Source: Promethearchaeota archaeon (GTDB lineage: Archaea > Asgardarchaeota > Lokiarchaeia > Sigyniarchaeales > SOKP01). Taken from it: a stretch of DNA of 33,457 nucleotides. The notes under the pieces are model-generated. The model worked only from the letters and a program-made list of their open reading frames with translations. It was not told where the DNA came from and ran no database searches. This document shows, piece by piece, positions 1 to 33,457 of this stretch; position 1 is the first letter of the stretch, and every line of letters starts with the position of its first letter. Made by a program: the position numbers and the translations under genes. The stretch spans positions 1-33,457 of the forward strand of contig JALGVJ010000037.1 in the NCBI GenBank assembly GCA_029838195.1. The letters are read 5' to 3'.

Positions 1-120
1 ACGGGTGGACGTGACGTTAAATTGAACGTCCTTGACCTTTCCATCATCGTCGATGACGAGCCGCAAGCCGCCATGCCCTTCTAATCGGGTTATGGGTTCT
101 ACTTCAATTTCTTTTACCAT
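1..120 (-). CDS. mvhA: [NiFe]-hydrogenase large subunit, group 3 (MvhA-like), N-terminal 40 codons only; continues off the window
   Basis: Not in the ORF track. Manual translation from ATG at 120 gives MVKEIEVEPITRLEGHGGLRLVIDDDGKVKDVQFNVTSTR, which carries the P-I-T-R-L-E-G-H motif of NiFe large subunits. It starts 2 nt after the small-subunit stop. Confidence 0.85.
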   Translation of the reverse strand, partial: MVKEIEVEPITRLEGHGGLRLVIDDDGKVKDVQFNVTSTR

Positions 121-122
121 GT

Positions 123-1445
123 TTATGCTCTACCTCTATATTTTTTATTTTCTGCTAAAGTGAATTTTTCAAAAGTTCCAAGAGGATCCTTCACTTGGGC
201 AAGTAAAGCATCTTTTGATAATGCTACATTAAAACCTTTTGTCACGGTATCAGCAAACCTCTCTGCTTGGTCAACGCCCGGCACGGTTTGACCATAACAA
301 CCGGTGCAAGGAGCATTAACCTTGATACATAAACCACCACAGCCAGCCCTAGTTAAGGGTCCCATGCAAATGTATCCTTGTTCAATTAAACAATCGTCGG
401 GATTTGGGAGTCCTTCGTAATCTCTCTTGACCTTTTCCATCTTCATTCTGCCCCGAATGCGAGGACATGTATCGCATACATTAGAAATTTCATGATAACT
501 AGGGTTATCTCGCAAGTATTGGAGTAAATTCGAGGCGATATCCAGTGTAGTAGATGGAATATTAGCTAAAGGCGTTTGTACTTGTCCTGTTTTCTTGATT
601 TGCTTTAAAATATCAGCCGATAAATCAAATCCTGCCATGAGCGGAACATTTAAGAACAAGGAAAGGAATTCATAAGTGTTTTTTTTGTCTCCAGAACTCA
701 TGGAAGCAATATTTTTTGTCATCTCCTTTAATTTTTCTGCTCTAGGAGCCACATTTATAGCGGGTCCAAAGCAACCCACGCAAGGACTTCCCTCGCCAGG
801 ACATTTCAAGGAACAGCCAACGCTTGTTACGGGACCAAAACAAATAACTCCCGCGTCCAATAAACAACCACCAGTATTTAATGGGCATTCCTCGCAAAAA
901 GCTTTTTCATTCTGCGGAAATGCTTTTTGTCCTAATAAAAACTGAACCGCACTGATAATTGCTTCAGGTTTTGGTGGACATCCTGGTATGTAAGCATCAA
1001 CTTTAATGATTTCATCTACGGGTACGATTTTTGAAGCAAAACCAGGAACGTGTTCCGTGGGTTCTTTTGGATTTTCATTAGTAATCGATTCTGCTTCAAT
1101 AAATTTTCGCTTAATGCATTCTTGGATGTCCCATTGATTGGCTAATCCATGAACATTTCCATAGCAACTACAGCTTCCAAAGGCAATGACGATTTGGCTT
1201 TTCTGTCGGATGAGTTTCGTGCCTTCGATATCCTCGTTCGTTCGCAAGCAACCCTCTACGAAACCTACCACTATCTCGCCGTCTGCTCTTTCTTTCAAGG
1301 ATTCATACTTGTAATCTACTACAGCCGGCCAATAAACAATTTCAAGTTCTGGCAAAACTGTTAATAAGCCCAAATGGGCATTTAAGAGGCTTTGATGACA
1401 CCCCCAACAGTCAGAATTTTGCCAGAACGCAACTTTTACTGGCAT
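123..1445 (-). CDS. mvhG: [NiFe]-hydrogenase small subunit (MvhG-like, F420-non-reducing type) with duplicated C-terminal Fe-S domain, 440 aa
   Basis: CWGC, VEG, GSC and PGCPP proximal-cluster motifs, then two 8-Cys modules (CEEC..CLL..CFGP..GC..CP..PCVGCFG and CDTC..CLI..CMGP..GC..C..PCTGCYG). No Tat signal. Start moved to ATG 1445 (MPVKVAFW) because the upstream 52 codons are AT-rich low-complexity sequence. Confidence 0.85.
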   Translation of the reverse strand: MPVKVAFWQNSDCWGCHQSLLNAHLGLLTVLPELEIVYWPAVVDYKYESLKERADGEIVVGFVEGCLRTNEDIEGTKLIRQKSQIVIAFGSCSCYGNVHGLANQWDIQECIKRKFIEAESITNENPKEPTEHVPGFASKIVPVDEIIKVDAYIPGCPPKPEAIISAVQFLLGQKAFPQNEKAFCEECPLNTGGCLLDAGVICFGPVTSVGCSLKCPGEGSPCVGCFGPAINVAPRAEKLKEMTKNIASMSSGDKKNTYEFLSLFLNVPLMAGFDLSADILKQIKKTGQVQTPLANIPSTTLDIASNLLQYLRDNPSYHEISNVCDTCPRIRGRMKMEKVKRDYEGLPNPDDCLIEQGYICMGPLTRAGCGGLCIKVNAPCTGCYGQTVPGVDQAERFADTVTKGFNVALSKDALLAQVKDPLGTFEKFTLAENKKYRGRA

Positions 1446-1824
1446 ATTTTTCACGTTCAATAATTTATTTTTTAGATTATTTTTTTTTTTAATTTCTTGT
1501 ATCAAAGAAATATATTTGTATATTATTTCGAAAATAATTAAAAAGTTATTGTTAATTTGAGTGATAGAAAAAAGTGATATAATGATGACAAAAATGCCCA
1601 AATTTTACCATTTTTAATAATGCATGTTATTGTTTTGGATAATTCAAGAGTAAAAAAAGGAGGGTTTTTTTGATGAAATTAAAACTTTATGGTGAACTGG
1701 GAAGAAATGGAGATGAGCTGAAGGTAAAGGAGAGAATGAAAAGTGATTAATTGAATATTCTCGAGTAGTAAGGAGGGTAATGAAGAGGAAGAAATTAATA
1801 TAATATTAGGAAATGAGTGAAAAC

Positions 1825-2916
1825 TTATTGTGAGTATTTGTAATAAATGGCGCAAGTGCCTTCATGAGAAACCATGCACGGTCCGATTGGATTCAGGGGA
1901 GTGCAAGTAGTTTTAAACAATTTGCATTCATATGGATATATTTTTCCGGTCATTACTAAGTGGCACGAACATCCTGGAGGGATATCCATCGATTGTTTCA
2001 CTTGGATATTAAATTTTTCTTCGGCATCGTATTGTTTATATTTCGAATTAATTTTAAGACCCCCATCTAATACTCGTCCAATTCCCCTCCATGGGGATGA
2101 GATTTTTTCAAATACTTCTTTTATAATGTTTTGGGCTATTAAATTTCCTTCAGGTTTAACGACTCGAGAATACTCGTTTAACGTGTCATATTTTTTATCT
2201 CGAATGAGTTTTAACACCATGAAGAGTCCTAACAGCACGTCATTGGGCTCGAATCCTGTTATGACATTGGGAACGCGATAAGCTTCTGAAAATAATTTAA
2301 AGGGAGATAAGCCAATTATGCTGGCCACGTGTCCTGGTGAGATAAATCCATCAATGTTAAGCCTGTCAATACTCATTAAAAGTTCCAATGCTGCTGGAAT
2401 TAATTTATGGGCACATAAAACAGAAAAATTGGAGGGCGGATGAGAAAAGAGTTCATATCCAATCAAGGGAACCGTGGTTTCGAATCCAATGGCAAAAAAA
2501 ATAACATTTTTATTGGGATTGTCTCTTGCTATTTTAACCGCATCATGAGGGCCGTATATAATTCGAATATCTGCACCTTTTGCTTTAATTTCAGCAAGAG
2601 AAAGATTTGTAGCCGGCACGCGTATCATATCTCCAAAGGTCGTGATAATGGTATTTTTTCGCTTGGCAAGTAAAATAGCTTTATCAATATCAGCAGCGGG
2701 GCAGACACATACAGGGCATCCGGGACCAGAAATGATTTCCAAATCTGATGAAAGCAAGGAGCGGATACCGAATCTTGAAATGACATGTTCGTGCGTTCCG
2801 CAGACGTGCATGATTTTTATGGGACGACCGAGTTCTTTCATTATTTTATTTAGGGAGGCAACGATCTTTTTGGTAAACTCTTTGCTTTTTAGCGTGCTAA
2901 GGCCTGGGAAACTCAT
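1825..2916 (-). CDS. hypD: Hydrogenase maturation protein HypD
   Basis: MHVCGTHEH, GPGCPVC, GFETT, PGHV, GFEP and C-terminal CxC...C..F...CTP..PIGPCMVS.EGTC motifs. Confidence 0.97.
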   Translation of the reverse strand: MSFPGLSTLKSKEFTKKIVASLNKIMKELGRPIKIMHVCGTHEHVISRFGIRSLLSSDLEIISGPGCPVCVCPAADIDKAILLAKRKNTIITTFGDMIRVPATNLSLAEIKAKGADIRIIYGPHDAVKIARDNPNKNVIFFAIGFETTVPLIGYELFSHPPSNFSVLCAHKLIPAALELLMSIDRLNIDGFISPGHVASIIGLSPFKLFSEAYRVPNVITGFEPNDVLLGLFMVLKLIRDKKYDTLNEYSRVVKPEGNLIAQNIIKEVFEKISSPWRGIGRVLDGGLKINSKYKQYDAEEKFNIQVKQSMDIPPGCSCHLVMTGKIYPYECKLFKTTCTPLNPIGPCMVSHEGTCAIYYKYSQ

Positions 2917-3054
2917 TTTAACGAGGGATGCATTGTTAATATACTGATAATATGGAAAATATCTTAGATTTAATAAATAGAATGGATATGGAAATTAAGT
3001 CTTTCAAGAAGGAAAAAATTTTTAATGAGATTTATTCATTATACCTTATTAAAA

Positions 3055-4065
3055 TTAAGGTTCAACATAATATTTTCCTTCTTTCTTGTATACAAATCTA
3101 AGGAAGAGACCCGTGAGAAGTTTCATGAAGAATTTCATCATGGTTCTTTTGACGGGATTTTGCTTTAATCCGGGATAACCTTGAATTTTTTGAGCGGTGA
3201 TCTCGTGAAGGTGTTTCCAAGCGCGGATTGAAACATCCACAAACTTTTCAGGATCCAATACCTTTGAGGGCATTTGAATTTGGGGGGAATTGAGATCATT
3301 CGTGAGATACAAGCGTCCATCTCGCACGTCTTCTTCCTTGGAAGCACGAATTCGGACGGGATTATCATCAAATAATTCGGGATTCGTCAGATACACGGGT
3401 ACCAGGAGGTCCCAAATAATGGTATGGTCAATTTTGTGGATCATGCTCTCTAACCAGAGGGAATCTTCAAAAATTTGCCTGACATGTTTCGGCCAGAACT
3501 CTAGTTTTTTCAAGTGCTCCTTAGTAAAGGGCGCTTGCTTGCAGATATGACAATTGAAGACGGTTACCGGACAATCTGCCTGCAACACGTGAAAAGCTGC
3601 AATATCATCTCGCCTAAGATTTACGTCTTTAATTTTTGTACGCCCGATCGTGACGCGATCTTTAATAATACCGCCCATTAAGACGATTTCTTTTAAATTC
3701 TTAAAAAAATTGGGATCTAATTCTGCAGCACCTTTTAAATTGGTAAGAGGTCCCATGGCTAATAAGGAAATTTCTCCAGGATGAGCTACTGCTTGTTCTG
3801 CAAGGAATTTGGCAGCTTCTGTTGAGTAATCTCCTTTTTTAGCAGCACCTTTCAAGATGGGTATATCATCCCTACCAATAGCCCGCATGATTTTTTTCGT
3901 AGCTTTCATGACGTTATTAATATTACTATTTCCAAACACCGTTGTAATTCCAAGCAGCTCAAAATCCGGTACTCCAAGCACGTAATAGATTGCAAATCCA
4001 TCATCTGAGAACCATAACAGTTTTCCCATGGTATTATCGCAATCAATAATAATTTTTTTTTTCAT
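3055..4065 (-). CDS. Nucleoside hydrolase (IU-NH family)
   Basis: N-terminal DCDNTMG....DDG Asp cluster, LLGITTVFGN, MGPLTNL, VLMGG, and a late WD motif at the position of the family HD motif. Confidence 0.88.
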   Translation of the reverse strand: MKKKIIIDCDNTMGKLLWFSDDGFAIYYVLGVPDFELLGITTVFGNSNINNVMKATKKIMRAIGRDDIPILKGAAKKGDYSTEAAKFLAEQAVAHPGEISLLAMGPLTNLKGAAELDPNFFKNLKEIVLMGGIIKDRVTIGRTKIKDVNLRRDDIAAFHVLQADCPVTVFNCHICKQAPFTKEHLKKLEFWPKHVRQIFEDSLWLESMIHKIDHTIIWDLLVPVYLTNPELFDDNPVRIRASKEEDVRDGRLYLTNDLNSPQIQMPSKVLDPEKFVDVSIRAWKHLHEITAQKIQGYPGLKQNPVKRTMMKFFMKLLTGLFLRFVYKKEGKYYVEP

Positions 4066-4296
4066 GATTTTAATTCACTTCTCTACATGTAAAATAAAAG
4101 AGATGTAAAGGGTCAGTCTACATTAATTAATTTAAAAGGTTAGTAAAATTATTTGAGCAAAAATGAAGATTATATATTAAATTTTCGTAATTTTTACATG
4201 TTTGCTTTTAATTAAATCATGTTTAAGATATAAAAAAATGATGTTTAAAACCATTTTTTACACGTGAGAAATCACCAAGCTGCTTTTCCGATAAAC

Positions 4297-4378
4297 AATC
4301 ATCCATTAAAATAAATCATTATAATTTTCTCATGCTTCTATCTTGAACCAATAATTATCAATTGATTAATGGATGATT
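4297..4378. promoter_or_regulatory. 13-bp perfect inverted repeat in the divergent promoter region
   Basis: AATCATCCATTAA (4297-4309) and TTAATGGATGATT (4366-4378) are exact reverse complements, 56 nt apart. The regulatory role is inferred. Confidence 0.35.
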
Positions 4379-4570
4379 AAAATTAATATCAAGAATTTCA
4401 TGGAAAAATATAAACTTTTTCTTACTTTAAAAAGCGTTCCAAATCCAAAATTGACATGTTTGGAAGAAAAACTTATGAAAAATATTAAATACTGGTTATG
4501 AATTTTATTTGATAATGTTTAAGCATGAATCTTTTCATACCGTGGAACGAATAAAAAAGAGAGATTAATC

Positions 4571-5800
4571 ATGTTTCATGCGTTGGATGAAAAAACGGTT
4601 ACTGAATACATACTGAAATCTCCCATTGGAAATACAATTTTCGAAGGATTAAATGACTTGATTGGAGTAGATTTGGCAGAAGGCAACGTTAATCTTGTAT
4701 TTCGCGTGTATAGTAAGAGTAATCCTGAAAAATCCGTGATCGTGAAGCAAGCTCTTGATCATGCCAGGCGTTATCCCGATTTTAAAATGCCTCAAAAAAG
4801 AGCCGCTTTAGAAGCTGAAATGCTAAAAATCGAGAATAAATATTGTCCTGGCCTAGCTCCCGAACATTATTATCATGATGAGGAAATGTATTTGAACATC
4901 ATGGAAGATTTAAATAAACACGTGATCATGCGCGTAGGGCTCATGCAACAAGTAAAATATCCTAAATTTGCCGAGCATCTTGGTACGTTCCTAGCAAGAA
5001 CGTTGTTTTATACTTCAGATTTTTATCTGCCTTCTGCTGAGAAAAAAGAGATGGCAGCAAGAATCTTAAACACCGTCATGTGCAAAGTTACAGAAGATCT
5101 CATCTTTACAGAGCCTTATATCGATCATTCTAATAATCATTGGACGAAAGAATTAACACCCCATGTGAAAGCGATTAAGGCAAACAAAAAAATGCAAGCA
5201 GAAGCTTTAAAACTCAAAGAATCTTTCATGACGCATCAGCAAGCTTTAATTCACGGGGATCTTCATACAGGCTCCATCATGATAAATCAACAAGAAACGA
5301 AAGTTCTGGATCCAGAGTTTGCGTTCTTCGGCCCAATGGGGTTTGATATAGGGATGCTTTTAGCGAATTTAGTTATTAGCCATGGTTCGCAAGAGTATCA
5401 TGCGAAAGATGAAAACACGAGACAAGAATATCGGGAATGGTTATTACAAACCATTGAAGATACATGGAATCAATTCGAATCCGAATTTAGATACTTGATG
5501 GAATATAAAATTAATGACCAATGGCCCTCCGAACTATTTAAGGAAGAGTACGTGGCACAATTACTACGTGATACCGCTGGTTTCGGTGCGGCAGAGATCA
5601 TTCGCAGGACAATTGGAATGGCACACGTCCCAGATTGGTGGGAGATTCCGAGTGATAAAGAGCGAGCAGTTGCAGAAAGCATTGGGTTAAGCGCAGCGGA
5701 AGCATGGATGCTACATCAACATGAAGTTACGTCCATTAAAGAATTAGTTGATATGGTTCGGGAGGCTCGCCCTCATCCGGACGTTTTAAAAGCGAGGTGA
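4571..5800 (+). CDS. mtnK: S-methyl-5-thioribose (or 5-deoxyribose) kinase
   Basis: GNVNLVF, VKQAL, TEDLIFTEPY, HGDLHTGS, DPEFAFFGPMGFDIG and EIIRRTIGMAHV motifs of the MtnK family. Confidence 0.93.
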   Translation: MFHALDEKTVTEYILKSPIGNTIFEGLNDLIGVDLAEGNVNLVFRVYSKSNPEKSVIVKQALDHARRYPDFKMPQKRAALEAEMLKIENKYCPGLAPEHYYHDEEMYLNIMEDLNKHVIMRVGLMQQVKYPKFAEHLGTFLARTLFYTSDFYLPSAEKKEMAARILNTVMCKVTEDLIFTEPYIDHSNNHWTKELTPHVKAIKANKKMQAEALKLKESFMTHQQALIHGDLHTGSIMINQQETKVLDPEFAFFGPMGFDIGMLLANLVISHGSQEYHAKDENTRQEYREWLLQTIEDTWNQFESEFRYLMEYKINDQWPSELFKEEYVAQLLRDTAGFGAAEIIRRTIGMAHVPDWWEIPSDKERAVAESIGLSAAEAWMLHQHEVTSIKELVDMVREARPHPDVLKAR

Positions 5801-6870
5801 ATCAAGTGAGCACGTATAAGAGTATTGAATGGAAAGAGGATCGATTGGTTCTATTAGATCAGCGAGTCCTTCCTCGTGAAATTTCCTATATAGAATATAA
5901 GCATCATGAAGACGTAGCTAAAGCCATCAAGGATATGGTCGTGCGTGGTGCTCCTGCAATAGGCGCAACAGCTGCTTATGGCTTAGTCTTGGCCACGCGG
6001 GAAAAAGCCACGAAAGAACTTTCAGAACTTCGTAATTATCTTAGCAAGGCAGCAGAACTCCTCCAGGCAGCTCGTCCAACAGCAGTTAATTTATTTTGGG
6101 CAATTGATCGAGTTATAAAAAAAGCTCATGAGGATTCAATTAAAACCGTGGAGGATTTAAAAAAAGTCGTACTAAATGAAGCACATCAAATTGCGGAAGA
6201 AGATATAGAAATGAATAAAAAAATTGGATTAAATGCCTTGCCTTTATGTTCAGAGAAAGTTACCTTCATTCATCATTGTAATACGGGTGCCTTAGCGACG
6301 GTTGACTATGGTACTGCTTTAGGCATCATTCGTACGGCTCATGAACACGGAAGAGATGTATTTGTTTACGTGGATGAGACTCGACCCCGCTTACAAGGGG
6401 CTCGTTTAACTTCTTGGGAACTAAAGCAATTAGGAATAAAACATAAAGTCATTGTTGATGGAGCTTCAGGATACTTCATGGCAACCGGAAAAGTGGATTT
6501 AGTGACTGTTGGGGCAGATCGCATTGCCCGAAATGGAGATACGGCTAATAAAATTGGAACATACAATCTTGCAATTGTTGCAAAAGCCCATGATGTTCCT
6601 TTTTATGTAGCCGCTCCCACGAGTACAATTGATTTATCAATTGCCAACGGAAAAGAGATAAAAATAGAAGAACGCTCCGCTGAAGAGATAACAACGATTT
6701 TGGGTCAACAAATCACGCCTGATGACGTGAATGTTGCAAATCCCGCTTTTGATGTTACCCCGGCAAAGTATATTACAGGTATCATAACAGAGATGGGTAT
6801 TGCACGCCCGCCTTATGAAAAAAGTTTAACGGAAATGGTAGAACGTGCGGAAAATGAGAGAAAAAAATGA
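5797..6870 (+). CDS. mtnA: S-methyl-5-thioribose-1-phosphate isomerase
   Basis: LLDQR.LP, MVVRGAPAIG, ARPTAVNL, HCNTGALAT, ETRP.LQGARLT, GADRI..NGD.ANKIGTY and NPAFDVTP motifs. The start may be the in-frame GTG at 5806, which lies 5 nt after GAGGTGA. Confidence 0.95.
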   Translation: MNQVSTYKSIEWKEDRLVLLDQRVLPREISYIEYKHHEDVAKAIKDMVVRGAPAIGATAAYGLVLATREKATKELSELRNYLSKAAELLQAARPTAVNLFWAIDRVIKKAHEDSIKTVEDLKKVVLNEAHQIAEEDIEMNKKIGLNALPLCSEKVTFIHHCNTGALATVDYGTALGIIRTAHEHGRDVFVYVDETRPRLQGARLTSWELKQLGIKHKVIVDGASGYFMATGKVDLVTVGADRIARNGDTANKIGTYNLAIVAKAHDVPFYVAAPTSTIDLSIANGKEIKIEERSAEEITTILGQQITPDDVNVANPAFDVTPAKYITGIITEMGIARPPYEKSLTEMVERAENERKK

Positions 6871-7035
6871 ATTAATGAAACTACATGAGAACTTTCTAAA
6901 ATTTAACTTAAAGATTATTTTTCTTGATTTAATTTAAATGACAATTCATGAACAAGAATAAAAACGTTATCATTTAAAATCTCTACTAAATACAAATTTA
7001 CGATATAAATTTAAATAGAATAATAGGTTAAAAAG

Positions 7036-7992
7036 ATGCATTTTAATAGAGAAAAAACTTCGGTGTTAGATTCGAATTGGCAAGAAAGAGCTCGGCAAAT
7101 AGCTCATCGAGTTCGATGCAGGGTTTTAGAGCACGTGATTAAGAATAATGGGGGTTATCTTAGTCAAGCATGCTCTTCCGCCGAAACTTTGGCCACGCTT
7201 TATGTGAAAATAATGAACTTGGGGCCGAGTCAAGGTCCCATGATCCCTCAACCTTTTTCGGGAGTGCCGAGTGCTGATAATCCCGACTATTTCCGAGGAA
7301 GTGCGTATAATGGGCCAAAATCTCCGGAATTAGATCGTTTTTTCTTTGGGCCTGTCCATTATTCATTAGTACTTTATTCCGTGTTAATTGAAGTAGGAAG
7401 AATGGCTCCTAGCGCATTAGACCAATTCAATCAAGATGGAAGCACGGTAGAAATGATTGGAGCCGAGCATTCACCGGGTATAGAACTAACAAGTGGGAGC
7501 TTGGCTCAAACATTAAGTCAAGCGGGGGGGATTGCGTTGGCTCGAAAGCTAAAGGGAGAAACCGGCCGTTGTTGGGTATATCTTTCAGATGGAGAATTTC
7601 AAGAAGGACAAACATATGAAGCGTTTCAAGCTCTGGCATATTATAATATAGACAATATTGGCGTATATGTAGACGTGAACGGTCAGCAATGCGATGGGAA
7701 AATGACGGATGTCATGAATATTGAACCATTAAAAGAGCGGTTAGAAGCTTTTGGGGCCCGCGTCTTTAAAGTAAACGGACATGATGTCAATGAGCTTGCA
7801 GCTCCGGCAAGTCTTAAACCAGATGGAAGGCCACTTGTCGTCTTAGCTTATACAGATCCGTGTAGGGGGATATCATTACTGGAAGAGCGGAGGCCTCGCC
7901 TTCATTACGTGCGGTTCAAGAGTGAGGAAGAAAAACAGCGGTATATCGAATATTTAAAACTTTTAAAGAAAGAACTCGAAGTGGAGGTGTGA
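7036..7992 (+). CDS. Transketolase-like ThDP enzyme, N-terminal (PP-binding) subunit, non-canonical active site
   Basis: DRFF...H, PGIE.TSGSL.Q.LS.A.G.A, ThDP/Mg motif SDGEFQEGQTYEA...DVN..Q.DG, and VNGHD. Confidence 0.88.
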   Translation: MHFNREKTSVLDSNWQERARQIAHRVRCRVLEHVIKNNGGYLSQACSSAETLATLYVKIMNLGPSQGPMIPQPFSGVPSADNPDYFRGSAYNGPKSPELDRFFFGPVHYSLVLYSVLIEVGRMAPSALDQFNQDGSTVEMIGAEHSPGIELTSGSLAQTLSQAGGIALARKLKGETGRCWVYLSDGEFQEGQTYEAFQALAYYNIDNIGVYVDVNGQQCDGKMTDVMNIEPLKERLEAFGARVFKVNGHDVNELAAPASLKPDGRPLVVLAYTDPCRGISLLEERRPRLHYVRFKSEEEKQRYIEYLKLLKKELEVEV

Positions 7993-7995
7993 TAC

Positions 7996-9003
7996 ATGGA
8001 AATTTTAACTAAAGTTCACAATCATAATTTAGTTAAATGGGCAAGAGATAAGCCAGAAGTCGTAGTTCTTTCAGCTGATCTTACAAGCTCTACGGAAATT
8101 GATATGTTTCGAGAAGCATATCCCAATAGGTTTTTTTCAATGGGCATGGCAGAACAAAACATGGTGAGTTTTGCGGGAGGTCTCGCACGGGAGGGTTTTT
8201 ATCCCTTTATTCACACGTTTGCGGTCTTTATCTATAGACAAGCTTATAATCAAATCGTGTGCTCAGTTGCGTATCCAAATTTGCCTGTACGATTTTTTGG
8301 TTTTCTTCCCGGTATTACAACACCTGGAGGTATAACGCATCAAGCGATTGAGGATATTGCAGTCATGAGAGTAATTCCTAACATGACAGTTATAGAACCT
8401 GGGGATGCCACCGAAATCGAGACCATGTTGGATGTAATACAGGCAGTAAATGGACCCGTATACGTGCGCATGTTGCGAGGGGAAATTCCCCGTCTTTTTC
8501 CTCAAGAAGAGCCTTTTCGATTGGATGAGCCTCGCTTGCTTAGTACGGGCTCTGACATCACTGTATTTTCAAGTGGAATCTGCACTGAAGAGGCAATTAG
8601 AGCCATTAAAGTTCTTAAAGAATGTGGTGTTTCCATTCAGCACGTCCATGTTTCTACCCATAAACCTTTTAAAAATCCTTTAATTCTCGAGGGCGTGAAA
8701 AAAGCTAAGTATGGCATCATTACAATGGAGAATCATGCGATTTTGGGCGGTTTGGGAACAGAAATTGCTGAATTAATGGCAGACCATGGCGTGAGTAAAC
8801 AATTGATTCGAATGGGGTTGAAAGATTGTTTTGCTCATGGAGCTTCTCGTCATTATCTCATGAAAGAATATGGGTTTGATTCATTATCATTAATAAAACA
8901 AGTAGAAACCTTATTAGGAACTTCATTTAATATTTCCGAAGATGATCTTGCTGCTGTTCGGATTGAACCCATTCATAGTGATGCGAAACCAGAAGCTTTA
9001 TAA
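7996..9003 (+). CDS. Transketolase-like ThDP enzyme, C-terminal (pyrimidine-binding plus C-terminal) subunit
   Basis: LSADL..S, RFFSMGMAEQNM...A.GLA, TFA.F..R, THQAIEDIA.MR.IPNM.V..P.D, GPVYVR..R, ENH...GGLG. Preceded by a GGAGGTG ribosome-binding motif. Confidence 0.9.
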   Translation: MEILTKVHNHNLVKWARDKPEVVVLSADLTSSTEIDMFREAYPNRFFSMGMAEQNMVSFAGGLAREGFYPFIHTFAVFIYRQAYNQIVCSVAYPNLPVRFFGFLPGITTPGGITHQAIEDIAVMRVIPNMTVIEPGDATEIETMLDVIQAVNGPVYVRMLRGEIPRLFPQEEPFRLDEPRLLSTGSDITVFSSGICTEEAIRAIKVLKECGVSIQHVHVSTHKPFKNPLILEGVKKAKYGIITMENHAILGGLGTEIAELMADHGVSKQLIRMGLKDCFAHGASRHYLMKEYGFDSLSLIKQVETLLGTSFNISEDDLAAVRIEPIHSDAKPEAL

Positions 9004-9008
9004 TAGGG

Positions 9009-10139
9009 ATGAGCATGAAATTAAGTGGAGAAAGATTTAAAGTCATTTATAGTTTGACAGGCAATGCTGAGGAGGCTAGGAAAAAAGCTAAGGATATTTG
9101 TTATGAGCAAACCGTAGAATTTCCAGAAGATTTAATTCCTTCGGGAATAATAAAGGAGGAAATCGTGGGAAAAATTGAGGATTTAATTAAAATTGAGGAA
9201 AATCGATTTAAAGCCACTATTAGTTATGCAATAGAAATTACTGGTTTTGAAATCACCCAAATCCTCAACATAATTTTCGGTAATATTAGCATTAAACCCG
9301 GAATCAAGGTGGAGAACATCCAATTTTCAGACCTGCTCCTTAAACACTTTAAAGGACCCCGATTTGGACGATCAGGAATAAGAAAATTGCTTGACGTTCC
9401 GAATCGACCAATATTATGCACGGCATTAAAACCCATGGGCCTTTCTCCCCAACAATTAGCCGATTTCGCATATCAATTTGCCAAAGGAGGCATTGATATC
9501 ATTAAAGATGACCATGGTATTGCAAACCAAGAATTTTGTCCCCTTGAGAAGCGCATTAAATCATGTTGTGAGGCGGTTGAAAAAGCAAATCGTGAAACGG
9601 GCTATAATTGTCTTTACATGCCAAATATTGGTGGCCCTTTGGAAAAAATTAGGGATAAAATAATGATGGCGAAAGAAACTGGGGTAGGAGGTCTGTTGCT
9701 TTGTCCAGGTCTCATCGGGTTTGATATTTGTCGCCAATTAACCGAAAATGATGATATTTTGCTGCCGGTATTAGCTCATCCCGCACTTTTGGGAAGTTTT
9801 GTTACCAGTCGTGAAAATGGGATTTCCCATGGGATTATTTTTGGTCAACTTATGCGATTAATAGGAGCAGATGCCATCATCTATCCGAATTATGGAGGAA
9901 GATTCTCTTTTACCCCAGAAGAATGTAAATCTATTGTCGAAATGACTCAATCCCCCATGGCACACTTTTCTCCTATTTTTCCAGCTCCAGCAGGAGGGAT
10001 GACCATGAACCGCATCCCTGAAATGCTTGATTTTTATGGAAATGAGGTAATTTTCCTCATTGGAGGAGATTTACATCGTCATGGAAAGAACCTCATAAAA
10101 AATAGTAAAAAATTTAAAAAATTAGTCGAAAGTTTATGA
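9009..10139 (+). CDS. RuBisCO-like protein (form IV RLP), resembling the MTRu-1-P 1,3-isomerase type
   Basis: EQTVE, FGN, GPRFG..G.R, CTALKPMGL, GGIDIIKDDHG (9504-9515 = KDDH), AHP, GAD..IYPNYGGRF, PAPAGG, LIGG. Several carboxylase residues are substituted. An alternative start is ATG 9015. Confidence 0.92.
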   Translation: MSMKLSGERFKVIYSLTGNAEEARKKAKDICYEQTVEFPEDLIPSGIIKEEIVGKIEDLIKIEENRFKATISYAIEITGFEITQILNIIFGNISIKPGIKVENIQFSDLLLKHFKGPRFGRSGIRKLLDVPNRPILCTALKPMGLSPQQLADFAYQFAKGGIDIIKDDHGIANQEFCPLEKRIKSCCEAVEKANRETGYNCLYMPNIGGPLEKIRDKIMMAKETGVGGLLLCPGLIGFDICRQLTENDDILLPVLAHPALLGSFVTSRENGISHGIIFGQLMRLIGADAIIYPNYGGRFSFTPEECKSIVEMTQSPMAHFSPIFPAPAGGMTMNRIPEMLDFYGNEVIFLIGGDLHRHGKNLIKNSKKFKKLVESL

Positions 10140-10436
10140 TATTACATCTTCATTAAATTGGTAAAGTCAAAAACTTAATGAACCATGCTGAATGAATCGT
10201 GCAACTTAATTTTTCTTATTATAACTTTCCATTTTTTTTTAATTATAATGAACTCATTTTCTATCCATTCATGGATGCTTGATTCAATAAAGTAAAAAAC
10301 TCGAATCTTCTATCATAGAAGGGTTAGTTGATCAGAAAAACAATTCACTTCAATTAAAAATTTAAAATTGTTGAAAAGATTTCATTTCAAGTACCACGTG
10401 TCGATTCACGACTCATTTTTATCATATAAAAGTAAT

Positions 10437-11123
10437 TCACTTAATTTTTCCATATATTAATTTAACAGGATATTTTGCAGCAAGTTCATAATTCTTCGGA
10501 GATATCTCAGCAGTTAATACCCATAATTCATCCGGTTTCTTATAAAGATGTTCATATAATTTACTAACTTGGACAAAATGGTATATATCTCGATAATCAG
10601 CTTTAAATTTTATTTCCATGAGTATTGTTTTACCATTTTCAATGAGAATGTCAATATCCGTGGTATATCCTTTAGGAAAGAATAGTCCCTCCTCATCCCT
10701 TAATTCAATCCGTTCTATGCGTTTTATTTCAATATCCTTTAATTCATGAACTTCTTTTAATAAATTCAAGACCATCTCTTGAGTCCCTTTTCCTCCTCTA
10801 TCTCCTATATTATCAATCGCACCCTTCAGTTCATCAAATCGCTTATCCATGGCCTTGAATCGTTCATTCATCTGCTTGATGAGGGCTTCAAATCGCTTAT
10901 CCACGGCCTCGAATCGTTCGTTCATCTGCTTGATGAGGGTTTCGAATCGCTTATCCACGGCCTCGAATCGTTCGTTCATCTGCTTGATGAGATCTTCGAA
11001 TCGTCGGTCTAAATCTTCCTTAGTTGGCACGATAGTAGATAAAACAGAAAGGATAGCTCCCTTTACCTCATCATCTTCACGAATTAATTTCGGGAGTAAT
11101 TTTAAAAATTCTTCTTTTTCCAT
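10437..11123 (-). CDS. Coiled-coil plus PD-(D/E)XK nuclease-fold protein (DUF3782-like archaeal family)
   Basis: N-terminal EEFLKLLPKLIREDDE, an 18-aa coiled-coil repeat, and C-terminal DIDIL...LMEIK nuclease-like motif. Confidence 0.7.
   Translation of the reverse strand: MEKEEFLKLLPKLIREDDEVKGAILSVLSTIVPTKEDLDRRFEDLIKQMNERFEAVDKRFETLIKQMNERFEAVDKRFEALIKQMNERFKAMDKRFDELKGAIDNIGDRGGKGTQEMVLNLLKEVHELKDIEIKRIERIELRDEEGLFFPKGYTTDIDILIENGKTILMEIKFKADYRDIYHFVQVSKLYEHLYKKPDELWVLTAEISPKNYELAAKYPVKLIYGKIK
10837..11003. repeat. Intragenic tandem repeat, 3 x 54 bp plus a partial copy
   Basis: Units begin at 10837, 10891 and 10945 (AATCGCTTATCCAYGGCCTYGAATCGTTCRTTCATCTGCTTGATGAG...). They encode (E-x-LIKQMNERF[E/K]A[V/M]DKRF)n on the minus strand. 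Confidence 0.95.
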
Positions 11124-11189
11124 TTGTTGAATTCCTCTAAATCTACTATATTAAATTTTAATATTAATATTAATTTTTTTTATTGAAAA

Positions 11190-12239
11190 TTAGCAAATTC
11201 TAGGGATGTTTTCACCCAGCGGCATGTCTATAAACCGAGTTCCACCAATAAGCGTATTTAATAATACTTTTTTTGGATGATCTTTTTTAACTTCTCCAAT
11301 AATTTCGGCATCTTTTCCAAGGGAAGTTTTTCGTATTTTCATTAAAATCTCATGAGCACGGGTAGATTCCACGCATAACAAGGCTCTTCCTTCCGAAGCA
11401 ATATTAAAGGGATCCAAACCTAACATTTCACAGATCGCTTTTACTTCCTTTTTAATAGGAATTGTATCTTCTTCAAGATAGATGCTTTTATTTGATTTTT
11501 TGGCCCAATCATTTAGAGCGGCAGCAATACCTCCTCGAGTAGGATCTTTCATAGCGTGGATGGAATTTTTCTTGAGATCTTCTTTAATTATCTCCATGAT
11601 AGGAGTGAGAACAGTGAGATCGGAATTTAATTCTGAAGTGATGTTCAATCCTTCTCGAGCTGCCATTAAAGCTGTTCCATGATCACCAATGGTTCCCGTA
11701 ATAATGATCTTATCTCCCTCTTTCAGATTCTTATCCTCTATCCTGATTGTTTTCTCACGAATCCCTATTCCCGTGGTAGCAAGGATCATTTCATTTAAAG
11801 TTCCTCGAGGCATGACTTTTGTATCACCGGCAATTATTGCTAAGCCCAACTCATTAGCCGTGGTATTAAATGAATTCATGATTTTTTCTAAGGTCTTAAA
11901 TTTTAACCCCTCTTCCACGATGACAATAGAAGTTAACGCTAAGGGTTCTGCGCCCATCATTAACAAGTCATTTACCGTTCCACAGATGCTCAACTTGCCA
12001 AGATCTCCTCCTGGAAAAATGAGGGGATGAATTGTATGCCCATCAGCAGTAATGACGAGTTCTTGATCCTTCCATTTTAAGGGAATGGTCGCACCGTCGT
12101 CCATTTCCTCTAATCCGATTCCATTGTTGAGATTTTTTTTGAAAATGCTTTTAGTAATGAAATTAATGAGTTCTTCTTGTAAAATCCCACCAGCACCATG
12201 AGCTAAACGAATGCTTTTTGACCCTTCAAATGCATTCAT
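11190..12239 (-). CDS. hypE: Hydrogenase maturation protein HypE (carbamoyl dehydratase)
   Basis: LAHGAGG, DDGA, FPGGDLGKLSICGTVNDL, GDTKV, GDHG, DPTRGG, and the C-terminal PRIC with the catalytic Cys. Confidence 0.97.
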   Translation of the reverse strand: MNAFEGSKSIRLAHGAGGILQEELINFITKSIFKKNLNNGIGLEEMDDGATIPLKWKDQELVITADGHTIHPLIFPGGDLGKLSICGTVNDLLMMGAEPLALTSIVIVEEGLKFKTLEKIMNSFNTTANELGLAIIAGDTKVMPRGTLNEMILATTGIGIREKTIRIEDKNLKEGDKIIITGTIGDHGTALMAAREGLNITSELNSDLTVLTPIMEIIKEDLKKNSIHAMKDPTRGGIAAALNDWAKKSNKSIYLEEDTIPIKKEVKAICEMLGLDPFNIASEGRALLCVESTRAHEILMKIRKTSLGKDAEIIGEVKKDHPKKVLLNTLIGGTRFIDMPLGENIPRIC

Positions 12240-12552
12240 GATAAGTATGAGAAAGTTTCCATTGTAAAAAGAATTTGGTTCTGATAATTAATAAGGGGTT
12301 ATCTCGAAGAAATTAGAGCATTGTTGAAAAACAAGCTACTCTAATTAACAATGGATATTCTTTTTCTCGTGTATTTACCTTATAATTTACCATTCTTTAA
12401 TTTTAATTAGAAAAAGGGAGGTGGCTTTTTCTTTATGGTCTAAATTTTACAAAAAGAATCAGGAATAATAACATCAATACTCATGATTCGATAAAATAAA
12501 CCTTTTTTAGGAAAAAAACATGAGTTAATTAATAACATCTCCATGGAATTTG

Positions 12553-13668
12553 ATGGAAAAAAGAATGTCTGAAAAAACATTGTATAAAGTCGCCAAGCTC
12601 ATCGTGAGAGCAAGTGGTAATCCATTATTTCAAGCTAACGCAACTTTAGTCGAGCTTTTAAAAACCTTGTTGACGGAAGAACAGATAAATTTCTTGCTCC
12701 ATTTTAAGAAACCCTCTTTAACCTTTCTCGAATTAAAAGAAAAAACGGGCATGGATGATGAGACTTTAATGAAAATGCTCAATTCATTGATGGATAATGG
12801 ATTTCTAATGGATTGGCCCGTTAAAGGATCAGACATGATGGAATATCGTTTGTTGCCTCCTATAGCGGATACATTCGAATATTCACTAGTGCGATTAGAT
12901 AGACCCCTCGAGCAGAAAAAGAAATTAGCAAAAATATATGAAAAAATGTTCCAAGAAGCTACAGAACTGACCCAAACGAATTATGATGGTTTAATGCCAA
13001 TCTTCAAGGAAAAAATGCCCGTATTTGCTCGAATTATTCCCATTGAAAAAGAAATATCCGTTCCTCAAGAAAAAGTCTTACCCCTCCATGAAGCTTCCAA
13101 AATTGTTGAAAATCAAGAAATAATTTCTCTTTCTCAATGTCCGTGTAAACTCCAAAGAGAACTCTTAGATGATCCTTGTAAAATCGCTTCTGATATTAAT
13201 AGATGCATGCATTTCGGCAATATAGGACGCTATTTTATAGAACACGGGCTTGGAAAACAAATTACCCGAGAAGAGGCAAAACAAGTTTTAAAAGAAGCCG
13301 AAGCCGAAGGTCTCGTCCATAAGACTTTTCACGATGATTTCAATATCGAGCAGAATGAAAATGCGATTTGCAATTGCTGTAAGGATTGTTGCATACTTTT
13401 TCAGAGTTATTACCGCGGGATTTTCGCCTATCACACTTTAACATCATATCTAGCGCGTGTCGATACATCAAAATGCAAAGCTTGTGGAACGTGCGTTGAG
13501 AAATGCCCTATTGAGGCTTGTTCTATCAAAGATGGGAAATCTTTCGTTGATGAATATCGTTGTATTGGATGTGGAGTCTGCGTACATCATTGTCCCGAAA
13601 AGGCAAGATCGTTACATCGAACTGAATTGAGAGAAATATACTTACCACCTCCAAAAATTAAAAAATGA
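12553..13668 (+). CDS. Iron-sulfur protein: N-terminal winged-HTH-like region, Cys-rich core, C-terminal 2x[4Fe-4S] ferredoxin
   Basis: CPCK, C..RCM, GLVH, ICNCCKDCC, CKACGTCVEKCP and CIGCGVCVHHCP. Start uncertain (TTG 12550, ATG 12553 or ATG 12565). Confidence 0.8.
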   Translation: MEKRMSEKTLYKVAKLIVRASGNPLFQANATLVELLKTLLTEEQINFLLHFKKPSLTFLELKEKTGMDDETLMKMLNSLMDNGFLMDWPVKGSDMMEYRLLPPIADTFEYSLVRLDRPLEQKKKLAKIYEKMFQEATELTQTNYDGLMPIFKEKMPVFARIIPIEKEISVPQEKVLPLHEASKIVENQEIISLSQCPCKLQRELLDDPCKIASDINRCMHFGNIGRYFIEHGLGKQITREEAKQVLKEAEAEGLVHKTFHDDFNIEQNENAICNCCKDCCILFQSYYRGIFAYHTLTSYLARVDTSKCKACGTCVEKCPIEACSIKDGKSFVDEYRCIGCGVCVHHCPEKARSLHRTELREIYLPPPKIKK

Positions 13669-13983
13669 TAAATGATGGATGAAATTAATGGTTAATAGAA
13701 TTTTTTTTTTAATTAAATTAAGGAGTTAAAAATTAATTAATATAAATTTAAAAGTATTATCGTCCGAAAAACACGGATTCTGATTTTTATTATCTTTTAA
13801 ATTAAGATTAAGCGAGAAATGAATAGAAATTATCAATTAATAATCATGTGAGCGCATGAATCAAGCCCTCTAAATATATAACAGGGGGGTTATTAGTAGA
13901 AAACCATTCTTCCATTGCCAAATGAGTTTAAAATTGTTTTTTAAATTAAATAAAATAAATACATAAAGAATTTGATGATAATT

Positions 13984-16900
13984 TCACCAATTTATTTCTT
14001 TTAACATCTGATGATAGTCATTTAAACTTTTGACAGTAAAGGTTTTTCTTCTTCTTACCTTTTTAATAGCATTGACCACTGCATTGGCTAGCTGTAAATT
14101 AATGAGAACAGGGATATTATAATCGACTGCCATCCGCCTTATTAAATACTCATCTTCCAAGATGGTTCTAAATTTATTTTCTGCTGTTGAAGGCATTGGA
14201 ATATTAATTACCATATCGATTTGTCCCTCTTGAAGGTATTGTTTGATATTAGGTTGCATTCCATGTTCATGAATTTTATACAATTTAATCGCATCAATAT
14301 TATTCGCTTTAAGGGCTTTTGCGGTATCCTCAGTAGCGTATATTTTGAATCCCAATTTTTTTAATTTAATCGCAAGAGGGATTACTTTTTTCTTTAATTC
14401 TTCTCCACCCACGGAAACTAATACATTGCCTCCGTTAATGGGGATATATTGTTCTGCCGATTCGAGAGCCATCATCAAAGCACTAGGAAAATCATCGCTA
14501 ATCACGGCAACTTCGCCAGTCGAATTCATTTCTACACCAAGAACCGGATCTGCTTTATCTAATCTCATGAAAGAAAACATGGGAGATTTAACGCTAACAA
14601 AATCTCCATAAGGAAGATTCAATAATCGTTCCGGGATTTCTTTTCCCATAATTACTTCAGCAGCTACTCGCATTAAATTAATGCCCCTCGTTTTGGATAC
14701 ATAGGGCATACTTCGTGAAGAACGAAGATTGCATTCAATAACATAAACTTCTCCATTTTTAACTAAATATTGGATATTAAACGGGCCGACAATATGAAGG
14801 GCTAAGGCAATTTTCCTGGTATATTCCTCAATTTTAGTGATGATTTTTTCATGAAGTGTCTGAGGCGGGATAACCATGGTAGCATCCCCACTATGTACCC
14901 CCGCATTTTCAATATGCTCTATAATGGCACCTATTAATACTTTTTTCCCATCTGATACACCATCACACTCGATTTCACGGGAATCTGTAAAAAACTTGCT
15001 TATAACAACGGGATATTCAGAAGAAACTGCTGCTGCCAATTCAAGAGTATCTATTAGCGTCTTCTCATCGTAAGAGACCCTCATTGCAGCACCGCTTAGC
15101 ACGTATGAAGGGCGCACGAGAACGGGAAATCCAACAGCTCGGGCAAATTCAAGTGCATCTTTCATGGACGTTACTGTAGCCCATTCTGGTTGTTTAATGC
15201 TTAGTTGATCTAATAATTTAGAAAATTTAGCTCTATTTTCTGCTAAATCTATGCGAGAACCGGGGGTACCAAGAATTTTTATGTTGGTTTTACGATAGAA
15301 ATCAGAATATTTAGAAAATTTGGCAGCAAGGTTTTGCGCAATTTGACCTCCTGCATTTAATACAATGCCGTGAGGTTTTTCTAATTCAGCAATGTCTAAA
15401 ACACGTTCTCCAGAGAGTTCTTCAAAATAAAGTCTATCAGAAATATCATAATCCGTAGACACAGTTTCCGGATTGTAATTAATCATTATTGCTTTATTAA
15501 TTCCTAATTTTTTCAACCCCCATAAACAATTTACGGAGCCCCAGTCGAATTCCACGCTTGCTCCGATTCTATAAGTACCGCTACCGAGCACGATTACCTT
15601 GCGCAAATCTTTTTGTTGCCATTCTTGTTCAAAATTAATATCATGCTTATTTGCCCAGTAAGTGAGATAAAGATAATGCCTTTGAGGATTTACTTGTCCT
15701 GCTAATGTATCAATTTGCTTGACATACGGAATGATATTATATCGCTTTCTCAGACGGCGAATGGTAGGAGTACTCGTGTTCAAAATTTTTGCTATTTGTC
15801 CATCTGAAAAGCCATATCGTTTAGCCAGCATTAGTACTTCCTTTTTTTCTTCTTCTGACGTGTCTAATAAATTTATTTTTTTTAACTGTTCTTCGACATC
15901 AATGATATTTTTTAATTTGTATAAGAACCATTCATCTATACGAGTTCTTTCATAAATCTCATCTATTGAAATTCCCTTTTTAATGGCTTCCCCTATTCTT
16001 AAAAATCGAAGATCAGTTGGGTGGCTAAGCTCATATTTTAATTCATTAATATCTTCGATTGGAGGAAGATCATTAGCAACAAATCCCTTAAGACCTATGT
16101 CAAGCATTCTTAATGCTTTTTGACATGCTTCTTCAAAATTTCTCCCGATACTCATACATTCACCGACTCCTTTCATTTGCGGACCTATGTGCCTATCTAC
16201 TTTCTCAAATTTTATTAAATCCCAACGAGGATATTTTACAACAATATAATCAGTTAAAGGTTCGAAATGTGCTGTGGTTTTAAGTGCAATTTGATTTAAA
16301 AGTTCTGGTAAAGTATATCCTATGGCAATTTTAGCGGCAATATAAGCTAATGGGTAACCTGTTGCCTTTGAGGCCAACGCAGAAGATCTAGAAAGACGGG
16401 CATTTATTTCTATAGCTCTATAATTTTTTGAAAATGGGTCAAGAGCCCATTGTATATTACATTCACCACAAACTCCAACAGTTTTCGTGGCTCTAATTGA
16501 TGCGGAACGAAGCATCTGTAATTCTTCATCCGTAAGAGTTTGTGCAGGGGCTACGACAATAGAATCACCAGTGTGAATTCCGCAAGGATCCACATTTTCC
16601 ATGCTGCAATTTATAAAACAATTATCCTCAGAATCTCTTAAAATTTCAAATTCAATTTCTTTCCAGCCCCAAACGCTTTCTTCAATCAAAATCTGATTAA
16701 TTCTGGATTGAGCCAACCCTCTCTTCGCAATTTTCTCAAATTGGTCCCAGTTATGAATCAAACCAGATCCTTGTCCTCCCAACACGTATGCTACTCTTAA
16801 CATGAGAGGAAATCCTATTATTTTTGCTGCTTCTACAGCATCTCTATAATTATTAACTGCAGTACTCTTGCAAACGGGGCAATTAGCTTTATTCATGGCT

Positions 16901-17301
16901 TTAACGAATAAATCACGATCTTCTGTAGCTTCAATAGCTTCAATTGGAGTTCCTAATACTTTAACACCATATTTTTGAAGGATTCCCTTATGATATAATT
17001 CTACCCCAACATTTAATCCGGTTTGTCCTCCAAATGATAAACAAATTCCATCTGGTTTCTCTTTTTTTATTATTTCTTCTACGCATTTAGGGGTTATGGG
17101 TAGAAGATAAACTCGAGAACTCATTTGTGGATCTGTTTGAATGGTAGCAATATTTGGATTAATCAAAATAGTTTCAATATTTTCTTCGTTAAGAGCCTTG
17201 AGTACTTGACTTCCAGAATAATCAAATTCACCAGCTTGGCCAATTCGAACGGCCCCAGAACCTAAAACTAAGACTTTTTTTAAAGATTTATCCAATGGCA
17301 T
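13984..17301 (-). CDS. carB: Carbamoyl-phosphate synthase large subunit
   Basis: VLGSG...IGQAGEFDYSG.Q, NPNIATIQTD, GIHTGDS, RLSRSSALASKATGYP, a second ATP-grasp (NYNPETVSTDYD, GVHSGDAT) and a C-terminal MGS-like domain. Confidence 0.98.
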   Translation of the reverse strand: MPLDKSLKKVLVLGSGAVRIGQAGEFDYSGSQVLKALNEENIETILINPNIATIQTDPQMSSRVYLLPITPKCVEEIIKKEKPDGICLSFGGQTGLNVGVELYHKGILQKYGVKVLGTPIEAIEATEDRDLFVKAMNKANCPVCKSTAVNNYRDAVEAAKIIGFPLMLRVAYVLGGQGSGLIHNWDQFEKIAKRGLAQSRINQILIEESVWGWKEIEFEILRDSEDNCFINCSMENVDPCGIHTGDSIVVAPAQTLTDEELQMLRSASIRATKTVGVCGECNIQWALDPFSKNYRAIEINARLSRSSALASKATGYPLAYIAAKIAIGYTLPELLNQIALKTTAHFEPLTDYIVVKYPRWDLIKFEKVDRHIGPQMKGVGECMSIGRNFEEACQKALRMLDIGLKGFVANDLPPIEDINELKYELSHPTDLRFLRIGEAIKKGISIDEIYERTRIDEWFLYKLKNIIDVEEQLKKINLLDTSEEEKKEVLMLAKRYGFSDGQIAKILNTSTPTIRRLRKRYNIIPYVKQIDTLAGQVNPQRHYLYLTYWANKHDINFEQEWQQKDLRKVIVLGSGTYRIGASVEFDWGSVNCLWGLKKLGINKAIMINYNPETVSTDYDISDRLYFEELSGERVLDIAELEKPHGIVLNAGGQIAQNLAAKFSKYSDFYRKTNIKILGTPGSRIDLAENRAKFSKLLDQLSIKQPEWATVTSMKDALEFARAVGFPVLVRPSYVLSGAAMRVSYDEKTLIDTLELAAAVSSEYPVVISKFFTDSREIECDGVSDGKKVLIGAIIEHIENAGVHSGDATMVIPPQTLHEKIITKIEEYTRKIALALHIVGPFNIQYLVKNGEVYVIECNLRSSRSMPYVSKTRGINLMRVAAEVIMGKEIPERLLNLPYGDFVSVKSPMFSFMRLDKADPVLGVEMNSTGEVAVISDDFPSALMMALESAEQYIPINGGNVLVSVGGEELKKKVIPLAIKLKKLGFKIYATEDTAKALKANNIDAIKLYKIHEHGMQPNIKQYLQEGQIDMVINIPMPSTAENKFRTILEDEYLIRRMAVDYNIPVLINLQLANAVVNAIKKVRRRKTFTVKSLNDYHQMLKEINW

Positions 17302-17304
17302 TTG

Positions 17305-18438
17305 TTATACCTCCATGAATTGTTCAAATTTATTAAATATGATATTCTTTAAATCAAAAGATCCGGGAGCTCCTTCTGGGTTAAATGCAACAGAAAAAAT
17401 GGGTTTTGATGAGTGTATTAGTCCTTCATTGGTCTTGTCATCTTTATCATGATAAAGTTCGGTAAATTGGCCAATAGAAATATTATTTAGGCTATATCCA
17501 TGATTATGAAAGGTAATAAAACATTTTCCTGTTTCATTCTCAGCTATGGTCCTTCCCCCTCGATGTTCTGCAAACAATTTATAGCTTTTTGCTCCCGCAG
17601 CTAATCCAATTATCATATTTCCCAATCCTATACCCAATGTGGGAACAGAAGCCTTAATTAAATTACGCACTAAGTCAATCGATTCTTTTAAAACAAGTGG
17701 ATTTCCGGGGCCATTAGAAATGAGAACTCCATTAGGTTTTAAGGCCATTATTTTTTCATAATTAAACGTGTAGGGGACTATAATCACTTCTAAATTTCTT
17801 GAAATTAGGGTGCGTATAATATTATTTTTAACCCCTAAATCGTGTATTACCACGGTTCCTTTAGGATCTCTGGGAGAAATTTTTTTTATATTTTTTGTAG
17901 AAACGGTTGATACAATGTTTTTCATTTCAATAGGTTCAGTTTCTCGAATTTCTTTCTTCAATTCTACTAAATTCAGTTTCTCAGTTGAATCATAAACCTT
18001 AAGGAGTGCCATTTCACTCTCTTTAATTACTAATCTTTGGATGAGCATTCGTGTATCAATCCATTGTATACCGGGTATATCCTCTTCAATGAGCCATTCT
18101 TCTAAGGTTTTGGACGATTCATAATGACTAGGATTTTTACAATATTCATTTACCACTATTCCTTTTACTTGGATAGCATCTGATTCAAAATGTTTTAAAA
18201 TTCCATTTTCATCTTTCTTTTTTGAAGGAACGCCATAATTGCCAATGGAAGGATAAGAAAACACTAAAAGTTGATTTTTATGAGTAAAATCAGTTAAAAT
18301 TTCCACGTATCCCGAACCAGGGATGGTCGTAAATGTTATTTCACCAATTACCTTTTTTATTGCTCCAAAACCTATTCCATGAAGAACAGAACCATCTTGT
18401 AATATTAAAATTCCTTTTTTTCTATTATTCTTTATCAT
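17305..18438 (-). CDS. carA: Carbamoyl-phosphate synthase small subunit, glutaminase catalytic residues substituted
   Basis: L.LQDG, GY.E.LTD, YPSIGNYGV, IDTR.L, DLGVK.NIIR.L, SNGPGNP, NHGY. GICLG reads GIGLG and HPE reads NPE. Confidence 0.92.
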   Translation of the reverse strand: MIKNNRKKGILILQDGSVLHGIGFGAIKKVIGEITFTTIPGSGYVEILTDFTHKNQLLVFSYPSIGNYGVPSKKKDENGILKHFESDAIQVKGIVVNEYCKNPSHYESSKTLEEWLIEEDIPGIQWIDTRMLIQRLVIKESEMALLKVYDSTEKLNLVELKKEIRETEPIEMKNIVSTVSTKNIKKISPRDPKGTVVIHDLGVKNNIIRTLISRNLEVIIVPYTFNYEKIMALKPNGVLISNGPGNPLVLKESIDLVRNLIKASVPTLGIGLGNMIIGLAAGAKSYKLFAEHRGGRTIAENETGKCFITFHNHGYSLNNISIGQFTELYHDKDDKTNEGLIHSSKPIFSVAFNPEGAPGSFDLKNIIFNKFEQFMEV

Positions 18439-18698
18439 GATATTTTTTTTTTTATTATTAAATAACCTAATTATTAATCATTAATTTACTCATGCCCTTT
18501 AATGTAATATTCTATAGATGAGGATGAAAAGAGTTCCCTAAAAAGAATATAAAAAACTAATCCCAAACAGAATAGGGAGATAATTTACCAATAGGAAAAA
18601 ATGACAGAAATCAATCCCGCATCCTAATAATCAATCTGCTTTTTCATAATTTTCAAAAAGATTTAATTTTTATGGAAGATGCTTTTTAATTTAATTGA

Positions 18699-21086
18699 AT
18701 GACACTGAAAACAGTTAACATTAAAATCACGGGAATCGTACAAGGAGTTGGGTTTAGGCCGTTCCTATACAATTTAGCAAAAGAATTTGAACTAAATGGA
18801 TATATTTTAAATAGAGGAAATGCCGGAGTAAGATTAGTTCTTCAAGGGCCTTCTGAAAAAATTGATACTTTTATCAAGACAATTGAAAAAAGAAGACCAC
18901 GGATATCATATATTGAAAAAATTGAGGTAAATCCTATTTCTAATGATATAAAATTTATGGACTTGGAAATCAAAAAGAGTGAAAAAGGAAAGGGTATTAG
19001 TCTTACCCTCCCTCCCGATATTGCAATATGTGAAGATTGTTTGCAAGACATGAAAAATAATGCAAATAATAGATACTACATGTATCCTTTCACTGCATGT
19101 GCGGTATGTGGGCCCAGATTTACTACGGTAATAGAACTCCCTTATGATAGGGAAAGAACCACAATGAGAAAATTTCCATTTTGCGAGGATTGCCAGAAAG
19201 AATATGAAAATTTTAATAATCGACGATTTCATGCTCAAACATTTGCGTGCTCTCGCTGTGGCCCTCGCTATTCATTACATGATAAAAATCGAAAGCTCAT
19301 TGAAAGTGAAAAAATTGATAAGATATTAACACGAACATCTCAACTGATAAAAGAAGGAAATGTTATTGCCATTAAAGGAATTGGTGGCGTGCATTTGGCG
19401 TGCTTGGCAACAGAAGATCACGTGATTCTGAAGTTGAGAAAGCAAAAAGGAGAGCGAAAATATAAGCCTTTCGCTTTAATGGTACCCAACTTAAAAATAA
19501 TAGATAAGTTTTTCTACATTTCAGAAAAAGAGAGAGAATTATTGGAATCTTTTAGAAGACCGATTGTTCTATTGGAAAAGCGAGAAAATTTTAGCGATTC
19601 GGGCATTAGCGAATTAGTAGCTCCTGGATTAAATAATATTGGATTCATGCTTCCTTATTCAGGAATACACCATTTATTATTCGATTTTGTTGGCCCCATC
19701 CCTCTTGTTTATACGAGTGGAAATAAATCAAATATACCCATGGCTTTAAAAAATGAACTAATTTTTAATCAACTACAAGATTTAGCAGATTATTTCTTGC
19801 TCCACGATAGAAAAATTTACCAGAGGGCAGATGATAGCGTTCTGCGAATTCATGATAACAAGATAAAATTAATTAGAAGATCCCGAGGATTTGTTCCCGA
19901 ATACTTTCCTTTACCCTTTCACGTGTCCATTCCTGGGGCTTTAGCTACAGGTCCAGAATTAGCCGTGACAGGCGCTGTTTTACGTAGAAATCGGATATTT
20001 CCCACTCAACACATTGGAAATGTGACTCATTTAGAAACTCATGAATTCTTAAAAGAGGCTCTCTTTCACATGAAACGATTATTACAGATAAAGGAGGAAG
20101 AAATAAAATTCATAGCATGTGATGCTCATCCTAATTTTTTTACTACTAAACTTGCCGAAGAATTAGCCTCAAAGCGAGACATTCCCTTATTTCGAGTCCA
20201 ACATCATCATGCTCATGTTTTGGCGCTCATGGCAGAAAATAATATAGAATTGGATGAAAAAATTATCGGTATTAGCACGGATGGGGTGGGGTATGGAGAA
20301 GACGGAAATATATGGGGAGGGGAATTGCTTTCTTGTACCTATAGATCTCATGAAAGACTTGGTCATTTAGAATACCAACCAATGATTGGAGGAGACCGAT
20401 GTACTAAATATCCTGCTCGAATGACAGCTTCTGTATTATTAAATGCTCTGGACATGGATGAAACCGTACGTGTTTGTAAAGAAATCCAATTATATAAAGA
20501 TTTAGAATATGGACATCAAGAGTTATCCATTATTATCAAGCAATTCGAAAATCAGCAAGAAAATAATGAATTCAAGGCTTTTCCATTAACAAGCTCTACG
20601 GGTAGAATATTTGATGTAGTTTCTTATCTATTGGGTGCCGCAAGGATTAAAACTTATAGAGGAGAGCCTGCCATGCGACTAGAAGGATTAGCAACGCGAG
20701 GCATTCCGGGAAAAGTAAAATTAAATTTATCAATAGAAAATATTAAGAATAAGTTGGTATTGAAAACTTCTGATTTAATTTTAGATATTATTAATCTTCT
20801 TCAATCTCGAAAATACAGTAAAGAAGACATTGCTCTTGCATTTCACCTTGCAATCGCAAGAGCCTTTGCGGAAGGAGCCATGCAATTAGCGAAACAACAT
20901 GGAATTGAGAAAATTGGATTGACGGGCGGAGTGGCCTATAATCATGCTTTTTCCGCCACCATTAAAAAATTCGTCCAAGAAAATGGATTTATTTTTTTAG
21001 AACATGATAAAATTCCTCCTGGGGATGCCGGAATAAGCACCGGACAATTAATACATGGAATTTTTCAATATCAAGATGATAAATGA
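18699..21086 (+). CDS. hypF: Carbamoyltransferase HypF
   Basis: Acylphosphatase domain GIVQGVGFRPF, Zn fingers (CEDC, CAVCGPRF, CEDC, CSRCGP), KGIGG.HL, QHHHAH, DG.GYG.DG.IWGGE, SSTGRIFD, PPGDAGIS.GQ. Confidence 0.97.
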   Translation: MTLKTVNIKITGIVQGVGFRPFLYNLAKEFELNGYILNRGNAGVRLVLQGPSEKIDTFIKTIEKRRPRISYIEKIEVNPISNDIKFMDLEIKKSEKGKGISLTLPPDIAICEDCLQDMKNNANNRYYMYPFTACAVCGPRFTTVIELPYDRERTTMRKFPFCEDCQKEYENFNNRRFHAQTFACSRCGPRYSLHDKNRKLIESEKIDKILTRTSQLIKEGNVIAIKGIGGVHLACLATEDHVILKLRKQKGERKYKPFALMVPNLKIIDKFFYISEKERELLESFRRPIVLLEKRENFSDSGISELVAPGLNNIGFMLPYSGIHHLLFDFVGPIPLVYTSGNKSNIPMALKNELIFNQLQDLADYFLLHDRKIYQRADDSVLRIHDNKIKLIRRSRGFVPEYFPLPFHVSIPGALATGPELAVTGAVLRRNRIFPTQHIGNVTHLETHEFLKEALFHMKRLLQIKEEEIKFIACDAHPNFFTTKLAEELASKRDIPLFRVQHHHAHVLALMAENNIELDEKIIGISTDGVGYGEDGNIWGGELLSCTYRSHERLGHLEYQPMIGGDRCTKYPARMTASVLLNALDMDETVRVCKEIQLYKDLEYGHQELSIIIKQFENQQENNEFKAFPLTSSTGRIFDVVSYLLGAARIKTYRGEPAMRLEGLATRGIPGKVKLNLSIENIKNKLVLKTSDLILDIINLLQSRKYSKEDIALAFHLAIARAFAEGAMQLAKQHGIEKIGLTGGVAYNHAFSATIKKFVQENGFIFLEHDKIPPGDAGISTGQLIHGIFQYQDDK

Positions 21087-21186
21087 TTCCGAACATGATA
21101 GAAATCTCTATTTAATGTAATTTTTTCTTTCTCCATAAAAATTGGATTCCTTTAGTTTTATAATGAATAAAATATGGATCTAAATC

Positions 21187-21672
21187 ATGACTTTAAAAGC
21201 TTGGATATTACATGATACAAGATTTGGAAATGGTAAATTCTTGGCCGAATTTTTAAAGAATGAATTTCCTGAAAAGTCAGAAGTAAAAATCGGCCATGTT
21301 AAAGAAGTCTCACCCGTGCTAATTGCTAATGACTCACCTGATATTTTAGTTTTGGGAGGTGCCATTCGCATGTTTCGGGGAGATCCTGCTTCAAAAAAAT
21401 GGTTAAAAAAATTAAATAAAATCTTAATGGAAAAAGGCGTCACAATAAGGTTTGGAACGGGATTTTTAACTCATGCATTACCAACGGATAAAATACAAGG
21501 GTTTGGGAAAAGATTTTTGAAAAGAATTAAAAACGCATCCAAGATTGAAAATACTTATCCTAAATTATTAACTGTTCGTGTGAAATCGCAGGAAGGTCCC
21601 ATTTATAATGAAGAATTAAAGAAAGCAAGAGAATTCGCGGAAGAATTTCTTAAATGGACTAACAATCAATAA
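21187..21672 (+). CDS. Flavodoxin-like protein
   Basis: N-terminal beta strand followed by DTRFGNG..LAE (FMN phosphate-loop-like), D.LVLGG, and C-terminal EL.KAREFA helix. 161 aa. Confidence 0.65.
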   Translation: MTLKAWILHDTRFGNGKFLAEFLKNEFPEKSEVKIGHVKEVSPVLIANDSPDILVLGGAIRMFRGDPASKKWLKKLNKILMEKGVTIRFGTGFLTHALPTDKIQGFGKRFLKRIKNASKIENTYPKLLTVRVKSQEGPIYNEELKKAREFAEEFLKWTNNQ

Positions 21673-22009
21673 AATTCATAGAATAGTGATTGTTAAAATA
21701 AAAGAAGATACTATTACGCATCCATGAAAATGATCATTCTTTTTTTCCTTTTAATAAAGCCGTATTCAAGAGCACCCGAGTGAAATGCCCTTTCCTTTAT
21801 TATAGTCCTTTTTTAATAAAATAAAGAGCATTAAGATAATTCAATCTAAATTTCGAACGTGTTTATTTTCTTTTTTTGTTGATTATTATTCATTCATTTA
21901 ATTTTTTCATAAAAATTTTTAAAGTTTTACCGTGGTACTAATATGGAAAAGCTATTAAGGTTTCTTTCAATTTTTATCTTGAAATATAGTACATTAAGCT
22001 TAGTTAACG

Positions 22010-22825
22010 ATGCCATTAACGAAACGGATTATTCCTTGCTTGGATGTAACGGAAGGTAGGGTTGTAAAAGGAACAAAATTTATCAATTTACGAGACGCGG
22101 GAGATGCTGTTGAGCTGGGTGCGTATTATGATGAACAAGGTGCAGATGAGCTGGTTTTTTTAGACATTACTGCTTCCTCTGATAAAAGAAAAATACTAAT
22201 AAATTTAGTAGAAAAAACTGCAGAACAAGTGTTCATCCCTTTTACCGTGGGAGGGGGCTTGAGAACCGTACATGATATTAAAGAAATCTTGAGAGCAGGT
22301 GCCGATAAAGTATCTTTAAATACTGCTGCCGTGAAAAACCCCACTTTAATTCAGGAGGGGGCAAAAATGTTTGGTTCTCAATGTATCGTTACAGCCATCG
22401 ATGCGAAGCGTGTACGTGTTAAAGATAAATCTTCAATGCTCGATAAAATTACCCTTGAAATTAAAGGAGAACATTATTGGTGGGAGGTATATATTAATGG
22501 AGGAAGAACCCCCACAGGATTGGATGCCATCCAATGGGGGCAAAAAGCTGTCGAGCTCGGAAGCGGAGAAATATTATTGACCTCCATGGACATGGATGGT
22601 ACGAAGGAAGGCTATGATCTAGAGCTAACAAAAGCATTTGTAGAGCGGTTAGACGTTCCTATTATTGCTTCAGGGGGTGCGGGAACCCCTCAACACATCA
22701 TTGACGTGTTTAAAATTGCGAAAGCGGATGCTGCCTTAGCCGCCTCCATCTTTCATTATAATGAATATAGCATCGAACATGTGAAAAAAGCATGTCAAAA
22801 AGAAGGAATTCCCATGAGGTTATGA
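22010..22825 (+). CDS. hisF: Imidazole glycerol phosphate synthase cyclase subunit
   Basis: [65 protein letters not shown]. Confidence 0.98.
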
Positions 22826-22828
22826 ATA

Positions 22829-23458
22829 ATGGCTTTTTATTTAGCAATCATTGATTATGGGATGGGAAATTTAAAAAGCATTTATAAATTATTCCGATAT
22901 TTAAATATCGAAAGTAAAATTACCTCAGATCCTAACGTGTTGCGAAATGCGGATGGTATAATTTTACCGGGCGTGGGCGCATTTGGTGATGCAATGAAAA
23001 ATCTAAAAAACCGCAAAATAGATGAGATAATAAAAGAATTAGTAAAAGAAAATAAACCTTTATTAGGTATTTGTTTAGGACTCCAACTATTATTTTCAAA
23101 GAGTTTTGAAATGGGCGAACATGAAGGTTTAAACATCATGGAAGGAATTGTTATCCCATTTGAAAAAAATAAAGTAGGTAAAATTCCTCAAATTGGATGG
23201 AATGATGTATATCTTACAAACCCTAATCATTTTTTAGTGAAGAATATTCCTAACAATGCATATTTTTATTTTGTTCATGGATATTTTGCGGTGCCCAAAC
23301 ATGATAAAATGATTTTGGGAAAGACAGTATATGGTGAAACCGAATTCGCCTCCATCATTCAAAAAGAGAATGTCGTAGCCACTCAATTTCATCCTGAAAA
23401 ATCGAGTAAATATGGCATCCAATTATATAAGAACTTCATTGAATATTGTAAAAAATAA
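22829..23458 (+). CDS. hisH: Imidazole glycerol phosphate synthase glutaminase subunit
   Basis: IDYGMGNL, LPGVGAF, GICLGLQ, PQIGWN, YFVH, QFHPEKS. Catalytic triad intact. Confidence 0.97.
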   Translation: MAFYLAIIDYGMGNLKSIYKLFRYLNIESKITSDPNVLRNADGIILPGVGAFGDAMKNLKNRKIDEIIKELVKENKPLLGICLGLQLLFSKSFEMGEHEGLNIMEGIVIPFEKNKVGKIPQIGWNDVYLTNPNHFLVKNIPNNAYFYFVHGYFAVPKHDKMILGKTVYGETEFASIIQKENVVATQFHPEKSSKYGIQLYKNFIEYCKK

Positions 23459-23470
23459 TTAAGCATTCGA

Positions 23471-24961
23471 TTAATTCCTGCTGGTCGCGATAGATTGCTC
23501 CAATTCTGCCAGCTTAATAGCTGATTTTATGGGATAATTTCCCGTCAAGCATGCCAAACACAATTGATCTTCATGTAATCCAATAGCATTTATCAAATCA
23601 TCTAAGGATTGATAGAGAAGTGAATCAGCACCAATCTTTTTTCTTATCTCTTCAATATATTGTTCTCCATAAAGTTTATAGAATTTTCCCCCGATTAACT
23701 CGTCTCGTGTTGGAAAATCAATTCCCATGTAGCATGCATTAATAACGGGTGGACAACTTATACGAATATTCACGGATCTTGCCCCCGCCGAGCGAATTAA
23801 AGAAACAATTTGCTCCGTAGTAGTTCCTCGTACAATAGAATCATCCAAGAGTATCACGTCTTTTCCATTAATTACGCTTTTAATTGGGTTTAATTTCTCT
23901 TTTACAGCAGACTTTCTTCGTTGTTGACCCGGCATAATAAATGTTCTCCAAACAAATCGATTTTTCATCAATCCTTCTACGTACGGCAATCGTGCTTCTT
24001 TTGCATAACCCACGGCTACACTACGACCAGAATCAGGAACAGGAACCACGATGGCATTTTCTCGTATCTTGGGGTCATTTAATAGGGGATCTTTTTTTGC
24101 TAAATTTATACCCAAACGAAGTCTGGCTTCGGCAACGGATATGCCATCAATAATGGAATCTGGACGAGCAAAATATACAAATTCAAACATGCATAAAGCT
24201 GTTCTTTCTGATTTTAAAATCATTTCAGAATGAATCTCTTTTTGATGACTTAAATGTACAATTTCTCCTGGTTCCACGTCTCTTAAAAAAGTTCCTTCCA
24301 CTGCGTCAATTGCGCACGATTCTGAAGCAACAAAATATAAATTTCTTTTTTCTGTCTTGAGCTCGCCAATACATAGAGGCTTAAATCCCAATGGATCTCT
24401 CATGGCATATATATCTCCTTTATTCGTTAGTAATACTAAAGAATAAGAACCATCTAAGAATCTACTTGCAATTTTTAAAACCTCTGCCCAATCTTCCGTT
24501 CCCAGCGCAATGGAGGCAAGTAAATGAGCAATAACTTCTGTATCGGTGTTGGTCACAAAAATTCGCCCCATATCGCTCATTTTTTGTTTGATTTCATCGA
24601 AATTCGGAATGGTTCCATTAAAGGCAAAAGAAAATTCTATTTCATTATTTTTAAAGTGATACGGTTGCATGTAGTCCGAAGAGGAGTATGTTTCTGAGCC
24701 AGTTGTAGCATATCTATTATGGCCTATTCCGATGTTTCCCCACATTTGAGAAATCCTTTTCTTATTCAAAACCTTTGATACCAACCCTAATTTTTTATAA
24801 GTATAGATGTTGGAACCACCCGTATTCATTATCGAAATTCCTGTGGATTCTTGTCCTCGATGCTGAAGGGCAATTAGCCCTTTATATAAAATATTTGAGA
24901 CAGAAAATCCCACATCATCACACGTGACGCCAAAAACAGCACATTTTTCTTTAATGCGCAT
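23471..24961 (-). CDS. purF: Amidophosphoribosyltransferase
   Basis: Short propeptide then CAVFG, LQHRGQES, GHNRYAT, RDP.GFKPL, CMFEFVYFARPDS, VPDSG, DDSIVRGTT, CYMGID, CLACL.G.YP (Fe-S type). Confidence 0.97.
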   Translation of the reverse strand: MRIKEKCAVFGVTCDDVGFSVSNILYKGLIALQHRGQESTGISIMNTGGSNIYTYKKLGLVSKVLNKKRISQMWGNIGIGHNRYATTGSETYSSSDYMQPYHFKNNEIEFSFAFNGTIPNFDEIKQKMSDMGRIFVTNTDTEVIAHLLASIALGTEDWAEVLKIASRFLDGSYSLVLLTNKGDIYAMRDPLGFKPLCIGELKTEKRNLYFVASESCAIDAVEGTFLRDVEPGEIVHLSHQKEIHSEMILKSERTALCMFEFVYFARPDSIIDGISVAEARLRLGINLAKKDPLLNDPKIRENAIVVPVPDSGRSVAVGYAKEARLPYVEGLMKNRFVWRTFIMPGQQRRKSAVKEKLNPIKSVINGKDVILLDDSIVRGTTTEQIVSLIRSAGARSVNIRISCPPVINACYMGIDFPTRDELIGGKFYKLYGEQYIEEIRKKIGADSLLYQSLDDLINAIGLHEDQLCLACLTGNYPIKSAIKLAELEQSIATSRN

Positions 24962-25068
24962 GATTTATTTGAGCGAAAAACGAACTTTAATTTAATTTCC
25001 AATTAATTAAAATCTTTTATAATTTTTAATTATTATTTTAATAGAATATTAATGATCTCATTAATTAC

Positions 25069-25770
25069 GTGGTAAAAATTAATACAAGTACGAATGATCT
25101 TGCATTTGCCGTGCTCATTGGAGGAAAAAGCCTTCGTTTTGGAAGTGTAAAAGGGATATTTAAGTTTAATGGCAAGCCATTAATAGCTCATGTTATTGAT
25201 ACACTTCTTCCCTTTCATAAAAAAATTTTTTTGGTCGCTCATGACAAGGCTCAAGCAACTCTCTATAAGTCTCGTTTAAGCAAGCTTGACTCAATCTCTT
25301 TCATTTTCGACGACATGAGTTTTATTGAAGATGAGACCTTACGAACGCCTCTTTTGGGATTTCATGCAGCTTTCCAAAAATTAGATGCATTACATCATGA
25401 AAAGTGTTTCATTCTTTCTTGCGACATGCCTTTCATCAATCCTAAAGTAATTCAAATAATGATAGACGAATCCCTTGACCATGATTGCGTAATCCCGCAA
25501 TGGAATAATGGCTATCTAGAGCCTTTATTTTCTATTTATCCCGTAAAAAAAGGACTGATTCAAACTCGAAAAAATCTCATGAAAAAAAAATACAAATTGA
25601 TAAAAATAATTAAAGATACCTGGAAAGTGAAGTATATTCCCATTGAAAGTATGATTAAAACCATTGATAATAAATTATTAACCTTTTTTAATATCAATAA
25701 ATTTGAAGATATTGAATATTTAAAGAAAAATCATGGAATTATAATAAATGAGAACGAGAACCAAAAATGA
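25069..25770 (+). CDS. mobA: Molybdenum cofactor guanylyltransferase-like NTP transferase, copy 1
   Basis: LIGGKS.RFG..K, GKPLI, PL.G, SCDMPF, EPL...Y, FFNIN..ED. GTG start. Confidence 0.78.
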   Translation: MVKINTSTNDLAFAVLIGGKSLRFGSVKGIFKFNGKPLIAHVIDTLLPFHKKIFLVAHDKAQATLYKSRLSKLDSISFIFDDMSFIEDETLRTPLLGFHAAFQKLDALHHEKCFILSCDMPFINPKVIQIMIDESLDHDCVIPQWNNGYLEPLFSIYPVKKGLIQTRKNLMKKKYKLIKIIKDTWKVKYIPIESMIKTIDNKLLTFFNINKFEDIEYLKKNHGIIINENENQK

Positions 25771-26432
25771 ATGATGAGTTGAACGATCCAAAATATTTAG
25801 CAATCTTAATTTTAATTGGGGGAAAAAGTAGACGATTTGGTGTGGATAAGGGAAGTATTGAATTTCTCGGAAAACCTTTAATCCTCTATCAAACTGAAAC
25901 ATTAGAACAATTTGATAATGACGTATTTTTAGTGGCTCATTCCGCAAATCAGATTGAAGAGTACTTTAAAAAATTTAAAATTCCGAGAGAAAAATTTATT
26001 ATAGATGATACAGAATTATTAGTTTATGATAAAATTCGAACACCACTAATCGGCATTTATTCCGGGCTTAAACATTTAAATGAACTAAATTTCAAGAAAG
26101 CCTTCGTTCTTTCCTGCGATGCACCTTTAATTAAACCAAGTGTTATTGAATTCTTGATTGCTCAATCAAAAGGATATGATGCTGTCATACCGCGTTGGAA
26201 AAATGGGTATTTAGAGACTTTATTTACGATTTATCCCGTATCTCATGCTTTAATTAGGGCAAAATCTCTCATTGATAAAGAGATTTACACATTAAATGAA
26301 TTGATTGATGAGAACTGGAAAATTAAATATATCTCCGTGGAAGATTCTATTCAACCTTTAGATAAGAATCTAGTTAGCTTAATTAATATAAATGGTCCGA
26401 TTGATATCGAAAAATTGAAAAAATTTTACTGA
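25767..26432 (+). CDS. mobA: Molybdenum cofactor guanylyltransferase-like NTP transferase, copy 2
   Basis: LIGGKSRRFGVDK, GKPLI, PLIGI..GL, SCDAPL, NIN.P.D. Overlaps copy 1 by 4 nt (ATGA). Confidence 0.8.
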   Translation: MNDELNDPKYLAILILIGGKSRRFGVDKGSIEFLGKPLILYQTETLEQFDNDVFLVAHSANQIEEYFKKFKIPREKFIIDDTELLVYDKIRTPLIGIYSGLKHLNELNFKKAFVLSCDAPLIKPSVIEFLIAQSKGYDAVIPRWKNGYLETLFTIYPVSHALIRAKSLIDKEIYTLNELIDENWKIKYISVEDSIQPLDKNLVSLININGPIDIEKLKKFY

Positions 26433-26646
26433 GGCAAGTTTAATATTTAACAGGATTTTACTTGCCTTTAGTAATATAAATTCTTTTTTCAAGATCCTAT
26501 TCTTTATACCCGCTATTACATTTTGATCCATTTTTTCATAAGGGTAACTAATATTTAATTAATATCGGACTCCATTTTATTTAACTTTAATAAGCCTTAA
26601 TTTTAACTTAACACTTGAAAACGAAAAGGAATAAAAAGAAAAAACC

Positions 26647-27471
26647 ATGCAAAATTTAAAATGTCCGGAATGTGGAAAGATTTTTCATCCTAATCAGAGA
26701 TTTTGTGAATCATGTGGAATAGAATTACCTAAAACTAAATATAACACCTCTATTAATGAATCTGAAAGTAAAGCTATTCAAACAAAACGAATTGTTCCCA
26801 TTTTAAAAGGAGGGTTGTTTGATCTTAATAGAAATTATTATATTTTAAAGGAAAAGTTTTGGGATTTTGGCTCGGGCGATATTCTTGATGAAAAAAATCA
26901 AGTTATTGGAAAAATGAAACGAATTTTTTTAAGTATACGAAAAAAAATTGAATTACTTGAACTCGATGGAACCGTTTCAGCTACCCTTCATTCAAAAATC
27001 ATATCTGCGCGAGGAGCTCAAGACTTAAAAGACGCCGAAGGGAATTTAATTGCTCGTATTAAGAAAAAAATATTATCATTCTTGCATCCATTATTCTATT
27101 TGGAAGATCCTGATGGAAATAGATGGTATGAAGCTCAAGGAGAATTCATGGGTTGGTCGTATAAGATAAAAGATCTTTCTACTGATAAAATAATTGCTGA
27201 AGTTGAAAAGGCGGATAGATGGAGAGATATATTTTTAGGAGGATTTTTGGATTTTAAAGATACCTATGCTCTCCGAATCTTAGATAATGAAACCGATAGA
27301 AGAATCTTGTTAGGATTCGTGATTTCCATCGATAATGTCTTGTTTGACCATCGGCAGGGTCATTTGGGATTCATTCCATTCATCATGCCACGAAAAGGAA
27401 GGAGATTTTCCGGAAAATTTCCTAGACTGGGGCCTTTTCCTAAGGGTAAGTTTCCCCGAATAAGATTCTAA
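26647..27471 (+). CDS. Zinc-ribbon plus LURP-one-related/scramblase (tubby C-terminal-like) domain protein
   Basis: CPECG...CESCG at the N-terminus, repeated beta-hairpin units (D..G..IA.I.KK), DTYAL.I and LLGFVISID terminal helix typical of the LURP-one/scramblase fold. Confidence 0.7.
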   Translation: MQNLKCPECGKIFHPNQRFCESCGIELPKTKYNTSINESESKAIQTKRIVPILKGGLFDLNRNYYILKEKFWDFGSGDILDEKNQVIGKMKRIFLSIRKKIELLELDGTVSATLHSKIISARGAQDLKDAEGNLIARIKKKILSFLHPLFYLEDPDGNRWYEAQGEFMGWSYKIKDLSTDKIIAEVEKADRWRDIFLGGFLDFKDTYALRILDNETDRRILLGFVISIDNVLFDHRQGHLGFIPFIMPRKGRRFSGKFPRLGPFPKGKFPRIRF

Positions 27472-27782
27472 CTTTATCTTATCCTTTATCTTTTATTTCA
27501 TGTGGTTTTATGGTCATTTTTTTTCGCTCATTTAGAAAATTACTCGATTTTTAACTGAAATAAACTATAATTAATTTTTAGGAAACATCAATCCAAAAAT
27601 TACAAGTTTCATCTAACCAATTGATATTATACATTTTTCATGAAATTAGCTCTAAAGAACTCCCTAATGAAAATCTTTCCTTTTAATATTGATTAAAAAC
27701 ATGTTATGCTATTTGAAAAGATATCTCCTCTTAATAAAACCAGCCCTATATCAATATTATTCATGCGTTTGTCGTAGAATCT

Positions 27783-27822
27783 TAAAAAATTAAAAAAAAA
27801 TTCCTTGCGAACTAAAGTTCGC
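27783..27822 (-). terminator. Putative terminator downstream of the MFS gene
   Basis: Perfect inverted repeat GCGAACT-AA-AGTTCGC (27807-27822) followed on the minus strand, after 6 nt, by T-tracts. It lies between convergent genes. Confidence 0.4.
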
Positions 27823-27893
27823 TTATAATCACTAAAATTTTTTCCTTTAATTATAAGATGGATTATATCAAGGGAAAAAAAAAAATAAAATAT

Positions 27894-29303
27894 TTAAATT
27901 TTCGATTTCTTTTTTAAATGAATCTGTTTTAACTCGGCCTTTATTTTTTCTAGCCTTTCACCGTGTAGCGGATAAAAATATATGAATAACAATGAAATTA
28001 AAAGAGCAAAAGTGGGAAATAAAAACATCAAGAATTTTAAGCCTAGTATTACTTCTGACGTGACTTTTTCAGGCTCATATACGATCCATCCTGCATTCGT
28101 GAAAACAAGTCCTATTGTAAGAAAAACAGCAACCGTAGAAAGCTTATAAAAGAATGCCTTGACCCCATAATAACCTGCCTCTCTTCTCGTTCCCGTTTTA
28201 ACCTCATCCTCATCAATTATATCACTCATAATTAAATCAATGAGATAAATGGGACCAGATAAGCCTAATCCAATAATAGTAAATACGATTAATCCTTGAA
28301 TCTTGTCCTGAATGATTATTAGAGGTATTAATGTCAAGATCCAAACGGTGGCTGAAATTAACCATGTTTTTTTAGTACCAATCTTTTGAACAATCGGGTT
28401 CCATAATATGTTCATGAAAATTGCTGCTGAGATGAAAGCAAGTGCTAACATTAATGCTAAATAAATCGTTTCGCCTTCGCCGATTCCTAATACAAATTTA
28501 CCATATAATGGGATAATAGTCGTTTGAATTCCTATCACGTACCACATTGCTATCTCCGCGGGTAAATATTTCAAAAAAGTCTTATTTTTTCCGCATGTTT
28601 TTAAAGACTCAAAGAAACTAGGTACATGTTTGTATTCTTCTCGAAATTCTGCCTTTTCTTTGGGACTAAATTTTAAGAAACCAAGTCCCGCAACAATTAT
28701 CAAAATAGCAATGAAGATGCCAAAAAGTTGATATTGGGGTAAATATATTGGATTAGAGAAATCAGGAATGAAAATGGTCGGTAGCCCAAATGTCACGATT
28801 AATGTTATAAGATATACGGTCATCCTCACGGCATTTGCTTTAGTTCTCTCTTCTTTTGTAATGAATAATTCCGGAAAGAGCGCAATTAGGTTCACATCAA
28901 ACATCGTGTAAAATAATTCAAATAAAAGAATGATTATCAAAAAATAAATAAAATTTAATCCTTGATCTCTGATTCCTATTGAAATAGGAGGTGTAAAAAG
29001 AAAGAACATGATTAATGCTAAAGGTACTAATGAAATCATTATATATGGATATCGACGACCCCATCTGGTATGTGTCTTATCTGATATAGACCCCAATAAA
29101 GGATCATTGACGCTATTCCACGCGGACCATATCATAAATGCTAATGTCACTAACATTACATTAATACCTACCACCGTGAAATAAAACGTGAATATTAACA
29201 AGGAGAAAGATTGATATGAAGCATTATTGATGATTTGGCCAATGCTATAGGACAAGGCGCGTTTTAAAGAATAAGATTCTTCATTTTTTTTTGGAGCACT
29301 CAT
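27894..29303 (-). CDS. MFS transporter, glycoside-pentoside-hexuronide (MelB/MFS_2-like) family
   Basis: About 12 hydrophobic segments, WNSVNDPLLG.ISDKT.TRWGRR.PY, SDIIDEDE.KTG.RREAGYYG, and C-terminal YPL. Confidence 0.9.
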   Translation of the reverse strand: MSAPKKNEESYSLKRALSYSIGQIINNASYQSFSLLIFTFYFTVVGINVMLVTLAFMIWSAWNSVNDPLLGSISDKTHTRWGRRYPYIMISLVPLALIMFFLFTPPISIGIRDQGLNFIYFLIIILLFELFYTMFDVNLIALFPELFITKEERTKANAVRMTVYLITLIVTFGLPTIFIPDFSNPIYLPQYQLFGIFIAILIIVAGLGFLKFSPKEKAEFREEYKHVPSFFESLKTCGKNKTFLKYLPAEIAMWYVIGIQTTIIPLYGKFVLGIGEGETIYLALMLALAFISAAIFMNILWNPIVQKIGTKKTWLISATVWILTLIPLIIIQDKIQGLIVFTIIGLGLSGPIYLIDLIMSDIIDEDEVKTGTRREAGYYGVKAFFYKLSTVAVFLTIGLVFTNAGWIVYEPEKVTSEVILGLKFLMFLFPTFALLISLLFIYFYPLHGERLEKIKAELKQIHLKKKSKI

Positions 29304-29525
29304 CTTAAAATCGTCATTAATTAATGATAATATAATAAGGTCATTGGTCGATTGATTTAAAAAATTTTCATTTCTTCCCCCTATTTAATTTGAACTATAC
29401 ATTGATGCTAAAAAATTTTTAAAAAAGAGTTTTTTTCATACCATGAATCATGCTATTAACTGGAAATTTAATATTTTCCAAAAAACTCTCAGGCAATTAA
29501 TTTTAGTCCTAATTTTAATCTCATA

Positions 29526-30617
29526 TTAATGAATGCTTAAACATTTACCTAAACACTGATTAATGCACGCATGACAATTTATACATTTATTTGGATAAAG
29601 CAATTTCGCTTTTTTCTCATTTGTATCGAATTTAAACACGAATCTCGGACAAACTTCAATACAGAATTTACATCCAATGCAATCATCTTCTTTAATGCGG
29701 ATATCTCCATAAGCACTTAGTTTATATTCACTGAACAAGAATTTCATGGTTTTCTTGCCTTTTTTCCAGCTTCGTTCACCTAATTCACTTTTATAGATGG
29801 GAGTTAATCCATGAAAATCTTCTCCCATTATTAGCAAGATCAAGCTCGCCAAAATAATATCCCATGTAAAATAGAAGATATTCGGTTTTAAAATTAAATT
29901 GTAAATAGCTATTAAAGTTAAAATAATCGACCCATATAGGATAATTTTAATATATCCCTTTTGAATGTTAATGGAGGGAAGAATGATCATGGAGCCATGA
30001 ATGGTTATCACTAAAATCAGCGTGGAATGGATGTATAAAATTAAATTCAAAAAAGGCATGAAAATGGCACCAATCCAATAAATGAGGGTAATTAACAAAA
30101 AAAGCATGAAAAAATAGAGATTTCCCATTTCTATTCTATGAGAGAGAGGAAATCTAACTTCTCTTTCCGCTTCCGTTTTTTTAAAATTGTTTTCAATATA
30201 GGAGGGAATGTCTTTTGCGTAAACAGGGCCAAATTTTACATTCCATCCCGTTTTAAGTTTTATTTCCTTCGGATTTATGCCGGGGGCGCTTAATTGGGGG
30301 AGAATTAAAGTACGATGCGTCACTTTATCTCCGATATTAGTGGTTTTCAAGATTGAAAGAACAGAATTCGTGTTAAAATCATCACCGCAAGCCCCACACC
30401 ACACGTTAATTCCATTAGAAGGAGCCACTAAGAGATAACAATCGAGATTTTTAAGGTTTTTCAAGACTCGGTGAACTGTTAAACTAAAATTACAGGTAAG
30501 AAGGACGGGGCTGTTAGTCGTGGGCTTCCCAATTTCAATTAATTGAGGTTCCACGGGAAAGCCAATCCACCTAAAAAAGTAGGCGCCCATTAATTGTAAT
30601 CGTTTTGTGATTACCAT
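29526..30617 (-). CDS. HgcAB-like fusion protein: corrinoid-binding (CdhD/HgcA-type) domain, membrane helices, 2x[4Fe-4S] ferredoxin
   Basis: G.P...SPVLLTCNFSLT, GINVWCGACG (cap-helix variant, 30384-30407), LILPQLSAPG, G..V.FGPVYAKDIP, about 4 TM helices, CIGCKFCIEVCP and CINCHACINQC. Confidence 0.85.
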   Translation of the reverse strand: MVITKRLQLMGAYFFRWIGFPVEPQLIEIGKPTTNSPVLLTCNFSLTVHRVLKNLKNLDCYLLVAPSNGINVWCGACGDDFNTNSVLSILKTTNIGDKVTHRTLILPQLSAPGINPKEIKLKTGWNVKFGPVYAKDIPSYIENNFKKTEAEREVRFPLSHRIEMGNLYFFMLFLLITLIYWIGAIFMPFLNLILYIHSTLILVITIHGSMIILPSINIQKGYIKIILYGSIILTLIAIYNLILKPNIFYFTWDIILASLILLIMGEDFHGLTPIYKSELGERSWKKGKKTMKFLFSEYKLSAYGDIRIKEDDCIGCKFCIEVCPRFVFKFDTNEKKAKLLYPNKCINCHACINQCLGKCLSIH

Positions 30618-30634
30618 TCTATTCTCATCTTCGA

Positions 30635-31318
30635 TTATTTACCCTTTTCATTATCTAATTTTTTAGCCCGTATCAATTTTAAAGAATCTAATAAATAATT
30701 TTTGGTATCCGTGATTAAAAAACTTTGATTTTTCAATAGATTTTCTATATTTTTTAAAGGATGCGTGGTTAAATGGGTAGAAATAAAAGTGAATATTAAT
30801 AAGGGAATTCTAATCATGGTATAAATCATTTTTTTCCAAAATATATCCGGTTTAACCTCGTCTAATAATATAAATTCTCCATTAGGCTTTAAAATCCTAT
30901 GTATTTGTTTAATGCAAAATTCCCTTTCTTTTTCATACAGTTCACTAAATAATAACGAGGCAATTACTTTATCAAACGAGTTATCTTGAAAATGGGTGTC
31001 CAATTCAATAACTGAAAGCTTAATAATTTTGATCTTATCCGTTAAATTTTGTTCTTCTATTTTTTTTCTTGCGACACTTAGCATTTTTTCAGATTTATCA
31101 ATTCCCACTACTTTTAATCCTTTTTTAGCACATGATATGGCGAATGATCCCGTACCCATTCCTAAGTCTAAAAGATATTCGCCCTTATTCAAGTATTTCT
31201 CCACGATTTCTTCATGGATCTCAGATAACTTGCCAAGAGTTAAAAGCTGAATTCCTCTATCATATTTTTCTGCTTTATTTTCCAAGGATTTCATGTAAAT
31301 ATATGACATGATAATCAT
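30635..31318 (-). CDS. Class I SAM-dependent methyltransferase, corrinoid-protein-associated (CpaM-like)
   Basis: LDLGMGTG motif I, VGIDKSEKML, FD.V.ASLLFSEL, RILKPNG. N-terminal YMK.LE....YDRGI.LLTLG. It ends 17 nt upstream of the HgcAB-like gene. Alternative start at 31309. Confidence 0.85.
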   Translation of the reverse strand: MIIMSYIYMKSLENKAEKYDRGIQLLTLGKLSEIHEEIVEKYLNKGEYLLDLGMGTGSFAISCAKKGLKVVGIDKSEKMLSVARKKIEEQNLTDKIKIIKLSVIELDTHFQDNSFDKVIASLLFSELYEKEREFCIKQIHRILKPNGEFILLDEVKPDIFWKKMIYTMIRIPLLIFTFISTHLTTHPLKNIENLLKNQSFLITDTKNYLLDSLKLIRAKKLDNEKGK

Positions 31319-31451
31319 TAAATCGAAACATGATTAAAACAAGATATGTATTTTGTTTAATAAAAACAATTAGTATAATAAATAAATAATGAGCCTAAGA
31401 ATGAGCAATGGAAAGAAGATGAAATCTCTTTGAAAAGGAAAAAAGTTTGAA

Positions 31452-32879
31452 TTAAATATATCCTTGCTCATGATATTTAACCATGCGTGAGCCTGATTTT
31501 CTCCAGAGTTCAGATACTTCTGGAAATAGCTCTTGGGCTCGCTTATTTGCTTGGTTAATGATCTTTTCTTCCTCAATCTCTTGAAATTTACCATTTAACA
31601 AGATAATCTTTCCATTAATGATTACCGTGTCCACTTCATTACCTTTACCGGAATAGACCAAATTAGCGGCTAAATTACAAAAAGGCTCATGGATGATGGG
31701 AGTTAAATGAGGCACGTTGAGTTTCAGCAATATTAGATCCGCTTGTTTGCTCGGTCTCAGACTTCCAATTTTATTCTCTAAATCTAAAACACGTGCTCCT
31801 CCTAAAGTGCCCAAGTTTAAAGACGTCCAAGGGGGTAAAACGGTAGGATCTCGCTTTGCAACCTTGGATAACAAACTTGCCATTCTCATTTCAATGAATA
31901 AATCATGATGTCCCGTTCCTGGTGCCTCATCCGTTCCAATCGCAGCAATACCACCCAATTCTATGAAATCTGCCAAGGGAGGGATGATTCCATCAATTTT
32001 TGAGATTGAACTTGGACAGCCAACCATTTTTACACCATTTCGTACCATTACAGCCCTCTCTTCTCTTGTAGTATCGTGAATGTGAGCTGCTATTAATGTA
32101 GAATCCAATAGGTCGTGTTCTTTCAATAATTTTACCGTGGTCATGGAAGATCCATACCTTTTTTCGATTTGCAAACGTTCCCTCCCTCCTTGTGCCACGT
32201 GCATGTGGATTTTAGAATTGCGTTTTACAGCTTCTTCTTTTATTTCCTTTATCAAGTCTAATGATACCATATCGAGCGCATTCGGACCGTACATACAAGT
32301 GATTAACTCATCGTTTTGAAACTGCTTGAACAATTTATTTGCCCTTTTAAAAGCATTGTTCCCTAAAAAGCGATAAAATGTATAAAGATCATCTGTTTTT
32401 TTCTCTTCAGAAAAATCTAATTCCGTTATCATTTCTGTTGCCACGACTCGGACATTAAATGGTTTATACACGTTATTTAGAAGAGAAGCTAATCCAATCC
32501 CATATTCCGCAAAGGTGGTGGTTCCCGCTCGTAATCCTTCTAATACGGCTAATTTAGTTCCTAATAGAAAATCTTGTCCTTTTAAGACATCAGCAAAGAG
32601 GCTCAATCCCTTTGGCATGTATTCAATCTCAGGTAAATCATGGACCATTCCCCTACATAACGTGAGCATCGAATGGAAATGGGAATTAATCAAGCCAGGC
32701 ATTACTACCATCTTATTTTCACCATTAATAAGAATATCCGCACTCTTATAATTGAACCCTTCCATTTTTCCAACATGAATAATTTTATCGCCTTCAATTC
32801 CGATTCCACCATTTCGAATGATTCCCACCCCCTTTCCTTCCATGGTAAGAAGCCAAGTGTTGATTATAGCAATATCCAT
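31452..32879 (-). CDS. Metal-dependent amidohydrolase, MtaD/DadD/triazine hydrolase-like family
   Basis: VMPGLINSHFH, GTTT, HMHVAQ, AAH, IGTD, GSL.P.KQADL, VDTVIING. GGAGGT ribosome-binding motif at 32888-32893. Confidence 0.88.
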   Translation of the reverse strand: MDIAIINTWLLTMEGKGVGIIRNGGIGIEGDKIIHVGKMEGFNYKSADILINGENKMVVMPGLINSHFHSMLTLCRGMVHDLPEIEYMPKGLSLFADVLKGQDFLLGTKLAVLEGLRAGTTTFAEYGIGLASLLNNVYKPFNVRVVATEMITELDFSEEKKTDDLYTFYRFLGNNAFKRANKLFKQFQNDELITCMYGPNALDMVSLDLIKEIKEEAVKRNSKIHMHVAQGGRERLQIEKRYGSSMTTVKLLKEHDLLDSTLIAAHIHDTTREERAVMVRNGVKMVGCPSSISKIDGIIPPLADFIELGGIAAIGTDEAPGTGHHDLFIEMRMASLLSKVAKRDPTVLPPWTSLNLGTLGGARVLDLENKIGSLRPSKQADLILLKLNVPHLTPIIHEPFCNLAANLVYSGKGNEVDTVIINGKIILLNGKFQEIEEEKIINQANKRAQELFPEVSELWRKSGSRMVKYHEQGYI

Positions 32880-32987
32880 TCTTTTTTACCTCCAAAATGC
32901 CATTTAATTAAGACTTCATAATCGCTTTAATTTTATTGGGATTTAAAGTTATTTAGAATTTAAAATTTAAAATAGGAAAATAACCCA

Positions 32988-33029
32988 CTCTTTTTAAAAA
33001 TCTCTTTTTAAGATTCTCTTTTTAAGCAT
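32988..33029. repeat. 3 x 14-bp tandem direct repeat
   Basis: CTCTTTTTAAAAAT / CTCTTTTTAAGATT / CTCTTTTTAAGCAT at 32988, 33002 and 33016. Confidence 0.8.
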
Positions 33030-33174
33030 GAGAAATTCAGCTTTATTGAATTTTCATTTAAACATACAAATAAATTAAAACTTAAGTTTTGTATTTTTTT
33101 AATGCTTTTTAGTTAGATCTTTTATTTCCTCCTTTTAATGCTTTTCTAATTCATGAAAAAAAGGGACTCGAACA

Positions 33175-33456
33175 TCAGGCGGATTCGGACATCAACAATA
33201 ATTGCGTGCTCTGACACGTGAATTGAATGACCTCATGATTTCGGGAATTCTTTTCACGGAATTGCCACAAGAGGTCTTGAATCTTCCGCCCTCTTGAACA
33301 TTGCTCGTAGACCCAGATGAGAAACCGTTCAAACATGAGATGCCGGTACGCACGCACCTCTTTTCCCTTGGTATTCAAGAGCGTGTCCTTGCCAAAATGC
33401 CGGCCAAAACACCCCATTAGTCGATAATATTCTAAAAAAGTGGAAGTAATGAAACA
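33175..33456 (-). CDS. 3' end of an unidentified ORF entering from beyond the window (possibly a DDE transposase C-terminus)
   Basis: The frame of the 80-aa track ORF stays open to the window edge (CFITSTFLEYYRLMGCFG...). The segment is visibly more GC-rich than the adjacent intergenic DNA. No diagnostic motif is visible. Confidence 0.4.
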   Translation of the reverse strand, partial: CFITSTFLEYYRLMGCFGRHFGKDTLLNTKGKEVRAYRHLMFERFLIWVYEQCSRGRKIQDLLWQFREKNSRNHEVIQFTCQSTQLLLMSESA

Positions 33457-33457
33457 G

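What the first reader, a model, noticed from the sequence alone, without database searches (positions are those of the whole stretch)
3055..10139. Candidate undescribed SAM by-product pathway: nucleosidase, MtnK, MtnA, RLP isomerase and a split ThDP enzyme
Seen: mtnK, mtnA, transketolase-like N and C subunits and a KDDH-type RLP are co-oriented, with a nucleoside hydrolase divergent upstream. No mtnB/C/D, class II aldolase or cupin gene is in the window. Established: after MtnK/MtnA, known routes use MtnB/W/X/D (universal methionine salvage), a class II aldolase (DHAP shunt, 5-deoxyribose disposal), or RLP 1,3-isomerase plus cupin sulfurylase giving DXP and methanethiol (Rhodospirillum rubrum MTA-isoprenoid shunt). 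Inference: this is a further variant. MTA or 5'-deoxyadenosine would go to MTR or 5-deoxyribose, then the 1-phosphate, then MTRu-1-P or 5-deoxyribulose-1-P. The RLP would give 1-methylthio-xylulose-5-P or 1-deoxy-xylulose-5-P, and ThDP-dependent C2-C3 cleavage would release glyceraldehyde-3-P plus a C2 unit. That unit could leave as (methylthio)acetaldehyde or be transferred to an aldose. It could also lose CH3SH in a phosphoketolase-like elimination to give acetyl-ThDP. Such an O2-independent route would suit an anaerobic archaeon that makes isoprenoids by mevalonate and has no isoprenoid use for DXP.
Basis: partly seen in the sequence, partly recalled or inferred. Interest (0 to 1): 0.92.

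Follow-up and report, generated by a model that had tools for sequence, protein, structure and literature searches.

The report
RuBisCO-like/odd-transketolase salvage island in Asgard
An Asgard archaeon has picked up from bacteria a compact gene set that most likely breaks down the sugar left-overs of S-adenosylmethionine chemistry through a RuBisCO-like isomerase coupled to an altered transketolase-type enzyme, a widespread pairing that I found described in no paper I could search.

Summary
All six genes are intact at the stated coordinates. There is no mtnB/C/D, class II aldolase or cupin gene in the window.

- The split ThDP enzyme belongs to a tight subfamily found in at least 579 bacterial species genomes.
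- Its two halves are adjacent in 70 of 73 evaluable loci.
- A DeepYkr-like RuBisCO-like protein follows in 55 of 64.
- mtnK and mtnA lie in 11 of 80 loci, and directly upstream in 6.

The enzyme keeps every cofactor residue and the phosphate-binding arginines. It has replaced four sugar-contact residues in all 66 members examined: H26 to Y, H100 to M/L, H461 to F, D469 to G. That fits a ketopentose 5-phosphate without a 1-hydroxyl, which is the expected RLP product.

Three points are new here:
- The host is an Asgard archaeon.
- The cluster is an 8.3-kb insertion between hypD and hypE, which are adjacent in four relatives.
- Its TK-RLP genes nest among bacterial sequences.

- The nucleosidase is an Asgard-type gene that is absent from the bacterial clusters.
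- Aldolases are not mutually exclusive with the pair.
- The chemistry is untested.

The scan has flagged this pairing before in other, bacterial, genomes.

The parts
2917..11189 (.). Inserted island between hypD and hypE
   Evidence: hypD (1825-2916) and hypE (11190-12239) are about 160 bp apart in four relatives from four genera (L093-L096). Here they are 8.3 kb apart. GC is 0.39-0.40 in 6-10 kb, against 0.29-0.37 in the 2-kb bins beyond 10 kb. No flanking direct repeats were found.
3055..4065 (-). Divergent IU-type nucleoside hydrolase, 336 aa; candidate source of free 5-substituted ribose
   Evidence: PF01156, 138.6 bits. All NCBIfam equivalogs are far below cut-off. The best PDB matches are plant and bacterial nucleoside hydrolases, E about 1e-17. 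Orthologues at 51-54% identity occur in three Asgard relatives. None occurs in the 80 bacterial loci.
4066..4570 (.). 505-bp AT-rich divergent intergenic region between the nucleosidase and mtnK
   Evidence: Sequence read. No Rfam match at E up to 1.
4571..5800 (+). MtnK-family 5-methylthioribose / 5-deoxyribose kinase, 409 aa
   Evidence: TIGR01767, 468.9 bits, cut-off 275. 74% identical to a gene in one Asgard relative, G013. 33-55% identical to cluster-linked bacterial copies.
5797..6870 (+). MtnA-family 1-phosphate aldose-ketose isomerase, 357 aa, GTG start overlapping mtnK
   Evidence: TIGR00512, 449.7 bits, cut-off 279. Second copy in the genome beside a native one on C87.
7036..7992 (+). 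N-terminal (PP-domain) subunit of an atypical split ThDP enzyme, 318 aa
   Evidence: PF00456, 59.5 bits. Transketolase equivalog NF004559 scores 140.8 against a cut-off of 488. The subfamily is 57-78% identical across phyla. Y41 replaces His26 and M140 replaces His100 of E. coli TktA, in 66/66 members.
7996..9003 (+). C-terminal (Pyr plus C domain) subunit of the same enzyme, 335 aa
   Evidence: PF02779 and PF02780. Best PDB match is 6YAJ, a split transketolase, E 2.6e-60. E53, H115 and R161 are kept. F103 replaces His461 and G111 replaces Asp469, in 66/66 members.
9009..10139 (+). Form IV RuBisCO-like protein, DeepYkr-like, 376 aa
   Evidence: Best PDB match is the RLP 3QFW, 262 bits, against 166 bits for the next, a YkrW-type RLP. 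KDDH is found in 55 of 59 family members. MtnW, form III and OiaX equivalogs are all far below cut-off.
10437..11123 (-). PD-(D/E)XK / DUF3782 coiled-coil protein at the island's right end; role unknown
   Evidence: PF07788 and PF12644. Not found between hypD and hypE in relatives. Contains three 54-nt tandem copies.

Best explanation
The five co-oriented genes form a self-contained, horizontally acquired route for the 5-substituted ribose left over from S-adenosylmethionine use. The divergent nucleosidase may also belong to it.

Proposed steps:
1. Free 5-deoxyribose or 5-methylthioribose is phosphorylated by MtnK. The sugar would be released from 5'-deoxyadenosine or MTA (or their inosine forms) by the nucleosidase, or taken up from outside.
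2. MtnA isomerises the product to the 5-substituted ribulose 1-phosphate.
3. The RuBisCO-like protein moves the carbonyl, as the Rhodospirillum rubrum RLP does. The product is 1-deoxy- or 1-methylthio-xylulose 5-phosphate.
4. The altered split ThDP enzyme cleaves C2-C3. This releases glyceraldehyde 3-phosphate and keeps a C2 unit on ThDP.
5. The C2 unit leaves as acetaldehyde or (methylthio)acetaldehyde, or as an acetyl unit after loss of methanethiol.

What is shown: gene identities, conserved linkage, the residue pattern of the ThDP enzyme, and the insertion.
What is inferred: every substrate, the order RLP before the ThDP enzyme, and the fate of the C2 unit.

The host lacks a spermidine synthase hit, so 5'-deoxyadenosine from radical SAM enzymes is the more likely main source.
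For: Identities: MtnK and MtnA pass equivalog cut-offs. The RLP is closest by far to the DeepYkr-type structure 3QFW.

Linkage: at least 579 species genomes carry the TktN subfamily. TktC is adjacent in 70/73 loci and the RLP in 55/64. mtnK and mtnA lie in 11 of 80 loci and directly upstream in 6, four of them (L026, L051, L082, L085) in the window's gene order and spacing. All 5 genomes checked that carry the pair have MtnA somewhere.

Other links to methionine and aldehyde metabolism:
- MetX-MetW fusions lie directly upstream in three Planctomycetota loci, and one locus has a Cys/Met PLP enzyme downstream.
- SDR and ADH genes recur nearby, and an aldehyde-dehydrogenase microcompartment locus sits directly before tktN in L052.

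Active site:
- The ThDP, Mg and catalytic residues H66, D155, N185, E411 and H473 are kept. H261 is kept as H290.
- The distal phosphate residues R358, S385 and R520 are kept.
- H100 is M/L. From my memory of the transketolase structures it contacts the donor's 1-hydroxyl. E. coli Dxs, whose C2 unit carries a methyl, aligns F there.
- H26 is Y, D469 is G and H461 is F in all 66 members.

The host has a canonical split transketolase next to a transaldolase-like gene elsewhere.

The island came in as a unit. It splits hypD from hypE, and its genes nest among bacterial homologues. L026, a bacterial locus with the same gene order, is 55-65% identical across all five genes.

No Dxr or ARD was found in the genome.
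Against: - No biochemical test was possible.
- The RLP is only about 40% identical to 3QFW. It carries a 6-residue insertion after the AHPA motif that resembles YkrW-type enolases, so its reaction may differ from the R. rubrum one.
- Most bacterial loci (about 66 of 80) show no mtnK or mtnA within 10 kb. Their neighbours are varied sugar ABC transporters, SorC/RpiR regulators and SDRs. The pair might therefore serve a broader or different sugar phosphate.
- Eight of 64 loci have the ThDP enzyme without an RLP. In a sample of 201 Chloroflexota, four genomes have a more distant TktN (49-55% identity) without the RLP, and two have the RLP without it.
- The residue roles come from my memory of the transketolase literature and from a sequence alignment, not from a structure.
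- The nucleosidase link rests on adjacency in this one genome.
- The host already has MtnP, MtnA and FucA-like aldolases, so the island is not needed merely to remove MTA.
Confidence: 0.55

Rival explanations
1. Same pathway up to the RLP, but the ThDP enzyme is a true transferase. It passes the 1-deoxy or 1-methylthio C2 unit to an aldose phosphate and builds a longer deoxy- or thio-sugar phosphate. It does not release an aldehyde or an acetyl unit.
For: It keeps the transketolase fold, the acceptor-side His261 equivalent (H290) and the phosphate-binding R/S/R triad. Ordinary transketolase is reported to make 7-deoxysedoheptulose from 5-deoxyribose in Synechococcus (abstracts of PMC8102628 and bioRxiv 10.1101/2020.12.30.424818, listed).
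Against: Asp469, which from memory fixes the acceptor's 2-hydroxyl, is Gly in all members, and His26 is Tyr. No downstream enzyme for such a product is conserved next to the pair. The window's island has no further gene to process it.
Confidence: 0.15
2. The tktN-tktC-RLP module degrades some other imported sugar phosphate that has nothing to do with SAM. The MtnK/MtnA homologues next to it in a minority of genomes are retargeted paralogues.
For: Most loci carry sugar ABC transporters and SorC/RpiR regulators rather than mtnK and mtnA. RLPs and split transketolases both act in D-apiose catabolism (my memory of Carter et al. 2018; the RLPs of that pathway are mentioned in PMC6302742).
Against: MtnK and MtnA here pass NCBIfam equivalog cut-offs by a wide margin. 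The apiose RLP model OiaX scores only 79.6 bits against a cut-off of 700. The RLP's nearest solved relative is the DeepYkr type. metX-metW and a Cys/Met PLP enzyme flank the pair in other phyla. The hydrophobic replacement at the 1-hydroxyl position fits a 1-deoxy or 1-thio ketose.
Confidence: 0.2
3. The ThDP enzyme acts before or instead of the RLP, directly on 5-substituted ribulose 1-phosphate. It would eliminate the 1-phosphate to give acetyl-ThDP and a 3-carbon aldehyde.
For: A beta-phosphate would be a good leaving group. Eight of 64 loci have the ThDP enzyme without an adjacent RLP.
Against: The position next to C1 (H100) became hydrophobic rather than cationic. The distal phosphate site (R358, S385, R520) is conserved. 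This is the opposite of what a 1-phosphate, 5-methylthio substrate would need.
Confidence: 0.07
4. It is an ordinary split pentose-phosphate transketolase that merely happens to lie between salvage genes.
For: Pfam assigns the usual three transketolase domains.
Against: Four substrate-contact residues are replaced in all 66 members. Equivalog scores are far below cut-off. The genome has a canonical split transketolase beside a transaldolase-like gene on C51. The subtype was not found in 40 relatives.
Confidence: 0.02

Closest known systems
MTA-isoprenoid shunt of Rhodospirillum rubrum (MtnP, MtnA, DeepYkr RLP 1,3-isomerase, cupin methylsulfurylase, then DXP into the MEP pathway; Erb et al. 2012 and Warlick et al. 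2012, cited in PMC13474568 and PMC6302742)
   Same: MtnA followed by a short (about 375 aa) KDDH-type RLP whose nearest solved relative is the DeepYkr-type 3QFW. The route is oxygen-independent.
   Different: No cupin gene lies next to the RLP; a divergent split ThDP enzyme sits there instead. Entry is through MtnK rather than MtnP. The host has no Dxr hit, so DXP cannot feed isoprenoids. The RLP is only about 40% identical and has an extra loop.
DHAP shunt / 5-deoxyribose disposal (MtnK or DrdK, MtnA or DrdI, class II aldolase Ald2 or DrdA; Beaudoin et al. 2018, PMC6079011; Huening et al. 2025, PMC12632272)
   Same: The same first two enzymes and the same logic: phosphorylate, isomerise, then cut the pentulose phosphate into a triose phosphate and a C2 aldehyde. 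It serves both MTA and 5'-deoxyadenosine sugars.
   Different: The cut would be made by a ThDP enzyme after an RLP isomerisation, giving GAP rather than DHAP. No aldolase is in the island. In some bacterial loci an aldolase sits beside the pair, so the two are not exclusive.
Split-chain transketolase of Carboxydothermus hydrogenoformans (PDB 6YAK/6YAJ) and canonical TktA
   Same: Two-subunit PP and Pyr/C architecture. ThDP, Mg and catalytic Glu/His residues are conserved.
   Different: His26, His100, His461 and Asp469 (E. coli numbering) are Y, M/L, F and G in all members. The first 90 residues barely align.
1-Deoxy-D-xylulose-5-phosphate synthase (Dxs)
   Same: A ThDP enzyme that joins or splits a methyl-bearing C2 unit and GAP. 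The residue aligned with His100 is hydrophobic in both. The proposed reaction on DXP is the Dxs reaction run backwards, without CO2.
   Different: TIGR00204 scores 177 bits against a cut-off of 466. Dxs keeps His26 and Asp469. Dxs is a single chain.
Sugar-phosphate-utilisation microcompartments (SPU; Sutter et al. 2021, PMC8217296)
   Same: In L052 the pair follows shell proteins and an aldehyde dehydrogenase. The SPU aldolase makes GAP plus acetaldehyde from a deoxypentose phosphate. That is the same product pair proposed here for DXP cleavage.
   Different: This is seen only in one clade of Chloroflexota. The paper mentions neither transketolase nor RLP. No shell genes are in the window.

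Membership tests
MtnK, S-methyl-5-thioribose kinase (TIGR01767) | Whole-protein score above the curated equivalog cut-off | tested here: met
   468.9 bits against 275, covering 2-396 of 409 residues.
MtnK, S-methyl-5-thioribose kinase (TIGR01767) | Preference for methylthioribose over 5-deoxyribose | not testable with these tools
   DrdK-type 5-deoxyribose kinases belong to the same family (PMC6079011). No residue rule is known to me.
MtnA, S-methyl-5-thioribose-1-phosphate isomerase (TIGR00512) | Score above the equivalog cut-off and below the ribose-1,5-bisphosphate isomerase cut-off | tested here: met
   449.7 bits against 279. TIGR00511 scores 214.2, below its cut-off of 314.1.
Canonical transketolase (EC 2.2.1.1) | ThDP/Mg binding motif and the catalytic Glu and His | tested here: met
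   H108, G154, D185, N215, E53 and H115 align with E. coli H66, G114, D155, N185, E411 and H473. H290 aligns with the His261 equivalent.
Canonical transketolase (EC 2.2.1.1) | Sugar-contact residues His26, His100, His461 and Asp469 | tested here: not met
   They are Y41, M140, F103 and G111. The same replacements occur in 66/66 family members (M or L at 140).
Canonical transketolase (EC 2.2.1.1) | NCBIfam equivalog score | tested here: not met
   NF004559 scores 140.8 (N subunit) and 197.8 (C subunit) against a cut-off of 488.
DXP synthase | TIGR00204 equivalog score; His26 and Asp469 equivalents | tested here: not met
   177 bits against 466. E. coli Dxs keeps H and D where this family has Y and G.
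DeepYkr RLP, 5-methylthioribulose-1-phosphate 1,3-isomerase | Form IV RLP closest to the DeepYkr representatives; K-D-D-H metal/carbamate motif | tested here: met
   3QFW scores 262 bits over residues 4-370, against 166 bits for the next RLP. KDDH is at residue 166 and in 55/59 relatives. That 3QFW belongs to the DeepYkr clade is from my memory.
DeepYkr RLP, 5-methylthioribulose-1-phosphate 1,3-isomerase | Same clade as the characterised R. rubrum enzyme, and the same reaction | not tested
   I had no R. rubrum sequence and no cupin-linked set for a tree. A 6-residue insertion after AHPA distinguishes it from 3QFW.
MtnW (YkrW) DK-MTP-1-P enolase | Equivalog score; MtnB dehydratase to make its substrate | tested here: not met
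   TIGR03332 scores 179.5 against 513.6 and NF007095 scores 231.9 against 409. The FucA-like aldolases of the genome score below the MtnB cut-off: 56-87 bits against 137.
Carboxylating RuBisCO (form III) | Equivalog score; Lys177 of the KPK motif | tested here: not met
   TIGR03326 scores 150.9 against 497. The motif reads LKPMGL.
IU-nucleoside hydrolase | PF01156 above the gathering score | tested here: met
   138.6 bits against 34.2.
IU-nucleoside hydrolase | Contiguous N-terminal DxDxxxDD motif and the 5'-hydroxyl contacts (Asn, Glu) | tested here: inconclusive
   The motif is split by about 7 residues (DCDNTMGKLLWFSDD). Where relatives read N..AEAN, this protein reads R..KDVN. Residue roles are from memory.
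MTA-isoprenoid shunt (whole pathway) | Cupin methylsulfurylase next to the RLP, and a MEP pathway to take up DXP | tested here: not met
   No cupin is in the window. One Cupin_3 occurs among 43 downstream neighbours. No Dxr was found in the genome.
DHAP shunt (whole pathway) | Class II aldolase acting on the MtnA product | tested here: inconclusive
   None is in the island. Three FucA-like proteins lie elsewhere in the genome, all below equivalog cut-offs.

The most novel reading that the evidence does not exclude
The altered ThDP enzyme is a new kind of C-S-cleaving, phosphoketolase-like lyase.

After cutting 1-methylthioxylulose 5-phosphate it would expel methanethiol from the ThDP-bound C2 unit and release an acetyl unit as acetyl phosphate, acetyl-CoA or acetate. 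With GAP, this would give an oxygen-independent methionine salvage that recovers all five ribose carbons and the sulfur. On the 5-deoxy branch the same enzyme would run the Dxs reaction backwards.

The invariant cysteines at TktN 46 (QACS) and 219 (QQCDG), close to the cofactor motifs, would take part.
Probability: 0.2. Interest if true: 0.85.

Novelty: new variant of a known kind. Interest (0 to 1): 0.72.

Why it matters
Every cell makes 5'-deoxyadenosine and MTA, and both must be removed. As far as I know, only three downstream routes are established: the universal dioxygenase pathway, the DHAP shunt and the cupin-dependent isoprenoid shunt.

A fourth route built on a RuBisCO-like protein and a re-tooled transketolase would have several consequences:
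- It would assign a function to an enzyme pair present in hundreds of bacterial species across more than ten phyla.
- It would extend the catalytic range of the transketolase/Dxs family.
- It would explain how anaerobes without a MEP pathway deal with the RLP product.

The Asgard case adds a natural experiment. Five genes moved together into a new domain of life, which argues that they work as one unit. It also gives a minimal gene set to reconstitute.

Tried and rejected
I could not look at the contigs of the closest unnamed homologues (TktN 78%, RLP 65-70%) or at the other assemblies of this species. The listing of cluster members gave no names.
- Literature: nine searches combined transketolase, RLP, DeepYkr, mtnK/mtnA, methylthioxylulose, 5-deoxyribose and microcompartment. 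None found a paper that joins a transketolase to an RLP in SAM by-product salvage. Erb 2012, Tabita 2007 and North 2020 are not held, so a remark in those papers cannot be excluded.
- Rfam found nothing in 2800-12400 at E up to 1.
- No flanking direct repeats or att-like sites were found at the island borders.
- A phylum-wide co-occurrence test in Chloroflexota gave too few positives for statistics: 3 genomes with both genes out of 201.
- One of the two RLP-only genomes in that sample, G226, is flagged unpublished. Nothing in this report depends on it.
- I did not run structure prediction or complex prediction. Halves of a split enzyme would pass by likeness, and ThDP is not an offered ligand.
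- A tree of TK-linked against cupin-linked RLPs was not possible, because no cupin-linked sequences were at hand.

Full report
**1. Observation**

- MtnK (4571-5800) and MtnA (5797-6870) pass NCBIfam equivalog cut-offs by a wide margin: 469 against 275 bits, and 450 against 279 bits.
- The two transketolase-like ORFs (7036-7992 and 7996-9003) carry the PP domain and the Pyr plus C domains.
- ORF 9009-10139 is a RuBisCO large-chain homologue.
- ORF 3055-4065 on the other strand is an IU-type nucleoside hydrolase.
- mtnK and mtnA overlap by 4 bp. tktN-tktC-RLP are 3 and 5 bp apart. A 165-bp gap separates the two groups.
- Pfam scans of the other ORFs of at least 100 aa in the window found no aldolase, cupin or MtnB/C/D. 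The one ORF not scanned, 25767-26432, is a paralogue of the NTP-transferase gene at 25069-25770.

**2. What the parts are**

The RLP's nearest solved structure is the 378-residue RLP 3QFW: E 7e-77, 262 bits, aligned end to end. YkrW-type enolases score 150-166 bits and carboxylating forms about 130 bits or less. It has LKPMGL, KDDH, AHPA and PNYGGR where RuBisCO has KPK, KDDE, H294 and H327/K334. 3QFW has the same variants. It differs from 3QFW by a 6-residue insertion after AHPA that looks more like the YkrW type. The models for MtnW, form III and the apiose RLP OiaX are all far below cut-off.

The ThDP enzyme's C subunit aligns well with the split transketolase 6YAJ (E 2.6e-60). The N subunit aligns well only from residue 94 onwards.

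**3. The ThDP enzyme is not an ordinary transketolase**

I aligned four sets of sequences: 66 family members, E. coli TktA, E. coli Dxs, and the host's own canonical split transketolase (C51).

| Role | E. coli TktA residue | This family |
|---|---|---|
| ThDP/Mg binding | H66 | H108 (H in 51, Q in 15) |
| ThDP/Mg binding | G114 | G154 |
| ThDP/Mg binding | D155 | D185 |
| ThDP/Mg binding | N185 | N215 |
| ThDP activation | E411 | E53 |
| Cofactor pocket | F434, F437 | kept |
| Catalytic His | H473 | H115 |
| Catalytic His | H261 | H290 |
| Distal phosphate | R358 | K6 (R or K in the family) |
| Distal phosphate | S385 | S32 |
| Distal phosphate | R520 | R161 |
| Sugar contact | H26 | Y41 (66/66) |
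| Sugar contact | H100 | M140 (M or L, 66/66) |
| Sugar contact | H461 | F103 (66/66) |
| Sugar contact | D469 | G111 (66/66) |

- In the transketolase structures as I remember them, His100 holds the donor's 1-hydroxyl, His26 and His261 hold the 3-hydroxyl, Asp469 holds the 4-hydroxyl, and His461 is part of the phosphate site.
- A hydrophobic residue at the 1-hydroxyl position with an intact phosphate site is what a 1-deoxy or 1-methylthio ketopentose 5-phosphate would call for. E. coli Dxs, whose C2 unit carries a methyl, aligns Phe there.
- The pattern is the reverse of what the MtnA product would need, since that compound has its phosphate at C1 and a thioether at C5. This is the main argument for the order MtnA, RLP, ThDP enzyme.
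- The argument is an inference from alignment, not from a structure.

**4. Conservation**

The TktN subfamily is 57-78% identical across phyla. A scan of one genome per species found more than 598 pattern matches, of which 579 were confirmed. All 80 retrieved loci are bacterial. They come from Chloroflexota, Planctomycetota, Spirochaetota, Nitrospirota, Acidobacteriota, Bacillota, Chromatiaceae, Omnitrophota, Verrucomicrobiota, Myxococcota, Calditrichota and Deinococcota.

Where the contig allows a judgement:
- tktC follows tktN in 70 of 73 loci.
- The RLP follows tktC in 55 of 64 loci. It lies 8 kb away in one more and is absent from the locus in 8.
- mtnK and mtnA are both within the locus in 11 of 80.
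- They are directly upstream of tktN in 6: L016, L026, L051, L063, L082 and L085. Four of these (L026, L051, L082, L085) have the window's gene order and spacing.

All five carriers tested have MtnA somewhere in the genome.

The immediate co-oriented neighbours are otherwise mixed:
- sugar ABC components, SorC and RpiR regulators, and SDRs;
- MetX-MetW fusions in three Planctomycetota loci;
- three class II aldolases, one Cupin_3 and one Cys/Met PLP enzyme.

In a clade of Chloroflexota, EutN-type shell genes precede tktN (4 loci). In L052 a microcompartment locus lies there, with EutN, BMC-H and an aldehyde dehydrogenase. This would fit an aldehyde product, but it counts as one evolutionary event.

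In an even sample of 201 Chloroflexota:
- three genomes have the pair, adjacent;
- four have a more distant TktN (49-55% identity) without an RLP;
- two have the RLP without the TktN.

The link is therefore strong for the core subfamily but not absolute.

**5. The host and the insertion**

Earlier agents called this genome an Asgard (Loki-type) archaeon. I found a full-length actin at 443 bits plus three further actin-family genes, which fits that call.

- The flanking hypD is 79% identical in the same-genus genome and 70-75% across the family, so the contig is native.
- The TktN subtype and the RLP subtype were not found in any of 40 relatives. Those genomes have only canonical split transketolase at 30-35% identity and other RuBisCO forms at 35% or less.
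- In four relatives from four genera, hypD and hypE are about 160 bp apart. Here they are separated by 8.3 kb that holds the nucleosidase, the five salvage genes and a PD-(D/E)XK gene.
- GC rises to 0.39-0.40 across 6-10 kb, against 0.29-0.37 in the 2-kb bins beyond 10 kb.
- A concatenated TktN+TktC+RLP tree places the window inside the bacterial radiation, next to a Spirochaetota/Acidobacteriota group (SH-like support 99, FastTree). The best identity is 64%, so no donor can be named.
- L026, a bacterial locus with the same gene order, is 55-65% identical across all five genes. This fits transfer of the operon as a block.
- The same proteins occur at 99-100% identity on other assemblies with contigs up to 45.9 kb. 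The island is therefore not an assembly chimera.
- One other Asgard genome, G013 (78% complete), has an mtnK-mtnA pair at 74% identity next to an MFS transporter, without the TK-RLP genes on that short contig.

**6. The nucleosidase**

It was not found in any bacterial locus. Orthologues at 51-54% identity occur in three Asgard relatives that lack mtnK. In two of them the gene sits beside a GPH/MFS transporter.

Its N-terminal aspartate motif is interrupted. The positions that bind the 5'-hydroxyl in relatives (from memory) read R and D instead of N and E. That would suit a 5'-modified nucleoside, but it proves nothing. Its membership in the pathway rests on adjacency here alone.

**7. The rest of the genome**

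- The host already has an MTA phosphorylase (TIGR01694, 282 bits against 275) and a second MtnA.
- It has three FucA-like class II aldolases and one Cys/Met-family PLP enzyme.
- No Dxr, ARD or spermidine synthase was found in a genome that is 96.6% complete.

The island therefore adds an entry for free 5-substituted ribose (MtnK) and a new downstream branch. Without a spermidine synthase, 5'-deoxyadenosine from radical SAM enzymes is the more likely main source. On that branch the RLP product would be DXP. This archaeon cannot use DXP for isoprenoids, and the ThDP enzyme could split it into GAP and an acetaldehyde equivalent.

**8. Comparison and novelty**

The nearest known systems are the R. 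rubrum MTA-isoprenoid shunt and the DHAP shunt.
- The isoprenoid shunt shares the RLP step, but uses a cupin and the MEP pathway downstream.
- The DHAP shunt shares the first two enzymes, but cuts with an aldolase.

The ThDP enzyme fails the membership tests for transketolase and for Dxs, although it keeps their cofactor machinery. None of the papers I could search links an RLP with a transketolase in this context. Three key papers were not held.

This scan has reported the same pairing at least eight times in other, bacterial, genomes, with the same reading. Those are unchecked AI notes, and I tested the linkage and the residues myself. New in this window are the Asgard host, the demonstrated insertion, the minimal gene set and the divergent nucleosidase.

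I rate it a new variant of a known kind. It is interesting because it is widespread, undescribed in the papers I could search, and directly testable. It remains unproven because no step of the chemistry has been shown.

Noticed in passing
window 12550-18438: This is a second difference from the relatives. A 4Fe-4S protein gene and carB/carA lie between hypE and hypF here. In G001 hypE and hypF are about 250 bp apart (L093), and in G024 about 1 kb apart (L096).
   Followed up: partly
window 10834-11003: Three tandem 54-nt copies (89-100% identical) lie inside the PD-(D/E)XK/DUF3782 coiled-coil gene at the island's right end.
   Followed up: no
window 31452-32879 and 27894-29303: A TRZ/ATZ amidohydrolase of the family that includes MTA and 5'-deoxyadenosine deaminases (5'-deoxyadenosine deaminase model 204 bits, below cut-off) and a GPH/MFS_2 sugar symporter lie 18-21 kb from the island. 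Homologues of the symporter sit beside the nucleosidase orthologues in two relatives (L108, L109). This hints at a deaminase, inosine-type nucleosidase and uptake theme.
   Followed up: partly
L052:5944-9918: A bacterial microcompartment locus (three EutN, one BMC-H, an aldehyde dehydrogenase and two unassigned ORFs) lies co-oriented directly before tktN-tktC-RLP in a Chloroflexota MAG. mtnK, mtnA and an ABC importer lie upstream. EutN also precedes tktN in L041, L050 and L072.
   Followed up: partly
L043:6-1625, L074:7863-9755, L075:7816-9705: Genes for a MetX (homoserine O-acetyltransferase) - MetW fusion lie directly upstream of tktN in three Planctomycetota loci. This links the pair to methionine synthesis where mtnK and mtnA are not nearby.
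   Followed up: partly
L110, L111, L113 (G055, G091, G100): A sister group of the odd ThDP enzyme (49-56% identical) occurs in small, 61-65%-GC Chloroflexota genomes without any RLP. In L111 it is followed by a solute-binding protein, a metallo-beta-lactamase-fold protein, a phosphodiesterase and three SDRs; L110 and L113 show ORFs of matching sizes that were not scanned. Its function is unknown.
   Followed up: partly
L106 (G013:C271) 4554-6857: Another Asgard genus carries an mtnK-mtnA pair 74% identical to the window's. It lies next to an MFS transporter and a heterodisulfide-reductase-like gene, without TK-RLP on that 8.4-kb contig.
   Followed up: partly
window 3055-4065: The nucleosidase ends in a roughly 45-residue extension rich in hydrophobic and basic residues (MMKFFMKLLTGLFLRFVYKK). 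It may be a membrane anchor, which is unusual for this family.
   Followed up: no
TktN residues 46 and 219: Two cysteines are invariant in the 22-member alignment, in QACS and in QQCDG. The second lies four residues after the Mg-binding Asn. Canonical transketolase has no cysteine at either place.
   Followed up: no

Follow-up and report, generated by a model that had tools for sequence, protein, structure and literature searches.

Reactions of S-adenosylmethionine inevitably leave methylthioadenosine (MTA) and 5'-deoxyadenosine behind as by-products. The routes known to continue from the isomerase MtnA are universal methionine salvage, the cupin/DXP shunt and the aldolase (DHAP) shunt. The RuBisCO-like proteins (RLPs) of the DeepYkr type in R. 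rubrum and R. palustris have been described as 5-methylthioribulose-1-P 1,3-isomerases that form 1-methylthio-xylulose-5-P, and in the MTA-isoprenoid shunt of these organisms the product is consumed by a cupin 1-methylthio-D-xylulose-5-P methylsulfurylase whose gene adjoins that of the RLP (PMC5893883). At the archaeal locus described here, a transketolase-like gene pair occupies the place of the cupin beside the RLP. The methylsulfurylase differs from this pair in its unrelated fold and in removing the methylthio group in a glutathione-dependent reaction that yields DXP. In the DHAP shunt, the class II aldolases Ald2 and DrdA act after MtnK or MtnP and MtnA, splitting the C5 sugar phosphate to yield a triose phosphate together with 2-methylthioacetaldehyde or acetaldehyde. 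The net outcome proposed below for the transketolase-like pair would be the same, but the aldolases are metal-dependent and act directly on the ribulose-1-P, without an RLP and without ThDP. Our literature search found no paper linking a transketolase-like pair with an RLP in methylthio- or deoxy-sugar metabolism, and the word transketolase does not occur in Beaudoin 2018.

By both sequence and fold, the best match of the pair was the split transketolase of Carboxydothermus hydrogenoformans (6yak/6yaj), which, like the canonical transketolase of the archaeal genome, is likewise encoded by two adjacent genes, one for a PP subunit and one for a Pyr/C subunit. Canonical split transketolases share with the pair the ThDP motif, the activating glutamate and the equivalents of His66, His261 and His473, but they carry SGH, GHP, THxG and G(E/K)DG where the family described here has GGY, MIG, FLPG and TPGG, and they lack its 34-residue insertion. 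Ten split transketolases were characterised in PMC13663882, and each of them has the equivalent of His100, the GHP histidine. In DXS, a member of the same ThDP superfamily that handles DXP and glyceraldehyde-3-P and whose C2 fragment bears a CH3 group, this position is usually Phe or Tyr (PMC13663882), and E. coli Dxs had a Phe in the His100 column of our MAFFT alignment. Unlike the pair, DXS is a single chain that retains the equivalents of His26 (His49) and Asp469 (Asp427); decarboxylation drives it in the direction of synthesis. In E. coli transketolase, the H100L/F exchanges raise the use of pyruvate (bioRxiv 10.1101/719906), and together with H102L/F/T of the G. stearothermophilus enzyme they illustrate how a hydrophobic exchange at this position favours a non-hydroxylated donor. 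A sequence-only reading of the present DNA had taken it as established that the GHP histidine (yeast His103) binds the C1 hydroxyl of the donor and that hydrophobic exchanges there aid the use of pyruvate, in agreement with this literature (PMC13663882; bioRxiv 10.1101/719906). The engineered variants have otherwise canonical sites, whereas here the change is natural and coupled to a His26 to Tyr replacement and to changes in the C subunit.

Gene order and proposed substrate supply

The locus lies in a 33,457-nucleotide stretch of DNA from a Promethearchaeota archaeon (contig JALGVJ010000037.1), which was analysed as a whole and is referred to as the window (Table 1). The start of mtnA overlaps the end of mtnK by 4 nt, and mtnA is followed in order by the genes for the N subunit (tkN), the C subunit (tkC) and the RLP (rlp), with 3 nt separating tkN from tkC and 5 nt separating tkC from rlp. 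An Rfam scan of the whole window gave zero matches, and thus no riboswitch in the 165-nt gap 5' of tkN. No cupin gene was found between 3055 and 10139, and the window has no match to PF00596 (class II aldolase), for which three genes are located elsewhere in the genome, on other contigs.

Table 1 Genes and active-site features of the locus, with positions in the window.
Feature	Position	Strand	Basis
IU-NH family nucleoside hydrolase	3055..4065	-	PF01156, 138.6 bits
MtnK, 5-methylthioribose kinase	4571..5800	+	TIGR01767, 468.9 bits vs cut-off 275
MtnA, methylthioribose-1-P isomerase	5797..6870	+	NF004326, 479 bits vs cut-off 271; TIGR00512, 449.7 vs 279
Transketolase-like N (ThDP/PP-domain) subunit, 318 aa	7036..7992	+	PF00456 (Transketolase_N), 59.5 bits
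Tyr41 within NNGGYLSQ, replacing TktA His26 / yeast His30 (SGH motif)	7156..7158	+	three alignment methods
34-residue Pro/Gly-rich insertion, residues 62-95, 5' of DRFF	7219..7320	+	missing in TktA, Dxs and the canonical split transketolase
His108 (DRFFFGPVH), matching TktA His66 / yeast His69, retained	7357..7359	+	MAFFT
Loop S136-G148 (STVEMIGAEHSPG), Met140/Ile141 instead of the G-H-P histidine	7441..7479	+	three alignment methods
His145 (AEHSPG), four residues past the His100 column, same loop	7468-7470	+	alignment
ThDP/metal motif SDGE...N, D185 to N215	7588..7680	+	aligned to TktA GDG...N
His290 (RLHY), matching TktA His261 / yeast His263, retained	7903..7905	+	phmmer, HHalign
Transketolase-like C (Pyr + C-terminal domain) subunit, 335 aa	7996..9003	+	PF02779 + PF02780
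RuBisCO-like protein (RLP), DeepYkr type, KDDH motif	9009..10139	+	nearest solved relative 3qfw

The IU-NH family hydrolase is a candidate MTA/5'-deoxyadenosine nucleosidase that would supply MtnK, and a 61%-identical orthologue is encoded directly 3' of the RLP in the nearest related locus (L091). The RLP matched its nearest solved relative, R. palustris RLP1, with 262 bits (E 7e-77), the next match reaching 166 bits, and it scored below the MtnW cut-off (231.9 bits vs 409). From this similarity of ~260 bits, the RLP at this locus would be expected to have the DeepYkr-type activity. Neither DXS nor DXR was found in the genome (96.6% complete), so that DXP, with which the known cupin route ends, would here lack an isoprenoid sink. 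All transketolases of the genome are split, and only one is encoded besides this pair, the canonical one (L087:1432-2277 and 2286-3218). A cyanobacterial source, with an RLP operon of the Microcystis type, was considered and rejected, since the genome encodes archaeal ribosomal protein L21e and its transketolases are all split; the assembly contains no rRNA. In line with a possible connection to methanethiol, genes for Cys/Met-metabolism PLP enzymes were found at two related loci, directly 3' of the C subunit gene (L007) and 5' of the N subunit gene (L057), and the present genome has one strong gene of this type.

Replaced and retained active-site residues

Working from an alignment made by eye, the sequence-only reading had claimed that the N subunit has lost the GHP histidine and carries Tyr in place of the GHxG histidine, and both replacements were recovered by three alignment methods. 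In the phmmer alignment to the split transketolase 6yak, Tyr41 was found opposite the SGH histidine, and the GHP histidine fell into a gap, one residue long, that separates Met140 from Ile141. MAFFT, run with TktA and Dxs of E. coli and with the canonical split transketolase of the genome, paired G99-H100-P101 with M140-I141-G142 (in the stretch S-T-V-E-M-I-G, 7441-7461) and H26 with Y41. The same placement of the histidines was obtained with HHalign, comparing a 120-member family profile with a 35-member canonical profile; in this alignment His145 sits opposite TktA Tyr105. Tyr41, Ile141, His145 and His290 were each found in 120/120 relatives, as were D185, G186, E187 and N215 of the cofactor motif, while position 140 was Met in 107 of the 120 (Leu in 11, Gln in 2) and position 108 was His in 115 (Gln in 5). 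A pattern this close to invariance among 120 relatives is neither chance nor sequencing error. The residues expected to be kept, namely the histidine following DRF, the ThDP motif and the RLHY histidine, were found so (His108, D185-N215 and His290), and the Pro/Gly-rich insertion before DRFF, estimated by the same reading at about 30 residues, comprises 34. It is kept across the RLP-linked family and missing in the outer members of the larger clade described below.

The best solved relative of the N subunit was 6yak (E 1.9e-35), which was also the top Foldseek match of its AlphaFold2 model (TM 0.73/0.82), and the fold agrees with those of split and human transketolases. The model, built from a 25-sequence alignment, had a pLDDT of 82.8 overall and below 50 in loop 135-145. 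With 140.8 bits, the N subunit did not reach the NCBIfam transketolase equivalog cut-off of 488, and it scored just 20.9 bits against PF13292 (DXP_synthase_N), under the cut-off of 21.2.

The C subunit matched 6yaj with an E-value of 2.6e-60 and likewise stayed under the NCBIfam transketolase equivalog cut-off (197.8 bits vs 488) and that of the dxs model TIGR00204 (177 bits vs 465.95). It retains Glu53 (TktA E411), His115 (H473), Arg161 (R520) and Ser32 (S385), and residue mapping found the cofactor-activating Glu53 and His115 in 29/29 family members. The sequence FLPG (8302-8313) stands where TktA His461 (yeast His469) would be, and Gly111 (8326-8328) replaces TktA Asp469 (yeast Asp477), both being positions of the sugar-phosphate site; Gly111 and Phe103/Leu104 were again found in 29/29 family members, and likewise in the sister subfamilies. 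As the equivalents of both Asp469 and His461 are missing, the remodelling extends past the C1 pocket.

Distribution, gene linkage and phylogeny

The genes for the N and C subunits are adjacent in 69/72 loci. Among the 66 loci that could be evaluated for the RLP, which come from many phyla, it is encoded within 300 nt of the C subunit gene in 47 and no further than about 2 kb away in another 8, and no RLP was found inside the flank examined in the other 11. Single polypeptides comprising RLP, N subunit and C subunit, with the RLP part first and with the same motifs, were also found (P0134, P0138 and P0139), and some RLP-fused genes carry introns and are probably of eukaryotic origin. Genes for MtnA and MtnK recur near these loci, as do those for a nucleoside phosphorylase accompanied by a nucleoside ABC importer, or for an IU-NH hydrolase. 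The three-gene unit as such is very widespread, with 60-78% identity across phyla. Culturable carriers include Alicyclobacillus sp. ALC3 (L066), in which the genes for MtnK, MtnA, the N subunit, the C subunit and the RLP are consecutive, Marichromatium gracile and Thiorhodococcus drewsii.

The combination of Tyr41 with the loss of GHP marks one monophyletic clade, here called Tyr-type, with a single origin at its base (FastTree support 0.97). Judged from the tree, both histidine losses predate the linkage to the RLP, and the clade is larger than the RLP-linked family. Other Tyr-type branches are found in clusters without RLP or Mtn genes, encoding an ABC importer, a PfkB kinase and an ADH or, in another case, an SDR and an enolase-superfamily protein, and of three contigs from the outermost subfamilies, two were too short to show a context and one had a sugar-acid setting that gave no clear lead. 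The existence of such branches means that the residues alone do not indicate a methylthio or deoxy donor. Proteins that do not belong to the RLP-linked family vary at position 145 (His, Tyr, Phe, Thr, Arg, Gln), whereas their residue at 141 stays hydrophobic.

These results qualify the suggestion, made from the sequence alone, that Met/Ile at the GHP site form a hydrophobic pocket for a CH3 or CH2-SCH3 group such as the neighbouring RLP would supply. A pocket of this kind is in line with the Phe of DXS in the same column, with the H100L/F exchanges and with the adjacency and fusion to DeepYkr RLPs, but the pattern is basal to the larger clade, RLP-less clusters included. As an adaptation, the change is not peculiar to this operon, nor is it confined to the donor pocket, given that the C subunit lacks counterparts of Asp469 and His461.

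Candidate reaction, alternatives and implications

Since the pair is encoded just 5' of a putative RuBisCO-like isomerase of methylthioadenosine salvage, it probably cleaves the sulfur- or deoxy-sugar product of that enzyme; we hold the full proposal, a split ThDP enzyme of the Tyr-type transketolase branch acting on the product of the adjoining RLP, to have about an even chance of being correct. The products of 7036-7992 and 7996-9003 would assemble as a split (alpha2beta2-type) ThDP enzyme. The IU-NH hydrolase would cleave MTA or 5'-deoxyadenosine, MtnK would phosphorylate the sugar and MtnA would isomerise it to 5-methylthio- or 5-deoxy-ribulose-1-P, whose carbonyl would then be moved by the RLP to give 1-methylthio-D-xylulose-5-P or 1-deoxy-D-xylulose-5-P. 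ThDP would attack C2 of this ketose, the C2-C3 bond would be broken and glyceraldehyde-3-P released, leaving a two-carbon fragment on ThDP whose C1 would be CH2-SCH3 or CH3 instead of CH2OH. The C1 end of the fragment would be accommodated in a pocket in which Tyr41, Met140 and Ile141 stand in for the two histidines of canonical enzymes, and the fragment would leave as an aldehyde (2-methylthioacetaldehyde or acetaldehyde) or, in the case of the thioether, lose methanethiol to give acetyl-ThDP. We infer the substrate, the direction and the fate of the C2 unit from the residues and the gene context, and the chemistry may be that of a lyase, a transferase or a methanethiol elimination. Catalytic competence is supported by the retention of the ThDP motif, Glu53 and the equivalents of His66, His261, His473, Arg520 and Ser385. 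The loss of Asp469 and His461 speaks against the proposal, being unexpected for a xylulose-5-P-shaped substrate in which the C4 hydroxyl and the phosphate remain, as does the invariant His145, which could reach into the pocket.

In a more specific version, which we consider clearly less probable and put forward tentatively, the pair would act as a ThDP-dependent 1-methylthio-xylulose-5-P thiolyase. Once glyceraldehyde-3-P has been released, the methylthio group would leave the ThDP enamine as methanethiol by beta-elimination, and acetyl-ThDP would be converted to acetate, acetyl-phosphate or acetyl-CoA. Such an elimination has parallels in phosphoketolase, at its dehydration step, and in sulfoacetaldehyde acetyltransferase, where sulfite is lost.

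The pair might instead work at another point of the pathway, taking 5-methylthio- or 5-deoxy-ribulose-1-P itself as substrate, or else a 3-keto intermediate, with the RLP acting later or on a side product. The order mtnA, tkN, tkC, rlp would fit this, as would the loci in which the pair has no nearby RLP (11/66), and the C subunit, with its changed ligands for phosphate and hydroxyl groups, would suit a substrate whose shape differs from that of xylulose-5-P. For M. jannaschii, the proposal was once made that a promiscuous transketolase cleaves 5-deoxyribulose-1-P (cited in PMC8102628). A C1 phosphate would, however, need a cationic pocket and not Tyr, Met and Ile, the RLP comes first in the fusions, and with its KDDH-type motifs and its 262-bit match to R. 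palustris RLP1 it resembles the DeepYkr RLPs of R. rubrum and R. palustris, for which the MtnA product 5-methylthioribulose-1-P itself is the reported substrate (PMC5893883), which makes this alternative unlikely.

We judge it quite unlikely that the pair is an ordinary transferase for hydroxylated ketose phosphates (xylulose-5-P, fructose-6-P, sedoheptulose-7-P or a related sugar), in which the hydrogen bonds made by His100 and His26 pass to His145 and Tyr41 and the RLP linkage reflects a shared sugar-phosphate pool. His145 is invariant and lies in the same loop, Tyr can serve as a hydrogen-bond donor, the C subunit retains Arg161, Ser32 and His115, and the genome holds only one other transketolase. 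That enzyme, however, keeps SGH and GHP, and the housekeeping role is thus already filled. Furthermore, position 145 varies outside the RLP-linked family while the hydrophobic 141 does not, the equivalent of Asp469, which holds the acceptor C2 hydroxyl, is Gly, and the scores lie far under the NCBIfam transketolase cut-offs (140.8 vs 488 for the N subunit).

A DXS-like carboligase, decarboxylating pyruvate and adding the C2 unit to an aldehyde of this pathway, would also call for a hydrophobic pocket, as pyruvate is a methyl donor. The hydrophobic residue in the column of the DXS Phe (PMC13663882), the 177 bits of the C subunit to the dxs model and the lack of a DXS in the genome are in its favour. 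We nevertheless regard this as improbable: DXR is lacking as well, leaving DXP without isoprenoid use, DXS retains the His26 and Asp469 equivalents that the RLP-linked family does not, the N subunit is under the DXP_synthase_N cut-off, and the characterised product of homologous DeepYkr RLPs is a ketose and not an aldehyde acceptor. Finally, the absence of four canonical substrate ligands and the RLP fusions might suggest that the pair is catalytically dead or has a purely structural role beside the RLP, but this is scarcely credible given the invariant ThDP motif, activating glutamate and three catalytic histidines, and the invariance of the replaced positions themselves indicates selection for a new site and not decay.

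If the pair does act on the RLP product, it would be a fourth way of completing the pathway after MtnA, and a function would be provided for thousands of genes annotated just as 'transketolase'. It would also be a natural case of the donor-pocket change that engineers make for non-hydroxylated donors. In the thiolyase version, the result would be a glutathione-free, oxygen-free path from MTA to methanethiol and two central metabolites, which would be widespread in bacteria, occur also in archaea and be RLP-fused in some intron-bearing, probably eukaryotic genes. Beyond the RLP-linked family, the wider Tyr-type clade suggests a class of transketolase-like enzymes with unassigned substrates in sugar catabolism.

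Residue changes in the two transketolase-like subunits

The residues that the sequence-only reading had reported for the transketolase-like N subunit (TKN) agree with the translated ORF, and three alignment methods concur both on the histidine-to-tyrosine change and on the loss of the GHP histidine. When aligned by phmmer to the solved split transketolase 6yak, NNGGY of TKN lies over ANSGH, and the GHP histidine faces a one-residue gap between Met140 and Ile141. A MAFFT alignment of TKN with E. coli transketolase (TktA), E. coli Dxs and the canonical split transketolase of the host genome places G99-H100-P101 of TktA over M140-I141-G142, with P-F-P of Dxs in the same columns, and pairs TktA H26 with Y41, H66 with H108 and H261 with H290, so that the histidines of DRF...H and RLHY are retained as had been described. 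A profile built from 120 family members, aligned to a profile of 35 canonical sequences (probability 100%), gave the same columns and set His145 opposite TktA Tyr105.

More than 4,600 relatives of TKN were found, the top 120 sharing 66–78% identity with the query. Among these 120, Tyr41, Ile141, His145 and His290 are each invariant, His108 is kept in 115, and at position 140 Met (107) predominates over Leu (11) and Gln (2). Given the concordant alignments and this conservation, the substitutions are real, and neither chance nor a sequencing artefact. The Pro/Gly-rich insertion, previously estimated at about 30 residues, comprises 34 (residues 62–95), is conserved across the TKN family and is missing from TktA, Dxs and the canonical split enzyme. 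In an AlphaFold2 model (pLDDT 82.8, pTM 0.87) the loop 135–145, which holds His145, scored below 50; Foldseek confirmed the transketolase PP-domain fold and nothing beyond the fold.

The C subunit (TKC) retains Glu53 (TktA E411, cofactor-activating), His115 (H473), Arg161 (R520) and Ser32 (S385), and the cofactor chemistry of the enzyme is thus predicted to be intact. FLPG replaces the canonical T-H-x-G (His461) and TPGG replaces G-E/K-D-G (Asp469). All of these retained and replaced residues are invariant in 29 family members. Taking the replacements in both subunits together, four canonical residues that grip the sugar hydroxyls or phosphate have therefore been lost.

Linkage to the RuBisCO-like protein

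Features of the window gene cluster and of two fusion genes
Feature	Coordinates	Strand	Remarks
IU-NH nucleoside hydrolase	3055–4065		divergent, upstream of mtnK
mtnK	4571–5800	+	TIGR01767, 469 bits (cut-off 275)
mtnA	5797–6870	+	4-nt overlap with mtnK
TKN gene (transketolase-like N subunit)	7036–7992	+
TKC gene (C subunit)	7996–9003	+	3 nt past TKN
RLP gene	9009–10139	+	5 nt past TKC
RLP-TKN fusion P0134	L094:2663–4855
RLP-TKN-TKC fusion P0139	L093:1132–3759

The mtnA-TKN gap (6871–7035) is 165 nt long and very AT-rich, with no Rfam match; as the next two junctions measure 3 and 5 nt, the TKN-TKC-RLP trio may have its own promoter. The host genome (4.5 Mb assembly, 96.6% complete) is archaeal, as judged by ribosomal protein L21e, which among the control genomes was matched in the four archaeal ones only. 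Its second transketolase is of the canonical split type and lies on another contig, and there are no further ones. G+C content is 40% in the transketolase region (window 6001–9000) against 31–38% in the rest of the window, and in the tree the archaeal TKN groups with P0003, next to P0010 and P0084 (labelled bacterial); both observations suggest a bacterial origin of the transketolase cassette.

Scanning one genome per species yielded more than 500 matching stretches, spread over Anaerolineae, Planctomycetota, Chromatiaceae, Spirochaetota, Myxococcota, Bacillota (e.g. Alicyclobacillus sp. ALC3), Acidobacteriota, Nitrospirota and others. In 69 of 72 loci the TKN and TKC genes lie side by side. 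Of the 66 loci whose downstream sequence was long enough, 47 have the gene for the RuBisCO-like protein (RLP) beginning no more than 300 nt from TKC and another 8 have it at up to about 2 kb; in the fetched flank of 11, for the most part from Chromatiaceae, it was not found. Sixteen loci encode MtnA and six encode MtnK; a ribose-type ABC importer and a SorC regulator are recurrent neighbours, L004 combines a nucleoside phosphorylase gene with genes for a Bmp nucleoside importer, and in the closest relative's locus an IU-NH hydrolase (61% identical) directly follows RLP. In L070 (6132–6935) and L071 (6153–6938) an SDR gene lies directly upstream of the TKN gene and overlaps it, beside cytochrome bd oxidase genes; across these two and six other loci, mainly from Chromatiaceae, RLP is displaced or absent in several. 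In L007 (4912–8517) the N and C parts form one 647-aa ORF, directly followed, at the usual RLP position, by a Cys/Met-metabolism PLP enzyme (PF01053, 422 bits); in L057 such an enzyme is encoded upstream of TKN.

A search of 1.8 billion representatives revealed RLP and TKN joined in single polypeptides in P0134, P0138 and P0139, the last also containing the TKC part, and TKN-TKC fusions in P0133 and P0136. All five carry GGYLSQACS plus ELIGAEHSPG or EMIGAEHSPG, and the C parts of P0133, P0136 and P0139 carry FLPG and PGG-x-THQ. Such fusions argue strongly for joint action of RLP and the ThDP enzyme. Gene models around P0134, P0138 and P0139 look intron-interrupted, and these neighbouring fragments suggest a eukaryotic source of P0134 and P0139.

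The closest solved relative of the window RLP is R. palustris RLP1 (3qfw; 262 bits, E 7e-77), with which it shares the LKP-x-G and KDDH motifs; MtnW-type enolases follow at 166 bits or less, and its score falls under the MtnW cut-off. RLP1 and the R. rubrum RLP, both of the DeepYkr clade, are reported to convert 5-methylthioribulose-1-P to 1-methylthio-xylulose-5-P and 1-methylthio-ribulose-5-P (PMC5893883). In those organisms a cupin encoded beside RLP then strips the methylthio group to give DXP (PMC5893883). The window operon has no cupin gene. Neither DXR nor DXS was found in the host genome, so DXP would have no isoprenoid sink there. Two more RuBisCO-family genes were detected in this genome, at G000:C42:118179–119060 (PF00016, 318.9 bits, strong enough for a true form III-type enzyme) and G000:C62:64228–65067 (141.4 bits).

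A wider clade of remodelled enzymes

Co-occurrence and phylogeny were surveyed in 84 representatives. Every Tyr41 sequence lacked the GHP histidine, and the only His41 sequences without it, besides E. coli Dxs, were P0220 and P0239. In a Dxs-rooted FastTree tree the Tyr-type sequences formed one clade (support 0.97) of 42 tips, of which 36 carry Tyr and the other six have changed secondarily; both histidines were therefore lost once, well before the RLP-linked family arose.

Within this wider group, P0140 (48% identical) keeps GGY and EMIGAEHSPG, with no RLP within 6 kb (L095:2722–7937). Around it are genes for a zinc alcohol dehydrogenase, a PfkB kinase, a luciferase-like oxidoreductase and an aldo-keto reductase, together with a SorC regulator and a ribose-type ABC importer; this cluster may offer an alternative route to a substrate of that kind. 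P0178 adjoins an SDR and an enolase-superfamily gene. The P0153 pair (L097:6001–10315; 41% identical, Phe at 145) lies in a galactitol/ascorbate-type PTS operon, and downstream of the pair come an alcohol dehydrogenase, an RLP that is longer (434 aa, with N-terminal domain and KDDE motif) and a HAD phosphatase, so that transketolase-like and RLP genes are paired here in a second, different way. Loss of His461 and Asp469 is common to the C subunits of other Tyr-type branches, in which position 141 is always hydrophobic and position 145 is His, Tyr, Phe, Thr, Arg or Gln. As the pattern extends outside the RLP-linked family, it defines an entire class of remodelled transketolase-like enzymes. The donors of all of them may lack a C1 hydroxyl; otherwise the change would have a broader meaning, e.g. 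lyase rather than transferase chemistry.

Donor pocket and candidate reaction

His100 of the E. coli enzyme is what chiefly sets the donor pocket of transketolase apart from that of DXS, which usually has Phe or Tyr there, and an equivalent histidine is present in all ten characterised split transketolases (PMC13663882). Pyruvate was used more as a donor by the H100L and H100F variants, and its acceptance was said to critically require changes at His100 (bioRxiv 10.1101/719906). The premise that hydrophobic replacements at this histidine favour non-hydroxylated donors thus matches both studies. With RLP expected to deliver a ketose bearing CH2-SCH3 or CH3 at C1, the proposed Met140/Ile141 pocket is coherent. 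Literature and RLP linkage speak for it, but the pattern is shared by the whole Tyr-type clade; the residues alone do not identify a methylthio or deoxy donor, and gene linkage does most of that work.

We give an even chance to TKN/TKC being a ThDP-dependent enzyme that cleaves the RLP product between C2 and C3. Cleavage would release glyceraldehyde-3-P, with the non-hydroxylated end of the C2 fragment against Tyr41, Met140 and Ile141. The fragment could leave as an aldehyde, which would equal the DHAP shunt in net outcome; as a thioether, it could instead lose methanethiol to give acetyl-ThDP. Two things make methanethiol release attractive, although we infer it only: Cys/Met PLP genes occur in L007 and L057, and the known routes follow a sulfur-salvage logic (PMC5893883).

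Action at another pathway step is unlikely, and a normal transferase with His145 compensating is somewhat less likely again. A DXS-like carboligase, which would share a hydrophobic residue at the GHP position, seems improbable, and a dead scaffold, given the retained cofactor residues, highly so. Neither an assay of any family member nor a description of the RLP-transketolase pairing was found in the papers that could be searched.

This analysis contributes a residue mapping on which three methods agree, the finding that the Tyr-type clade has one origin and reaches more widely, the C-subunit changes coupled to it across that clade, and an archaeal host without the MEP pathway. The TKN/TKC family is of real interest, and the chemistry outlined here is a proposal drawn from sequence and gene linkage.
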